Shown here: positions 1 to 64,000 of the stretch, piece after piece | How positions within the stretch are numbered: the stretch's first letter is position 1 | How the letters are laid out: the number at the start of each line of letters is the position of its first letter | The notes under the pieces: model-generated | Databases searched by the model: none | Told to the model about the DNA's origin: nothing | The model's input: the letters and a program-made list of their open reading frames with translations, nothing else | Source: Isurus oxyrinchus | Taxonomy: Eukaryota | NCBI GenBank assembly: GCA_026770705.1 | Contig: JANJGN010000021.1 | Location: forward strand, 89,032,001-89,096,000 | Reading direction: 5' to 3' | Length of the DNA stretch: 64,000 nucleotides | Program-made: the position numbers and the translations under genes

Positions 1-406
1 ATTAAATCCGTGATAATTAAGTTCGGGTTTGGTCCCGTCACTGCTGAATGAACATTGGCGCGCAGCCAGTGGGCAAAGTGAGGGCAGAAATAATCACTGG
101 AAGGGATTAAGTGGACAGGAATCAACTAAAATTTACACCTTTCACAATCTCAGGACGCCCCAGGGCCTTTCGCCCGCAGTAAAGTGCATTTAAAATGTAG
201 CGGCCGTTGTAATGCCAGGAAACGTCAAAGGCAGTTCGTGCAGAGCAAGATTCCAGTATTAATAAAATAATCCTGCCATTCCAGGAATTATTTAGGTGAG
301 CATTTCTTAGACAAAAGCAAAAAACTGCGGATTCTGGAAATCCAAGCAAAAACACAAATACCTGGAAAACCTCAGCAGGTCTGAAAGCATCAGCGGAGAG
401 GAACAC

Positions 407-445
407 AGTTAACGTTTCGAGTCCGTATGACTCTTCAACAGAACT
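407..445 (-). ncRNA. Minimal hammerhead ribozyme-like motif (U6 variant) in PLE 3' end
   Basis: - strand AGTT-CTGTTGA-A-GAGTC-atacg-GACTC-GAAA-CGTT-AACT. Confidence 0.6.
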
Positions 446-781
446 AAGGAACAATAGAAAAGTGGTGAAAGAGAAACTGAGCTAAGGTGGGTGGTGGGGG
501 GTTGGGGGGGAGTGGTGGGGTGTTGGGTCAGGTAGAGCTGGATAGAGGGCCAGTGATAGATGGAGATAACCAAAAGATGTCATATACCAAAGGACAAAGA
601 TGTGTTGAAGGTCGTGATATTATCTGAGGAATGTGATAATAGGTGACATTAAGGTTAGAAAGCAGGACGAGCAAGGTTCAGAAAGGCCTAGTGAGGGTGG
701 GGTGGGGGGGGGGGAAGGGATCGAAAGAGGCTAAAAGGTAGAGATAAAACAATGGATGGAAAAACATTTTAAAATAATGGA

Positions 782-976
782 GATAAAAACAAAAAAACTG
801 CGGATGCTGGAAATCCAAAACAAAAACAGAATTACCTGGAAAAACTCAGCAGGTCTGGCAGCATCGGCGGAGAAGAAAAGAGTTGACGTTTCGAGTCCTC
901 ATGGCCCTTCGACAGAACTTGAGTTCGAGTCCAAGAAAGAGTTGAAATATAAGCTGGTTTAAGGTGTGTGTGTGTC

Positions 977-1023
<47 letters not shown>

Positions 1024-2158
1024 CGGGGGGGGGGGGGGCGGAGAGAGAGAGAAAGAGAGAGAGAAGTGGAGGGGGGTGTGTGGTTGTAGGGACAAACAAG
1101 CAGTGATAGAAGCAGATCATCAAAAGATGTCAACAACAATAGAACAAAAGAACACATAGGTGTTAAAGTTGGTGATATTATCTAAACGAATGTGCTAAAA
1201 CGCCTCAACCCCTTCCTATGGCACCACCCCATGCCCACGCAAAAGTTGCAACACCTGCCCCTTCACTTCCTCTCTCCTCACCGTCCAAGGGCCCAAATAC
1301 TCCTTTCAAGTGAAGCAGCATTTCACTTGCATTTCCCCCAACTTAGTCTACTGCATTCGTTGCTCCCAATGTGGTCTCCTCTACATTGGAGAGACCAAAC
1401 GTAAACTGGGCGACCACTTTGCAGAACACCTGCGGTCTGTCCGCAAGAATGACCCAAACCTCCCTGTCACTTGCCATTTTAACACTCCACCTTGCTCTCT
1501 TGCCCACATGTCTGTCCTTGGCTTGCTGCATTGTTCCAGTGAAGCCCAACGCAAACTGGAGGAACAACACCTCATCTTCCGACTAGGCACTTTACAGCCT
1601 TCCGGACTGAATATTGAATTCAACAACTTTAGGTCTTGAGCTCCCTCCTCCATCCCCACCCCCTTTCTGTTTCCCCTTTCCTTTTTTTTCAATAAATTAT
1701 ATAGATTTTTCTTTTCCCACCTATTTCCATTATTTTTAAATATCTTTGAATCTTTTATGCTCCCCCAACCCCCACTAGAGCTATACCTTGAGTGCCCTAC
1801 CATCCATTCTTAATTAGCACATTCGTTTAGATAATATCACCAACTTTAACACCTATGTGTTCTTTTGTTCTATTGTTGTTGACATATTTTGATGATCTGC
1901 TTCTATCACTGCTTGTTTGTCCCTACAACCACACCCCCCCCCTCCACTTCTCTCTCTCTCCGCACCCCCCCCCCCCCCCACTCCCCCCACCCTCCCCAAC
2001 CACACACACACACACCTTAAACCAGCTTATATTGCACCTCTTTCTTGGACTCAAACTCAAGTTCTGTCGAAGGCTCATGAGGACTCAAAACGTCAACTCT
2101 TTTCTTCTCCGCCGATGCTGCCAGACCTGCTAAGTTTTTCCAGGTAATTCTGTTTTTG
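782..2158. mobile_element. Young Penelope-like insertion with inverted arms (782-~1198 minus, 3' UTR; ~1203-2158 plus, GIY-YIG EN + 3' UTR), nested in an older PLE
   Basis: TSD tttaaaataatgga at 768-781 and 2159-2172; ORF 1310-1639 with NLVYCIRCSQCGLLYIGET. Confidence 0.92.
881..919 (-). ncRNA. Minimal hammerhead ribozyme-like motif (U6 variant)
   Basis: - strand AGTT-CTGTCGA-A-stem II-GAAA-CGTC-AACT. Confidence 0.6.
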
Positions 2159-3991
2159 TTTAAAATAATGGAAATAGGTGGGAAAGGAAAAATCTATATA
2201 AATTATTGGAAAAAAAGGGGGTTTGGAAAGGGGGTGGGGATGGAGGAAAGACTTCATGATCTAAAATTGTTGAACTCAATATTCAGTCCGGAAGTCTGTA
2301 AAGTGCCTAGTCAGAAGATGAGGTGCTGTTCCTCCAGTTTGCATTGAGCTTCACTGGAACAATGCAACAGGACAAGGACGGACATGTGGGCATGAGAGCA
2401 GGGTGGAGTGTTGAAATGGCAAGCGACAGGGAGGTCTGGGTCTTGGTTGCGGACAGACTGAAGGTGTTCCGCAAAGTAGTCACTCAGTCTGCGTTTGGTC
2501 TCTCCAATGTAGAGGAATCCGCATTGGGAGCAGCAAAAGTAATAGACTAAATTGAGAGAAGTGCAAGTGAAATGCTGCTTCACTTGAAAGGAGTGTTTGG
2601 GCCCTTGGACAGTGAGGAGAGAGGAAGTAAAGAGACAGGTTTTGCACCATGCATGGGAAGGTGCATGGGAGGGGGTTGAGGTGTAGTGGTGTTGAAGGAG
2701 TAGACCATGGTGTCTCAGAGGGAATGATCCCCGCGGAATGCCACCAGGTGGGGTGAAGGGAAGATGTGTTTGGTGGTGGCATCATGCTGGAGTTGGCAGA
2801 AATGGCGGAGGATGATCCTTTGAATGTGGAGGCTGGTGCGGTGATAAGTAAGGACAAAGGTGACCATATCTTGGTTCTGGGAGGGAGGGGAAGGTGGGAG
2901 AGCAGTTGCACAGGAGATGGGCTGGACACGGTTGAGGGCCCTGTCAACCACCGTGGGTGGAAAACCTCGCTTAAGGAAGAAGGAACTGTTCTTGAATGAG
3001 GCATGATCAGAACAGATGTGACGGAGGTGAAGGATCTGAGAGAATGGGATGGAGTCCTTACAGGATGCGGCATCTGAGGAGTTGTAGTCGAGGTAGCTGT
3101 GGGAGTTGGTAGGCTTGTAATGAATATTGGTGGACAGTCTATCACCAGAAAGTGAGACAGAGAGGTCAAAGAAGGGAAGGGAACTATCAGAGATGGATCA
3201 TGTGAAAATGATGGAGGAGTGCAAATTGGAAGCAATTTTAATAATTTTCCAGTTCCAGATGAGAGCATGAAGCAGCACCGAAGCAATCATCGATGCACCA
3301 GAGAAAGAGTTGTGCTCGGAGGCTGGAGTAGGACTGGAACAAGGACTGTTCCACATACCCTATAAAAAGTCAGGCATAACTGGGGCCCATGCAGGTACCC
3401 ATATCCACACCTTTGATTTGGAGGAAGTGAGAGGAGTTTAAGGAGTAATTGTTCAGTGAGAGAACAGGTTCAGCCAGATGGAAGACAATAGTGATGCATG
3501 GACATTGTTCGGGCCCCTGTTCGAGGAAGAAGTGGAGAGCCATCAGACCATCCCAGTGGGTGATGGAGGTGTAGAGGGATTGGACGTCCATGGTGAAGAG
3601 GAGGTAGTTGGGGCCAGGAAACTGTAACTGATTGATATGATGTAGGGTGTCAGAGGAATCACGGATGTAGGTGGGAAGAGACTGGGCAAGGGGGGAGACA
3701 ATGGAGTCAAGATAGCAAGAAATGAGTTCCATGGGACAGGAATAGGCTGCCACGATCGGTCCACTGGGACAGTCCTGTTTGTGGATTTTGGGTAGCAGGT
3801 AGAAGCGGGCCGTCCGAGGCTGGGAGACTATGAGGCTGGAAGCTGTGGAAAGAAGATCTCCAGAGGGGATGAGGTCAGTAACAGTCCTGGAAACAATGGC
3901 TTGATGTTCAGTGGTGGGATCATGGTGCAGGGGGAGGTAGGACGAAGCGTCTGCGAGATGACGGTCAGCCTCTGTGAGGTATTTCTTGGAC

Positions 3992-5445
3992 TCCCTCTAT
4001 GGCAAGTACATCATTCCTTAGAAAGGACACCAAAGCTGTACACAATACTCCAGGTGTGCCCTCACCAAGGCTCTATGCAATTGCAGCAAAACCTCTCTAC
4101 TCCTGTGTTCAATCCTCTTGCAATAAAGACCAACATATCATCTCCCTTCTTAATTGCTTGCGGCACCTGCATGTTAGCTTTCTGTGACAAATGAACAAGG
4201 ACACCCAGGTCCCCTCCGACATCAACATTTCCCAACATCGTGGATGTAGATCATCAGGTCCAGGGTGTTTATCACTTTTCAGTCCCATTGATTCCTGAAC
4301 TATTATGTTTTTACTAATACAAATTTCTTTCAGTTCCTCATTCTTGGTCATCCCTTGGTTCTTACTTAAAGGATGCTTTTTGTTCCTTCCTCCATGAAAT
4401 CGGAGACAAGGCAGTTGTTTAGTTTCTCTGCCATTTCCTTATTTTCCACTACAAATTCTCCTGCCTCTGCCTGATGAGCGGAGTCCCACAGGAGTCTGTT
4501 CGGGGGCCTCAAATTTTTTATAATTACATCAATGGCTTAGATGAGGAGAGCGAAGGCATGGTAGCTACATTTGCAGATGAGGCAAATGTAGGAAAGCATG
4601 TTGTGAAGGAGATATAAGGAGTTTGCAGATGGATATTGATAGGTTGAGTAAGCGGGCAAAAATCTGGCAGATGCATCTAAGTGGAAAATGCAAAGTCCTT
4701 CACTTTGGCAGGAAGAATAAAAAAGCTGAGATTGACTTAACTGGAGAACGAGTGCAAGATTTTGAGGTGCAGAGGGATCTAGCTTTTCTAGTGCTTCAGT
4801 CACAAAAGTTTAATATGTAGATACAACATGTAATCAAGAAGGCTAATTGAATGCTATCCCTTATTATGAGAAGAATTGAACATAAAAATATTTTTGCTTC
4901 TGTTATACAGGGCTCTGGTGAGACCATATCTCGAATACTGTGTGCAGTTTGGCCTGCTTAGGTAAGGAAGGATGTATATATATTGCAGGTGGTTTAAAGA
5001 TAGATTCTTGTTAGGCAAAGGAGTGAATGGTTATTGGGGGTAGATGGGGATGTGGAATTTGAAAGACCAACAGATCAGCCATGATGTTTTTGAGAGGCGG
5101 AGCAGGCTCAACGGGCCAAACAGCCTACTTCTGCTCCGATTTCCTATGTTCCTCTGTTTGTATGCAATGGACCCACATGTTTCTTGCTAATCTTTTCTTT
5201 GTTACAAATCTATAGCAGCTTTTAGATCTTATGTTTCTCGCTAGTTTACTCTCACATTTATTTTCTCTTTCTTTGTCATTTCTTAGTCCTCCTCTACTAA
5301 ACTCTAAAATTCTCCAAAACCACGTGCTTAAGTTTGTTTTTGGCAACATTACATGGCTCCTCCATTGGCCCAATACAATCTTTAACTCGTCTTGTTAGCC
5401 ATGGGTGGATTAACTTTCTTGCTGGGATTTTGTGCCTCAAAGAAT
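3992..5445. mobile_element. Mosaic of degenerate CR1-type LINE fragments in both orientations
   Basis: Fragments such as LKSDKHPGPDDLHPR, KCKVLHFGRKNKK and a CR1-like 3' UTR near 5020-5150. Confidence 0.8.
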
Positions 5446-6415
5446 TGTCATGCTCAGCACAAGCACGAGGATATTGAATATTATGGACTGTATAATCATA
5501 CTTTGTGAAAGTGGTCGCAATTTCTGTTAAGATGTCTGCAACTTAACATGTGACAATGGATTGCTAAACTGTGGACAGTATTCGATTCTGTAGTCAATAT
5601 GTAATTAAACTTGAACCCAAATAAGGGCACTTTTAGCACCCACTTGTGAAATTTAAGCATCCAGTTGTGGTAGGATGAGCCAGAGTTTGAGAAATATGAC
5701 ATCTCAAGGCTGTCGAAGTGCCATATTGAATGAAGGAGACATTTTGCGTTCAAGTTGGAGCAGAGGTGAGAGTGAATGAGCATTGCCAATTACTGTTGCA
5801 TCATGGTGGATTGGGCCCCAGAGGTGTTAACACTACAGTCATGTGATAGAAATTAACTGTCAGGCTGCAGCATAAACCGAACCTCAGCAAAGCAAATCTG
5901 GGTGGTGAAAAAAATCTGAAGCACCAGGAAACATCTAAACATCTGGAGCATCAGAGCTGAAAGTCTTCCAGTTCAGCTTCCAAGTCCACTTGAGAACCAA
6001 GCTATTCATCTACAAGAGGATTCACGGTTTCATGAGAATCCTTTGTTTCTAAAAGACATTCACCCCCAACTAAAGCATCAATTCACCAGGAAGACAACGG
6101 GCCTGCTGTGATATAAAGGATGAATTCTAAATTACATTTTTAAAATTACAGCTTTAATTTTATCTGTGCCTTAAGGTTTTTGTCTGTGATGGTGTGAATG
6201 AGATGCGTGATTGAGACATTGCATTTCAAACATCCAGGGCACGTCTGTGTGATGATAAATAAACCTTCTCTTTTAAAAAAAATCTCCTGAAAGTCTCCTG
6301 CTGGAATTTATTTTGAATTAAGAAAAATCACTCTGAGTGTAAGGAAATACACACACCTTACAGAAAATATACTGATTACGGATCAATAGGCACCGCAGAA
6401 ATCCTATCCCGGACA
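5446..6415 (+). mobile_element. Probable solo LTR inserted in CR1 (5'-deleted paralog at ~15508-16354)
   Basis: TG...CA ends (paralog ends ATAACA), internal AATAAA near 6258, CR1-like sequence resumes on both sides. Confidence 0.5.
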
Positions 6416-7726
6416 GGAAGTTCAGTTTGTTTTAAAACATGTCTTAATTCTTCAGATGCTAGCAATTGCCTGAACGATCATACTTTTTAATGCAGTTTCC
6501 TATCTACAGAGAATTTGCCTCTCATACCTTTGTTGTTTCCTTTGTTTACATTTAAGATGCTCATTTCAGATTGAAATACATCACTTTCAAATTTAATGTA
6601 AAATTCCAGCTTATTATGGTGACTCTTTCATGAAGGTTCCTTTACGAGATTATGAACTATCCCTTTCTCATTCCACAATACCAGATCTAAAATAGCCCTT
6701 TCTCTAATTGGTCCCTCAACATACAATTCCAGAAAATCATCTTGAATATATTCCAGGAAATTGTCCTCCGCAGTATTGTGCTAATTAGGATTACACGGTC
6801 TATGTGTAAATTAAAGCTGTCATTAACGCTGGAGGAGGAGACACAGTGCGAATGTGAGGGAGCAGGATTACTGTCCGCGCACACACAGTTTTCACTCCAC
6901 CCACTTCAGAATTTACATCAATTGTTCTTTGCGCTGCCTCCCAGCGGTTTCACCGGCAAAGACTGAACGCTGAAAAATGCCAGTGTTGTGGCTGTTTAAA
7001 TTAAAAACACGAGTCTAGATTCGTACAACTAATCTGTGCTTCGAGTGTATTTCTACTAAAACATTCAGAGCGAGAAGGAATTGAAAACTTTAAAATATGG
7101 ATGACCCAGGGAAGCAGGAACGTCCACGAAACAGTGCATGACTAAAATTGTCCAGTTAGCCAAAAAGGAAGAAGGAATATTTCATATCATCACAGTTTTT
7201 TGTAATGGTTTTGGTTTCAAAGCTGCTGATGAAATATATCACAGTTACAATGCTGAGATCTACAAAAACGAATAGTTACTGTTAAGATGAGAAAGTTTCA
7301 GCAGTGGAATGTTTAAGAATCAAATAGTCCAGCTCGAGAACCAGATCAGTTTGTACCTGAGGTACTTTTTTGGGAAGGTGGGGAGGTACCAAGTGGGGGT
7401 GGGGTGGGTGGGAGGCGGGAGGTAGGTGTGAGAGTGATTACATTAATCTGCACATCTGTAACAACCACTGTTACATTTATAGTTAGTTTTATCTTGATAA
7501 TTTTCAAAAGCTTTATTAACGTGCACATGCAAACCATGGAGCTCATCTTTCACATATTGTTAACTGGGCGCAAGGCTGAAAACGTCAGAGATACAAGTTT
7601 CCGCTTGTTGATCATTTCTGCTGCTGACTGCTCCCAACCACAGGCTGCTCCATTGAATCGCGTGTACAAAGTGGCCTCCATCTCATTCGGATCCTCTCGT
7701 TCGCTCATTACTTTGATGACGGGAAT

Positions 7727-7802
7727 ATGGGCAGAGAAAGAAGTCGCTTCTTTAAATTCACCAGCGTTTGCCTTTTCACCAGTTACTTTATTTCCACCTG
7801 TG
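7727..7802 (+). CDS. Exon 1 (signal peptide) of single-V-domain Ig receptor: MGRERSRFFKFTSVCLFTSYFISTC
   Basis: ATG at 7727, basic then hydrophobic leader, donor G|GTAAGT; phase 1 joins the V exon in frame. Confidence 0.8.
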
Positions 7803-8559
7803 GTAAGTCCTTTGATTTTTTACAATGAAAGAAATTCTACCTGTAATTTTGCTGGATTCTGTGCGGCTATTTGCTGATGGTGTTTACTCAGAGCTGAGGC
7901 TCCATCACTCACTCATACTGCGAGTGAAGCTAAAATCAGTTCATAAGATCTTCAGCCTCATTCAGCGAGTCTCCTGTGACCTGTCCTCTAGTTAATTTTC
8001 GGCCCTTTAACTGTAGCTGGGATTTATTAATACATAAGCACATCTTCCAGAATTTTTACTATATTGATTATTAATTATTAAGTTGCCAATGTTCTCTTCT
8101 GTATTATAACATGTGTAATAGTGTCAGATTGGATAAGTTGGGATCTGCTAAGCCTTTACTTAATGATTTTATCAATGAATTACTGCAAATTTACGATGCA
8201 GGATTCGGCTACTCGTCCCAACAATTCTAAGCCGATGACTCCTCACGAACCTGCTCCAAGACTTTCCAGTCCATCTCACCCTATCAACATATCCTTTTAC
8301 TCCTTTCTCCCGCATGTCCAGATTCCCTTTGAATTGCAGCTCTCGCCTCAACTGCTCCAAATTGACAGGCGCCTTCTCGCCACGCTGTGCAGCCTGACTG
8401 ACCAGATATACCCCTGTAGCTCAGAGTTTTTTTCCTCACTATTATTCAGCCTGTCCTGCCCACGGCAGCTTTGTGCAAGTGCAAATCACCAAGTCCCACT
8501 CCCCACCTTTAACCTACAATCCAGCAACCCTTGTTTCTCTTCAAGTCATTATCAATTCC

Positions 8560-9640
8560 TAGTTGAACGCCTTGATTGAGTTAGCCTCTACTACATCTCA
8601 GGTAATTCATTCCTGTCATAAACACTCGTATTTCAGAAAGGTTTCCCTTAAGTTCCAGTCCCTTCTTTTATCCACTATCTTAAGTCAGTGTCCGCTAGTT
8701 CTCAATCCTTCTGCCAATGGAAATAGCTTCTCCATATCCACTCTGACCAGACCCCTCAAGATTTTGAATACCTCTAACAAATCTCTTCTCAACTTTCTTT
8801 TGTCCAAGGACAACATTCCCAACTTTTCCAATTTGTCTGCTTAAACTGACGTCTCTCATCCCTGAAGCCATTTTTATAAACCCTTTCCTGCACCCTTCGT
8901 AATTCTTTCACACTCTTCCTAAAGTGTGGTGACCAGAATAGGGCACAATTCTTGTTTGCGGCCAAAGTAGTGCTTTAAAAATGTTTGCGGTGGTTTCTTT
9001 GTTAAGATACACCCCGCTCCTGTTTATAGCTCCCATATGATTTATCTTTTCATTCAATGTGCCTTACCGACTACCAATACACAAATACACATCTCTGCAC
9101 ATCTAGGTGGGGTACCTCTGGTGCTGCACCCCATCTAGAATTATACCATTTCATTAAAATTGCCTCCTGGTTCTTCCTACCAAGGTGAATCTTTTCACAA
9201 TTTCCTGCATTATATTTCCTCAGGTCCGCTCATTTCATCGTCTGTCTCTGTCCTATTGAAGATTCTCACTATGTTCCTCACAGTTCCGAATAATTTCAAG
9301 TTCTGTGTCACCTGCAGGTAATAAAAGTATGTTCTGTGCACTCAAGGCTAAGTCATTAATATATATGGGTGGGAGGGGGCAACATTCTGGGAATCCCATG
9401 ATATAACCTTCCTTCAATCCAAAAATACAACCGTTCACAATGAATCTTTCTTTCACTCGTTCAGCCAATTTCACACCTTTGCTGCTCACGTCCCTTCTAT
9501 TCCATCGGCTCCAGCTTTGCTGACATCTCTGAGCTCTGTCAAAAGGCTTGTTAAACCCACATTGAAAATGTAAATCATCAAACTGTCATTGTTACCCCCC
9601 TCAAAAAAGTCCAAAGAAGTTAGTCAAGCATCTTCCCTTA
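8560..9640 (-). mobile_element. Degenerate CR1 LINE in intron 1
   Basis: IYINDL..., CR1 C-terminal and 3' UTR similarity. Confidence 0.7.
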
Positions 9641-9647
9641 ACAAATG

Positions 9648-9780
9648 AAAGTAAAATACTGCAGATGCTGATAACCTGAGATAAAAACAGGAAATGCTGG
9701 AAAAACTCGGCAGTTTAGGCAGCTTCCGTGGAGAGAGAAACTGAGTGAATGTTTCAGGTCAAGAAACTTTCTTCAGGACG
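9648..9780 (-). mobile_element. Short PLE-derived 3' tail with CTGAAGA hammerhead core
   Basis: Terminal motif tactgcagatgctg...ggaaaaactc; - strand CTGAAGA...GAAAC. Confidence 0.6.
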
Positions 9781-10029
9781 ATTTTATTTCCCTGAACAAA
9801 TCCTTCCTGACTGTCTCTGATTCAATCGGTTTCTTTCTAATTGCCGATTGATCCTGTCCCACAGATTTTCTTTCCAGTCAAGTGTCTTTTTTGCTGATGC
9901 TGCAGGTGTTTATTTTTTATTTGAAACCAATGCGGTGATTTATAACCAGCCTCCTGTGTGAAAACTGTGACTTGGGATTTTAAACAGTTCCTTCCCGAAA
10001 CTGATTCCTTGTTTTTGATGTTGTTGCAG

Positions 10030-10422
10030 CCTCTGGAAGCGGTGTTACTGTGAGGATCCAGCAGAGAGAATTGAACGGGACCGTGACCCAGTCTGTCCTT
10101 CTCCCTGTCTCCTACTCCACACTCACACCCTACTCCGCTTTAAAGATACAGTGGCGTCTATTCCCCAGAGAAACCCCATTTGTGACACTGACCCGATCAA
10201 GCTGCTCCCGACACCCTGACAGACCCGGTTATAACTGTTCAGATCGCACGGAGACCGCTCTTTCCTACCGGCACCGAGTTCACCTCTACCCGGGGAATGG
10301 ATCCTTGTTGCTGCGGGATTTACAGCCCAGTGACAGCGGCGTCTATGTGATATCTGTTTATGCTTTTGGTGAGAATGCAGCCAGGGAAGACATTGTGACT
10401 TTAACCGTCTATAACCAGACAG
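10030..10422 (+). CDS. Exon 2: V-set Ig domain, CD2/CEACAM-N/HEPACAM-like (no B-F disulfide)
   Basis: ttgttgcag acceptor, G|GTAAGA donor, phase 1-1; LNGTVTQSVLLPVSY, IQW, RVHLYPGNGSLLLRDLQPSDSGVY, VTLTV. Confidence 0.93.
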
Positions 10423-10594
10423 GTAAGAGCTCGCACTGTTTTTATCGCATTATACCTCGGTGCTGTTTGTTAATGAATGAACATGTTTCAACTGCACTTT
10501 CCTTGTCCCTGTCGCTTCGAATTGAACCGAATAATGTGAACAATTTGCTAAAGGATTATTAACTTCTCTTTTGAATCTAATGGAGTGGGCGGTG

Positions 10595-10940
10595 GGGGGG
10601 GTTGAGTGGTGTCGTGGTAATGTCACTAGTGATCTGGAACCCGAGGCTAATGCCCAGGGGACACAGGTTCAGATCCCACCATGGCAGCGAGTGGAATTTA
10701 AATTCAGTTAATAAAATCTGAAATAAGTTACGGTGACCACGAAACTATTCTCCATTGTTCTAAAAACACATTTGATTCACTCATGCCCTTTAGGGAAGAG
10801 AATTTGCCAATCTTACCTTGTCCATTCTACATGTGACTCCAGACCCACATAGCAATGCTGTTGCCTCTTAAATGCCCCCACGAGCATTCAAGCGCAATTA
10901 GGGATGGGGAACGAATACTGGCGCCTGCATCCCACGAAAT
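10595..10940 (+). mobile_element. tRNA-derived SINE-like repeat (related copies at ~17750, ~33020, ~37050, ~54190)
   Basis: A-box-like gtggtgtcgtgg, B-box-like ggttcagatcc, shared body and tail among copies. Confidence 0.7.
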
Positions 10941-10991
10941 ATTAATTTAGAAAAAATGACGTTTTTCTAAGTGTCAAAATTCTTGTTGCAG

Positions 10992-11212
10992 ATTCTGGGA
11001 TCCTTCCACCGAGTGTCTCGGAGCGAACGGAGACCCCTAGAGATCTCCCCGAGCACCGAACCGCTCTCCTACTCCGTCTGACCCTCTTTGGCGGTGTCAG
11101 TGTGCTCGGGGCCTGTCTGTACTTGTGTGTGAGTCGGAGATACAGACAGAAGCGACAGCGGCCCAAAAACACACACACAGCCGGAGATGGAGATGAACAA
11201 ATGTTTGTGTAA
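10992..11212 (+). CDS. Exon 3: stalk + transmembrane (with Arg) + short cytoplasmic tail and stop
   Basis: ttgttgcag acceptor, phase 1; DSGILPPSVSERTETPRDLPEHRTALLLRLTLFGGVSVLGACLYLCVSRRYRQKRQRPKNTHTAGDGDEQMFV*. Confidence 0.85.
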
Positions 11213-12013
11213 TTTCATCTATACAACTGATGTCCCCAATAATAACTTCATTACACTGTCCAGGTCCAATTCAAACACTGCTGGAGCTGTCATTAGGGGC
11301 AATGTAGACACATACCCAGCATATGGAATCGATGATGTCCTGTCTCTCCATTTTGCATCATCAATTTTCCATCATTGTTTCAGTTTCTGGAGTATAAAAG
11401 GGAAATGTTGCGGATAATCAGCAGGTCAGTCCGCATGTGTGAAGGGGAAATGACAGGAGATTGGCATTCCCATCGGGAATTTTCCAAACCGCTGGCTGAC
11501 TTTCGACACAATCCCAGAAGTAAAAAAATGGTTTGAGCGATGGTTCGTGCTGTTTCTCCAGGGTTTCTGCCGGTCTTGCCTCGATTTTCCGGCTGAGTGG
11601 GAGATTTCTGCTCCCTCTTCGCCTCTCCCCAGGACATTTTCTGCATTGTAAACACTTTTGTGAAACCCGCTTGCGGAATCCCAGATACAGTCCCAGCGCT
11701 CCAGACCTCAGTGTGAACTGGGAAGATGACTCCTCCCGGCACATCTCCGATAGGAATTCTAGTCCTGTCTTCCGCAAACTCCGTTTGGAAGGTGCCCTTC
11801 CCGCCCTTTGATCTCTTTCCCACAGCCTTTCACTGGGATTCACCGCCGCTGTTCGGCTTTTCTGGTGCATTCTCCCGACCGTCAGTTGCTGCAGTTTGTA
11901 CAATTCACAGCTCATTGACTTAGTGAGTGTGAGTTGACACATTGACCTGCCGTTTTTGGTGATCACTCGCACCTTCTACAGCTGAACTTCAAACTGAGAA
12001 AGAACAAATTCAT

Positions 12014-12186
12014 AATTATGCTGCAGATGCTGGAAATCCAAAACAAAAACAGAATTATCTGGAAAAACTCAGCAGGTCTGGCAGCATCGGCGGAGAAGAA
12101 AAGAGTTGACCTTTCGAGTCCTCATGACCCATCGACAGAACTTGAGTTCGAGTCCAAGAAAGAGTTGAAATATAAGCTGGTTTAAG

Positions 12187-12217
<31 letters not shown>

Positions 12218-14207
12218 GGGGGGGGTGGAGGGGGGGGGGGCGGAGAGATAGAGAGAGAGAGAGGTGGGGGGGTGTGGTTGTATGGACAAACAAGCAGTGA
12301 TAGAAGCAGATCATCAAAAGATGTCAACAACAATAGTACAATAGAACACATAGGTGTTAAAGTTATAAAAAGAAAGAAAACTGCGGATGCTGGAAATCCA
12401 AAACAAAAACAGAATTACCTGGAAAAACTCAGCAGGTCTGGCAGCATCGGCGGAGAAGAAAAGAGTTGACGTTTCGAGAACTTGGTTCTGTCGAAGGGTA
12501 ATGAGGACTCGAAACGTCAACTCTTTTCTTCTCCGCCGATGCTGCCAGACCTGCTGAGTTTTTCCAGGTAATTCTGTTTTTGTGTTAAAGTTAAAGTTGG
12601 TGATATTATCTAAACGAATGTGCTAATTAAGAATGGATGGTAGGGCACTCAAGGTACAGCTCTAGTGGGGGTGTTTTTTTTATAATGGAAATAGGTGGGA
12701 AAAGAAAAATCTTAATAATTTATTGGAAAAAAAGGAAGGGGGAAACAGAAAGGGGGTGGGGATGGGGGAGGGAGCTCATGACCTAAAGTTGTTGAATTCA
12801 ATATTCAGTCCGGAAGGCTGTAAAGTGCCTAGTCGGAAGATGAGGTGTTGTTCCTCCAGTTTGCGTTGGGCTTCACTGGAACAATGCAGCAAGCCAAGGA
12901 CAGACATGTGAGCAAGAGAGCAGGGTGGAGTGTTAAAATGGCAAGCGACAGGGAGGTTTGGGTCTGACATGTCCTCCTTCTTCCTTAACCGAGGTTTTCC
13001 ACCCACGGTCGTTAACAGGGCCCTCAACCATGTCTGGCCCATCTCCCGCGCATCCACCCTCACGCCTTCTCCTCCCTCCCAGAAACATGATAGGGTCCCC
13101 CTTGTCCTCACTTATCACCCCACCAGCCTCCGCATTCAAAGGATCATCCTCCACCATTTCCGCCAACTCCAGCATGATGCCACCACCAAACACATCTTCC
13201 CTTCACCCCCCTTATTGGCATTCCGTAGGGATCGCTCCCTCCGGGACACCCTGGTCCACTCCTCCATCACCCCCTACTCCTCAACCCCCTCCTAAGGCAC
13301 CACCCCATGCCCACGCAAAAGATGTAACACCTGCCCCTTCACTTCCTCTCTCCTCACCGTCCAAGGACCCAAACACTCCTTTCAAGTGAAGCAGCATTTC
13401 ACTTGCATTTCCCCCAACTTAGTCTACTGCATTCGTTGCTCCCAATGTGGTCTCCTCTACATTGGAGAGACCAAACGTAATCTGGGCGACCGCTTTGCAG
13501 AACACCTGCGGTCTGTTCGCAAGAATGACCCAAACCTCCCTGTCGCTTGCCATTTTAACACTCCACCCTGCTCTCTTGCCCACATGTCTGTCCTTGGCTT
13601 GCTGCATTGTTCCAGTGAAGCCCAACGCAAACTGGAGGAACAACACCTCATCTTCCGACTAGGCACCTTACAGCCTTCCAGACTGAATATTGAATTCAAC
13701 AACTTTAGGTCGTGAGCTCCCTCCTCCATCCCCACCCCCTTTCTGTTTCCCCCTTCCTTTTTTTTCCAATAAATTATAAAGATTTTCCTTTTCCCACCTA
13801 TTTCCATTATAAAAAAAAACACCCCCACTAGAGCTATACCTTGAGTGCCCTACCATCCATTCTTAATTAGCACATTCGTTTAGATAATATCAGCAACTTT
13901 AACTTTAACACCTATGTGTTCTATTGTACTATTGTCTTTGACATCTTTTGATGATCTGCTTCTATCACTGCTTGTTTGTCCACACAACCACTCCTCTCTC
14001 TCTATCTCTCCACCCCCCACACACACACCTTAAACCAGCTTATATTTCAACTCTTTCTTGGACTCGAACTCAAGTTCTGTCGAAGGGTCATGAGGACTCG
14101 AAAGGTCAACTCTTTTCTTCTCCGCCGATGCTGCCAGACCTGCTGAGTTTTTCCAGGTAATTCTGTTTTTGTTTTGGATTTCCAGCATCTGCAGTTTTTT
14201 TGTTTTT
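12014..14207. mobile_element. Young Penelope-like insertion with inverted arms (12014-~12964 minus; ~12963-14207 plus, thumb/linker/EN + 3' UTR)
   Basis: TSD aagaacaaattcat at 12000-12013 and 14208-14221; GIY-YIG ORF 13386-13715; premature TAA at 13293-13295. Confidence 0.92.
12366..12581. mobile_element. Mini palindromic PLE derivative (two inverted 3' termini) nested in a PLE 3' UTR
   Basis: TSD gtgttaaagtta at 12354-12365 and 12582-12593; complete hammerhead motif on + at ~12485-12522. Confidence 0.88.
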
Positions 14208-14250
14208 AAGAACAAATTCATCCTCACTTAATGCGAAATATGATCAGCAA

Positions 14251-17200
14251 ATTAAATCCGTGATAATTAAATTCGGGTTTGGTCCCGTCACTGCTGAATG
14301 AACATTGGGGCGCAGCCAGTGGGCAAAGTGAGGGCAGAAATAATCACTGGAAGTGATTGAGTGGACAGGAGCAACTAGAATTTACACCTTTCACAATCTC
14401 AGGATGCCCCGGGGCCTTTCGCCCTCAGTAAAGTACATTTAAAATGTCGTGTCCGTTGTAATGTCAGGAAACGCCAAAGGCAGTTCGTGCAGAGCAAGAT
14501 TGCAGCAATAATAAAATAATCCTGCCATTCCAGGAATTATTTATATGAACATTTCTTAGACTCCCTCTATTACAAGTATATCCTTCATTAGTAAGGACAC
14601 CAAAACTGTACACAGTACTCCAGGTCTCACCAAGGCTCTATACAATTGCAGCAATACTTCTTTTTTACTGTGTTCAATCATTTTGCAATAAGGACCAACG
14701 TATCATCTGCCTTCCTAATTGCTTGTGGCATCTGCATGTTATCTTTCTGTGACAAATGAACAAGGACACTCAGGTCCCGTCGCACATCAACACTTCCCAA
14801 CCTCTCACCATTAAAGAAACATTTGCCATTTCTGTTTTTCCTCCCAGTGTGGATAAGTTTACATTTTCCACATCATATTTTATTTGCCATGTTTTTGCCC
14901 ACTCACTAAACCTGTCTAAATTCCCTTGAAGACTCTTTACATCCTCCTCACAACTCATATTCCTACTTAGTTTTGTGTCATCTGTAAACCTGGAAACAAT
15001 ACATTTGGTCCCTGCATCCAAATTATTGATATAGATTGTGAAAAGCTGGGGCTGACTCGTGGTACCCCACTAGTCACAGCCTGGCAACCTGGAAACAACC
15101 AATTTATTCCAGCTCTCTGTTATCTGTTCATTAAGCATCTGTTCCATGCCAGTATAATATCCCCAATCCCATATGCTCCAATTTTGCTCGCAGACTTTAT
15201 CAAAAGCCCCCTGAAAATCCAAATACACCACATCCATTGGCTGCCCCTGATCGATTCCGCTAACTGCATCCTCAAAAAAGTTTGTCAAACATGATTTCCC
15301 TTTCTTAATTACATGTTGACTCTGCTCATCCTAATTGTACCATTATTTTCCCAGTGTCCAGTTATAGTATCATCCTTAATAGGAGATTCTACAATTTCCC
15401 TACGACTGGTGTCAAGTTAACAGGCCTGTAATTTCCCATTTTTCTCCCCTGCCTTCCTTAAATAGTCAGTTTACATTTTCTACCTTCGAAACTGCAGGAA
15501 TCATTTAGTTAAACATGGACCCAAACAAGAGTTCTTACCATCCACTTGTGAAGTTTAAACAACCAGTTGTGGAAGGATGAGCCAGAGCTTGAGAAATATG
15601 AGATCTCAAGGCTGTTGGCCTCCAAGTGCCAAATTGAATGAAGGAGACATTTTGTGTTCAAGTTGGAGCAGAGGTGAGAATGAATGAGCATTGCCAATTG
15701 CTGTTGTATCATGGTGGTCTGGGCCCCAGAAGCGTTAACTCTGCAGTCATGTGATGGAAATTGATTGTCAGGCTGCAGTATAAACATAACAACAGAAAGC
15801 AAACCTGGGTGTGTGAGAAACATCTGAAGCATCAGGAAACATCTAAACATCTGGACCCTCAGAGCTGAAAGTCTTCCAGTTCAGCCAAAATACTGCGCTT
15901 ATTCCAACTTGCATGTCCACTTAAGAACCAACCTCCAAGCTATTCATCTGCAAGAGGATTCACGGTTTCATGAGAATCCTTTGTTTCTAAAAGACATTCG
16001 CCCCCAACTAAAGCATCAACCAACCAGGAAGACTACAGGCCTGCTGTGATATAAAGGCTGAGTTCTAAATTACATTCTTAAAATTACAGCTTTAATTTTA
16101 TCTGTGCCTTAAAGTTTTTGTCTGTGATTGTGTGAATGAGATGCGTGATTGAGACATTGCATTTCAAACATCCAGGGCAAGTGTGTGTGATGATAAATAA
16201 ACCTTCTCTCTTTTAAAAAAAATCTCCTGAAAGTCTGCTGCTGGAATTTATTTTGAATTAAGAAAAATCACTCTGAGTGTAAGGAAATACACACACCTTA
16301 CAGAAAACTCCTGATTACAGATCAGAAGGGACCACGCAAATCCTATCAATAACAGGAAGTTATGTTTGTTTTAAACCATGTCTTAATTTTTCAAATGTTA
16401 GCTATTGCCTGAAAATGCAGTTTCCCAATCTACAGATTATTTGCCTCTCATACCTTTGTTGTTTCCTTTGTTTACATTTAAGATACTCGTTTCAAATTGA
16501 ACTACATCACTTTCAAATTTAATGCAAAATTCCAGCATATTATTGTCACTCTTCCACGAAGGTTTCTTTACGAGATTATGATCTATTCCTTTCTCGTTAC
16601 ACAATACTAGATCTAAAATAGCCCTATGTCAAATTGGTCCCTCAACACTCTATTCTAGAAAATCATCTTGAATATATTCCAGGAATTCGTCCTCCATAGC
16701 ATTCGTGCTAATTAGGATTACACGGTCTATATGTACACCAAAGAAGTCATTAAAACAAGGGAATGTTGGAAGAGACACTGAGTGCCAATGTGAGGGAGCA
16801 GGATTACTGTCCGTACACAGACAGATTGTTCTCCACACTCTTCAGAAGTTACATCAATTGTTCTTCGCACTGCCCCCCTGCAGTGTCACTGGGAAATACT
16901 GAACACTGAAAAGTGCCAGCCATGTGGCTGTTTAAATTACAAATGCTAATCTAGATTCGTACAATTAGTCTGTGCTTTGAGTGTGTTTCTACTGAAACAT
17001 TCATAGTGAGAGGGAGATGAAAACTTTAAAATGTGGATGACCCAGGGAAGCAGGAACGTCCACGAAGCAGTGCAGGAATAAAAATGTCAAGTTTGCAAGA
17101 GGGAAGGAGACATATTTCATATCATCACTGTTCTTTGTAATGGTTTTCGATTTGGTGCTGCTGATGAAAAATAACACGGTTACAATGCTGAGATCTACAG

Positions 17201-17575
17201 AAACTAATGGATATTGTTAAAATGAGGAAGTTTGAGTAGCGGAATGTTTAAGAATCAAATAGTCCAGCTCGAAAACCGGCTCAGTTTGTACGTGAGGTTC
17301 TCATTTGGAAGGGTGGGGAGGTGGGGAGGTAACAAGTGGGGGTGCGGGAGTCGGGGTGGGGGGGTTGGTGGGGGCGGTGTGGTGGAGGCGGGTAGGTGGG
17401 AGCTGGGTGTGACTGTGATGTTACATTAATCTGCACATCTATAATAACCACTGTTACCATTTAAAGTTCATTTTATGTTGATAATTTTCAAAAGATTTAT
17501 TAACGGGTACATCAAATCATGGAGTCCATCTTTCACATACTGTTAACTGGGCGCAATGCTGGAAACATCAGAGAT
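14251..17575. repeat. Segmental duplication copy B
   Basis: Colinear similarity to 1-7590, ending at ...gaaacatcagagata. Confidence 0.92.
14562..15500 (-). mobile_element. CR1 LINE RT fragment
   Basis: DVVYLDFQGAFDKV and SRFTDDTKL motifs. Confidence 0.85.
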
Positions 17576-19324
17576 AGTTTGGAGCTCCCTAACATCACTG
17601 CAACAGCTCAAGGCAGCTGCTCACCAGCACTTTCTGAAGGACAATTAGGGATTGGTAATAAATGCTAGCTCTGCCAGGAATGCTGATTTTTCATGATTGA
17701 AAAGAAAAACTTATTTTGTCACTAAACCATCAAACTTGGCCAAAGCAGGTGGGGAGGTGGTAGCATTGTGACAATGTCAATGGATGAGTAATCCAGAGGC
17801 CCAGGCTCTGGGGACATGGGTTCAAATCCATGGCAGCTGGTGGAATTTAAATTCAATTAATGATACTGAAAGCTAGTATCAGTCATGGAGACCATGACAT
17901 GATTGTTGTAAAACCCATCTAATTTACTAATGTAAGGAAATCTGCAATCATGTGATGCCAGACCCATAGCAGGTTTTGTCAGCTGGTATTAACCTCAACT
18001 CTAAACCACAAGGTCCTGAGTTCCAGGGTTCTAGTGGAGCACTGAGTGAGCATTGCACTGTCAGGGGTGCAGTGTTTCAGATACGACATTAACTCAAGGC
18101 ACCATCTGCCTGTTCAGGTAGATGTTAAAGATCCCATGACACTATTTTGAAGAAGAGCAGAGGAGATATTCTGCGTCCTTGTCAATACCTGTCCTTCAAT
18201 CAACATGATGCAAACAGATATTAATCTGTGATCCTGACACAACCACAGGGATAGTGTGGTTGACTCTTAACTGCCCTCTGAAATGGCTAATTGGGAATGA
18301 GCAACTATTGCTGGCCTTGCCAGCAACACACACATTCCATGAGAGAACGAAAAAAGGAGCAAGAGAATAAACAGGAAAACAGATCTAGGCGGAGGGGATT
18401 TCAAAGCTTACGATTTCGGCAGCTGAAGGCACAGCCATCACTTGGGTATGTGCATGAAACCAGATTTGGAGGGGCACAGAGACATCAATGGCAAAGCTGG
18501 AGGAGATAGGGAGAGGCAAGATGGAGGGATTTCAGAAGAAGGATGAAAATGTCAAACCTGGTGTCACCAGATGGGGAGCTAAAATAAGGGGTAAAATTAA
18601 TAACAAATGCAGCATAAGTTGCTTAACTGACAATGCAGATACAATAAAACAGAATAAATAAATACAAATATAATACAAATATTAACAGATTATCTTAATC
18701 CTGAGCTGTACAAGGTTGTTTCAGGGAGCTTTGAAAATCTGCATTCACTGCTAGGAAACACAGATTCACCAGAATGCTACTGGAGTTGAGAAGTGTTAGT
18801 GTTGTGTCGTGTCTGAACTCGGGAGAATTTGTCCTTCCTATTTTTGTTTATTCCTATGTTGTGTCGGCTTGTGCAATGTTGATCACCTTCATGTCAGCCA
18901 TCTTTTCTGACAGGCTTAACAGCCAGAGGCACTTCCTGCCACTAACCATTCCCATTTAACTGGGGTGGGAACCGGCAGTGATGCACACTGGCTTGTGTGC
19001 ACCAGCGGCTGGATGCTTCTGTGGCCAGCAAGATCTGGAGTGGGGCTTGCAACGGGAAGGCCCCAAGTTCCGAGGCAAAAGAACTACCCACTGAGTCATC
19101 CCAGCTTCAATTTGTGAGTGTCAGTGCTTTACATCATCTCAACTGTGGACTGTTATCCTTGAGTGGTATCTGAATGGAGTGGTACTCCTGAGTCAAATTA
19201 CACATCTCCCACTGGATGAACGTCATTGGTTGGAGACCTGACACTGCCAGGCTACAGCAGGAGAAGTGACACATTATATAACTGACAATGTCACTGCATT
19301 TTTTTCCATTAATTGTTAACGTTG

Positions 19325-21635
19325 AGATAAAAACAAAAAACTGTGGATGCTGGAAATCCAAAACAAAAACAGAATTACCTGGAAAAACTCAGCAGGTCTG
19401 GCAGCATCGGCAGAAAAGAAAAGAGTTGACGTTTCAAGTCCTCATGACCCTTCAACAGAATTGAGTGAATATGAGGAGAGGGGTGAAATATAAGCTGGTT
19501 TAAGGTGGTGGGGGGGGGGGGGGGGGGGGAGAGAAGTGGGGGTGGTAGTGTGGTTGTAGGGACAAGCAATCAGTGATAGGAGCAGATATCAAAAGATGTC
19601 ACAGACAAAAGAACAAAAGAACACAGAGGTGTTGAAGGTGGTGATATTATCTAAATGAATGTGCTAATTAAGAATGGATGGTAGGGCACTCAAGGTACAG
19701 CTCTAGTGGGGGTGAGGTGGAAAGACTAGCAGGGCATAAAAGATTTAAAAATAACGGAAATAGGTGGGAAAAGAAAAATCTATATAAATTATTGGAAAAA
19801 ACAAAAGGAAGGGGGAAGAAACAGAAAGGGGGTGGGGATGGAGGAGGGAGGTCAAGATCTAAAGTTGTTGAATTCAATATTCAGTCTGGAAGGCTGTAAA
19901 GTGCCTAGTCGGAAGATGAGGTGTTGTTCCTCCAGTTTGTGTTGGGCTTCACTGGAACAATGCAGCAAGCCAAGGAGAGGCATGTGGGCAAGAGAGCAGG
20001 GTGGAGTGTTAAAATGGCAAGCGACAGGGAGGTTGGGTCATTCTTGCGGACAGACTGCAGGTGTTCTGCAATGCGGTCGTCCAGTTTACGTTTGGTCTCT
20101 CCAATGTAGTGGAGACCGCATTGGGAGCCATGAATGCAGTAGACTAAGTTGGGGGAAATGCAAGTGAACTGCTGCTTCACTTGAAAGAAGTGTTTGGGCC
20201 CTTGGACGGTGAGGAGAGAGGAAGTGAAGGGGCAGGTGTTGCATCTTTTGCGTGGGCATGGGGAGGTGCCATAAGTGGGGGTTGAGGAGTAGGGAGTGAT
20301 GGAGGAGTGGACCAGGGTGTCCCGGAGAGAACAATCCCTATGGAATGCCGCTAGGGGGTTGAAGGAAAGATGTGTTTGGTGGTGGCATCATGCTGGAGTT
20401 GGCGGAAATGGCAGAGGATGATCCTTTGAATGCAGAGGCTGGTGGGGTGATAAGTGAAGACAAGGGGGACCCTATCATGTTTTTGGGAGGGAGAAGAAGG
20501 TGTGAGGGCGGATGCGTGGGAGATGGGCCGGACATAGTTAAGGGCCCTGTCAACGACCGTGGGTGGAAAACCTCGGTTAAGGAAGAAGGAGGACATGTCA
20601 GAGGAACTGTTTTTAAAGGTAACATCATCAGAACAGATGCACCGGAGGTGAAGGAACTGAGAGAATGGGATGGAGTCCTTACAGGAAGCGCGGTGTGAGG
20701 AGCTGTAGTCGAGGTAGCTGTGGGAGTCAGTAGGTTTGTAATGGATATTGGTTGACAGTCTTTCACCAGAGATTGAGACAGAGAGGTCAAGGAAGAGAAG
20801 TGTCAGAGATGGACCACGTGAAAATGATGGAGGGGTGGAGATTGGAAGCAAAACTAATAAATTTTTCCAAGTCCCGACGAGAGCATGAAGCAGCACCAAA
20901 GTAATCATCGATGTACCGGAGAAAGAGTTGTGGAAGGGGGCCGGAGTAGGACTGCAACAAGGAATGTTCCACATACCCCATAAAGAGACAGGCATAGTTC
21001 GGGCCCATGCGGGTACCCATAGCCACACCTTTTATTTGGAGGAAGTGAGAGGAGTTTAAGGAGAAATTGTTCAGTGTGAGAACAAGTTCAGCCAGATGGA
21101 GGAGTGTAGTGGTGGATGGGGATTTTTCGGGCCTCTGTTCGAGGAAGAAGCTAAGGGCCCTCAGACCATCCTGGTGGGGGATGGAGGTGTAGAGGGATTG
21201 GACGTCCATGGTGAAGAGGAAGCGGTTGGGGCCAGGGAACTGGAAATTGTTGATGTAACGTAAGGTGTCAGAGGAATCACGAATGTAGGTGGGAAGGAAT
21301 TGGACAAGGGGAGAGTGAAGGGAGCCAAGATAACGAGAAATGAGTTCCGTGGGGCAGGAGCAGGCTGACACGATCAGTCTACAGGGACATTTCTGTTTGT
21401 GGATTTTGGGTAGGAGGTAGAAGCGGGCTGTCCGAGGTTGGACGACTATCAGGTTGGAAGCTGTGGGAGGAAGATCTCCAGAGGAGATGAGGTCACTGAT
21501 AGTCCTGGAATCAATGGCTTGATGTTCAGTGGTGGATTCATGGTCCAGGGAGAGGTAGGAGGAAGTGTCTGCGAGTTGATGCTCAGCCTCCGCGAGGTAG
21601 AGGTCAGTGCGCCAGACAACAACAGCACCACACTT
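19325..21635 (-). mobile_element. Penelope-like retroelement, 5'-truncated with frameshifts
   Basis: FYLLPKIHK, FTMDVQSLYTSIP, GVAMG, RYIDD and GIY-YIG fragments; hammerhead-like motif at ~19423-19460. Confidence 0.93.
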
Positions 21636-21849
21636 GATTGTGTTATGCTGCAGTTCAAAGGATTCCACAGTGTCTGTTAGGCAAATCATGAATGAGGGGA
21701 TGTAGCTTGACCAATGAGAAGTGAAATCAGGATATATATTTACATACAAAGGTGAGTAGAAATCTGGAATGCCTCCCACCCCCACCCATCCCATCACCAA
21801 CCTCCAGCCCCCACAGGGGGAAAGGATGTGGATGGTGGGGAACAATTAG

Positions 21850-22250
21850 AGTTTTCAATTGAGTTTCGAAGAATGGGAGAATTAAACATACAAGATACTG
21901 AAGGAGATTGATACGGTAGACACTATCCTTTCTGCTGGTTGGGGAATCTAAAATACAGGGCACAGGGTAAAGGGTTAATTATTTAGGACTGAGATAAGGG
22001 GAAATTACTTCACTCGATGGGTTGGAAATCTTTGGAATTCTCTACCTTAGAGGGTTGTGGATGCTTTGCCAGTGAACACATTTAAGGCTGGGATAGACAG
22101 GTCTTTGGTCTCTCAGGGAATCAAGGGATATGGGGAGCAGGTGGGAAAGTGGATTTGAAGCCCAAGATCAGCGATGGTCGCACTGAATGAAGGATCAGGC
22201 TCGATGGAGTGTACAGTCTATTCCTGCTTCTGTCCCTTAGGTGCTCTTGT
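21850..22250 (+). mobile_element. CR1 LINE 3' end
   Basis: Similar to CR1 3' ends at 41660-42045 and 46900-47340. Confidence 0.75.
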
Positions 22251-22568
22251 GTTCAGATAAGGAGATTGATAAATTTTTGTTAGCTTACCAAAGGGAAACG
22301 GATTTTAGGCTAGTTGGAGTTAAAGTGCAAATCTAACTGAATGGTGCGTTTGAGCAGCCTTCTCCCCATGTGAAAGCCAAATACTGTGGATGCTGAAAAT
22401 CCAGATGTAAATTAAAAGGCAATGTCAGAAACGCTCAACAGGTCAGGCAGCCTTTAGGAACAGAAAACGTGTTCTACCCCCAACAGCTGGCAGGGTTGAT
22501 CCAATGAATTGTTAATGCAATTTATTTCTTCGCACAGATGCTGTTGGACCTGTTGAGTGCCTCTTTTT

Positions 22569-22800
22569 CAATTTGTTATAAAGGTACGACTGACTCCGCA
22601 GTGCTAGCTTGAGAGTAAATTGACATAATACTGTGAGCCATTCTAAGCTATGAAATAGGGCAGCAGGTTTTAGCGGTCAATTTGTTATAAAGGTATGACT
22701 CCGCGGTGCTGATTTGATAATAAATTTACATATTATTTTGAGCCACTTGTTAAGCGTAACAGTTCTAAGCTATGAAATACTTTAACAGGGTTCTGTGGTT
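22569..22800. repeat. Diverged tandem duplication (~109-bp unit)
   Basis: caatttgttataaaggta...ttctaagctatgaaata repeated at 22569 and 22678. Confidence 0.85.
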
Positions 22801-24359
22801 TCTGGAAAGGTGCAGATTCTTTCAGTCCCGTCATGTTGAAGAGAGTTTAGTGTTCCCAAAACAGCCAAAACAGTCACAACCCACTACTCCGGAATCTTTG
22901 GCAATCTGTTGGTAAAAAAAACAGCATTCTGAGTTACTACCATTGCCCCAGTTTAACCTGCTTTATAAAATCGGGCCTAGTTCCCAAGGCTCCGCCACTT
23001 GGGAGTGGGGTAGAGCATTACAATTATTTAGAGTTGGAACGAGGGCAAATTTGGTCTCCCGATGACACCTCCCTCTGTGGTAAGGGGTAAGGGCCTCCTC
23101 TTCCTTCTCGAGCCGGTGGCCCGGTGGTCAGGGGGACGAGCCAAGCCCAGGGGGACTGTATCAGTGCCACACTGCCTCACAGCATACCTGCTTAATTGCA
23201 GCAACATCAAATCAAGATTAATTGAGATTAGCGAATTTTTTTAACAGTTTATTTTAGTTCTACTTCCGTTAAATGGCAATGAAATTCCCACATCTGCTGC
23301 TCTCTGTTCTCAACAGTTCCTGTGACAAACATGATAATTGTTACTGCAATGTCAGGCAAATGCTCTGGCTCAGAAAAGGAATAATTTAAATTGTTCAGCC
23401 TCAATCCTGCATTTAGTCAATTATTCTTAATAATTTTCTTAAATTTAAAATTTAAGATTTTTTTTCTCTCTCTCTCTTAATTGATCCTTTCTTTTCCTCT
23501 CTTCATTTCTATTTCATTGTCTGCTTTGTGTCTAATTTATCCCCGCTTTTCCAATGTTCCTCAATCCTTAAATCACTTTGCCTGTACATCCCACCGTTCA
23601 CTAATGTTTATGCTGTTCTTGCTGCACTGCTTACACCTTACACTTCCATCACTCTGCAAATTCTCCTCAAGCCGAAAGGTGCAGCAGAACAAAAATCTAA
23701 CTAGAGTCTTAAGGTGCAAGATGCAGCCCACCAGCAAGATTCGGGTTGTTATATAATTTATTTGATTTTATTAACCAGATGTTTCATAATCGCCTCGTCC
23801 TCAAAGTTAAACAATGTAAAGGGTATACGATAGTATCCTAAAATACCTCCACTTAAGGAAAAAAAGGCTTAATTCTACAACAGTTCAAATTTAAAGACAA
23901 CAGATATATAAAAATACCTTTTAAATTGTAGGCCTCGGCTCTTGCCTTCACTGGATAGATTCAAGACCGGTTCCCAAAAGGATAAATGGGCATTGTGCTA
24001 ATTCATTACATCACCCATTTTCCAGGCTATTAGCAACATACTATCTGATTGGCAGTCCCAGTAATGTAAGAACACAATAGTGGCCGCTGCTGGGACTGCC
24101 AAGAGTCCCATGTTTCCCAGACTTAAGGTCAGTCCAGGCATTTTGGATATGCAGGGATTGGAGACTCTATCGAGGGGGAGGAGTGGTGTGAGGGGGAGGG
24201 GGGGTGTGTTTGGTGTTTAGCAGCCAGGGAGTAAACATAATAAAAGGAAGGGAGTGCCCCGATAGGCACAGGGACCACCCCCTGCCCTCCTTTGGCCTGT
24301 GAAGCAAGACCTGCCGGGCTGGTCAACTTCCTTCCACTTTCGCCAGCTTCATGTATTAT

Positions 24360-25425
24360 AGACTCATCGATGTTTACAGCACAGAAGGAGGCCATTCAGC
24401 CCATCGTAACCACACCAGTCAACAAAGATCTGACTACACGAATCCCATTTTCCAGCGCTTGACCCATAACCCTGGAGGCTATGGCAATGCAAGTGAATAT
24501 CTAAATACTTTTTAAATGTTACGAGAGTTTCTGACTCAACCACCCTTTCAGGCAGTGAGCTCCAGACTCCCACCATTCTTCAAAACATTCTTCTCAACTC
24601 TCCTCTTAGCCTTCAATCTCTTATCTTAAATCTATGCCCCCTAGTTATTGACCACTCTATTAATGGAAAAAGTGCCTTCCTTTCCACCCTATCTATGCCC
24701 CTCATAACCTTATACCGCTCTATGAGGTCTCCTCTCAGCCTTTACTGCTCCAAGGAAAACAACCCCAGCCTATCCAATCTTTCCTCATTGCTCAGAAACT
24801 TGAGCCCAGGCATCATCCTGGTAAATCTCTGCACCCTCTCCAGTGCAATCACATCCTTCCTATAATTTGGTGACCAGAACTGCTCACAGTACTCCAGTTG
24901 TGGCCTAACCAGAGTTTTATACAGTTCCAACATAACCTCCCTCCTATTGTATTCTACACCTCAGCTAATAAAGGCAAGTATCCCATATGCCTTCTTAACC
25001 ACCTTATCTACTTGCCCTGCTGCCTTCAGGTATCTGTGGATATGCACACCAACGTCCCTCTGATCTTCTGCACTTTCCAGGGTTCTACCCCTCATGGTAT
25101 AATTGCATGCCTTGTTAGCCCTCCCTGGTGCATTGCCTCACACTTTTCTGTGTTGAATTCCATTTGCCCCTGCTCTGCCCACCTGACCAGTCCACTGATA
25201 TCCTCCTGCAGTTTACGGCTATTCTCCTCACTATTTACCATCCTGCCAGTTTTTGTGTCATCCGTGAACTTCCTGATCATACTTCCTACATTTAAGTCTG
25301 AATCATTTACACCACAAGCATCAAGGGCCCCAGCACTGAGCCCTGTGGATCCCCATTGGAAACAGACTTGCAGTCACAGAAACATCCCTCTACCATCACC
25401 CTCTGCTTCCTGCCTCTCAGCCATT
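24360..25425 (-). mobile_element. CR1 LINE 3' portion
   Basis: KFTDDTK, LYKTLVRPQLEYCEQFWSP, WSSLPERVVE. Confidence 0.9.
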
Positions 25426-26271
25426 ATAGTGGCAGAGGCAGAATGAGGTCCTTCAATGACCACTAAAGGGCCTTGACCTGCCTGAGGGCAGAAGTGCTGC
25501 CTGATGCCTTCCCTGTAATATGGGGAAGGGATTGGTGGGTGTGGGGGTGAGGCTGAGATGCTGGGCTGGTCAGCTGCTTTATTTTATCTGCATTCACCCC
25601 CACCCCCAACTCACATCAAATAAACCAACAGAGGGCTGTAAAATTCACCCCCTCAGTTTATAGTCTCACCTAATAGCCCACAGTTGACAGTGCAGCCATC
25701 CTTCAGTACTGAACTGGGAGCGTCAGCCTAGGTTGTGCTCAGGACTTTCTATCTCTGAGGCCCCAGTGTTACCCATTGAGTTGCAGCTGAGAGTGAGGTA
25801 CGGGACTGAGTCACACAGGTCAAGGAAATCTCAGGTGGACTCCCTGTGTGTTGAAAACAGCTGCCAACATTTGTGGCTGCAAAAGAATGAATGTGTGTGT
25901 TTAATAGTTGACTATTTAACCAGGGTGCGTGTACACTGTTTGTAATCCAGTGATGACTGACAACATGGGGGATGCAGACTCAGGCCGAGGTGCGAGGCTC
26001 TCATGGTCAAACGCCGTATCAGGACTGAAGGCCCAATCTCACGTACGACTTGGACAAAGTACTGTGGGCAGCTGCTCTGTATGTGACTGGACCTCAATGA
26101 GGATCAGTGATTACTGTAGAACAGGGAGAAAGATGAAGCAAATAATGTTCAACTGGGGGGGTGGGGGGAGATTCTCCCCTAAAATTTCCCAGTCAGTGCC
26201 CACCCACCACTGTCTCCTCACTGTCGGAGTCCTGAGGAAACATCACAGGCCTGAAACACTAACTCTGTCTG

Positions 26272-26311
<40 letters not shown>

Positions 26312-26859
26312 CACAGGTGCTGCTAGATCTGCTGGTTCCAGCATTTCTGTTTTTGCTCCTATTCAATCCTCCCAGCATTGGTTGAACACAAGATTAAAGA
26401 TTCCTCCACATTGTCCCAAAAACGAGCACAACCTCCAAAGCCAAGGTTGCTGCATGTTTCTGTCATTTCACAGGTAATCTGCACCAGGTCTGTAACACAG
26501 CCCAAGGAGACAGCCCAACATCGACAAGCTATCAGATCCCAGAGGACAAAGACAAATGAATGGAAGCAGGAGACGTTTTGAACTGCCTGGAAGAGAGAAA
26601 TCGGATACAGAGGGTGCGTGTAGGTGAGAGGTTCATATATTTATTCTTACAACACAGAAAGTTACATCACACAAGCAACAATAGTTATTTGTATTTATGG
26701 GGCATCTTTTATGTGGAAAAATATCCCAAGGCACTTCACAGGATATCTGCAAATAGAATTTAACACCAAGACATGAGGAAAGGGAAAACAGCAAAATGAT
26801 TGTTTTCATTTGGCTCCATCTGTGAGAAATGATGGGAAAGCAGGACTTTGTTGGGGCCA

Positions 26860-27340
26860 GATGAGATCTTCTGCTGTTCTTCTTTTGATGTCTGAACAAG
26901 CCAAGGTAAAGTCTGCCTCGAGGGCCACTCATGAAGCTGCATCTTGTTGATGGTGCGGTGCGGGGTGGTGTCTGCTGTTGCTTTGTTTCAGGGCCGTCTT
27001 CTGCTTTGCAACTTCTGAAACTACATGTCATCATGGTGACAAATCCCTACCACAGCTGCTGTTGTCATTTGCACTGATAGTCAGCTAGAGTTTCCCACTT
27101 TGTCATTTGCACTGATAGTCAGCTACAGTTTCCCACTTACCATAAATGATGGATGTGGAGGGCTTTCCTGTCTCTTTTGACAACATCCTTGAATGGGAGT
27201 TCTGGACACCTAGCTGGTCTCTTGGAATGGGTTAGCTCCCTGTACAACATATCCTTGGTGATATGGCCATCTTCTATCCTGTGCCCAAGCCAATAAAGTC
27301 TTCTTTGCTTGAATAGCTCTATATATTTGAACGGACTTGG
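26860..27340 (-). mobile_element. RTE-clade LINE C-terminal fragment
   Basis: QRRLYWLGH..EDGHITKDMLYREL..KRP..C.EL.FKDVVKRD resembles the RTE ORF C-terminus; internal 38-bp tandem duplication at 27062-27137. Confidence 0.75.
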
Positions 27341-28039
27341 TGACTTTCCCTTTCCATGTGATGGTGAGATAGCATCAGACACTGGACATGTAAAAGAAAA
27401 CTTTCATTCACAGCATGTGGGCATCGCTGGCAAAGCCAGCATTTGTTGACTATTCTTAATTGCCCTTGAACTGAGTAGCTTGCTAGGCCATTTCAAAGGG
27501 CAGGTAAAAGTCAACCACATTGCTGTGGGGCCACATTCAGGCCACAGTGAGCCAGATTTTAAGCGGTGGTGCTGCGAGGAGAGGAGCATGCTTTCACTGA
27601 ACCCCAGCCAGCACTAAAAAGAGAAATGGAAATCTCATTCTACACCAGCTCCTCAATGGAGTCACCAATGCCATTTGGTTTCACTGCGTCGGAGGATGAC
27701 TGCTCAATGGCGTGCTGACGTCACTACGTATGTGCATGGTGACATCATTGATGCATATGCGGAAAGGTACTAGCAGGCTGGGTGTGGCAGGGTGACATCA
27801 TTGGCCTTCTGTGCATGCACAGACCAGTGTGCATGTGGAGGAGGATATCGACAACCATCTTGCCTGGCCATCTTGTGTTGGCAGGAGATACAATGCTCGA
27901 ACCCTTTGATTAACTAAAGTGTTGCTGTTTCCATGCACTTCAGAACAAAAGGAACATATGATAGAAGGAGGCCTTTCAAACCCACCCATCTTGCTCTGCC
28001 ACCATTCAAGTAGAGCACGGCTACTATGGATTTTAATTC

Positions 28040-28905
28040 TATTCACCAGACTTGGTTCCAGACACCTTTCATGTTGTTGCATAACAAAAGTCTATCAGTC
28101 TCGGATCAGATCACTGGGGTAAAGAATTCCAGATTTTTACTAAAGTTTGCATGAAGAATTGTTTCCTGACAGTACCTTAGAGCAGCCTAGCTCTAATTTT
28201 AAGTTACGGTCCCTTGCTTTGAACACACCCACACGACAAAATTGTTTCTCGATATCTATTATGTTAAATCCTTTTAGTCATCTTGAATGCTTAATTTAGA
28301 TCATCCATTAACATTCTGTACTTAAAATGAATATTAGCCTCGTCTTTATAACCTCTATTAACCTTTTAGCCCTTGTATCTGGTAAATACGTGCCTTACCC
28401 CTAACCAAGACCAGCGCCTCTTCCTGAGATGTGGTGCCTGGAACTGAATGCAGTTCTCCAGATGGGTTCTAACCAGACCTTTGCACAGCTGTAATGTAAA
28501 TTCCACCTTTTTGTCCTTCATCTCAAGAGGGCAGGAATACAATGTCTGGGCAATAAATACTGGTCTAGCCAGCAAAGCCCATATACTGTGAATGAATAGA
28601 ATTAAAAAAAAATTATATCAGTCATTTAACTTCATTTTTTTGAACTGTCCACTAGCTTTTAGTTTGGCTGTACTTGGACCCCTAAATCTCTCTGCTCATC
28701 CACACAAACTAGAATCTTGACATTTAGAAACACGTTGATCCATTTTTCTAAAGATCCAATACAGACAATTTCAAGCTCACACACATTGGACCCCATCTAC
28801 CACAGATCTGTCCCCTTATTTAACGCATCAATGTCACTTTGAAAGCCTTTGCTTGCATCTACACCATTTTCTGTGCCACCTGACCCACTGCCATCATCAA
28901 CAAAC
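28040..28905 (-). mobile_element. Degenerate CR1 LINE
   Basis: LCKGLVRTHLENCIQFQAPHLRK. Confidence 0.7.
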
Positions 28906-28918
28906 TTTGATCTAAAGC

Positions 28919-29577
28919 TAAAAGCAAAATACCGCAAATGCTGGAAATCAGAAATAAAAACAGGAAATGCAGGGAGAACTCAGCTGGTCTGGCAGTGTCT
29001 GCTTAGAGAGAAACAGAGTTAACATTTGAGTCTGTATGACTTCTTCAGAGCTAAAGAGAAGAGAAATGTGATGGAATTTATACAGTTTAAGATGGGGTGG
29101 AGCAGGTGATGTAAGACGGAAGGTCAAGGATAGCTGGGACTAAGGAGAGATTGACAAAGATGTTGTAGACACAAGGCAAAGTGAGTGTTAATGGTAGTGG
29201 TGAAGACTAAAGTTGGTGCTAATAGTGGGATAAAGGTAAGATAGCAGAAGGTGTTCATAAAACATGAGTCACTCTGTGAAAGAACAACATAGAAACATGT
29301 GATAGATGACTCTGTGGTGGGGGTGGTCGGGTGGTGTTGAGGAAAAAAGATAAAATGAAATAAATAAAAATCGATGAAAAATAAAAATAAATTTAAAATA
29401 GGTATTTAAAAGAAGTAAAGATAGAGGAGAAAGTTCACAGTCTGAAATTGTTGAACTCAGCGTTAAGTCGAGAAGCCTGTGAAGTGCCTAATCGGAAGAT
29501 GAGGTGCTGTTCCTCCAGTTTGCGTTGGGCTTCACTGCAACATTGCAGCAGGCCAAGGACGGACATGTGGGCATGAA
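28919..29577 (-). mobile_element. PLE 3' fragment of a different subfamily (end of EN + 3' UTR, CTGAAGA hammerhead remnant)
   Basis: EAQRKLEEQHLIFRLGT; TSD atctaaagc at 28910-28918 and 29578-29586. Confidence 0.85.
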
Positions 29578-29908
29578 ATCTAAAGCCCCCATTGGACCTA
29601 AAGCTCTCAGTAGATGGCCTTACTGAATGAATGAAGGGAAAAGCCGAGGTCACAGTAGAGACCCCTGAGTGGGGAGGGGCAGGACATGGCAACCAGTAAC
29701 TACATCCTACCAATTTGAGTACATATCCATCATTATTCTCTGTCTCCTAACTAATACCCTACCCAGGTTCGCAAGGAGCCTCTATTCTTGAAAGCTGCGT
29801 TTAATTCAAGTACAGGTAGCCTCCCTGATTTTCAGAATGCGTACTGGACTTAGCACCTCTCTATAGCTACCAGAGTGTTGAGATTGTTGTAATTAGAGGT
29901 CACCTTAC

Positions 29909-30055
29909 TGTCAGCTGCTTAGAGCAGGCAAATTGTATTAACACCAGGACGCCTGCTACAAGTGCTGAGGATTGTAATATCTTTGCCAAAACAGCTGTCT
30001 CCTTTGGCCAGTGGTAGAGAACACACCAATACTGTTGAAGGCCCCAGTTTATAGC
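29909..30055 (-). CDS. Candidate downstream exon of the - strand Ig gene (frame unresolved)
   Basis: ttcctcag acceptor, ACA|GTAAGG donor, 147 nt open in phase 0 with hydrophobic end; linkage to upstream exons not established. Confidence 0.3.
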
Positions 30056-33000
30056 CTGAGGAAATGTGAAAAGTGGAATCAAACCAATGACCCTGCACTG
30101 TTAAAACCCTACAATACAATGCCTAATAGTTGGCACTTAACAAAAAGAAAAAGCGACAGAAATAAAGAACTTACTTTTATACAGGTAATTTCACATCCTC
30201 ACGCATGGCACAAACCACTGAAGTACTTCTGAAGTGCAATCACTGTCAGAGGGAACTGCATAGATCTGCACACAGCAGGATCCCACAAACAGGAAATGAG
30301 AAAATTGATGGTTCTCATGGCACTGACTGGCCAGGGCATAAGGAGAACCACATGAGGAGAGCTTTCATTTTGATTAATCTCCACAAGATCTTTTCTATCC
30401 ACCTAAACAGGTACATGGAGCCTCAGATTAACATCTTGTCCAAAGAGAAAATCTTCTCACAATGCTGCACACTCTCAGTACTGAAATCAAGTTTCATCCT
30501 GGAATACATGCTAACGCGCTGTAGCGGGCCTTAAACTGAGCATTATCTGAGCATTTTCCTCTTTGGTGTTCATTGCAAGAGCTGGGCTGCTGGGAAATGG
30601 GGTGCAGCTTGTGCTCGATTTTGTACCAGGGCCTCCATGTTTTCCAACATTAAGCCAAATCTGGCCCCTGAAGATTTTACATTCCTGTGCAAATTATTCG
30701 AGTTTTTGTTATACTGGAGCAGGCCCAATGACCATATGGTTTACTCCTATCTTTATTTCTTGTATTCTTTACATTAGCTGTGCAGGCAGCTGTTTACTGT
30801 AAATGCATTGCTTTTGAAATATCTGTTCACATACCAAATACATATGACATTTGGAATGGGAAAATTCTAAGGATAGATTAAAGGGACCACCTAGTTTAGA
30901 TCATTAGACATAGATGATAGTATTATTGTGATTAAACAGACAATCCTCACTACGGTGAGCTCTGTGAAGAGATTCTCCTCTTTCACAAGGGAACCAGGAA
31001 TATAATAAATGTGACATAAATTAACGCTGCAACAATATTCAATTGATTGAAGGCAATAAAATAATTATATTGAGACAAACAGGTTTTCCTTGAATGGAGT
31101 GTGATAGTGAAAATCACACTGATAATAGTTACTCTTATCCAACTGCTGGCTGTATGGGGAATTCAACGCTGATAAAATTAATCAATGGACATAAATTTAG
31201 ATCAGAATGGAGGCCATCAGAAACCTCCCCATCCGTGGAAAGGCTGCCTCCCTTCAGAATAGAATTTTACAGCTCATGAAAGCCCCTCTTTTCTGCTTTA
31301 TAAACTGGTTGACTAAGTATCTACAGTGTGCGCCAGCTCAACATCATCTGAAGCAGCATTCTAGACTTTTCAATTACTTCAGTTATATTAGTGTGGAATT
31401 GTCCTCTTGTCCAAGTTAAAAAGTTGTGGCTTCAATCCCATTCCAGAGATTTGAGCACATAATCCAGGCTGACATTCGCAGTGCAGTTCTGACACTCCCA
31501 GGGCAGTTCTGAGGGAGTGCTGCACTTTCAGACCTCACCCTTGAACTTCCAATGTTGCATCTAATGGCCAAAAATCTTTGATTAATACCCAATAGAAGGA
31601 AACCTCTGTTATTATTTTAAATTTAAATGAATATTGCACATTATGTTGATGAACGTAGATGATCCTACACAGCAGTACTTTGAACAAAATTAAGGAAGTG
31701 CTCCTGTATCTGACACCAGGCCTCTATGTGCAATTAGGTGTCAGTCTTGGCTCTGCGCACAGCACTGAGGATGTGGGCAGTGAGAACAAGGCCAGCATTT
31801 ATTACCCATCCCAAGATGCCCTTGACAAGGTGGGTGGTGGGTCTGCTTATTGAACCGGTGCAGTCCATAGGGTGAAGCGCTAGATAGAAGTAACTAATAC
31901 TGTGTGGTTAGCTAGGCAGTTCCAGGTTTTTGACTGCATGATGAAGGAATGGCAATACATTTCCAAGCCAGGACATTATATGACTTGAAGGGGAATTAGG
32001 AGGTTTTGGTTTTCTGATGCACTTGCTGCTCTTGATGTTCTGGGTGGTGACGATCATGGGTTTGTTAAGAAGCCATGGCAGGTTTCTGCAGCGCATCCTC
32101 TAAATGTGGAAACACTCCCAGCTGCAAAGACAGGTAAAAGATGGAATGAGCAGAGTTGAGGGAGGAGCAGTGCGCTATGCAAAGGTGCCCTTACACCTGT
32201 AGCTTAAACTTATAGATTGAGTCAAATGTGCCCAATATGAGAAGCATGTGGTCTGAAGCAGTGGAGATGAGCACACTAGGGTAGAGAGAAAGACAAAGGG
32301 AAGTCAGATTGCTGATGTCGAATCTCTCTGACCTGCAGAATTTCTCTTACAGAAGAGTGTTAAACCAAGGCCCTGGCTGCTCTATTAGCTGGATTAAGAG
32401 ATGCAGCTTAATTTTTTCAAAGAAGTGCAGCGGCGTACCTCTCTGGTGCCTTGTCAATATTCATTCCTCAACCAACACACAAACCAGATCAATTCATCAT
32501 CATCTCACTCAGGTTTGAGGGATCTTGTGTGCAAATTAACCACTAACTCACCAAATATGATTCAAGAGTTTAACTGATTCGCCAAACATAAGGACAGAGC
32601 TTAACTACATAACCAAATACTCAGCACACACAAGGAGAGAGTTTAACTGGATCATCAATACCACACCAGACAGTACATAACAGGATCATCAAATATGAGA
32701 ACAAGCTTTATTTACAGACATTGCGTGGAATTTTAGGGCCGTATTGGCATGGACAGTGCTGTAAAATGCGGTGAGCTATTAAAAGTCCATTGACTTCAGC
32801 AGGGCTGTAAAATCAACCTGGCTAAAATTCCGCCCATAGTAACCCTCGCGAATATACTTCAAACGATCCAATTGCTGCATAAAATTAAGCCTCATGAACA
32901 GTCTCGCAAGAGGGCTCCAAAATATCCAGACTTATTAAAGCTATTCAGAATCATAGCATTTTGTAGATTGCCGGGCTCTGCTCCTCCCCAGATAGATCAT

Positions 33001-35434
33001 GGTAAACAAAAAAAAGAGAGAGGTGATAGTGTAGTGGTATTGTCACTGGCCTAGTAATCCAGAGACCCAGGTTCAAATCCCACCATAGCAAATGGTGGAA
33101 TTTGAGTTCAATGAAAATCGGGAATTATAAGTCTGATAATGACCATGAAACCATTGCTTTGTTGTAAAAGGCCATCTGGTTCACTAATGGAAGGAAATCT
33201 GCTGGCCATCATGAAACAGGAACAAAGAGTCTGATGTTTATAGATGATGTTGTTTGGATACACCATGAAAGCATGATGCATTGAACAGAAACTGGGAATC
33301 ATGTGTCTGAGATTCATTTCAGCTTTTAAGATCAGGTTTTACAGTACAAGCTGAATTCAGGCAAGTTTACTTTGAAGCTGTAGCCAGGTTGCAAGAATAG
33401 ACTGGGTGCACTGGGCCCAGCCTCTGTAATACACAGAGGGCTTGGGTTTTCATGTTGCCTATCATGTCAGAACGGAGATTTGGATGGTGGAGGGGGTTTA
33501 AAAATGCTGGGCAGGACAGGATTCTGGGACCCAAGTTCCCTTGCATTCTGAAATGGTGGAAGGCAAGTAGCAAGCCTGCATCATGCACTCCTGAACAGGC
33601 CAGCTCCGTTGCAGGGGTAAGCAATGGAGCTTATTCTAGGAACCTTGAAACCATTGTTGATTGTTGTAAAAACTAATGTCCTTTAGGGAAGGAAATCTGC
33701 TGTCCTTATTTAGCTTACATGAGACTTCAGCTCCACAATAATGTGGTTGACTCTTAAATGCCCTCTGGACAAGGGCAATTAGGGATGGACAATAAATGCT
33801 GGCCTAGCCAGTGATGCCCACATCCCATGAATGAATAATAAAAAAAACACCTTGGCACTCATCTGCCCCATGGTCCACTCTACTTTATCACCCCCACCTT
33901 CCCAGAGTCCTTTACACTGAAGTGAATCCACCGAGCCAGGAAATTTTCCCGACTCCAACCATCTCCCTCAATAGCGAAAATCAGGCCCAGGGTGCTTAAT
34001 GCCAGCTCCCATGGTTGTTGACTGCTGTAGTTTAATGTGGCACAGGGTAAGTGTAACAGCCATAGCCCCAAGTACCATACGTTAACTGTCTCTCTCGGTA
34101 ATTACTGTCTAAGACATAATTGGCCTATGGAACACATTAAAGCTGCTTCCTCATTAACAGGGTGCACAATCCTTGTTACAGCAACAGTTAAGGAGCTGGG
34201 TCAAGTCTTGTGTTGTCAGTTATTTTTCTATTATTGAAGTCTTAGACTTTTGTGACATCCTTCCATTTTTGTGATCATGATCCAAAGGTAATAATTAAAA
34301 ACAGAACGGTGTTTGTAAATGCCAGAGATTTTTATTTGCAGAATTATATATTATGGTGCAGAACCATGTAATTTGGCTGGCTGAGTTATAGATTCTTTTA
34401 AGTTGGCCCTCTTATGTGCTGTTCAAAACACAGTAATTATGGAAAATAATCCCTCCAGTGATCTTCAGAAGCTATAATTGGAAGCACGAGGTGGATTCCA
34501 CTGCCTCCAGTTGCAATTTTACTGAAATCTCATGAGGATCCTCAAATATTTCATCTAACTCTGTTAGCATAACTTCACTTTATTTCTCCATCATGAATTA
34601 TGACTGTGATCTGGAATGCACTGCATGCAAGAATGGTGAGAAAAGAGGCAATAGCAACAACCAGAAGGGATTTGGACAAATATTTGAAAGTAACAAGGCC
34701 ATATGGAAAGAGCAGGGGAATGTGATTAATCAGAATAGTTCTACTCAATAGCCAGGGAGGTCTTGTGGCACAGTGTGTAGCATTCCTGCCTCTGAGACAG
34801 AAGCCCTAGGGTTGAGAGAGTCCCACCCCAGGACTTGGTGGCCAAGGAAGGTATGTTCATAATGCGGCCAAACAGATTGGAAGGATTTGCAGGTTGATAT
34901 CCAACACACACCAATGGCTAACAGCAAGAGTGGGAGAGATTCCTGGTCAGCCATGCGATGGAAAGGAAGTTGGAGCCTCTACCATCACTATCCACAGCTC
35001 CAGACTACAACCTGCATGTAAAAGTGCATGTTTCCACAGCAGCTCAGATTTCACTGAGTGAACTGTAATACATCACCACACCAAAGAACCAGTATAGACA
35101 CGATGGACTGAATGGTCTCCTTCGGCACTGTGCCATATCATTCCACTGTGGTGGAAGTGTGGATCCTTCACACGTGCAGGGACAAGAGACAGGGTTTTTT
35201 TAAAAAAGCATTTTCAGATGCAGAAATACTTCTGTGAAGTAATCAGACCCGTTTGGGATTAAATAAACTTCATTACTGGTTTATACGCTACCTTCAACCT
35301 GTATTATTTTGTTTGAAAAAAAACATTTGACTTTTCCATCAAAACTCTTGGATTTTTAAAGGTTTGCCATTTATTATCTTTGCCACTTGGTTTGAGATAG
35401 TGTAGTTGGCAAGTGGGTATCACTGAATACTCAC

Positions 35435-35512
35435 CATACACGAGAACAAAGAGCACTGGCACATTCAGACCAACAGCCAGAATTAATCCATGTCGCCCTC
35501 TGGGTTCACGAT
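35435..35512 (-). CDS. Hydrophobic (TM or GPI-signal) exon: DREPRGRHGLILAVGLNVPVLFVLVY
   Basis: ttttttcttttag acceptor, G|GTGAGT donor, phase 1-1, in frame with the C2 exon. Confidence 0.78.
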
Positions 35513-36450
35513 CTAAAAGAAAAAATGAAATGAATCATCTTTGACTAACCCTCGTCAGTGTCGGTTCACTTCCCAATCCGGAGTCAAACACAAAATCTAG
35601 GTCAACATATTAGCATCTTAAACATAGCATCTCCAATGATGTAGCACTCCCTTACACTGCATGAGTGTGTTTAACACCTTGCCTCCACAAAGGCAATTAT
35701 CTTACAACATCAATTTGATGAAAAGCAGGGGAATTCTTTTGGTCAATATTTATGTCTCAGCCAATATCAATAAAGATTTTCTGATCATTGCAGTTTGTGG
35801 GACCTTACAATTTGTAAATTTGCTGGGGGTGTTTCCTACATTACAACAGTGAATACACATCGAAGACTGCTGTAAAGACTTACGGGGCATCCTGACGTTA
35901 TGAAAGGCATCACAGTTGTGGAAGTACCTGAGGGTTTGTGTTGTCTATGAAATGCTACAGTAGCATCGATTAGGCAAGGAAGAAAATAGACAATTCCTCA
36001 AATCATGTGTCGACTAATGAAATTGTGAGGGAGAAACTGGGTTTCAAAACATATTAAAAAAGGGAAGAACAGGCCACCAAGACAAGGTTAACATCTTGTT
36101 CCTGAATGTAAACAAGGTACAGAACCTTGATTTGACTAGAGTTAGAACACATGTTCTTCAGAATATATAAAATATATTTATCGGGATGGAAGGCCATAAC
36201 GTATCAGGAAAGATTATACATGTTGGGGCTCTGTTCTCTATAAAAATAGACTGAGAAATGACCTGGAGGTTTTTTAAGATTATGAAAAGGTTAAACAGGG
36301 TAGATGTAGAGATGTCTCCACTTGGAAGTGAGATCAGAACTCAACGCCATAAATATAGTCATAAATTAAGTTGAAAATTCAGGAAAAAGGTCTCTACCCA
36401 GAGAAAGGCTTGATTGTGAAATGTACAACCCCTGGAATGGTTGAGATGAA

Positions 36451-36562
36451 GAGTATATTTATCCTCCCCTTAAATGCATCTAAACACATGAGGGAGAATG
36501 GAATAGAATATACAGTGGTGAGGTTGGTGTGGAGTTAGTGTGGAACATAAACCCCAGCATGG
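36451..36562. repeat. 112-bp inverted repeat arm 1 (CR1 3' UTR-derived)
   Basis: Reverse complement of 37211-37322 with one mismatch seen. Confidence 0.95.
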
Positions 36563-36631
36563 ACATTCTGAGCCAAATAGCCTGTTTCTATGTAATTCTA
36601 GATTATGAAATTAGATGCTACCCTGACTTAC

Positions 36632-36901
36632 CCTTGATGGACAGCTGATAGCTGTTGCTCTCTCGACTGACTGGGTTTTCGATAGTGCAGTTATAATAAC
36701 CAGAGTCTGATTCCTCTACATTCCTAATGGTTAAAGTACTGTTGTCTGCGGAGAGAAAATAACGCTCGTCATCTGGGAGTGTGAGCCCTCCTCTGATCCA
36801 CCAAATGGAACTGGCTGTCCCGCTCTGCACTGTACAGCTCAGAATAATCATGTTCTTCTCAAGGCTGTCATTTCTGGTGATTTGGGGTGTGGAGAGGGGA
36901 T
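36632..36901 (-). CDS. C2-type Ig domain exon (SLAM/CEACAM/HEPACAM-like)
   Basis: tctttctccag acceptor, G|GTAAGT donor, 270 nt, phase 1-1; IILSCTV, WW, LSADNSTLTIRNVEESDSGYYNCTIENPVS. Confidence 0.93.
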
Positions 36902-37210
36902 CTGGAGAAAGACACAAATAGAGGGTATGTCACTTAATTAACAAATTCATCAATTTGCAGTTATACAGCATCTTTCACAAACTCAGGAGGTGCCAAAGTG
37001 TGTTAAACCCAATGAAATACACTTGAGTCGAGGGAACTGTGGCACAGGCATAACATTACTACAGCAGTAACACAAAGGCCCAGACTGATGAGCTCAAACA
37101 TCACCATGGCAGCACCTGTCTCAACAATGGTGACCATGAAACTACCAGATTGTCATTAAAAACCATTCTGATTCACTGATGTCCTTTAGGGGACAAAATC
37201 TGCCTTCTTA

Positions 37211-37322
37211 CCATGCTGGGGTTTATGTTCCACACTAACTCCACACCAACCTCACCACTGTATATTCTATTCCATTCTCCCTCATGTGTTTAGACGCATT
37301 TAAGGGGAGGATAAATATACTC
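37211..37322. repeat. 112-bp inverted repeat arm 2, inserted within a SINE-like repeat
   Basis: Interrupts the SINE motif ...ctgcc..cttacc|tggc.tacatgtgactccag. Confidence 0.95.
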
Positions 37323-37491
37323 TGGCGTACATGTGACTCCAGGCCCACAGCAACATGACTGACTCTTAAATGCCCCCAGAAATGGGCTAGCAAGCTAATT
37401 ATACCATCTGCTACAGAAAAGTCAAAGGAGAATAAACCCAAACAGATCGCAGGACATACCTCGGCACAAGAAACAACAATGGCACACCTCA

Positions 37492-40400
37492 GATAAAAGC
37501 AAAAAACTGTGGATGCTGGAAATCCAAAACAAAAACAAAAATACCTGGAAAAACTCAGCAGGTCTGGCAGCATCTGCGGAGAGGAACACAGTTAACGTTT
37601 GGAGACCGAATGACCCTTAAACAAAACTAAGTAAAAATAGAAGAGAGGTGAAATATAAGCTGGTTTAGTGGGGGGGGAGGGGGGGGGGGGGGGGGGGGGG
37701 TGGGGGCGGGGGGGCTGGGGGTGTAGTGGGGGGTGGGACAAGCAGTGCTGGATAGAGGGCCAGTGATAGGTGGAGATAGCCAAAAGATGTCACAGACAAA
37801 AGGACAAAGTTGTTGAAGGTGGTGATATTATCTAAGGAATGTGCTAATTAAGGGTAGAAAGCAGGACAAGCAAGGTACAGATAGTCCTAGTGGGGGTGGG
37901 GTGAAGGAATCAAAAAAGGCTAAAAGGTAGAGATAAAACAATGGATGGAAATACATTTAAAAATAATGGAAGTAGGTAGGAAAAGAAAAATCTATAAAAA
38001 TTATTGGAAAAAAATGGGGGGGGAAATCTGAAAGGGAGTGGGGATGGAGGAGAGAGTTCATGATCTAAAATTGTTGAACTCAATATTCAGTCCGGAAAGC
38101 TGTAAAGTGCCTAGTCGGAAGATGAGGTGCTGTTCCTCCAGTTTGCATTGAGCTTCACTGGAATAATGAAGCAGGTCAAGGACGGACATGTGGGCATGAG
38201 AGCAGGGTGGATGTTGAAATGGCAAGCGACAGGGAGGTCTGGGTAATGCTTGCGGACAGACTGAAGGTGTTCTGCACAGCGGTCACCCAGTGTGTGTTTG
38301 GTCTCTCCAATGTAGAGGAAACTGCATTGGGAGCAATGAATGCAGTAGACTAAATTGAGGGAAGTGCCTGTGAAATGCTGCTTCACTTGAAAGGAGTGTT
38401 TGGGCCCTTGGACGGTGAGGAGAGGGGAAGTCAAGGGGCAGGTGTTGCACCTTCTGCAGTTGCATGGGAAGGTGCCGTGGAAGGGAATTGAGGTTAGGGG
38501 GTGATGGAGGAGTGGACCAGGGTGTCCTGGAGGGAATGATCCCTGCGGAATGCTGCCGGGGGGGTTGAAGGGAAGATGTGTTTGGTGGTGGCATCATGCT
38601 GCAGTTGGCGGAAATAGCGGAGGATGATCCTTTGAATGTGGAGGCTGGTGGGGTGATGAGTGAGGACAAGGGGGACCCTATCATGTTTCTGGGAGGGAGG
38701 AGAAGGTTTGAGGCCAGATGCGCGGGTGATGAGTCGGACACAGTTGAGTGCCCTGTCGACCAGTGTGTGTGGAAAACCTCGGTTAAGGAAGAAGGAGGAC
38801 ATGTCAGAGGAACTGTGTTTGAAAGTGGCATCATCAGAACAGATGCAGCGGAGTCGAAGGAACTGAGAGAATGGGATGGAGTCCTTACAGGAAGCGGGGT
38901 ATGAGGAGCTGTAGTCGAGGTAGCTGTGGGAGTTGGTAGGCTTATAATGGATATTGGTGGACAGTCTATCAGCGGAAATTGAGACAGAGAGGTCAAGGAA
39001 GGGAAGGGAAGTGTCAGAGATGGACCACGTGAAAATGATGGAGGGGTGGAAATTGGAAGCAAAATTAATAAATATTTCCAGGTCCAGACGAGAGCATGAA
39101 GCAGCACCAAATTAATCATCGATGTACCGGAGAAAGAGTTGTGGAAGGGGGCTGGAGTAGGAGTGGAACAAGGAATGTTCCACATACCCCATAAAGAGAC
39201 AGGCATAGCTGGGGCCCATATGGGTACCCATAGCTACACCTTTTATTTGAAGGAAGTGAGAGGAGTTTAAGGAGAAATTGTTCAGTGTGAGAACAAGTTC
39301 AGCCAGACGGAGGAGAGTAGTGGTGGATGGGGATTGTTCAGGCCTCTGTTCGAGGAAGAAGCTAAGGGCCATCAGACCATCCCGGTGGGGGATGGAGGTG
39401 TAGAGGGATTGGACCTCCATGGTGAAGAGGAAGCGGTTGGGGCCAGGGAACTGGAAATTGTTTATATGATGTAGGGTGTCAGAGGAATCACGGATGTGGT
39501 TGGGAAGTGACTGGACAAGGGGAGAGTGAATGGAGTCAAGATAGCAAGAAATGAGTTCCGTGGGGCAGGAACAGGCTGACATGATCGGTCTGCCGGGGGG
39601 TTCTTGTTTGTGGATTTTGGGTAGGAGGTAGAAGCGGGCTGTCTGAGGTTAGGAGAGTATCAGGTTGGAAACTGTGGAAGGAAGATCTCCAGAGGAGATG
39701 AGGTTAGTAACAGTCCTGGAAACAATGGCTTGATGTTCAGTGGTGGGATCATGGTCCAGGGTGAGGTAGGAGGAAAAGTCTGCGGGTTGACGCTCTATCC
39801 GCAGGATAGAGGTCAATGCACCAGACAACAGCACCACCCTTGTCAGTGGGTTTAATGACAATGTCAGGGTTGGACCTGAGAGAACGGAGTGCAGCAAGTT
39901 CAGAGAGAGACACTAAGATAAAAGCAAAAAACTGCGGATGCTGGAAATCCAAAACAAAAACAAAAATACCTGGAAAAAGTCAGCAGGTCTGGCAGCATCT
40001 GTGGAGGAGCACAGTTAACATTTTGAGTCCGAGTGACCCTTCAACAGAACTAAGTAAAAATAGAATGGAGGTAAAATATAAGCAGGTTTACGGGTGGGTG
40101 GGACAAGTACAGCTGGATAGAAGGCCAGTGATAGGCGGAGATAACCAAAAGATGGCACAGACAACAGCAGAAAGAGGTGTTGAAGGTGGTGATATTATCT
40201 AAGGAATGTGCTAATTAAGGGTAGAAAGCAGGACAATCAAGGTACAGATAGTCCTAGTGGGGGTGGGGTGAAGGAATCTAAAAAGGCTAAAAGGTAGAGA
40301 TAAAACAATGGATGAAAATACATTTAAAAATAATTGAAGTAGGCGGGAAAAGAAAAATCTATATAAATTATTGGGAAAAAAAGGTGGGGAAATCAGAAAG

Positions 40401-40790
40401 GGGGTAGAGATGGAGGAGAGAGTTCATGATCTACAATTGTTGACTCAATATTCAGTCCAGAAGGCTGTAAAGTACCTAATCGGAAGATGAGGTGCTGTTC
40501 CTCCAGTTTGCGTTGAGCTTCACTGAAACAATGCAGCAAGTCAAGGACGGACATGTTGACATGAAAGCAGGGTGGAGTGTTGAAATGGCAAGCGACAGGG
40601 GGGTCTGGGTAATGCTTGCAGACAGACCGAAGGTGTTCTGCAAAGCGGTCACCCAGTCTGCGTTTGGTCTCTCCAATGTAGAGGAAACCACATTGGGAGC
40701 AACGAATGCAGTAGACTAAATTGAGGGAAGTGCAAGTGAAATGCTGCTTCACTTGACAGGAGTGTTTGGGCCCTTGAATGGTGAGGAGAG
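37492..40790 (-). mobile_element. Partial-tandem Penelope-like element (EN+3'UTR unit 39916-40790 followed by RT-EN+3'UTR unit 37492-39915)
   Basis: One TSD, ggcacacctca, at 37481-37491 and 40791-40801; RYIDD and GIY-YIG fragments. Confidence 0.92.
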
Positions 40791-41659
40791 GGCACACCTC
40801 ATCTCATCAACCCTGCAAAACCCTCTTTACTAACAGCTGAGGGCTGGTGTCAAATTGGAAGAGCAGACTACTGACGCAGTCATACCATACAGCTAATTGT
40901 CCCAGACTCCTTCATCACTGTCTCTGGGTCTGTTCCATCCCAGCAGAAGAACAGAGCATGAGAGAGAGGGCAAGGCAATGGAATATAGTTGGGATAGAGC
41001 CCTCAATGTTGACCTGATGCTGTTAGACTCAGCAGTTAACTTAAGGGCGAGGATTACCAGCCATCACCCTCCCCTCAGCTGATGAATCAGTGCTCTGCCA
41101 TTTGGCCACCACTTGGAAGAAGCACCAGGGGTAGAAAAGGCTCAGAAGGTACTCCAGTGGAGAATGTCCACGTCCATCATCAGCATTAATACTCTTTCTC
41201 CCTTTCTGAAAAAAAAAGGTGAACAATTCTAAGGGAGTCAGGAACCAAGACAAGTTAGAGGTGTGGATCACAAAATTTACACCACCCACATTGAGGTCAC
41301 TAGGCACTACAGGTATTTGTGAACCAATAGCAAGCCAGGGTGACGGACAGGAGGGTCAGCAGGGTAGTACGCACACTGACAGCTTGAGTACCTGTCCTCT
41401 ATCCATTAGTCAGAAGGCTTTGATTGACCCTGGGTAGGCTACCAGCCCCTAGAAATAAAGGCCCATAACTTAATCTCCAGGGCGTCATACCCAGGAGTTT
41501 TGGGAGGGGTGGTGTGGTCACAGTGGGGAACCGCTCTCCACAACCATTCCCCTTGCCCGCAAAATGTCCCTACATCAGGATTGCAGAGCAGTTGCCTAGG
41601 AAGTTCAAGCTTCCGTTCTGCAATTACCCTGATCTAGGAAACATCCCCCCCATAGGGGG

Positions 41660-42045
41660 ATCTCATAGAAACCTTTAAAATTCTAACAGGACTAGACAGG
41701 GTAGATGCAGGAAGGATTTTCCCAATGGTGGGGGAGTCCAGGACCAGGGGTCACAGTCTGAGGATACTGGGTGGACCATTTAGGACTGAGATGGGGAAAA
41801 AATTCTTCACCCAGAGAGTGGTGAGCCTGTGGAATTTGATACCACAGAAAGTAGTTGAGGCCAAAACATTGTGTGTTTTCAAGAAGAAGTTGGATATAGC
41901 TCTTCGGGTGAAAGGGATCAAAGGATATGGGAGAAAGCGGGAGCAGGCTATTGAGTTGGATGATCAGCCATGATCATAATGAATGGCAGAGCAGGCTCTA
42001 AGGGCTGAATGGCCTACTCCTGTTCCTATTTTCTATGTATGTTTC
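41660..42045 (+). mobile_element. CR1 LINE 3' end
   Basis: SRTRGHSL...FFTQRVVSLWN. Confidence 0.88.
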
Positions 42046-43849
42046 TACATATCTGATACTCCGATTTAATCAATTCGGTCTTCGGGTGGTTCTGACTGTC
42101 TTATAGGAATAGGTACCCACTCAAGGCTAGAATTAAAACCACTTCTAACCCCTGGGTAACTATAGTATCGAGCACCCACAACTTCCTTCCTGACCCATCA
42201 CCAAGGTCACTCCCGCTACTGCGCACATCCCCTCTCACTGATCACCCAGGCCCCATCCACTAAAACCTCACGGGACCCTCCTCCTCCCTCCCTCGCTTCT
42301 CCCTCTTCCCCTTTCCAACTGATTGCCAGTACACCTGGCTATTCGACCAACACCCCACTGATCACCCAAACCCCACATTCCCTTCCACCGGTCCTCTGAC
42401 TAGTGATCACCCTAGCACCCTGTCCTACTGACCATCCAAACCACCCCAGGCCTCTCACTGATCACCCAAAACTCACCCCCACCCCCCCACTACCCACCAC
42501 CACCTCAGTTTGAAGACCCTCCCAACATCCACCAACCTGCCGGCTTACTCAGTGTCTGGACCTTTAGCCTTAACTGCTTACAGCAGCTAGTGCCATTAAA
42601 AAAAGAGGCATGTTTTCTTTTCCCTCAGCTCCCTTGCACTCAACAGAAGGCCATAGGAACCCGCTGCACTGTAGCTTTCTCACTCAGCCCATGTCGGAAT
42701 GGTTGGGCGGGAAAGGTGCGGCTTCATTTCAGTGTATACAGGGATGAAGCGGCAATCTGACAGGGATCACCACTCCACGGAATAGAGTCATAGAATTTTA
42801 CAGCACGGAAAGAAGCCCTTCAGCCCATCGTGCCCATGCTGGTCATCAAGCCCCTGCCTACTCAAATCACATTTTCCAGGCCCACAGCCTTGCAGGCGAT
42901 GGAGTTTCAAGTGTTCATCTAAATACTTCTTAAAAAGAATCTATAGTCCCCAAAGAATGTTAATGAGTCCCAGTCAGGAGGCCAGTCCCCATCTGGTGGC
43001 TGCCTTCTTCAGATGGAAGATGAACTAGGGAAGATGGAGGAAAACTGGGAGAAGGAGTTTCCTAACAGCTTTGCTAGAGAATGTTACTAAAACAAGCTAC
43101 TGAGATCAACACAGTTTGTGCCAATCATCTGTTCATCTTCTGGGATCAATGAAACATTCTTCACTGGCACGGGTTATGTACTCTTCTTGCCTATTAAGAT
43201 ATGATGCATTTGCTGAACTGTTACTTCATAAAATACTTTAAAGTTGCTTACTCGACTTATGTAACTGTGGCTCCTGAACCAGAAATCTTACAATGTTAAG
43301 CAGTGGTAGCAACATGCAATAGGCAGAACTAAACAACCCCAAAACTAGCAGATCAAAACAAAGCCTGCAGTCCTGCCACATCCAGTTGTGAATGGTGAAC
43401 AATGAAACAACTAATCAAAGGAGGAGGCTCTACATGCAACAGGGCAGCATTCAAGCTTGGGCTGATATGCGGCCGGTAATGACCAAGGGAATCAAACCTT
43501 TGTCCCTTAGCACTGAGCAGCATTTCCACCAGTGAATCCCCACCTGAGAAACCAACATCCTAGGGGTTACCATTGACCAGAAACTAAACTGGACTAGCCA
43601 TAAAAATACTGTGGCTACAAGAGCAGGTTAGAGGCTGGGAATTCTGTGGCAAGTAACTCACCTCCTGACTCCCTAAAGCCTGTCTACCATCTGCAAGACT
43701 CAAGTCAGGATACACACAAATGTACTGCAGTAACTGGCCAAGCCTCCTTCTACAGGGCCTTCTAAACCCAATACCTCTACTGCCCAGTAGCAAAAGGGTA
43801 GCAAATGCATGGGAACACCACGTGCAAGCCACACACCATCCTGATCTTA

Positions 43850-44145
43850 AAGGTTTCAATCAAGTTGCCTCTTGCTCTTCTACATCCCAGTGGATACAAG
43901 TTGAACTTGTCCAACCCTTTCCTCACAGGTCAACCTGCCCATTCCTGGTATTAGTCTAGTGAACCTTCTCTGAACTGCTTCTAATGCATTTACATCCTGC
44001 CTTAAGTAAGGAGACCAGAACTGTGAACAGTACTCCAGGTGTGCTCTCACCAGTGCCCTGTACAAGTGAAGCATAACCTCCGTACTTTTGTACTCAATAC
44101 CACAGACAATAAGCAATAACATTCTATTAGCTTTCCTAACTACTT
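43850..44145 (-). mobile_element. CR1 LINE fragment
   Basis: [22 protein letters not shown]. Confidence 0.85.
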
Positions 44146-44299
44146 GTTAAGAGAATGTTATTGTTTATTGTTGCAACTGCACAAAGCTGACTGTTGTGCG
44201 CCACCTTTAAACGAACGTGAACTTGTTGCAATGAGGTTCCTGTGCGCCGCTGGTTTCCTGTGCGCCGCTGACTTCATTTTGAAGGCCGCACTTAATTTG

Positions 44300-45350
44300 G
44301 TTTTAAGTTAATAAGTAATCAAGGTCTGCAAATGTAGTACAAGTCGGAACCCATGCCAGGGCTGCATGAGGCTTGATCTGCCACTGCCATGCCGACAACA
44401 TTTTTTATTCCGAATCTGCTGTTGTGATTGACATTTTGCCCACTGCTTGAGTAACTCAGTGCACCCGCCACATTTCCCCTCCCAGAGTCTTCATTAAATC
44501 CCACCCAATGATTTGCTCTGCTAAAGACCACCTACTCCAGGTATTGGGTGCACAATCTACAAATTCAAGCTAGCAGTGTAAGATTATCTGTGCAGAGAGC
44601 TTTGCCTCTCTTGAATCCCTGCATGTTCTGCAATTTACTTGCTCTTTAAAAAAAAAAATAGCTGGAACTATTTCCATATTCTCATCACTATTTTTTTTAA
44701 AACAAACTCTCTACCACTTAGAAGGTCATGCCCATGTCTTCTGGCAGATTTGTCCTTAGCTAACAGATTGGTGGAGGCTCGCTGCAAGGTCAAATGCCCA
44801 ACTGGTGGTAAAATGGTGGCCAGCCTCAGTGTTCAGGTACCTTTTCTCTTTCTCTGCCTGTGCGCCCCACCCCAATCCTGGTACAGCTTCAAGAAACTCT
44901 CCTTGCACCTTCTAAGTCGAAGTATTGGAAAAATATCCTCTCTTGTAGCAAGTTGAGGACTTTTCCACAATAGTAAAGGGTCTCTTATTGTGTTCACAAC
45001 CTGAGCAATCTGACGTGGTTCACAGACTCTTCCACAACCCACGTGCCTCAATGAAAATAACCACGACTCATAAAAACCAGAGTTCATGCAGGCTCTTAAA
45101 ATGCCGATCTCGATGTCACTTTGCATGTACATTGGGTCGTGACCTGTCATGTTTTCTGCAATGTACAGAATGGCATCTGGTGCCAATTGGGTGGGCAGTT
45201 TATTAATGAGATCACCCCCGCCTCTATTTTCAATCACCCAACGCAGGTTAAAAAAAAAGGGGCAGCAAAATCTAGCCCCAAGTCTCCAGTATGTTTGGAT
45301 CCTCAGACAAGGGGGGAGTTGCCATCAATGATGTTCCATCTCAATCATTA
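44300..45350 (-). mobile_element. Possible highly decayed hAT-type transposase remnant
   Basis: Weak frameshifted motif resemblance only (VVGMAVADQAS vs hAT xxGxxxDGAS; PTNWH..L.KH). Confidence 0.3.
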
Positions 45351-45404
45351 TAAACATCCTAGAAACAGAACACCACATCAGCAGGTAAAATTTCTTTGCT
45401 GCTA

Positions 45405-47340
45405 GAATTTACATATCAAGGGTCTACTGAGAAGGAGGTATTGAAAGAAATTAGTATTAGTAAAACAATAGTGCTGGAGAAATAAATGGAACTGAAAGCC
45501 AATAAATTCCCAGGGCCCAATAATCCACATCCCAGGGTACAAAAGGAGGTGGCCATGGAAATAGTGGATGCATTGGTTGTCATCTTCCAAACTTCTGTAG
45601 ATTCTGGAACAATCCTGGCAGATTGGAAGGTGACAAATGTAACCCCACTATTTAAAAAAGGAAGGAGAAAACAGCAAATTACTGGCCAAAAACAGAATTA
45701 CCTGGAAAAACTCAGCAGGTCTGGCAGCATCGGCGGAGAAGAAAAGAGTTGACGTTTCGCGTCCTCATGACCCTTTGACAGAACTTGAGTTCGAGTCCAA
45801 GAAAAGGACTCGAACTCAAGTTCTGTTGAAGGGTCATGAGGACTCGAAACGTCAACTCTTTTCTTCTCCGCCGATGCTGCCAGACCTGCTGAGTTTTTCC
45901 AGGTAATTCTGTTTTTGTTTTTGTTTTGGATTTCCAGCATCCGCAGTTTTTTTGTTTTTAAATTACTGGCCAGTTAGCCCAAAATCAGTAGTAGTGGAAA
46001 TACTAGTCTATTGTGTAGGATGTGATAACAGGGCATTTAGAAAACATCAATGGGATTAGACAAAGTCAGCATGGATTTATGATAGTGAGTCATATTTGAC
46101 AAATGTACTGGAGTTTTGAGGACATAACTAGCAGAGTAGATAAGGGAGAATCAGTGGATGTGGTGTATTTAGATCTTCAGAAAGATTTTGATAAAGTCCT
46201 ACATAAGAGGTTAGTGTGCAAAATTAAAGACATGGTATTGGAGGTAATATATTGGCATAAATTGAGAATTGGTTAGTAGACAGGGAACAGAGAGGGAATA
46301 AATGTGTCTTTTTCAGAATGGTAGGCAGTGACTAGTGGAGTACCACAAAGATCAATGCTTGGACCCCAGCTATTCACAACATATATCAATGATTTGAATG
46401 AGGGAAACCAAATGTAATATTTCCAAGTTTGCTGATTACATGAAACTTGATGGGAATATGAGCGATGGAGGGTATTAAGAGGCTTTAAGGCAATTTAGAC
46501 AGGTTGAATGGGCAAATGATAGATGCAGTATAATGTGGCTAAGTGTGAAGTTATCCACTTATGGTAGGAAAAATGGAATGGCAGAGTATTATTTAAATGG
46601 TGATAGATTGGGAAATGTTGATGTACAGAAGGATATGGATGTCCTTGTACACCAATCACTGAAAGCAGCATGCAGGTGCAACAGTTAGGAAGGCAAACAG
46701 TCTGTTGGCTTCATTGCAAGAGGATTTGAGTACAGGAGCAAGGATGTCTTACTGCAGCTGCTCAGGGCTTTGGCTAGACCATATCTGGAGTATTGTGCAC
46801 AGTTTTGGTCTCCTTACCCAAAAAGGATATACTTGCTGTATAGGGAGTGCAGCGAAGGTTCACCAGGCTGAGTACCGAGGTGACGGGGGATATGAGGAGA
46901 AATTAGGCCAACTAGACCTGTATTCACTGGAGTTTAGAAGAACGAGAGGGGATCACATTGAAAAACATAAAATTCTGACAGGGATGATGTTTCCTCAGGC
47001 TGGGGGAGAGGGGGGAGCAGTCAGGTTTTTGGAACAAGGGGTGACAGTCTCAGGATACAGGATAGGCCATTTAAAACTGGGATGGGGAGAAACTTCTTCA
47101 CTCAGAGGGTGGTGAACCTGTGGAATTCTCTACCTCAGATGGCTGTGGAGACCAAGTCACTGAATACACTTAAAGAAGGAAAGATAGATTTCTCAGCTCT
47201 AAAGGCATTAAGGGGTAGGGGTAGTGGTAGGAGTAGGGGGAGAGCATGGGAGTGCAGTATTGAGGTAGAGGATCAGCCATGATCATATTGAATGTTGGAG
47301 TAGGCTCGAAGTGCCGAATGGCCTACTCCTGCTTTCTATG
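45405..47340 (+). mobile_element. CR1 LINE ORF2 3' half, interrupted by a mini-PLE
   Basis: KANKFPGPNNPHPRV, DWKVTNVTPLFKKG, DVVYLD, FFTQRVVNLWNSLP. Confidence 0.92.
45689..45959. mobile_element. Mini palindromic PLE derivative (~110-bp arms, 7-nt loop)
   Basis: TSD aaattactggcca at 45676-45688 and 45960-45972; hammerhead motif in each arm. Confidence 0.92.
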
Positions 47341-47554
47341 TTTACTGTCAGCATAAATTCATGAAATGCCACCCTATCACAGGAAACAAGTTCTTTCTCA
47401 TATAGATTCAAAAATTTTAGTACCTTAAATCCACCAAGTAGGTTGGTGCTTTATTTAATCTGTCATGTCCATTGCTCGGTCAAGTCTCCTTTACAAAAGT
47501 TACGTCTTTCCATATCTCAACCCTTTCTCGATGAGGTTTGTGCTTATTCTGCTA

Positions 47555-47980
47555 TTTAGGAACATGGGAGCAGGAGTAGACCATTTAGCCCCTTGAGCCT
47601 GCTCCGCCATTTAACTAGATCACATCTGATCTTCTACTTCAACACCATCTTTCTGCACCATCCCTATATCCTTCAATGTCACTAGTATCTAGAAATCTAT
47701 TGACCTCTGCTTTGAACACACTCAGCAGCTGAGCCTCCACTGCCCTCTTGGGTAGAAAATTCCAAAGATTTACTACATTCTGACTGAAGAAATTCCTCCT
47801 CATCTTGGTTCTAAACGACCTACCTCTTATTATGGGACTGTCCCACCTGGTTCTAGACTCCCCCAACAAGGAGAAAACATCCTTTCTACATTAGCCTATC
47901 GAGCCCTGTAAGAATTCTTTTTTACACTTCAATGAGATCATTTCTTATTCTTCAAAACTCCAGAGAATACAAGCCCACTT
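47555..47980 (-). mobile_element. CR1 LINE 3' end
   Basis: ESRTR...RNFFSQNVVNLWNFLP. Confidence 0.85.
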
Positions 47981-48723
47981 GTATGTAAACTAGTTGTCCA
48001 CTTAAAGCTAAACTTAAAGAAATCCACCCATCTTACATTTATATATATACGCATACACAAACATGCAAATGTAAACAAGCTGTGGAGAGGTAATAAAAAT
48101 CAACTGCAAGATAATAAGATCATACTGGGCCAGATTTTCCATAGCAATGGGAAATATGGAGATAAATAAATCATAGAATCAAGTACAAAGCCATCACCAT
48201 TACCCACACAGCCCAGCTCCTGCACCTAACACTGGAGGAAATCTGCTTTATAAACTATAGAGCATTCAGTCTAAGCCCTGCTACAAGATAACAGCACTCA
48301 AATGCAACCAACACTCAACTGCAGCAGAGAGTGCAACATTGTCAGAGGTTCTGAGTTTTGAATGAGATGGTAAACCGAGGCCCCATGTGCCCATTTAGAG
48401 GGACATAAAAGATCTCATAACATTAACCAAAAGAGAAACAGTGATGTGCTCCTCATGCTTTGGCCAATTGATACCATGATAATTGCAATAACTGATTAAT
48501 CATTTCATTTTCTCTTTTTGGGATCTTGCTGTGTCTCATTTGGATGACACCTTTCCCTATAATACAGTAGTGATTGCATTTCAAAAGTGCTTCACTAGCT
48601 GGTGGAGCAGTCGGTGATGTCCTGAGGACATCAACAGGGAAGTCTTGGAAGGATTAGCAGGCTGATTATCAACCTGTCGAACCACATCATGAATGTTCCT
48701 TCAAAGGCCAATAGATTCTTGTT

Positions 48724-48935
48724 ATTGCTGAAAAAAAGGAGACACGTCAAAGCTTTTTGCTTTGCACTCACAGACACTTTGGAAGAAAACCAATAAAAGG
48801 GGAAAACAACAATTTATACTGTACATGAAGAGACTGCTGATTGGTTGGCAAGTGGACTCTGATTGGTGGAGGAGAATGCACCAATGAAGGTGAGTGACAG
48901 TTAACTACCAAGCATTGTTTGAAATTTAAACCAGG
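48724..48935 (-). mobile_element. Possible 3' end of another PLE family with a decayed hammerhead motif
   Basis: - strand ctg-tgagtgcaaagc-aaaaagcttt-gac resembles CTGATGA...GAAA with a palindromic AAGCTT. Confidence 0.4.
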
Positions 48936-50336
48936 CATCTTTATTTTTGTTAGGCAAGGGAATCAAAGGTTATCAGGGGAGAGATGGGAACATGGAATTT
49001 GAAACAAACGGATCAGCCATGATCGTATTGAATGGCCGAGCAGGCACGATGGGCCGAATGGCCGACATCTACTCCTATTCCATATGTTCATATGTCCTGG
49101 AGTGGGACTTGAACCTGGAGCCTGACTGAGCCACAAGACTTCCATCCTAAGGAAGCAAAATGTCCTGTATTAACGTTAGTGCTTTGTTTCGCTCTCTATT
49201 GCTGTTTGTACCAATAACTGCATTTCAGTACTTGATGGGACAGAAAAATGGGTTTGATTACAGCTTTCATGTGTAAACAAGAGGCCAAAAATTGGGGCCT
49301 TCAGTGGTATTAAGATTAGCCATTGCTGGCCAAAGAGGATAGCTGTAAGAGCAGTGATACAACAGTTGAGAACCCTTTAGCAGGCGTACTGCTTTTGGTG
49401 CGTTTGCCTCTTACCAGCAGCGGGTGGGAAACTGCACCTGGTTATAACAACAGTAACAATGGCTGGAGATGCACCAAGTACATTTCATGTTCTGGGAAGC
49501 AGATGCACTGTGAAAGTGAGCTGATACCACAAAGGATTAAATTTCACACTATCCCTGCGAAAAGCTGCTGAAGCTGGCAGTCAATTGAAAACTTCAAAAG
49601 GAGAATAATAGTTTGATGTTAGGCAGGGGTATGATGTTTTACAGAACCGAGACAGGTAAATGGTTCAAACACAGGCCAACCGCGATGTAATTCAATGGAG
49701 GAATTGGCTGGAGGGGCTGAATGACCTTGTGTTCCTATGCTCTTTTCTTCCGAGTTTCAAATAGTTTTACAAGCAAATGTATGTCATTCAGAACTCTTTA
49801 TGGGCCAGCTGGTTTGAGACTCATGGTCCAGGTGTGTGATCTGATGCACTGTGTCAGGATTGTCCAGCCCGTGGACCAGATGCGGCCCGTGAAGCCCCTC
49901 TATTGTGGCCTTCCGGAGCCACTGTTCAAAATGATGGTCAAATGGGTAAGTGGAGTGGAAGATTATGCAAAGAGCTGTTCCTCCAATCACAGGCCGTTCC
50001 TCTCCCACAGCAGTAAACGTGGGAGAGAAACGGTGTCTGATTGGAGGAGCATCAAACACCAGCGATAGTGAATGTGCTGGGAGAAGGGAGGTTTTCAGGG
50101 CTCGGGGTAGACACCATGTGACAGAATGGACAATTTTATTGTGGGATGGGGGTGAGGAAAGAGAATCCTCATCCATAAAATTGAAGGGACAGGAAAGAAG
50201 GAATCACTCAATTGCTGTTAAACATTGGTTTCACCCATAATCACTAGAGTCAGACCACCATGGCAACTAATACATCCAAACATTAAATATACATTTTGTT
50301 CAAACAGTGTGCATTGGAATATCTGTAGGTACTTAC

Positions 50337-50633
50337 CATACACTGTAAGAGTTAGAATTCTAGTCCTGGTCGGGTCCAAGTCCGCAGTCATTTTGTATCT
50401 GCCAGTATCCTCTTTGTGTAAATCTTTTAGCAATAAGAATCCATTTGATTTTCTAAATTCCACTCGATTCTTGTACTGACTATATATTTGTTCATAGTCC
50501 ATACCGTAATCTAAAATGGGAAGAGTCCTGCTTGGATTAGATAATTCCCATTGGAGATTACCGAATTCTCTATCAGTTCCAGGGAATAGAACGGAGGAAC
50601 CTGTAGCAGCCATCATGTCTTTCGTCACCTGTG
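50337..50633 (-). CDS. V-set Ig domain exon, Cys-free (CD2/SLAM/CEACAM-N-like)
   Basis: ttttag acceptor, G|GTAAGT donor, phase 1-1; GSSVLFPG, LQW, YKNRVEF..SNGFLLLKDLHKEDTGRY, LTLTVY. Confidence 0.92.
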
Positions 50634-52317
50634 CTAAAATATAAATGAGCAAATCAGAACAATACTACCAGAGAGATTTAATCATCACACAAACAGGGAG
50701 GAGATGTGGTCAATGAGCTCAGCTTCTCCCCTTAGCAACGGATGCCAACATTCCCTTTACCCATCTCACTGTCACTATTTAAACTGTGCCAGTCTCCTTG
50801 AGAGATTTTAGTTATTCTCCAACTGTTGCCCAGTCCATGTAGACCCAATTTAATTAATGTTAAAATGTTATACCTTTAGGTAATACAAGTGGACACACAG
50901 GGCTTCGGTCTTAGGCAGAGACTTCCAAAAGGGAAGAGCACCATCAGGATCCAGCATGACTTGAGTATCCAAAATGCAGCCAGCAAACAAATTTAAAGGA
51001 TGTAGATCAGCTAATGACGGAGACGGTTGCACTCTAGAGGCTGGGTGTGGTGATGCAGTGTGAAAGGTCTTTATGGTAAGGAGCCTAGTTTCATTTAATT
51101 GTACAATGGAAAAGGGAGCCGTTCAGCCCGTTGCGCCTGTGCTCTCTCTTTGGGGCTATTTTGGATGGCTCATTCAATTCCATGAATCGCCCCACAACCT
51201 AAGACATTTTTCCTTTTCAAGTATATAAAACTTCCCACCTCCACCAACAACCCCCCGTTCCACCTACCCCTCTCCCCTACCTTACCCTTCCCACCCTAGC
51301 CCCCAATCCCCCCTCACCCCCACTTCCCCACTACCCCCCCCCCCTTCCTCATCCAACAAGGGAGGAGGAGGAGGAGAGAGAGGAGGGGGAGGAGGATGGG
51401 GGTTGGGGGGCAGGGGAGCAAGAATTGGCGGAATCAGATTCTGCCCACCAGTTTTCACATTTCACAAGTGTTGCATGATTTTCACAGCCTTTATATCTGA
51501 GTCCTTCGCTGTCAAAGGCTTAAAATTCTGCAACTCGCTTCCGAATAGTACTATGGGTGCACCCGCATCAAATTGCTTGCAGTGGCTTAAGGAAACAGCT
51601 CACCACCACCTTCTCAAGGCAATCGGGGTGGGCTTGCGACGAGGAAAAATAAGTGTGGCGCACTGAACCCCACTTTTTCCTGTTCCTCCAGACATTTGGC
51701 GACAGGACTTATTTTCTTGGAAATAACTGTGACCCAAAGCTCCATATGCTTGAGCTGAATCAGATTTTTTGTGTTTTGATCATTAACCTCACTCTGTCCA
51801 AATGCTCCTTCCTGGGAAACACCCCACGGTCAATCCTGTCACTGGGATATGGGGGAGGGGAGGTGCAAAATCCAATTTAGGGCAGAATGTACACAAGTCA
51901 CACGGTACCAAGCGGCTGCTTTGTTGTACACACAGTCCAACAGCCTTTCCAGTACAGACACAGGGAGTACAGGGTGTCCCGGAGGGTAGGCAGTATAAAA
52001 TGAGAATATCACCCAGACAAGCTAGTGAATCGGAAAATGAAGCCGATTCCATTTTGCTCAAGAAAAGTTTCACCGCCCACAGCCCCATCCTCAACACCTT
52101 GAAGACCCCAGACTCCTACCCCTGTTACTGAGCGACTCCAATCGATGTTAAAAACAAACACCGCGGAAACGAAGCCAATTCACCCAAATGGCGGATCACC
52201 AGCGGTTTGTTCCCTTGTAAGATCTTCTGTTTGATGATACAGTGAATTTTTATTTTCATTCCCCGCCCCAAATCTCCGTCACTATCGATTTAAAGAGACT
52301 TTTAGAGACGGTTTTAC

Positions 52318-52378
52318 CTGAAACCGGGTCGGTGAGAAGCTGCAGAAGATGAAGAACAGGGAGGATAAGGATCGTCAT
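52318..52378 (-). CDS. Signal peptide exon MTILILPVLHLLQLLTDPVS
   Basis: ATG at 52378, hydrophobic leader, CAG|GTAAAA donor; phase 1 joins the V exon in frame. Confidence 0.82.
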
Positions 52379-52409
52379 CTGGCTGGAGATCTCGTCCCCT
52401 CGGCCATTA

Positions 52410-52480
52410 AATAACGGGAAGCAGAGGAATTAAATAACCGGAAGAAAGAGGGAAGGAAAAGACTGAAGAGGAATTGCAGC
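52410..52480. promoter_or_regulatory. Cluster of Ets/PU.1-like GGAA motifs just upstream of the - strand gene start codon
   Basis: cgggaag, agaggaa, accggaag, aagaggaa within ~70 bp. Confidence 0.35.
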
Positions 52481-52689
52481 TTGGGGAATGGGTGGGCTGG
52501 AGTCCGTCATATGGAAAGGGAAGGGTGTGGAAATGCAGGGTCAGATGACAATTTTAAATATGAGGTGCTGGGGATCCATGAGCTAATATAAGGTCTGGGG
52601 AGATGGGTTCACTGCAATTGTGCGGGATAGGATATAAGCAACAGAGTTTAGGATGAGCTGAAGTCTATGGAGGCTGTCGCGTTACTCCA

Positions 52690-54182
52690 GGGCTGTCACT
52701 ATGTTCCATTGTAAATATAAATAGAAAATGCTGGAAAAACTCAGCAAATCTAGCAGCATCCGTGGAGAGAGAGAAACAGAGTTAACATTTCAAGTCCGTA
52801 TAACTTCTTCAGAGTTCTAAGGATGGGCGTCACCAATTTACAAGAAGATTCAATAGATTATTTATTTTAGCCAATACAGGTGCATGTTCTGGACACGTCT
52901 TAGTTTGTTAGACTACACCCACAGCTAACTGGTGTTGAAAATATCCAGCTCATGGTTCCTGTGCTTTAGAATATAACTTTTAGTTTTAGGAATTACATTT
53001 CAACTGTAGAAAATAGGATAAATGCAACAAAAACAGCTTGGAGTCTATTACACCTAAAAGGTTGGGGCCATATTGATTTAAGGGGTTAGCAGCTGGAAAA
53101 GTAAAATCCTAAAATAGCAGATGGGCTTAGCATGAGACATGATGTCTACACTGTTTGAGAAAAAATGTAGTCCAAAGAGATGTTTTGTTTTGGGAGTTTG
53201 CTTTTAAAGTAATTCAATTTTTTCAGTGAACCCATTTACTTCATGAGATTGCAGAAGGAATTCTAAATAAGGGATAATTAATCCCTAAAGGGCTGGCAGG
53301 GGCTGGGTGCACTGTCAACTTACTGAAGCTAGCAATCTGCCGGAGATGCCCATGCAGCTTAAGTGCTGTTATTAACCGGTCCTGCTCAGTTGTGGTTCCA
53401 GGAAGACCAAGGAGCCATTTGGTAGTTCCATGCAGTTGGGGTTCAGGAGAAGTCTTGGGGAACTGAGAAGATGGTGGGTGAAAGGTCACTGTCTGACTGC
53501 TGCTCAGGGGAAAATGGCTCAGAAGAAACCCAGTGTAGCTGAGGGTTGGGGCTCAAGAAAGTCCAGGGCAGTATTTGTTTAGTGCAGCTGGGGAGACTGG
53601 AGTTCAAAGAATCACAGGGAGTGGGTAGGGGCAATGCCAACTTACTGAAGCTGGCAGTCTGCCAGACAGTTGGAAATGTGTTGGTAATTAGAGAACAATT
53701 TTGTGAATCCCATGGAATGCAATCTCAGGAGAAAAAATTAAACCATTGGGAGATGAGCAGTCATTCAGGCAGTTCATGTTGGAGCAGGTCTTGAGGGAAT
53801 TCAGAGGCTAGCTCTTCTAAAGTGAAGGATTGAAATCCCTCATGAGGGAGACAGAGTTATAATAAGATTTTATGACTCAGTGGTTACTGAGGTCTGGGAG
53901 CTTTGTGAGAAACCTATGGGATCTGCCATGTAATGTGAAGTATGGTATGTTTGACCACTGTGTGTCTGTTAATCTATTATTTATCTTATATTAATTCTGA
54001 ATGTTAAGGGTATAAGATAGATATTGTAGATTGTTTTACTTTTCTGACTTTGTATCGTAAAGTTTCTTTTGTTTGTTTAAAACTGTGGAATCTTGTAGCT
54101 TTATTCTCCTTGTGGGTAACTGGGATTTCAAACCTGGTCTACTTTAAACAAAAAGCTCCTGTTCCCTAATTGGATTGTAACA
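52690..54182 (+). mobile_element. Probable Gypsy-like solo LTR with internal duplicated block; short PLE tail at ~52717-52817
   Basis: Ends GTAACA; caacttactgaagct repeated at ~53316 and ~53638; left boundary uncertain. Confidence 0.35.
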
Positions 54183-57130
54183 TTGCGAGGCGGTGGTGTA
54201 GTGTAGTGGTATTATCACTGGACTGATATTTCAGAGTTCCAGGGTAATTCTCTTGAGATCAGGGTTTGAAACCCTCCAGAGCAGATGGTGGGATATGAAT
54301 TTAATTTTTTAAAAAAAAGCAATTAAAAACCAAAAGATGACTATAAATCCATTGTTGTAAAAACTCATTTGGTCACTAATACACTTTAGGGAAGAAATCT
54401 GCCATCCTTACTGGTCTGATCTACTCCAGACCCACAGACATGTGGTTGACACTTAAATGCCCTTTGAACAAGGGCAATTAGGAATGGGCAAGAAATGTTA
54501 GCCTAGCCAGTGACATCTACATCCCATGAATGAGATTTTAAAAATGACAATATGACACCTTCCTTCAGGGGCTGATCACTTACATTATTTTAAAGTGATC
54601 CCACACAAAGGCTTATCAGGGAATTATTGGAATAGTCACATCTTGAGGATGTGGATGGACTCATGAGTGACAAAAGGAGAGAGAACGAAGGGGCGCTCAG
54701 TTCCTGATCATCCAAATTGTCCAAACAATTGGACACAGTGGGGATTCAGGTAACGTAGAAAAAATAGAGCTTAATTATAAACAGAGGAGAGTGAGTAGAC
54801 AATATAAGTTTTTAACCACTTATAAAAACAAGCATTTGGATTCATGACCCCACATCAAAGACAGCTGATCCTTTAATAAGCTCTTTGAGCTGTCAATCAA
54901 ACTGAACTGGATAATATCAGAACTTGGACTGGTCTCTCTATGGGACAGGCAGTGAAAGCAGGGGAGAACAGAAATCAGTGGAAAGAGATTGTTCATAGTG
55001 TGGCCAACCATCAGAACAATGACAGATGAAAGACAAGGCAAGGAGATATTCAGCAGTTCTGGCAGCATATATGGAGAGGGAAATAGTTAACATTTCAGGC
55101 AAATGACCTGTCATTGGATTCCCCTATCTTATCATGACTCCTATAAGGTAGAGAAGCACAACACTTCAAATTTTTAGATGAATTCCTCAGAGAATTTCTA
55201 GCCTCAGTTTTGGGGAAGTTTTGGCTAAGTGCCCCAGAAAATCTCCCTATGTATGTTAAGATGTCTCTTCACAGCTCCACAGCAAGTGGGCATGAAATGG
55301 TGCATATCCCTTTAAATATTGTTTGAAATCCATATCAACTGTGTCATTCCTAAACAGCTCATTGCTGTTAGAAGGTGAGAGGACAAACTCCTCCCACCAA
55401 AGTACTCAGCAACCTCTTGAATGAGATCTAAGAGGTATTTTAAGTTGCAATCAGTTGCTTAATGATCCTCTGGCAGCCGGTCCAAGCACAAACTTCAACT
55501 CCTTTACCAAAATGTATCTGGTGCTAAATATAGACTGAGCCAGTGTTTCAGCCCAACACCCAATCTTTGCCACCTTGGAGGGTTGTTAGCTCCTGAACAC
55601 TGGCAAAAATCACCCCTGTAGGCTTTTAAAATGCACAATTTTCTTCAGAGGATTGGGGATTGTGAGGGAGTAGATTGCTGCAATATACAAGGCAAGGGGT
55701 TCCTGTTGCTGTACTGCATAACATATAATGAAAGCTATGACTCAGGAAAAGCAGGAATAGAAAATAGTGATATGATATGGTGGGACATGGAGGCCCCTCA
55801 TTCCTGTCTAGAAATATGTTCAAATATCTAGACTTATAGTACACTCCATAACGTGGAATCCAGCAGGAACCCGAATCGTTCAGTTGGAATTTTTGCTGAA
55901 CTTCATGATCGGGTAATGTGAAAAGAGTAGGACAGGCCATTCTCATGATTTCCACCTAGTTCCCCACACAGGGATGTAGGATTACACGTGTGTTACTCAG
56001 CAATGAACTTGGAGAGGTTGATTGAGGGGTTCAGGAGATGTGTGTTTGTGGCTTCATGTATTAGTAGCATACATCTACATAGTACTGAAGTGGACTGAAG
56101 TATTGTCCTGGATTATGTGTTCACTCCCTGCAGTGGAACTGAATTTACAACCTTCTGGCTTAGTGATGAAAGCACTACCAACACTGGAAGTATCAAAGCC
56201 AGTTTCCCTCCGCTTTAATTATACTGTTATCAATCTCCAAAACTAAGAAAAGGAGATATGTTTATTAGCCTGAACAAGGGGAAGCCTGCACCTTTTCCCT
56301 GATACAAGTACTTCTGGAGTTTAACTCATTTTGCAGAATGTGCTAATTTTAGTTAATCTTGTCTTGGCTAAATTAACTATCTTGCCTCATGCCTTTATGC
56401 CCAGTATAGTCCTTGGATGTCTTCAATCTCGGTTCTTCGGTCACCTCGATGTTCCATCTTAGCACCATGAGACAAACTTCATACGCAGGGCTACGCTACG
56501 ATCGGGCTACATATATTAATATAAAAGAATTGAAGAAACAGTTACAGAGTTTAAAAGTTTTTATATATTAAAAGGTGAATAATATGTTGGTACAAGTGCA
56601 ACCACATCTTTCCTGTAACGCAGTGATCAGAATTGTACACAGTATCCTAGCCATGGCCTAACTAGTGTTTTATTCAGTTTTGGCATAACCTTCCTCCTTT
56701 TACATTTTATGCCCCAAGCTAATAAAGACAAGTGTCCTACCTTAACCACTGCATCTATCTCTCTGTTATGTTCAGGGATCTGCAGACATGCACAGAGTCA
56801 CAGAGTTTTAATGGCACAGAAGGAGGCCATTTGGCTAATTGTGTCTGCACCGGCTCGCCAAATCAGTATTGTGACCTAGTGTCATTGCGCTGCCTTTTCC
56901 CCAAACCCTTGGACATTGTTTGTATTCGAATAATCATCTAATGCCCTCTTGAATGCCTCGATTGAACCTGCCTCCACCACATTTCCAGGCAGTACATTCC
57001 AGACCTGAAACAGTCGCTAGATGAAAAAGTTTTTTCTCACGTCTTATTTGCTTCTTTTGCAAATCACTTTAAAACTGTGTCCTCTTGTTCTTGATTCTTT
57101 TCCGAGTGGGAACAGCTTCTCCCTATCACG

Positions 57131-58360
57131 TTGAACAATTTCTCCTTCAACTCCTCTCACTTTCTCCAAATAAAAGGTGTGGCTATGGGTACCCGCATGG
57201 GCCCCAGCTATGCCTGTCTCTTTATGGGATATGTGGAACATTCCTTGTTGCAGTCCTACCCCGGCCCCCTTCCACAACTTTTTCTCCGGTACATCGATGA
57301 TTACTTCGGTGCTGCTTCATGCCCTCGTCGGGACTTGGAAAAATTTATTAATTTTGCTTCCAATCTCCACCCCTCCATCATTTTCACGTGGTCCATCTCT
57401 GACACTTCCCTTCCCTTCCTTGACCTCTCTGTCTCAATCTCTGGTGATAGACTGTCCACCAATATCCACTACAAACCCACCGACTCCCACAGCTACCTCG
57501 ACTACAGCTCCTCACACCCCGCTTCCTGTAAGGACTCCATCCCATTCTCCCAGTTCCTTCGCCTTCGTCGCATCTGTTCCGATGATGCTACCTTCAAAAA
57601 CGGTTCCTCTGACATGTCCTCCTTCTTCCTTAACCGAGGTTTTCCACCCACGGTCGTTGACAGGGCCCTCAACCGTGTCCGGCCCATCTCCCGCGCATCC
57701 GCCCTCACGCCTTCTCCTCCCTCCCAGAAACATGATAGGGTCCCCCTTGTCCTCACTTATCACCCCACCAGCCTCCGCATTCAAAGGATCATCCTCCGCC
57801 ATTTCCGCCAACTCCAGCATGATGCCACCACCAATCACATCTTCCCTTCACCCCCCTTATCGGCATTCCGTAGAGATCGCTCCCTCCGGGACACCCTGGT
57901 CCACTCCTCCATCACCCCCTACTCCTCAACCCCCTCCTATGGCACCACCCCATGCCCACGCAAAAGATGTAACACCTGCCCCTTCACTTCCTCTCTCCTC
58001 ACCGTCCAAGGGCCCAAACATTCCTTTCAAGTGAAGCAGCATTTCACTTGCATTTCCCCCAACTTAGTCTACTGCATTCGTTGCTCCCAATGTGGTCTCC
58101 TCTACATTGGAGAGACCAAACGTAAACTGGGCGACTGCTTTGCAGAACACCTGCGGTCTGTCCGCAAGAATGACCCAAACCTCCCTGTGGCTTGCCATTT
58201 TAACACTCCACCCTGCTCTCTTGCCCACATGTCTGTCCTTGGCTTACTACATTGTTCCAGTGAAGCCCAACGCAAACTGGAGGAACAACACCTCATCTTC
58301 CGACTAGGCACCTTACAGCCTTCCGGTCTGAATATTGAATTCAATAACTTTAGGTCGTGA
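57131..58360 (+). CDS. PLE polyprotein fragment: RT (GVAMG, YIDD), thumb, Cys linker (CPRKRCNTC), GIY-YIG endonuclease
   Basis: 409-aa stop-free ORF lacking the N-terminus. Confidence 0.9.
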   Translation: MNNFSFNSSHFLQIKGVAMGTRMGPSYACLFMGYVEHSLLQSYPGPLPQLFLRYIDDYFGAASCPRRDLEKFINFASNLHPSIIFTWSISDTSLPFLDLSVSISGDRLSTNIHYKPTDSHSYLDYSSSHPASCKDSIPFSQFLRLRRICSDDATFKNGSSDMSSFFLNRGFPPTVVDRALNRVRPISRASALTPSPPSQKHDRVPLVLTYHPTSLRIQRIILRHFRQLQHDATTNHIFPSPPLSAFRRDRSLRDTLVHSSITPYSSTPSYGTTPCPRKRCNTCPFTSSLLTVQGPKHSFQVKQHFTCISPNLVYCIRCSQCGLLYIGETKRKLGDCFAEHLRSVRKNDPNLPVACHFNTPPCSLAHMSVLGLLHCSSEAQRKLEEQHLIFRLGTLQPSGLNIEFNNFRS

Positions 58361-58776
58361 GCTCCCTCCCCCATCCCCACCCCCTTTCTGTTTCCCCCTT
58401 TTTTCCCCCCTTTTTTTTTTCCCTATAAATTTTATAGATTTTTCTTTTCCCACCTATTTCCATTATTTTTAAATATTTTAAAATCCTTTATGCTCCCCCC
58501 ACCCCCACTAGAGCTGTACCTTGAGTGCCCTACCATCCATTCTTAATTAGCACATTCGTTTAGATAATATCACCAACTTTAACTTTAACACCTATGTGTT
58601 CTTTTGTCCCATTGTTACTGACATCTTTTGATGATCTGCTTCTATCACTGCTTGTTTGTCTACACAAGCACCTCTGTCTCTCTCTCTCTCTCCTTCCCCC
58701 CCCCCCCCCCCCCCCCCCCCCCCCACACACACCTTAAACCAGCTTATATTTCAACTCTTTCCTGGACTCGAAATCA

Positions 58777-58815
58777 AGTTCTGTCGAAGGGTCATGAGGA
58801 CTCGAAACGTCAACT
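58777..58815 (+). ncRNA. Minimal hammerhead ribozyme-like motif, predicted cleavage after GUC at 58811
   Basis: Stem I AGTT/AACT, core CTGTCGA+A, stem II GGGTC/GACTC, GAAA, palindromic ACGT. Confidence 0.62.
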
Positions 58816-59345
58816 CTTTTCTCCTCCGCCGATGCTGCCAGACCTACTGAGTTTTTCCAGGTAATTCTGTTTTTGTTTTAGATTTCCAGCATCCGCAGTT
58901 TTCTTTGTTTTCATCTCCCTATTTAATCTGTCCAGCCCCCTCATGATTTTGAATATCTCTAACAAATCTCCTCTTAGCCTTCTTCCCTCTAAGGAGAACA
59001 GTTCCAACCTCTCCAATCTATCTTAGTAACTAAAGTTTCCTATCCCTGGAACCATTCTTGTAAACATCTTCTGCACTCTCTCTAATGTGTTCACATCCTT
59101 CCTACAATGTGGCAACCAGAACTACACAATACTCCATCTCAGGTCTAACGAGTGTCTTGTATAAATTCAGCATAACCTCCTTGCTCTCGTAGTCAAGAAC
59201 AAGGGACTTTTACGGCACCCTCACAGCATAGAGGAGACGAAAAGAGTATTCAAGAGTTCACTCACAGAACAATCAAAGTGACAAAGCTTATACTCTTAGC
59301 CACACGGCCCCTAAGTGCCATTGCTCACGACCACCCTAGAGCAGT

Positions 59346-59578
59346 AATAAAACAAAAAAACTGCGGATGCTGGAAATCCAAAACAAAAACAGAATTACCT
59401 GGAAAAACTCAGCAGGTCTGGCAGCATCGGCGGAGAAGAAAAGAGTTGACGTTTCGAGTCCTCATGACCCTTCGACAGAACTGAAGGGTTATGAGGACTC
59501 GAAACGTCAACTCTTTTCTTCTCCGCCGATGCTGCCAGACCTGCTGAGTTTTTCCAGGTAATTCTGTTTTTGTTTTGT
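59346..59578. mobile_element. Mini palindromic PLE derivative (~95-bp arms, 9-nt loop)
   Basis: TSD caccctagagcagt at 59332-59345 and 59579-59592. Confidence 0.92.
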
Positions 59579-59588
59579 CACCCTAGAG

Positions 59589-59902
59589 CAGTGATGGGCA
59601 ACCGAGGCTAGTGAGTGGGCTATGAGTGACCCCCCTTCATCTCAGTGGGCTGCAAGATTGAAAGCGGGCATCGTAGCAATGCTTTGATTGGAGCAGAGGA
59701 AGAGCGCAGTTCCCACAGTCAATGTTGTGTACAATCTTCATGGACCTCACTTTGTGTGTGGATCACTTTAGTAATACCAGTAAGAAAAAAATTACGTGGA
59801 TGGAAACCAGTGGAATCTGGCAACTCTTCAACGACAAAATGTCTCATGGGCCGCACTCAGAACCCTTAAGCCACACGCAGCCCGCGTTCTGCACTACCAC
59901 TG
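59589..59902. mobile_element. Possible hAT-type MITE remnant
   Basis: CAGTG...CACTG termini, subterminal gggccgca motif; a similar hAT-like end at ~49856. Confidence 0.4.
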
Positions 59903-59909
59903 ACCTGGG

Positions 59910-61337
59910 GAGACTCTTCTCTCTCTCAAAAAAAAACAACTGAATATCATACCAACAACTGAAAACAACACACGGAACCAAACCACACAGAAAATCAGAC
60001 AGACACAAGAATTACAAATATCCCTACAGCTGACACACACACACACACTTTTCCTTTTTCATGGTCACATATAACAAATCTCACTGTGGGTTGTTTCTAA
60101 CCTAACTTACTCTGACCATCGTCTTTAAATTCAAAGTTTACTTCATTTCTCTCAATTTCCCTGTGTACACAAAAAATACCGACAGCTGCAAAACTAGTTA
60201 GTTTCAATTTAAAAACAATTAAACTGTAACACCCGTTTAATGCATTTACTGACTCCTAAGTAGCTACTGATAACTATAATCATGCCCTTTTCTCCCTTGT
60301 CCTTGTTCTGGGCATCTCATCACCCCTTCTACTCAGCTGGGACAGGGGGCGGAAACCCCACCCTTTCTTTCTCTTTTTCTCTATTAGTTTCCTATTTCTG
60401 TCTGCTAAAAAAATTGGTTATCGACTCTTCCTGTCCACACTCATTCTCATCTAGTCTGGACATGGTTATACAGTACCTCGCCTCTGGCCTGCGCGGTGGC
60501 TGTTCTGACCAGCCTGTCTCTCCACCTGACCTGTCGCCAAGGGATGGTTCTGACCTTTCTACTGGCCGCTCGTGGTTGACTGCACAGCTTACCTTCAGCC
60601 GACTCTCGGGTTTGGGTCTCTGCAAACTGTATCACACGATGGCCAGAAAAGTACTCACCTGCCTGGTATAACCAACTGATCAGTTCCTCAGTCATTGGCG
60701 GAGACCCTGCTCACAACCCCAATTGTTGTGGAGTATCTAAAAGACACTTGGCACAGTGTCAGCTGTAGGTAAAAACACGCAGCATTTTATTCAGTATAAG
60801 TATAGGAGCAGGGGAATTGCTCTGTCGGAATGGCCTGAGAGGCAATTCAAAGATACACAGTTTCTGTCAGTTATTGAAACCATTTTTGGGATACCTTATC
60901 ATTAACTCACAATATTCTTATCTTATATTTCTAGTTCAGTACATCCACAATTACAGATGAGTTTACAAAACAATCAAGGAATGACCTGTTCTATGCGTCC
61001 ACAATTACAGAGGAATTTATAAAATGACTAGAGGATGACCTGACCATTAGCACAAACAAGATTGACAGTTTATTCCAAAATGCAAACTTTGCTTATCTAT
61101 CCTGACGTCTTACTGCAGTGCCTAGTCATCTGCACAGCTTAGCTTGACCCAGAGGTCAGGCAATCATACCTTAGCTTGACCCTGCGGTCAGGCAAACAGT
61201 TTTGTTACAGTACAGCTCATAAAGCATTCATCAACATATTTTATCCTGACCCAAAGCTCACATTCCTTCGCTTATCATGTACAAGCCCATTGACTATTCA
61301 TCAACATCTTGGCCATAAGATCACATCCGTTACTACA
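59910..61337 (-). mobile_element. LTR retroelement/ERV 5' fragment: LTR 60724-61337, PBS 60704-60721, leader with splice donor
   Basis: TGTAGT...ACAACA LTR ends, AATAAA near 60786-60791, internal tandem repeats, PBS TGGGGTTGTGAGCAGGGT, AG|GTGAGT at ~60653-60660. Confidence 0.65.
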
Positions 61338-61724
61338 GAAATGCTAGTTTTTTTATACTGCAAACACTTAAAAGTTATATTCCTAACTTGCCCAAGCTTG
61401 GGTGATCCCATGATGCATCATGATACACCACTTCATACTGTAAAAAATACCCATAGTTAACACCAAAACAATTATGATCCAAACAAATTATGATAATACA
61501 CACCAATACTGTAATAATACACTCAAATACAAGTAGTCCATTCTCACTGCTTGTGATAGAAATGACCATTTTGCACTTTTTGTCCATGCTGAGGTGGGGG
61601 TTGCCATTGCTTGGAAATGGAACGCTTTCCTATTCCCGGCACATAGCAACAATAATAAGCACATCCAGGTCAGAGGCCAAGAAGGAATAAAAAAGAAAAT
61701 AAACTGTAAAATTTGTTGCGGACA

Positions 61725-62290
61725 TAGAAGAACATAATTAATAGAAGCAGGAGTAGGCCATTCGGCCCCTCGAGCCTGCTCCATCATCCAATAAGATCAT
61801 GACTGATCTGATTGAGGCGTCAACTCCACTTTACTGTCTGTACCCCATAACTCTTGATTCCCTTGTCAACCAAAAATCTGTCTAACTCAGCCTTGGATAT
61901 ATATATTCACTGAAACAGCCTCCACTGCACTGTGGGGAAGAGAATTCCACAGACTAATGGCCCTCTTAGAAAACAAAATCCTCCTTATTTTAGTCATAAA
62001 TGGGAGTTCCCTTATTTTTACACTGTGCCCCTAGTCTCCCCCACAAGAGGAACCATCCTTTCAGCATCCAACCAGTCAAGTCCCCTTAGGATCTTATATG
62101 TTTCAATAAGATCAACTATCATTCTTCTAACCCCAATGGTCATAGGCCTAACCACTCAACTTTCTTCATAAGATAACCCCTTTAGCCCAAGAATCAGATG
62201 AGTGAAACACCTCTGACTGCTTCTAAAGCAATTATATCCTATCGTAAGTAAGCAGACCAAAACTGCACACAGTAGTGCAGGTGTCAGCCC
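61725..62290 (-). mobile_element. CR1 LINE 3' end
   Basis: CR1 3' UTR and LKGLSYEE motif. Confidence 0.8.
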
Positions 62291-62439
62291 ACATGCACTG
62301 TAGTCAACTCCACCCACAAAGTCCCAAGAGCCTTCCCCTGGCAATTTTCTTCATCACTTGTTTGTCAATTTTTATCATTGGATCAGCTTGAAAAATGATG
62401 GTGCTGAGGTATTACTGCCAGATCAGCTTCCAGTCCACC

Positions 62440-64000
62440 CATGACCGCCAAAATCCTTCCCATCGTGCTGGAAGAGCACCATGTTCAGGTCTTCCTCTCT
62501 CCAATCATTCTCCTTCCCCCTCCCACCCAACTCTCATCCTTGATCCCATTGTTATCGCTGTTGATATCTCTGTCCTCCTCCCTGAACTGTTTGATGCTGA
62601 TGTCCCAAAGCCCCATGTAGACCTGACCCCTCCCCATCTTGAGGCCCATTGTACTGTGACTTACCAACATACCCCAATGAGACCATCAAGTGCCCCCACC
62701 TATATTACCTATTCTGCATTCACAGGCTGCAGATACCTCCCCTGACCGTGACTATGCCATCTGCAGCCTGGTATCAAGCCATCCCCCCACAGCCCCCGGG
62801 ACTGACATATGTGAAGGGCTGACCATGCCCTGCACACCATGCAAGGCATGACTGATATGGGACTGACAGGTCCTCCCTCTCCCTGGACTGGGACCAGGAA
62901 AGACATCCCAAGCACAACTCTAAATTGCGGTAAAGATCCACGGGGCTGACTATGCTTTCTGACCCCAGCTACCTGTTGTGCTATTGCCCAGGATTGTCTG
63001 TGCTTTCCGGCCCTGATTAATTTCCTCCACCCCACCCCTGCCCCCTGAGTCATGTGCCTGTGCTCTCTTCCCCAGTCTCCCCCCAACCCTTCCCCTAATC
63101 ATGTGTCTCTGAGTACCCTTTCCCCTGGGCTCCATTGCCCTCCCCACACCCAGTACAGCCTTTGCCCTCCAGCAACCCCATAACCACCCACCCTGCCCCC
63201 ACACCTCCGCCAACCTCCCCCTCCCCATCCCTACCCCCCTCCCCCCCCACCACCCTCCATCACCTTCCCACTGGTCATGCCTGAGCAGACTTGGCATGGA
63301 TTTTTAAAAAATTTATTTATGGGACGTGGGTGTCGCTGGCTAGGCCAGCATTTATTGCTCATCCTTAATTACCCTTGAGAAGGTGGTGGTGAGCTGCCTT
63401 CTTGAGCCGCTGCAGCCCATGTGATGTAGGTACACCCACTGTGCTGTTAGGGATTGACTCAGCAACAGTGAAGGAATGGTGATATATTTCCAAGTCAGAA
63501 TGGTGAGTGGTTTGGAGGGGCACTTCCAGGTGGTGGTGTTCCTTGTCCTTCTAGATGGTAGCGGTCATGGGTTCGGAAGGTGCTGTCTAAGCAAGCTTGA
63601 GTAATTTTTGCAGTGCATCTTGCCTCCTTAAAGGAGCCACGAGCTCAGCGGAATGGAATGTAGGTGAATGCTGCGCACGCAAACCTCAAGGTCATGAGTG
63701 AAGTGCTGCTCACCAGGTGCACGCCAGTCATATCCGGTTGTGAATCACGCCAGTCTAATTAGCCGCCGACATGGCCACTTGGTCTGGCATGGAGGTGTGC
63801 TTCTGCCGAGCTGGGTTTTAATGAATATTCATTACATGCAAATATATGCAAATGTGGTTCCCGACATGGCATAGGTGGCTACCCATCCAGCCATGAAAGT
63901 CAGGAGCGGATAATTTAAAACTATTTTTACGGCGACTGACGCTTGGGTGCTCTCTACATTTTCCCGTCCCACCTGCTGCGGCAGCTGCTGCTGGTGGGTC
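62440..64000 (-). mobile_element. Possible Harbinger-associated Myb/SANT-type remnant with a LINE tail inserted at ~63310-63620
   Basis: Weak motif resemblance (W.IAQQVAGV..PR...Q.R); GC-rich subterminal sequence. Confidence 0.3.

What the first reader, a model, noticed from the sequence alone, without database searches (positions are those of the whole stretch)
7727..11212. Complete 3-exon single-V Ig receptor with a transmembrane arginine (activating-receptor design) that the ORF track does not show
Seen: three exons with canonical splice sites and matching phase 1 give a 229-aa type I membrane protein. The TM reads ALLLRLTLFGGVSVLGACLYLCV (Arg codon 11075-11077), followed by a basic RRYRQKRQR segment and a short tail ending QMFV with no ITIM/ITSM/ITAM. 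Known: an Arg near the N-terminus of the TM is how FcalphaRI, GPVI, NKp46 and activating LILRs pair with FcRgamma-type ITAM adaptors, and GPVI has a similar basic juxtamembrane segment. Inference: a CD2/CEACAM/HEPACAM-like ectodomain joined to an adaptor-coupled TM may define a little-described activating immune receptor family in cartilaginous fish.
Basis: partly seen in the sequence, partly recalled or inferred. Interest (0 to 1): 0.8.

Follow-up and report, generated by a model that had tools for sequence, protein, structure and literature searches.

The report
Shark activating partner of paired Ig receptor
This is an intact three-exon shark gene for a small one-domain cell-surface receptor with a conserved arginine in its membrane anchor; it appears to be the "on" partner of near-identical "off" receptors, in an unnamed receptor family that sharks share with birds and turtles.

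Summary
Exons 7727-7802, 10030-10422 and 10992-11212 (+) have GT/AG borders in phase 1-1 and give 229 aa: leader, one V-set Ig domain without the usual B/F cysteines, stalk, the segment ALLLRLTLFGGVSVLGACLYLCV, a basic stretch and a motif-free tail.

The same V domain occurs in other sharks with two kinds of C-terminus:
- a neutral anchor with an ITIM plus an ITSM-like tail;
- a homologous Arg-bearing anchor with a short tail (catshark, two bamboo sharks).

The Arg is invariant in 4 of 4. V domains group by species, and within a species the two forms are 92-98% identical. The Arg exon is shared across three shark orders. This is the pattern of a paired activating/inhibitory receptor with V-exon homogenisation.

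Among the listed hits the family is found in sharks, rays, birds and turtles only, is unnamed, and I found no paper on it.

Not shown:
- Adaptor coupling was not tested.
- The 10422/10992 junction has no transcript support; no contig covers exon 3. cDNA-like contigs do stop at the borders of exons 1 and 2.

This scan had already noted an Arg-anchor Siglec-like receptor elsewhere in this genome, and single-V genes just upstream of this window.

The parts
7727..7802 (+). Exon 1: start codon and signal peptide (25 codons plus 1 base), donor GTG|gtaagt
   Evidence: Translation, sequence. It is 48% identical over 23 aa to the N-terminus of catshark P0005, with the start Met at the same place. A contig of run X3 fits 7736-7801 with no difference and then runs on for 30 letters that are unlike the intron (record 17).
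7803..10029 (+). Intron 1 (2227 bases), holding dispersed repeats
   Evidence: gt...ag borders. Repeat-like depth peaks lie at 8235-8361, 8743-8996 and 9632-9758 in all four runs.
10030..10422 (+). Exon 2: one V-set Ig domain in phase 1-1, without the B/F-strand cysteines, with four N-x-S/T sequons
   Evidence: Pfam PF07686 at E 8e-9. AlphaFold2 model with mean pLDDT 90.8, all beta. Foldseek gives V-set folds. Homologues reach E 1.5e-72. Contig pieces begin at 10029 (X3 record 20, X4 record 29) and end at 10422 (X2 record 12, X3 record 21).
10203..10238 (+). Family-specific cysteine pair (TGC 10203-10205 and TGT 10236-10238), roughly mid-domain
   Evidence: C69 is invariant and C58 is at least 90% conserved in 43 sequences from sharks, birds and turtles. 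That the two form a disulfide is inferred.
10423..10991 (+). Intron 2 (569 bases) with a repeated element
   Evidence: gt...ag borders. Very high contig depth at 10648-11028.
10992..11212 (+). Exon 3: stalk, membrane anchor, basic stretch, short tail and stop
   Evidence: Translation. tblastn of P0005 gives E 1.75e-8 (60% over 47 aa); P0009 and P0012 give E 0.008 and 0.003 over 60 aa, starting at the split Asp codon. No contig covers 11029-11282.
11063..11131 (+). Hydrophobic membrane segment ALLLRLTLFGGVSVLGACLYLCV
   Evidence: It is the only hydrophobic stretch of exon 3 (Kyte-Doolittle 19-residue peak 1.93). The pattern LLLR..G.V.V.GA.LY is shared with three other sharks.
11075..11077 (+). 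Arg codon (CGT) at residue 5 of the hydrophobic segment
   Evidence: Sequence. The Arg is aligned and invariant in 4 of 4 Arg-anchor forms. The same search pattern also picked up an Arg near the outer edge of the anchor in two ray proteins, P0109 and P0122.
11135..11161 (+). Basic stretch RRYRQKRQR just inside the membrane
   Evidence: SRR.R.K is shared with the bamboo-shark forms.
11129..11134 (+). Donor-like GTGAGT inside exon 3, directly after the codon for the last Cys of LYLC
   Evidence: Sequence. The catshark model P0005 departs from the other three forms exactly after LYLC. Whether this site is used here is unknown.

Best explanation
The gene encodes the activating member of a paired (activating/inhibitory) family of single-V-domain immune receptors.

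Its V domain is kept nearly identical to that of ITIM-bearing paralogues, probably by gene conversion, so both forms would see the same or similar ligands. Its own C-terminus has no signalling motif. It has a membrane segment with a conserved arginine close to the outer leaflet, followed by a short basic tail.

The most likely mechanism is that the arginine pairs with the membrane aspartate of a dimeric ITAM adaptor of the zeta/FcRgamma or DAP12 type. That pairing would be needed for stable surface expression and would pass the signal to Syk/ZAP-70-type kinases.

Shown: the gene structure, the domain, the two tail types, conservation of the Arg, and the species-wise grouping of V domains.

Inferred: gene conversion, adaptor pairing, signalling, cell type and ligand.
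For: - Gene model and V-set domain.
- Two tail types on one V domain. Forms with a neutral anchor have 74-82 residue tails with L-x-Y-S-L-L (an ITIM) and T-I-Y-A-F-A (ITSM-like), for example P0001, P0002, P0004, P0006 and P0016. Arg-anchor forms with 16-residue tails are P0009 and P0012. P0005 has the same anchor.
- The Arg-anchor exon is homologous between this window and Scyliorhinus, Hemiscyllium and Chiloscyllium (E 1.75e-8, 0.008 and 0.003). The window holds no ITIM-tail exon.
- The Arg is invariant in 4 of 4.
- In the V-domain tree each Arg-anchor form sits with the inhibitory form of its own species or order, with support 100/97, 97/81 and 98/96. Identity within a species is 92-98%, against 64-72% between Arg-anchor forms of different shark orders.
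- Birds show the same layout. Adjacent genes have V domains 87-97% identical, one with ITSM plus ITIM and one with a short tail.
- The Asp codon split across the exon 2/3 junction is conserved in both tail types.
- A zeta-family adaptor gene, CD3Z, is expressed in sharks (PMC10768021).
- In macaques, activating KIR with an Arg in the membrane segment pair with FcRgamma rather than DAP12 (PMC8102735, abstract).
Against: - No transcript contig covers exon 3, so the 10422/10992 junction and expression of this copy are unverified.
- The contigs that respect the borders of exons 1 and 2 may come from paralogues.
- Hydropathy cannot tell whether the Arg is buried or sits at the membrane edge.
- A turtle member with a long ITSM-bearing tail also has LLLR before its anchor (P0116), so that motif alone does not prove an activating function.
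- One study found no FcRgamma homologue in shark genomes (PMC4016189).
- No adaptor was searched for in this genome.
- Only four Arg-anchor forms are known, and a word search with the catshark anchor found only the query itself.
Confidence: 0.65

Rival explanations
1. It is a short-tailed receptor that does not signal: a decoy or ligand sink for the inhibitory partner's ligand, or an adhesion molecule. The Arg snorkels at the membrane edge, and it and the basic stretch serve only as topology signals.
For: Hydropathy gives an equally good 19-residue window that excludes the Arg. Turtle P0116 has LLLR before a full-length neutral anchor and an ITSM-bearing tail. Bird short-tailed partners have an Arg only at the outer edge of their anchor. 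FcRgamma was reported absent from sharks (PMC4016189).
Against: The Arg follows three to four hydrophobic residues in all four sharks and is invariant while the stalk beside it varies freely. The inhibitory forms have no conserved charge at this place. The contrast between an Arg-bearing anchor with a short tail and a neutral anchor with an ITIM tail is the classic adaptor-coupled design (established knowledge).
Confidence: 0.2
2. It is a silent or decaying duplicate. The three exons are still open, but this copy is not transcribed, or exon 3 is not used.
For: Depth is zero over 11029-11282 in all four runs laid. The first AATAAA lies 2.5 kb downstream of the stop. The gene is absent from the protein collections searched.
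Against: All three reading frames, both splice-site pairs and the phases are intact. The family's invariant residues are all present. The anchor motif is kept. The runs were small, of unknown tissue and held only as contigs, which show presence but not absence.
Confidence: 0.08
3. The donor-like GTGAGT at 11129-11134 is used, so the anchor is spliced to further exons and the protein has a different, possibly signalling, tail.
For: The site matches the donor consensus. The catshark model P0005 leaves the shared sequence exactly at this point.
Against: Nothing in the window resembles the P0005 tail or any ITIM tail. The bamboo-shark models read through to a stop, with a conserved SRR.R.K stretch.
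Confidence: 0.07

Closest known systems
CEACAM1 / CEACAM3-type paired receptors (CEA family)
   Same: The N-terminal V-type domain lacks the canonical disulfide. The inhibitory partner has ITIM plus ITSM. Gene conversion is described as keeping receptor and decoy receptor alike (PMC13278318, PMC5112662). CEACAM6, CEACAM1 and CEACAM8 are among the best solved relatives by profile (E 1e-7 to 3e-5). A CEACAM-like C2 exon lies in the same window on the other strand.
   Different: The match covers only the C-terminal half of the V domain. Activating CEACAMs carry ITAM-type motifs in their own tails, not a charged anchor. This family has one V domain and no C2 domain. Ducks and fowl have this family, yet are reported to lack intact CEACAM genes (PMC13278318). 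It is therefore not CEACAM proper.
Activating receptors of the leukocyte receptor complex that pair with FcRgamma (FcalphaRI, GPVI, NKp46, activating LILR; chicken CHIR-A)
   Same: An arginine lies a few residues into the membrane segment, the tail is short and motif-free, and there are inhibitory paralogues with ITIMs (established knowledge; PMC4016189 for FcalphaRI and CHIR-AB1).
   Different: Those receptors have C2-type Ig domains and are unrelated in sequence. No match to them appeared in any search here.
Single-V paired receptors of mammals and teleosts (PILRalpha/beta, CD300, TREM, NITR)
   Same: One V domain, with inhibitory ITIM forms beside forms that have a charged anchor and use DAP12-type adaptors (established knowledge).
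   Different: Those V domains keep the canonical disulfide. Their charged residue is usually a mid-membrane lysine. No sequence-level relation was found here.
JAML
   Same: It is the best solved relative by profile (E 5.3e-8) and appears among the Foldseek matches.
   Different: JAML has two V domains with canonical cysteines. The match covers only about 50 residues.
HEPACAM / HEPACAM2 (names given by automatic annotation to some family members)
   Same: It has a V-set N-terminal domain.
   Different: No HEPACAM structure or family came up in the Pfam, PDB or fold searches. HEPACAM has V plus C2 domains. The name looks like a nearest-hit label, not an orthology call.

Membership tests
Immunoglobulin V-set domain (Pfam PF07686) | Score above Pfam's curated cut-off over the whole domain | tested here: met
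   36.1 bits against a cut-off of 26, E 8e-9, profile positions 2-108 of 109. The model is all beta with pLDDT 90.8.
Immunoglobulin V-set domain (Pfam PF07686) | Canonical B-strand and F-strand cysteine pair | tested here: not met
   The B strand reads LLPVSY and the F strand GVYVISV. A different conserved pair (C58, C69) is present instead. Several V-set subfamilies, such as CD2 and the CEACAM N domains, also lack the canonical pair, so this does not exclude the fold.
Paired activating/inhibitory immune receptors | Near-identical ectodomains on two kinds of membrane and tail region | tested here: met
   92-98% V identity between the two forms within each of three shark species. The window V is 93% and 89% identical to the inhibitory forms of two related sharks. 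The paralogue in this genome was not read.
Paired activating/inhibitory immune receptors | Inhibitory partner with an ITIM | tested here: met
   L-[VT]-Y-S-L-L in the tails of P0001, P0002, P0004, P0006, P0007 and others.
Paired activating/inhibitory immune receptors | Activating partner with a basic residue in the membrane segment and a short tail without motifs | tested here: met
   Arg at residue 5 of 23, a 26-residue tail and no tyrosine motif. Membrane depth is inferred.
Paired activating/inhibitory immune receptors | Physical and functional coupling to an ITAM adaptor | not testable with these tools
   This needs co-expression and co-precipitation. Only CD3Z expression in sharks is on record (PMC10768021).
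Paired activating/inhibitory immune receptors | Partners clustered in the genome | tested here: inconclusive
The window holds no ITIM-tail exon. Bird partners carry consecutive locus tags.
CEACAM family | N domain recognisably related to CEACAM N domains over its whole length | tested here: inconclusive
   Profile E 1e-7 to 3e-5, but only over about 45 residues. Single-sequence E values are 0.08-0.24.
CEACAM family | Taxonomic range consistent with CEACAM genes | tested here: not met
   Family members occur in Anas, Gallus, Phasianus, Cygnus and Lagopus. Galloanserae are reported to have no complete CEACAM gene (PMC13278318).
CEACAM family | Location in the region syntenic to the CEACAM locus | not tested
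   Only a CEACAM-like C2 exon in the same window is known. No flanking marker genes were seen.

The most novel reading that the evidence does not exclude
This is an unnamed paired-receptor family that dates back to the common ancestor of jawed vertebrates. It survives in sharks, rays, turtles and birds, and no member from mammals, amphibians or teleosts was among the listed hits. Its activating arm in sharks uses a membrane arginine. If so, adaptor-coupled activating receptors, and the arms-race style homogenisation of their binding domains, were already in place in cartilaginous fish, a lineage in which FcRgamma has been reported missing. The partner would then be a zeta-like, DAP12-like or still unknown adaptor.
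Probability: 0.35. Interest if true: 0.65.

Novelty: new member of a known kind. Interest (0 to 1): 0.5.

Why it matters
Little is described about innate activating and inhibitory receptor pairs in cartilaginous fish, and I found no paper on this family.

A confirmed Arg-anchor receptor with ITIM-bearing twins would give a concrete handle on three questions:
- Which ITAM adaptors do sharks use? One published screen found no FcRgamma.
- How old is the paired-receptor design?
- Does V-exon homogenisation, which the CEACAM literature links to pathogen pressure, also act here?

It also shows that lamniform shark annotations miss the activating members of this cluster.

Tried and rejected
I therefore could not read orthologous or paralogous loci, their DNA or their synteny.
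- The Atlas would not take the window's own sequence. With homologue P0009 it gave only generic V-set clusters and a VSTM5 lead. Pfam does not support VSTM5: exon 3 hits no family.
- A word search with the catshark stalk and anchor (P0005, residues 155-212) found only the query.
- BLASTP of exon 3 against a turtle anchor (P0116) and a bird short-tail anchor (P0032) found nothing (E 29 and 6.7). Homology of the shark and bird short-tailed arms is not shown.
- A leader exon specific to the activating type was considered and dropped. Inhibitory forms match exon 1 about as well.
- Fold search gave only generic V-set folds: PD-L1, VSIG4, VCBP3, JAML, CAR.
- Literature searches for the family, for chicken LOC771657 and for shark DAP12/FcRgamma found nothing specific.
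- 16 of the 18 listed base differences in the V exon change the amino acid. My own binomial estimate against a 75% neutral expectation is p about 0.13, so this is a hint only.
- The large representative search was not run. The operators called it costly, the word searches had already placed the protein, and unannotated genes would not be in it.
Each exon was searched apart, and exon 2 was sent inside its own open frame 10005-10559.
Full report
**What is there**

The three proposed exons are real open pieces with canonical borders. Exon 1 is 7727-7802, with donor GTG|gtaagt. Exon 2 is 10030-10422, after a pyrimidine-rich ...ttgttgcag and before gtaaga. Exon 3 is 10992-11212, after ...cttgttgcag.

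Both introns are in phase 1, the usual phase for Ig-domain exons. The split codons give Ala and Asp, and the total is 229 aa.

The Arg codon CGT is at 11075-11077. The tail SRRYRQKRQRPKNTHTAGDGDEQMFV has a single tyrosine that fits no ITIM, ITSM or ITAM pattern.

**The domain**

Exon 2 is a V-set Ig domain: Pfam E 8e-9, above the curated cut-off, over 107 of 109 profile positions. An AlphaFold2 model built on 43 family sequences is confident (mean pLDDT 90.8) and all beta. Foldseek finds only general V-set folds such as PD-L1, VSIG4, VCBP3, JAML and CAR.

The domain lacks the canonical B- and F-strand cysteines. It has another cysteine pair, C58 and C69 (codons 10203-10205 and 10236-10238), which is invariant or nearly so across the family.

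A profile of the family finds JAML (5e-8) and the CEACAM6, CEACAM1 and CEACAM8 N domains (1e-7 to 3e-5) as the nearest solved relatives. The match covers only the last 45-50 residues of the domain.

**Relatives and the two tail types**

I searched exon 2 inside its own open frame so that full-length proteins fell in the length range. It finds proteins of Cetorhinus (93% identity), Carcharodon (89%), Scyliorhinus (72-76%), Hemiscyllium, Chiloscyllium, Heterodontus, Heptranchias, Mustelus and rays (58-68%). It also finds bird and turtle proteins at about 40%. Nearly all are labelled 'uncharacterized'. The window's own protein is not in the collection, so this copy appears not to be annotated.

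Reading the sequences shows one V domain on two kinds of C-terminus:
- Most proteins have a neutral anchor and a 74-82 residue tail with L-x-Y-S-L-L (an ITIM) and T-I-Y-A-F-A (ITSM-like).
- Three have an Arg-bearing anchor: catshark P0005 (...HRAALLLRGSIVGGVTVLGACLYLC...), and bamboo sharks P0009 and P0012 (...ILLLRVSTLGFVAVFGASLYWYVSRRCREKCQQEL), which have 16-residue tails.

The window's exon 3 is homologous to these. tblastn gives E 1.75e-8 for P0005, and 0.008 and 0.003 for P0009 and P0012, starting at the split Asp codon. Nothing in the 64 kb resembles an ITIM tail.

In the alignment of the four Arg-anchor forms the Arg is invariant, and the pattern LLLR..G.V.V.GA.LY is shared, while the stalk beside it varies.

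**Paired-receptor signature**

In a maximum-likelihood tree of V domains, every Arg-anchor form groups with the inhibitory form of its own species or order:

| Arg-anchor form | Groups with | Support |
|---|---|---|
| Chiloscyllium punctatum | own inhibitory form | 100/97 |
| Scyliorhinus canicula | own inhibitory form | 97/81 |
| this window | the two lamniform inhibitory forms | 98/96 |

Identity within a species is 92-98%. Arg-anchor forms of different shark orders share only 64-72%.

The Arg-anchor exon itself is shared across Lamniformes, Carcharhiniformes and Orectolobiformes. The simplest reading is an old activating gene whose V exon is repeatedly homogenised with that of its inhibitory neighbour. 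That is the behaviour described for CEACAM receptor and decoy pairs (PMC13278318, PMC5112662). This is inference; I could not run a conversion test without the paralogous DNA.

Birds show the same layout. Genes with consecutive locus tags (for example in Alca, Balearica and Theristicus) have V domains 87-97% identical. One carries T-I-Y-A-R-I (ITSM) plus V-V-Y-T-S-I (ITIM), and the other a short tail with a different anchor. That bird anchor shows no detectable similarity to the shark one.

**Family range and name**

A profile word search returned 211 proteins. The best 120 (all E below 1e-61) are from sharks, rays, birds and turtles only, with no curated name. 'HEPACAM-like' appears as an automatic label. 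The 91 weaker hits were not listed, so absence from other classes is not proven.

The family is present in ducks, geese and fowl. A recent survey reports that these birds have no complete CEACAM gene (PMC13278318). The family is therefore CEACAM-like in style but not CEACAM proper.

Full-text searches found no paper on it.

**Transcript evidence**

Only small public runs kept as contigs hold parts of the stretch, and their RNA status is a guess. When laid on 7600-11400, contig pieces stop exactly at exon borders and then run on with unlike letters:

| Run and record | Fits | Note |
|---|---|---|
| X3 record 17 | 7736-7801 | no differences, then 30 further letters |
| X3 record 20 | starts at 10029 | |
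| X4 record 29 | starts at 10029 | |
| X2 record 12 | ends at 10422 | |
| X3 record 21 | ends at 10422 | followed by 323 unlike letters |

This behaviour fits cDNA and supports the borders of exons 1 and 2. At least some of these contigs come from paralogues or relatives. X2 carries the Lys38-to-Asn change of the Carcharodon inhibitory protein. Record 21 continues into something other than exon 3.

No run covers 11029-11282. The 10422/10992 junction, and expression of this copy, therefore rest on homology with annotated models in other sharks, on the conserved split Asp codon and on intact frames. They do not rest on RNA.

**Mechanism**

Shown: the architecture, the pairing with ITIM forms and the conserved Arg.

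Inferred: the Arg, a few residues into the membrane from outside, pairs with the membrane aspartate of a dimeric ITAM adaptor. This is the established mode for Arg-bearing receptors that use FcRgamma, and macaque Arg-bearing KIR use FcRgamma rather than DAP12 (PMC8102735).

Which adaptor a shark would use is open. One survey found no FcRgamma homologue in sharks (PMC4016189), while CD3Z is expressed in catshark and nurse shark (PMC10768021).

Caveats:
- Hydropathy cannot fix the depth of the Arg.
- A turtle member with an inhibitory-type tail also has LLLR before its anchor.
- A donor-like GTGAGT sits at 11129-11134, exactly where the catshark model leaves the shared sequence.

- The large representative search was not used.

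**Verdict**

The design is well known and the family is new to the literature. The same scan already noted an Arg-anchor Siglec-like receptor elsewhere in this genome, and single-V genes just upstream of this window. Interest is moderate.

Noticed in passing
window 36624-36908 (-), 50329-50628 (-), about 50885-50938 (-): A second IgSF gene lies on the other strand. It has a disulfide-less V exon (best solved hits CD48/CD2, E 1e-3). More than 13 kb downstream on that strand is a C2 exon whose best solved hits are CEA (1.7e-30) and CEACAM1 (1.6e-21). A weak leader-like match precedes the V exon. The window may therefore lie in a CEACAM/CD2-like gene cluster.
   Followed up: partly
window 1199-1636 (+), 2314-3996 (-), 12937-13712 (+), 19908-21845 (-), 38114-39648 (-), 40396-40803 (-), 57095-58357 (+): There are many copies of one retroelement, with reverse-transcriptase-like and endonuclease-like open frames. 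Earlier notes call them Penelope-like elements. They coincide with the GC-skew peaks seen about every 18 kb.
   Followed up: no
window 10149-10422: Contigs from one sample (X1 record 4, X3 record 21) are identical to the window's V exon from 10149 to 10346, then differ at seven places between 10347 and 10422. Five of the six listed differences change the amino acid. This mosaic would fit a conversion tract between paralogues.
   Followed up: partly
window 11129-11134: A donor-consensus GTGAGT lies inside exon 3, right after the anchor's last Cys codon. This is exactly where the catshark model P0005 diverges into an unconserved 80-residue tail.
   Followed up: partly
window 8235-8361, 8743-8996, 9632-9758, 10648-11028: Dispersed repeats in both introns reach contig depths in the hundreds to thousands in all four runs. 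Many contigs join them in different ways.
   Followed up: no
proteins P0027/P0032, P0029/P0040, P0026/P0112, P0041/P0043: Bird members of the family come as pairs with V domains 87-97% identical; three of the four pairs carry adjacent gene identifiers. One partner has ITSM plus ITIM. The other has a short tail and an anchor of the type R-I-P-C-Y-V-F-G-G-C-Y-C-F-I-L-L..Q..H.
   Followed up: partly
proteins P0109, P0122 (rays): Two-V-domain relatives in Hemitrygon and Mobula have an anchor beginning I-G-I-[HN]-L-R-Y-I-G-L-V-V and a 37-residue tail. These may be another Arg-anchor lineage of the wider family.
   Followed up: no

What the first reader, a model, noticed from the sequence alone, without database searches (positions are those of the whole stretch)
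36451..37322. Near-perfect 112-bp inverted repeat closely brackets the symmetric C2 exon
Seen: 36451-36562 and 37211-37322 are reverse complements with one mismatch, 69 bp and 309 bp from a 270-nt phase 1-1 exon. Arm 2 interrupts a SINE, and both arms share what appears to be a micro-inversion of CR1 sequence (tttatcctccccttaaatgcatcta), so arm 2 looks like a local templated copy rather than an independent transposition. Known: flanking intronic inverted repeats promote exon skipping and back-splicing. Inference: could give an in-frame V-only isoform with a shorter ectodomain and/or a 270-nt circRNA.
Basis: partly seen in the sequence, partly recalled or inferred. Interest (0 to 1): 0.7.

Follow-up and report, generated by a model that had tools for sequence, protein, structure and literature searches.

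The report
Copied intron piece brackets shark exon
In a shark immune-type cell-surface gene, a 107-base piece of one intron sits backwards in the neighbouring intron, likely pasted there by a DNA-repair slip, so the RNA is predicted to fold a long stem around one exon, but the transcripts seen keep that exon and any skipping is untested and likely minor.

Summary
The 112-bp inverted repeat is real (1 mismatch) and lies 69 and 309 nt from a 270-nt phase 1-1 Ig exon of a lamniform-shark V+C2 surface-protein gene (minus strand). Arm 2 is a templated inverted insertion. Intron contigs of a related species (2 runs, 2 studies) have 2 letters where this genome has 107, with 2- and 4-nt microhomology and no target-site duplication. 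A 97%-identical inverted paralogue 200 kb away carries both arms, so this is unlikely to be an assembly slip; the three haplotypes imply that arm 2 moved between copies by conversion or recombination. The geometry mirrors the mouse Tbxt insRCS2 allele, which causes skipping, and a skip would be in frame. But the one guessed-RNA run of this species gives a single unbroken contig through the exon, no back-splice joint was listed, and the arms' constancy is not specific to pairing. No other Ig exon (0 of 28) is bracketed. Skipping below contig resolution is untested. Verdict: ordinary template-switch scar with a plausible, unproven minor splicing effect. The scan noted similar exon-flanking inverted copies before in two other genomes.

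The parts
36451..36562 (.). Arm 1 (template): part of an old LINE-type 3' end (CR1-like, name recalled) in the intron downstream of the C2 exon
   Evidence: also present in related species B contigs
36458..36482 (.). 25-nt micro-inversion inside arm 1, older than arm 2 (copied into it)
   Evidence: reverse complement fits 20 of 21 repeat copies better
37211..37322 (.). Arm 2; the inserted part is 37213-37319 (107 nt) in place of 2 nt, flanked by 2-nt and 4-nt microhomology, no target-site duplication
   Evidence: joint 37212 to 37320 with 2 letters between in runs X15 and X16; 0 of 21 repeat copies carry it
37040..37480 (+). Host SINE-type repeat split by arm 2 (ends approximate)
   Evidence: B-box-like motif in 7 of 21 copies
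36230..36620 (+). Host LINE-type 3' fragment holding arm 1 (about 66-84% identical to other copies; ends approximate)
36632..36901 (-). Bracketed exon, 270 nt, phase 1-1, second (C2/I-type) Ig domain
   Evidence: covered exactly by contigs in 4 of 4 runs
35435..35512 (-). Next exon, 78 nt, hydrophobic C-terminal segment (membrane anchor or GPI signal, inferred)
   Evidence: splice joint 35512/36632 in 3 of 4 runs
50337..50633 (-). V-set Ig exon, 297 nt, phase 1-1
52318..52378 (-). Leader (signal peptide) coding exon; donor at 52318 is the phase-compatible candidate

Best explanation
Arm 2 is a 107-nt reverse-complement copy of the downstream intron inserted into an old repeat in the upstream intron, likely by a germline template switch at short microhomologies, and the pair is predicted to form a long stem in the pre-mRNA that likely loops out the exon in only a minority of transcripts. 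Steps: (1) shown - the insert is absent from the related species' intron contigs and from all other repeat copies, replaces 2 nt, has 2- and 4-nt microhomology and no target-site duplication; (2) shown - it carries arm 1's private micro-inversion, so arm 1 (or its paralogue) is the source; (3) inferred - MMBIR or polymerase-theta-type repair made it; (4) shown - both paralogues in this genome carry it; inferred - it passed between them by gene conversion or recombination, long ago; (5) predicted - a 112-bp duplex with one G.U pair; (6) inferred - the exon has strong splice sites and is mostly included, so the element is most likely tolerated and near neutral, giving at most a low-level in-frame V-only form.
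For: Empty site in X15 (1786-nt contig that starts inside the C2 exon) and X16, two studies, 2 of 3 species-B runs laid; the third does not cover the intron. 0 of 21 repeat copies with the insert. Only 4 close matches to the arm in the genome search: the two arms and the two arms of the paralogue (4 of 5 rows). Junction microhomology of 2-12 nt is the described signature of templated insertions, which also occur as germline variants (PMC8421209, passages). Inclusion: X20 (organism A) gives one 1272-nt contig at depth 58.9 running from upstream sequence through the whole exon into the next exon; the splice joint is in 3 of 4 runs. That contig begins exactly after a site at which the two paralogues differ (V position 173), a hint that both copies are expressed and merged. 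Arm constancy is not specific to pairing: arm 1 is also unchanged over 106 nt in species B, which lacks the partner. 0 of 28 other Ig exons are bracketed, and other low-copy local inverted pairs occur in the 387 kb held.
Against: The geometry is close to mouse Tbxt insRCS2 (220-nt copy from the downstream into the upstream intron), where the skipped form exceeded the full-length form (PMC10901737, passages), and deleting one arm reduced skipping in 7 of 8 selected minigenes by about 1 to over 40 PSI points (PMC13019944, passages), so a real effect may be larger than assumed. The four arms hold 1 substitution between paralogues against 5.7 expected (Poisson P 0.022, Fisher P 0.052). The RNA evidence for this species is one run, kind guessed, tissue unknown, contigs only, from another individual whose arm-2 status is not known; the V exon lay outside the stretch laid, so a skip joint could not be listed. 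Arm 2 was not checked in DNA reads or contigs of either species.
Confidence: 0.62

Rival explanations
1. The insertion is a working, lineage-specific splicing switch: the stem loops out the C2 exon in a substantial share of transcripts in some tissues and yields a V-only receptor with a shorter ectodomain, and it has been kept in both paralogues for that reason.
For: Skip is in frame without a stop; predicted duplex -217 and -210 kcal/mol in the two copies; arms closer and more alike than typical Alu pairs; Tbxt insRCS2 precedent (PMC10901737, passages); 1 substitution against 5.7 expected; present in both paralogues although the haplotype pattern requires a transfer; the one arm-to-arm difference is a G.U pair in the sense strand.
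Against: X20 contig unbroken across both junctions of the exon at depth 58.9; arm 1 equally unchanged in the species without arm 2, and arm 2 alone is not significantly slow (P 0.22); transfer between paralogues is common in such clusters and a likely conversion tract lies at 34000-35000.
Confidence: 0.22
2. The main product of the stem is a 270-nt circular RNA made by back-splicing 36632 to 36901.
For: Repeats of 30-40 nt suffice for circularisation (PMC4201285, abstract and passages); these are 112 nt and close to both splice sites.
Against: In that paper ZKSCAN1 exons of 400 nt or less circularised poorly or not at all, and stronger hairpins did not raise and sometimes lowered the yield (passages). 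No go-back joint among 15 shown of 18 joints, though library type is not on record and poly(A) selection would lose circles, so this is weak.
Confidence: 0.08
3. Arm 2 is an assembly artefact or a private variant of the sequenced animal.
For: No read-level check of arm 2 in this species was obtained; DNA runs of organism A hold only 0.76-0.81 of sampled words.
Against: Two loci 200 kb apart, 2.5% diverged, both carry it; they share the arm-2-specific letter and the paralogue's arm 2 has one further change of its own. The paralogue alone holds 0.70 of the words, so a merged contig of two copies can give such shares.
Confidence: 0.04
4. The arms are the terminal inverted repeats of a transposon, or two independent insertions of one repeat family.
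For: Most other close inverted pairs in the window are arms of a high-copy element (14-32 copies in held DNA).
Against: Other copies of the arm sequence are only about 76% alike (1 of 5 rows); no target-site duplication; arm 1 is continuous with its host repeat on both sides while arm 2 alone is absent in species B; the private micro-inversion is shared.
Confidence: 0.02

Closest known systems
Mouse Tbxt insRCS2 allele and human TBXT AluSx1-AluY pair (PMC10901737)
   Same: A piece of the intron downstream of an exon copied in reverse complement into the upstream intron at a break, making a near-perfect pair around one exon; not dependent on Alu sequence.
   Different: There 220 nt, made at a CRISPR cut, skipping measured and linked to a phenotype; here 107-112 nt, natural and old, present in two paralogues, skipping not seen.
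MMBIR-type templated insertions (MMB-TI; PMC8421209) and short-range template switches (PMC7954356)
   Same: Inverted copy of nearby sequence, microhomology of 2 and 4 nt at the junctions, small loss at the site, germline.
   Different: The cited search covered templates within 100 bp; here the template lies about 650 nt away. The enzyme cannot be told from sequence.
Inverted Alu pairs that loop out exons or drive circular RNA (PMC13019944, PMC4201285)
   Same: Complementary stretches in both flanking introns, lineage-specific gain, close to the splice sites.
   Different: Arms are a single-copy local duplicate at 99% identity, not two members of a high-copy family; exon shorter than those that circularised well; no product shown.
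Shark CEACAM1-like / HEPACAM-like V+C2 surface proteins (XP_041068027-33 of Carcharodon carcharias; Cetorhinus maximus)
   Same: 98% and 85% identity over the C2 exon, same leader-V-C2-hydrophobic exon plan; V domain weakly nearest CD48/CD2 chimera in PDB (E about 1e-3), C2 nearest CEA/CEACAM1.
   Different: Automatic names disagree; the mammalian orthologue is not settled here.

Membership tests
Templated inverted insertion (MMB-TI / template switch) | Ancestral site without the insert | tested here: met
   Species-B contigs in 2 runs of 2 studies; 0 of 21 repeat copies with insert
Templated inverted insertion (MMB-TI / template switch) | Insert is an inverted copy of a nearby template | tested here: met
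   111 of 112 identical, 648 nt apart, shares private micro-inversion
Templated inverted insertion (MMB-TI / template switch) | Junction microhomology of 2-12 nt, no target-site duplication | tested here: met
   2 nt left, 4 nt right against the window's arm 1 (1 nt against the paralogue's shortened flank); 2 nt lost
Templated inverted insertion (MMB-TI / template switch) | Dependence on a named repair pathway (MMBIR, polymerase theta) | not testable with these tools
   Cannot be told from a fixed scar
Exon-skipping intronic duplex (TBXT type) | Complementary arms in both flanking introns | tested here: met
Exon-skipping intronic duplex (TBXT type) | Skipped transcript detected | tested here: inconclusive
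   One run of this species: unbroken inclusion contig; V exon outside the laid stretch; contigs drop rare forms
Exon-skipping intronic duplex (TBXT type) | Skipping depends on the arms (deletion, compensatory change) | not testable with these tools
   Needs a minigene
Circular RNA locus with reverse-complementary flanks | Back-splice junction, RNase R resistance | tested here: inconclusive
   No go-back joint in 15 shown of 18; library type unknown
Conserved RNA structure under selection | Compensatory changes or pairing-specific constraint | tested here: not met
   No compensatory change; the paralogue's one change breaks a pair; arm 1 equally unchanged without a partner; no Rfam match
Transposon with terminal inverted repeats | Multi-copy element, target-site duplication, both ends absent at the empty site | tested here: not met

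The most novel reading that the evidence does not exclude
A single germline template-switch event built, without any pair of mobile elements, a natural counterpart of the Tbxt insRCS2 allele; it spread by conversion to both paralogues of a fast-evolving shark Ig receptor and gives this lineage a V-only receptor form that a close relative with the empty site cannot make - a ready natural knock-in/knock-out pair for the birth of an alternative exon.
Probability: 0.2. Interest if true: 0.62.

Novelty: new member of a known kind. Interest (0 to 1): 0.33.

Why it matters
If the stem changes splicing, it shows that ordinary repair scars, not only pairs of transposons, can create lineage-specific alternative exons, and the empty site in a close relative makes the test unusually clean. 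Shortening a two-domain adhesion or immune receptor by one Ig domain would change the spacing at cell contacts (inference from CD2/CEACAM-type proteins, own knowledge). If it does not, it is a well-resolved example of a near-perfect exon-spanning stem that a vertebrate gene has tolerated for a long time in two copies.

Tried and rejected
No RNA holder is on record as RNA in the run search; six runs were guessed as RNA and four were laid. A V-region protein search over 131-419 aa gave 7 proteins, all 245-263 aa with both domains, and 16 of 16 isoforms in the two nearest clusters hold the C2 domain; these species may lack arm 2, so this is no test of arm-driven skipping. Rfam: 0 matches. Exon flipping between the arms: the exon has the same orientation relative to its flanks in both paralogues. 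Homogenisation of the arms: the A/G difference is kept in both paralogues. Family-wide feature: 0 of 28 other Ig exons (30 loci fetched of 65 matches). The paralogue stretch was fetched as a shorter V-to-anchor reference but holds a long G-rich tandem array and was not used for reads. Paper searches for a shark case or a natural templated insertion causing skipping listed none; the library lacks most subscription papers and no supplements were read.

Full report
Observation. The two arms are exact reverse complements over 112 nt except at 36478. They lie 69 and 309 nt from a 270-nt exon on the minus strand with AG/GT ends and phase 1 on both sides. The exon encodes an Ig domain. Folding the sense strand gives one long stem, -397 kcal/mol against -254 for 20 shuffles; the mismatch is a G.U pair in that strand.

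The gene. The closest proteins are a CEACAM1-like protein of Carcharodon carcharias (98%) and a HEPACAM-like protein of Cetorhinus maximus (85%), so the window is from a close relative of these sharks. Their isoforms map to a leader exon (52378-52318), V exon (50633-50337), the C2 exon, a 78-nt hydrophobic exon (35512-35435) and alternative last exons. Joining V to the hydrophobic exon keeps the frame without a stop. In PDB the V domain is weakly nearest CD48/CD2, the C2 domain nearest CEA/CEACAM1; the family name is not settled.

Origin of arm 2. Both flanks of arm 2 match one dispersed repeat whose other copies run straight through: 0 of 21 copies carry the insert, 12 of 21 read CTTACCTGGTC at the site, two of the 21 look like duplicates of each other. 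Seven of 21 have a B-box-like motif upstream, in line with a tRNA-derived SINE. Arm 1 is part of another old repeat, continuous with it on both sides; the 25 nt at 36458-36482 fit 20 of 21 copies better when reversed, and arm 2 carries this private inversion. The strongest evidence is from species B in the run search: contigs of runs X15 and X16 (two studies) join 37212 to 37320 with 2 letters between, and the X15 contig begins inside the C2 exon, so it is this locus or a close paralogue. The event thus put 107 nt in place of 2, with 2 nt of microhomology on one side and 4 on the other and no target-site duplication. That matches templated insertions, 80% of whose junctions had 2-12 nt of microhomology and which occur as germline variants (PMC8421209, passages read), and the template-switch process described for ape genomes (PMC7954356, abstract only). 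The pathway itself is inferred.

The paralogue and the order of events. The genome search returns the arm four times at 98-100%: here and in an inverted copy of the gene about 200 kb away, part of a duplicated block covering window 21.7-53.3 kb at 95-97% (216 substitutions in 8499 nt around the exon). Both copies keep the same A/G difference between arms, so the arms have not been homogenised, and the paralogue's arm 2 has one change of its own; this makes an assembly slip unlikely. Of 38 listed differences of species B from the window (8 more not shown), B agrees with the paralogue at 22, is alone at 15, and one site has three states. Polarised with repeat copies, the paralogue and B share a derived 13-nt deletion beside arm 1 and a derived letter at 36271; at 3 of the 4 B-only sites that could be examined B is derived and one is unclear. 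So the window has arm 2 without the deletion, the paralogue both, and B the deletion without arm 2. No single tree gives that; arm 2 must have crossed between copies by conversion or recombination (inferred), and early, since the two copies differ at several sites around it. A copy in B that was not expressed in these runs could still carry arm 2; that was not tested.

Selection on the stem? Between paralogues the arms hold 1 substitution in 224 nt against 5.7 expected (P 0.022; Fisher 0.052). The control weakens this: in B, without a partner, arm 1 is also unchanged over the 106 nt covered (2.9 expected, P 0.06), and arm 2 alone is not significantly slow (P 0.22). The one change breaks a pair; none is compensatory. 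Slow divergence and chance explain the near-perfection without selection on pairing.

Transcripts. All four runs laid are contigs and only guessed to be RNA. The C2-to-next-exon joint (35512/36632) stands in X20 (organism A, depth 58.9), X15 and X16; X19 has the two exons as separate pieces. In X20 one 1272-nt contig holds 123 letters upstream, the whole exon and the next exon without a break, so no skipped form was strong enough to split it (inference from how such contigs are built). It starts directly after a site at which the paralogues differ and carries two of the three paralogue letters in the exon, a hint that both copies are expressed and merged. No go-back joint is among the 15 shown of 18. 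Limits: one individual, tissue and library unknown, arm-2 status of that animal unknown, V exon outside the stretch, 24 of 227 loose ends shown, rare forms dropped. This bounds skipping to 'not the main form in this sample', no more.

Context. None of 28 other Ig exons from this genome has a bracketing inverted pair within 1.5 kb. In 387 kb of held DNA, not a random sample, there are eight independent close inverted pairs of 60 nt or more; five belong to high-copy elements and three, this one included, are low-copy. In a 5-Gb genome some such pairs will span exons by chance.

Comparison. The nearest known case is mouse Tbxt insRCS2: 220 nt of intron 6 inserted backwards into intron 5, where the skipped form exceeded full length in embryos (PMC10901737, passages). 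Removing one Alu reduced skipping in 7 of 8 pre-selected reporters (PMC13019944, passages). So it could work like these, and some skipping is plausible, but membership needs a skipped product, which is not shown. For circles, short repeats suffice, but ZKSCAN1 exons of 400 nt or less circularised poorly (PMC4201285, passages). Searches for a shark case or a natural templated insertion with this effect listed none. The scan's own notes hold two similar exon-flanking inverted copies in other genomes, both read as copying scars (unchecked, seen after my reading was set).

Verdict. Observation confirmed; origin well supported; function unproven and likely minor. New member of a known kind, interest 0.33. 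The empty site in a close relative makes the functional question cheap to settle; if a V-only form proves specific to this lineage the interest would be about 0.6 (probability about 0.2).

Noticed in passing
window 50337-50633 against L095:121-417: The V exons of the two paralogues differ at 9 codons, 7 of them changing the residue, while the C2 exons differ at only 3 nt: possible selection on the ligand-binding domain.
   Followed up: partly
window 34000-35000: Only 4 substitutions between paralogues in 1000 nt against a mean of 2.5%: looks like a recent conversion tract.
   Followed up: no
G000:C21:88887535-88887643 and 88889639-88889747 (in L042): A second low-copy inverted pair, 109 nt at 96%, 2 kb apart, one arm abutting a long repeat.
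   Followed up: partly
L053:728-1125 and 1701-2108: About 400-nt inverted pair at 94%, 2 copies in held DNA.
   Followed up: no
window 12021-14208, 58777-59482, 57095-58360: Close inverted pairs at the ends of a high-copy element with a 421-aa open frame that looks like a Penelope-type reverse transcriptase (label recalled; Pfam gave no match).
   Followed up: partly
window about 10050-10410, + strand: A V-set Ig exon of another gene on the opposite strand (Pfam V-set 2.3e-08); contig C21 holds a large cluster of related Ig exons at 86.6-89.1 Mb.
   Followed up: no
window 37491-41354 and 44684-49114: Two multi-kb stretches in the V-C2 intron are absent from or replaced in the paralogue, which instead holds a 1.3-kb G-rich tandem array.
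   Followed up: no
window 35152-35246: An alternative last exon close behind the hydrophobic exon is the main form in run X15 (depth 280) and matches isoform X3 of Carcharodon; several isoforms end a few residues after the hydrophobic stretch, as GPI-anchored proteins do (inference).
   Followed up: no
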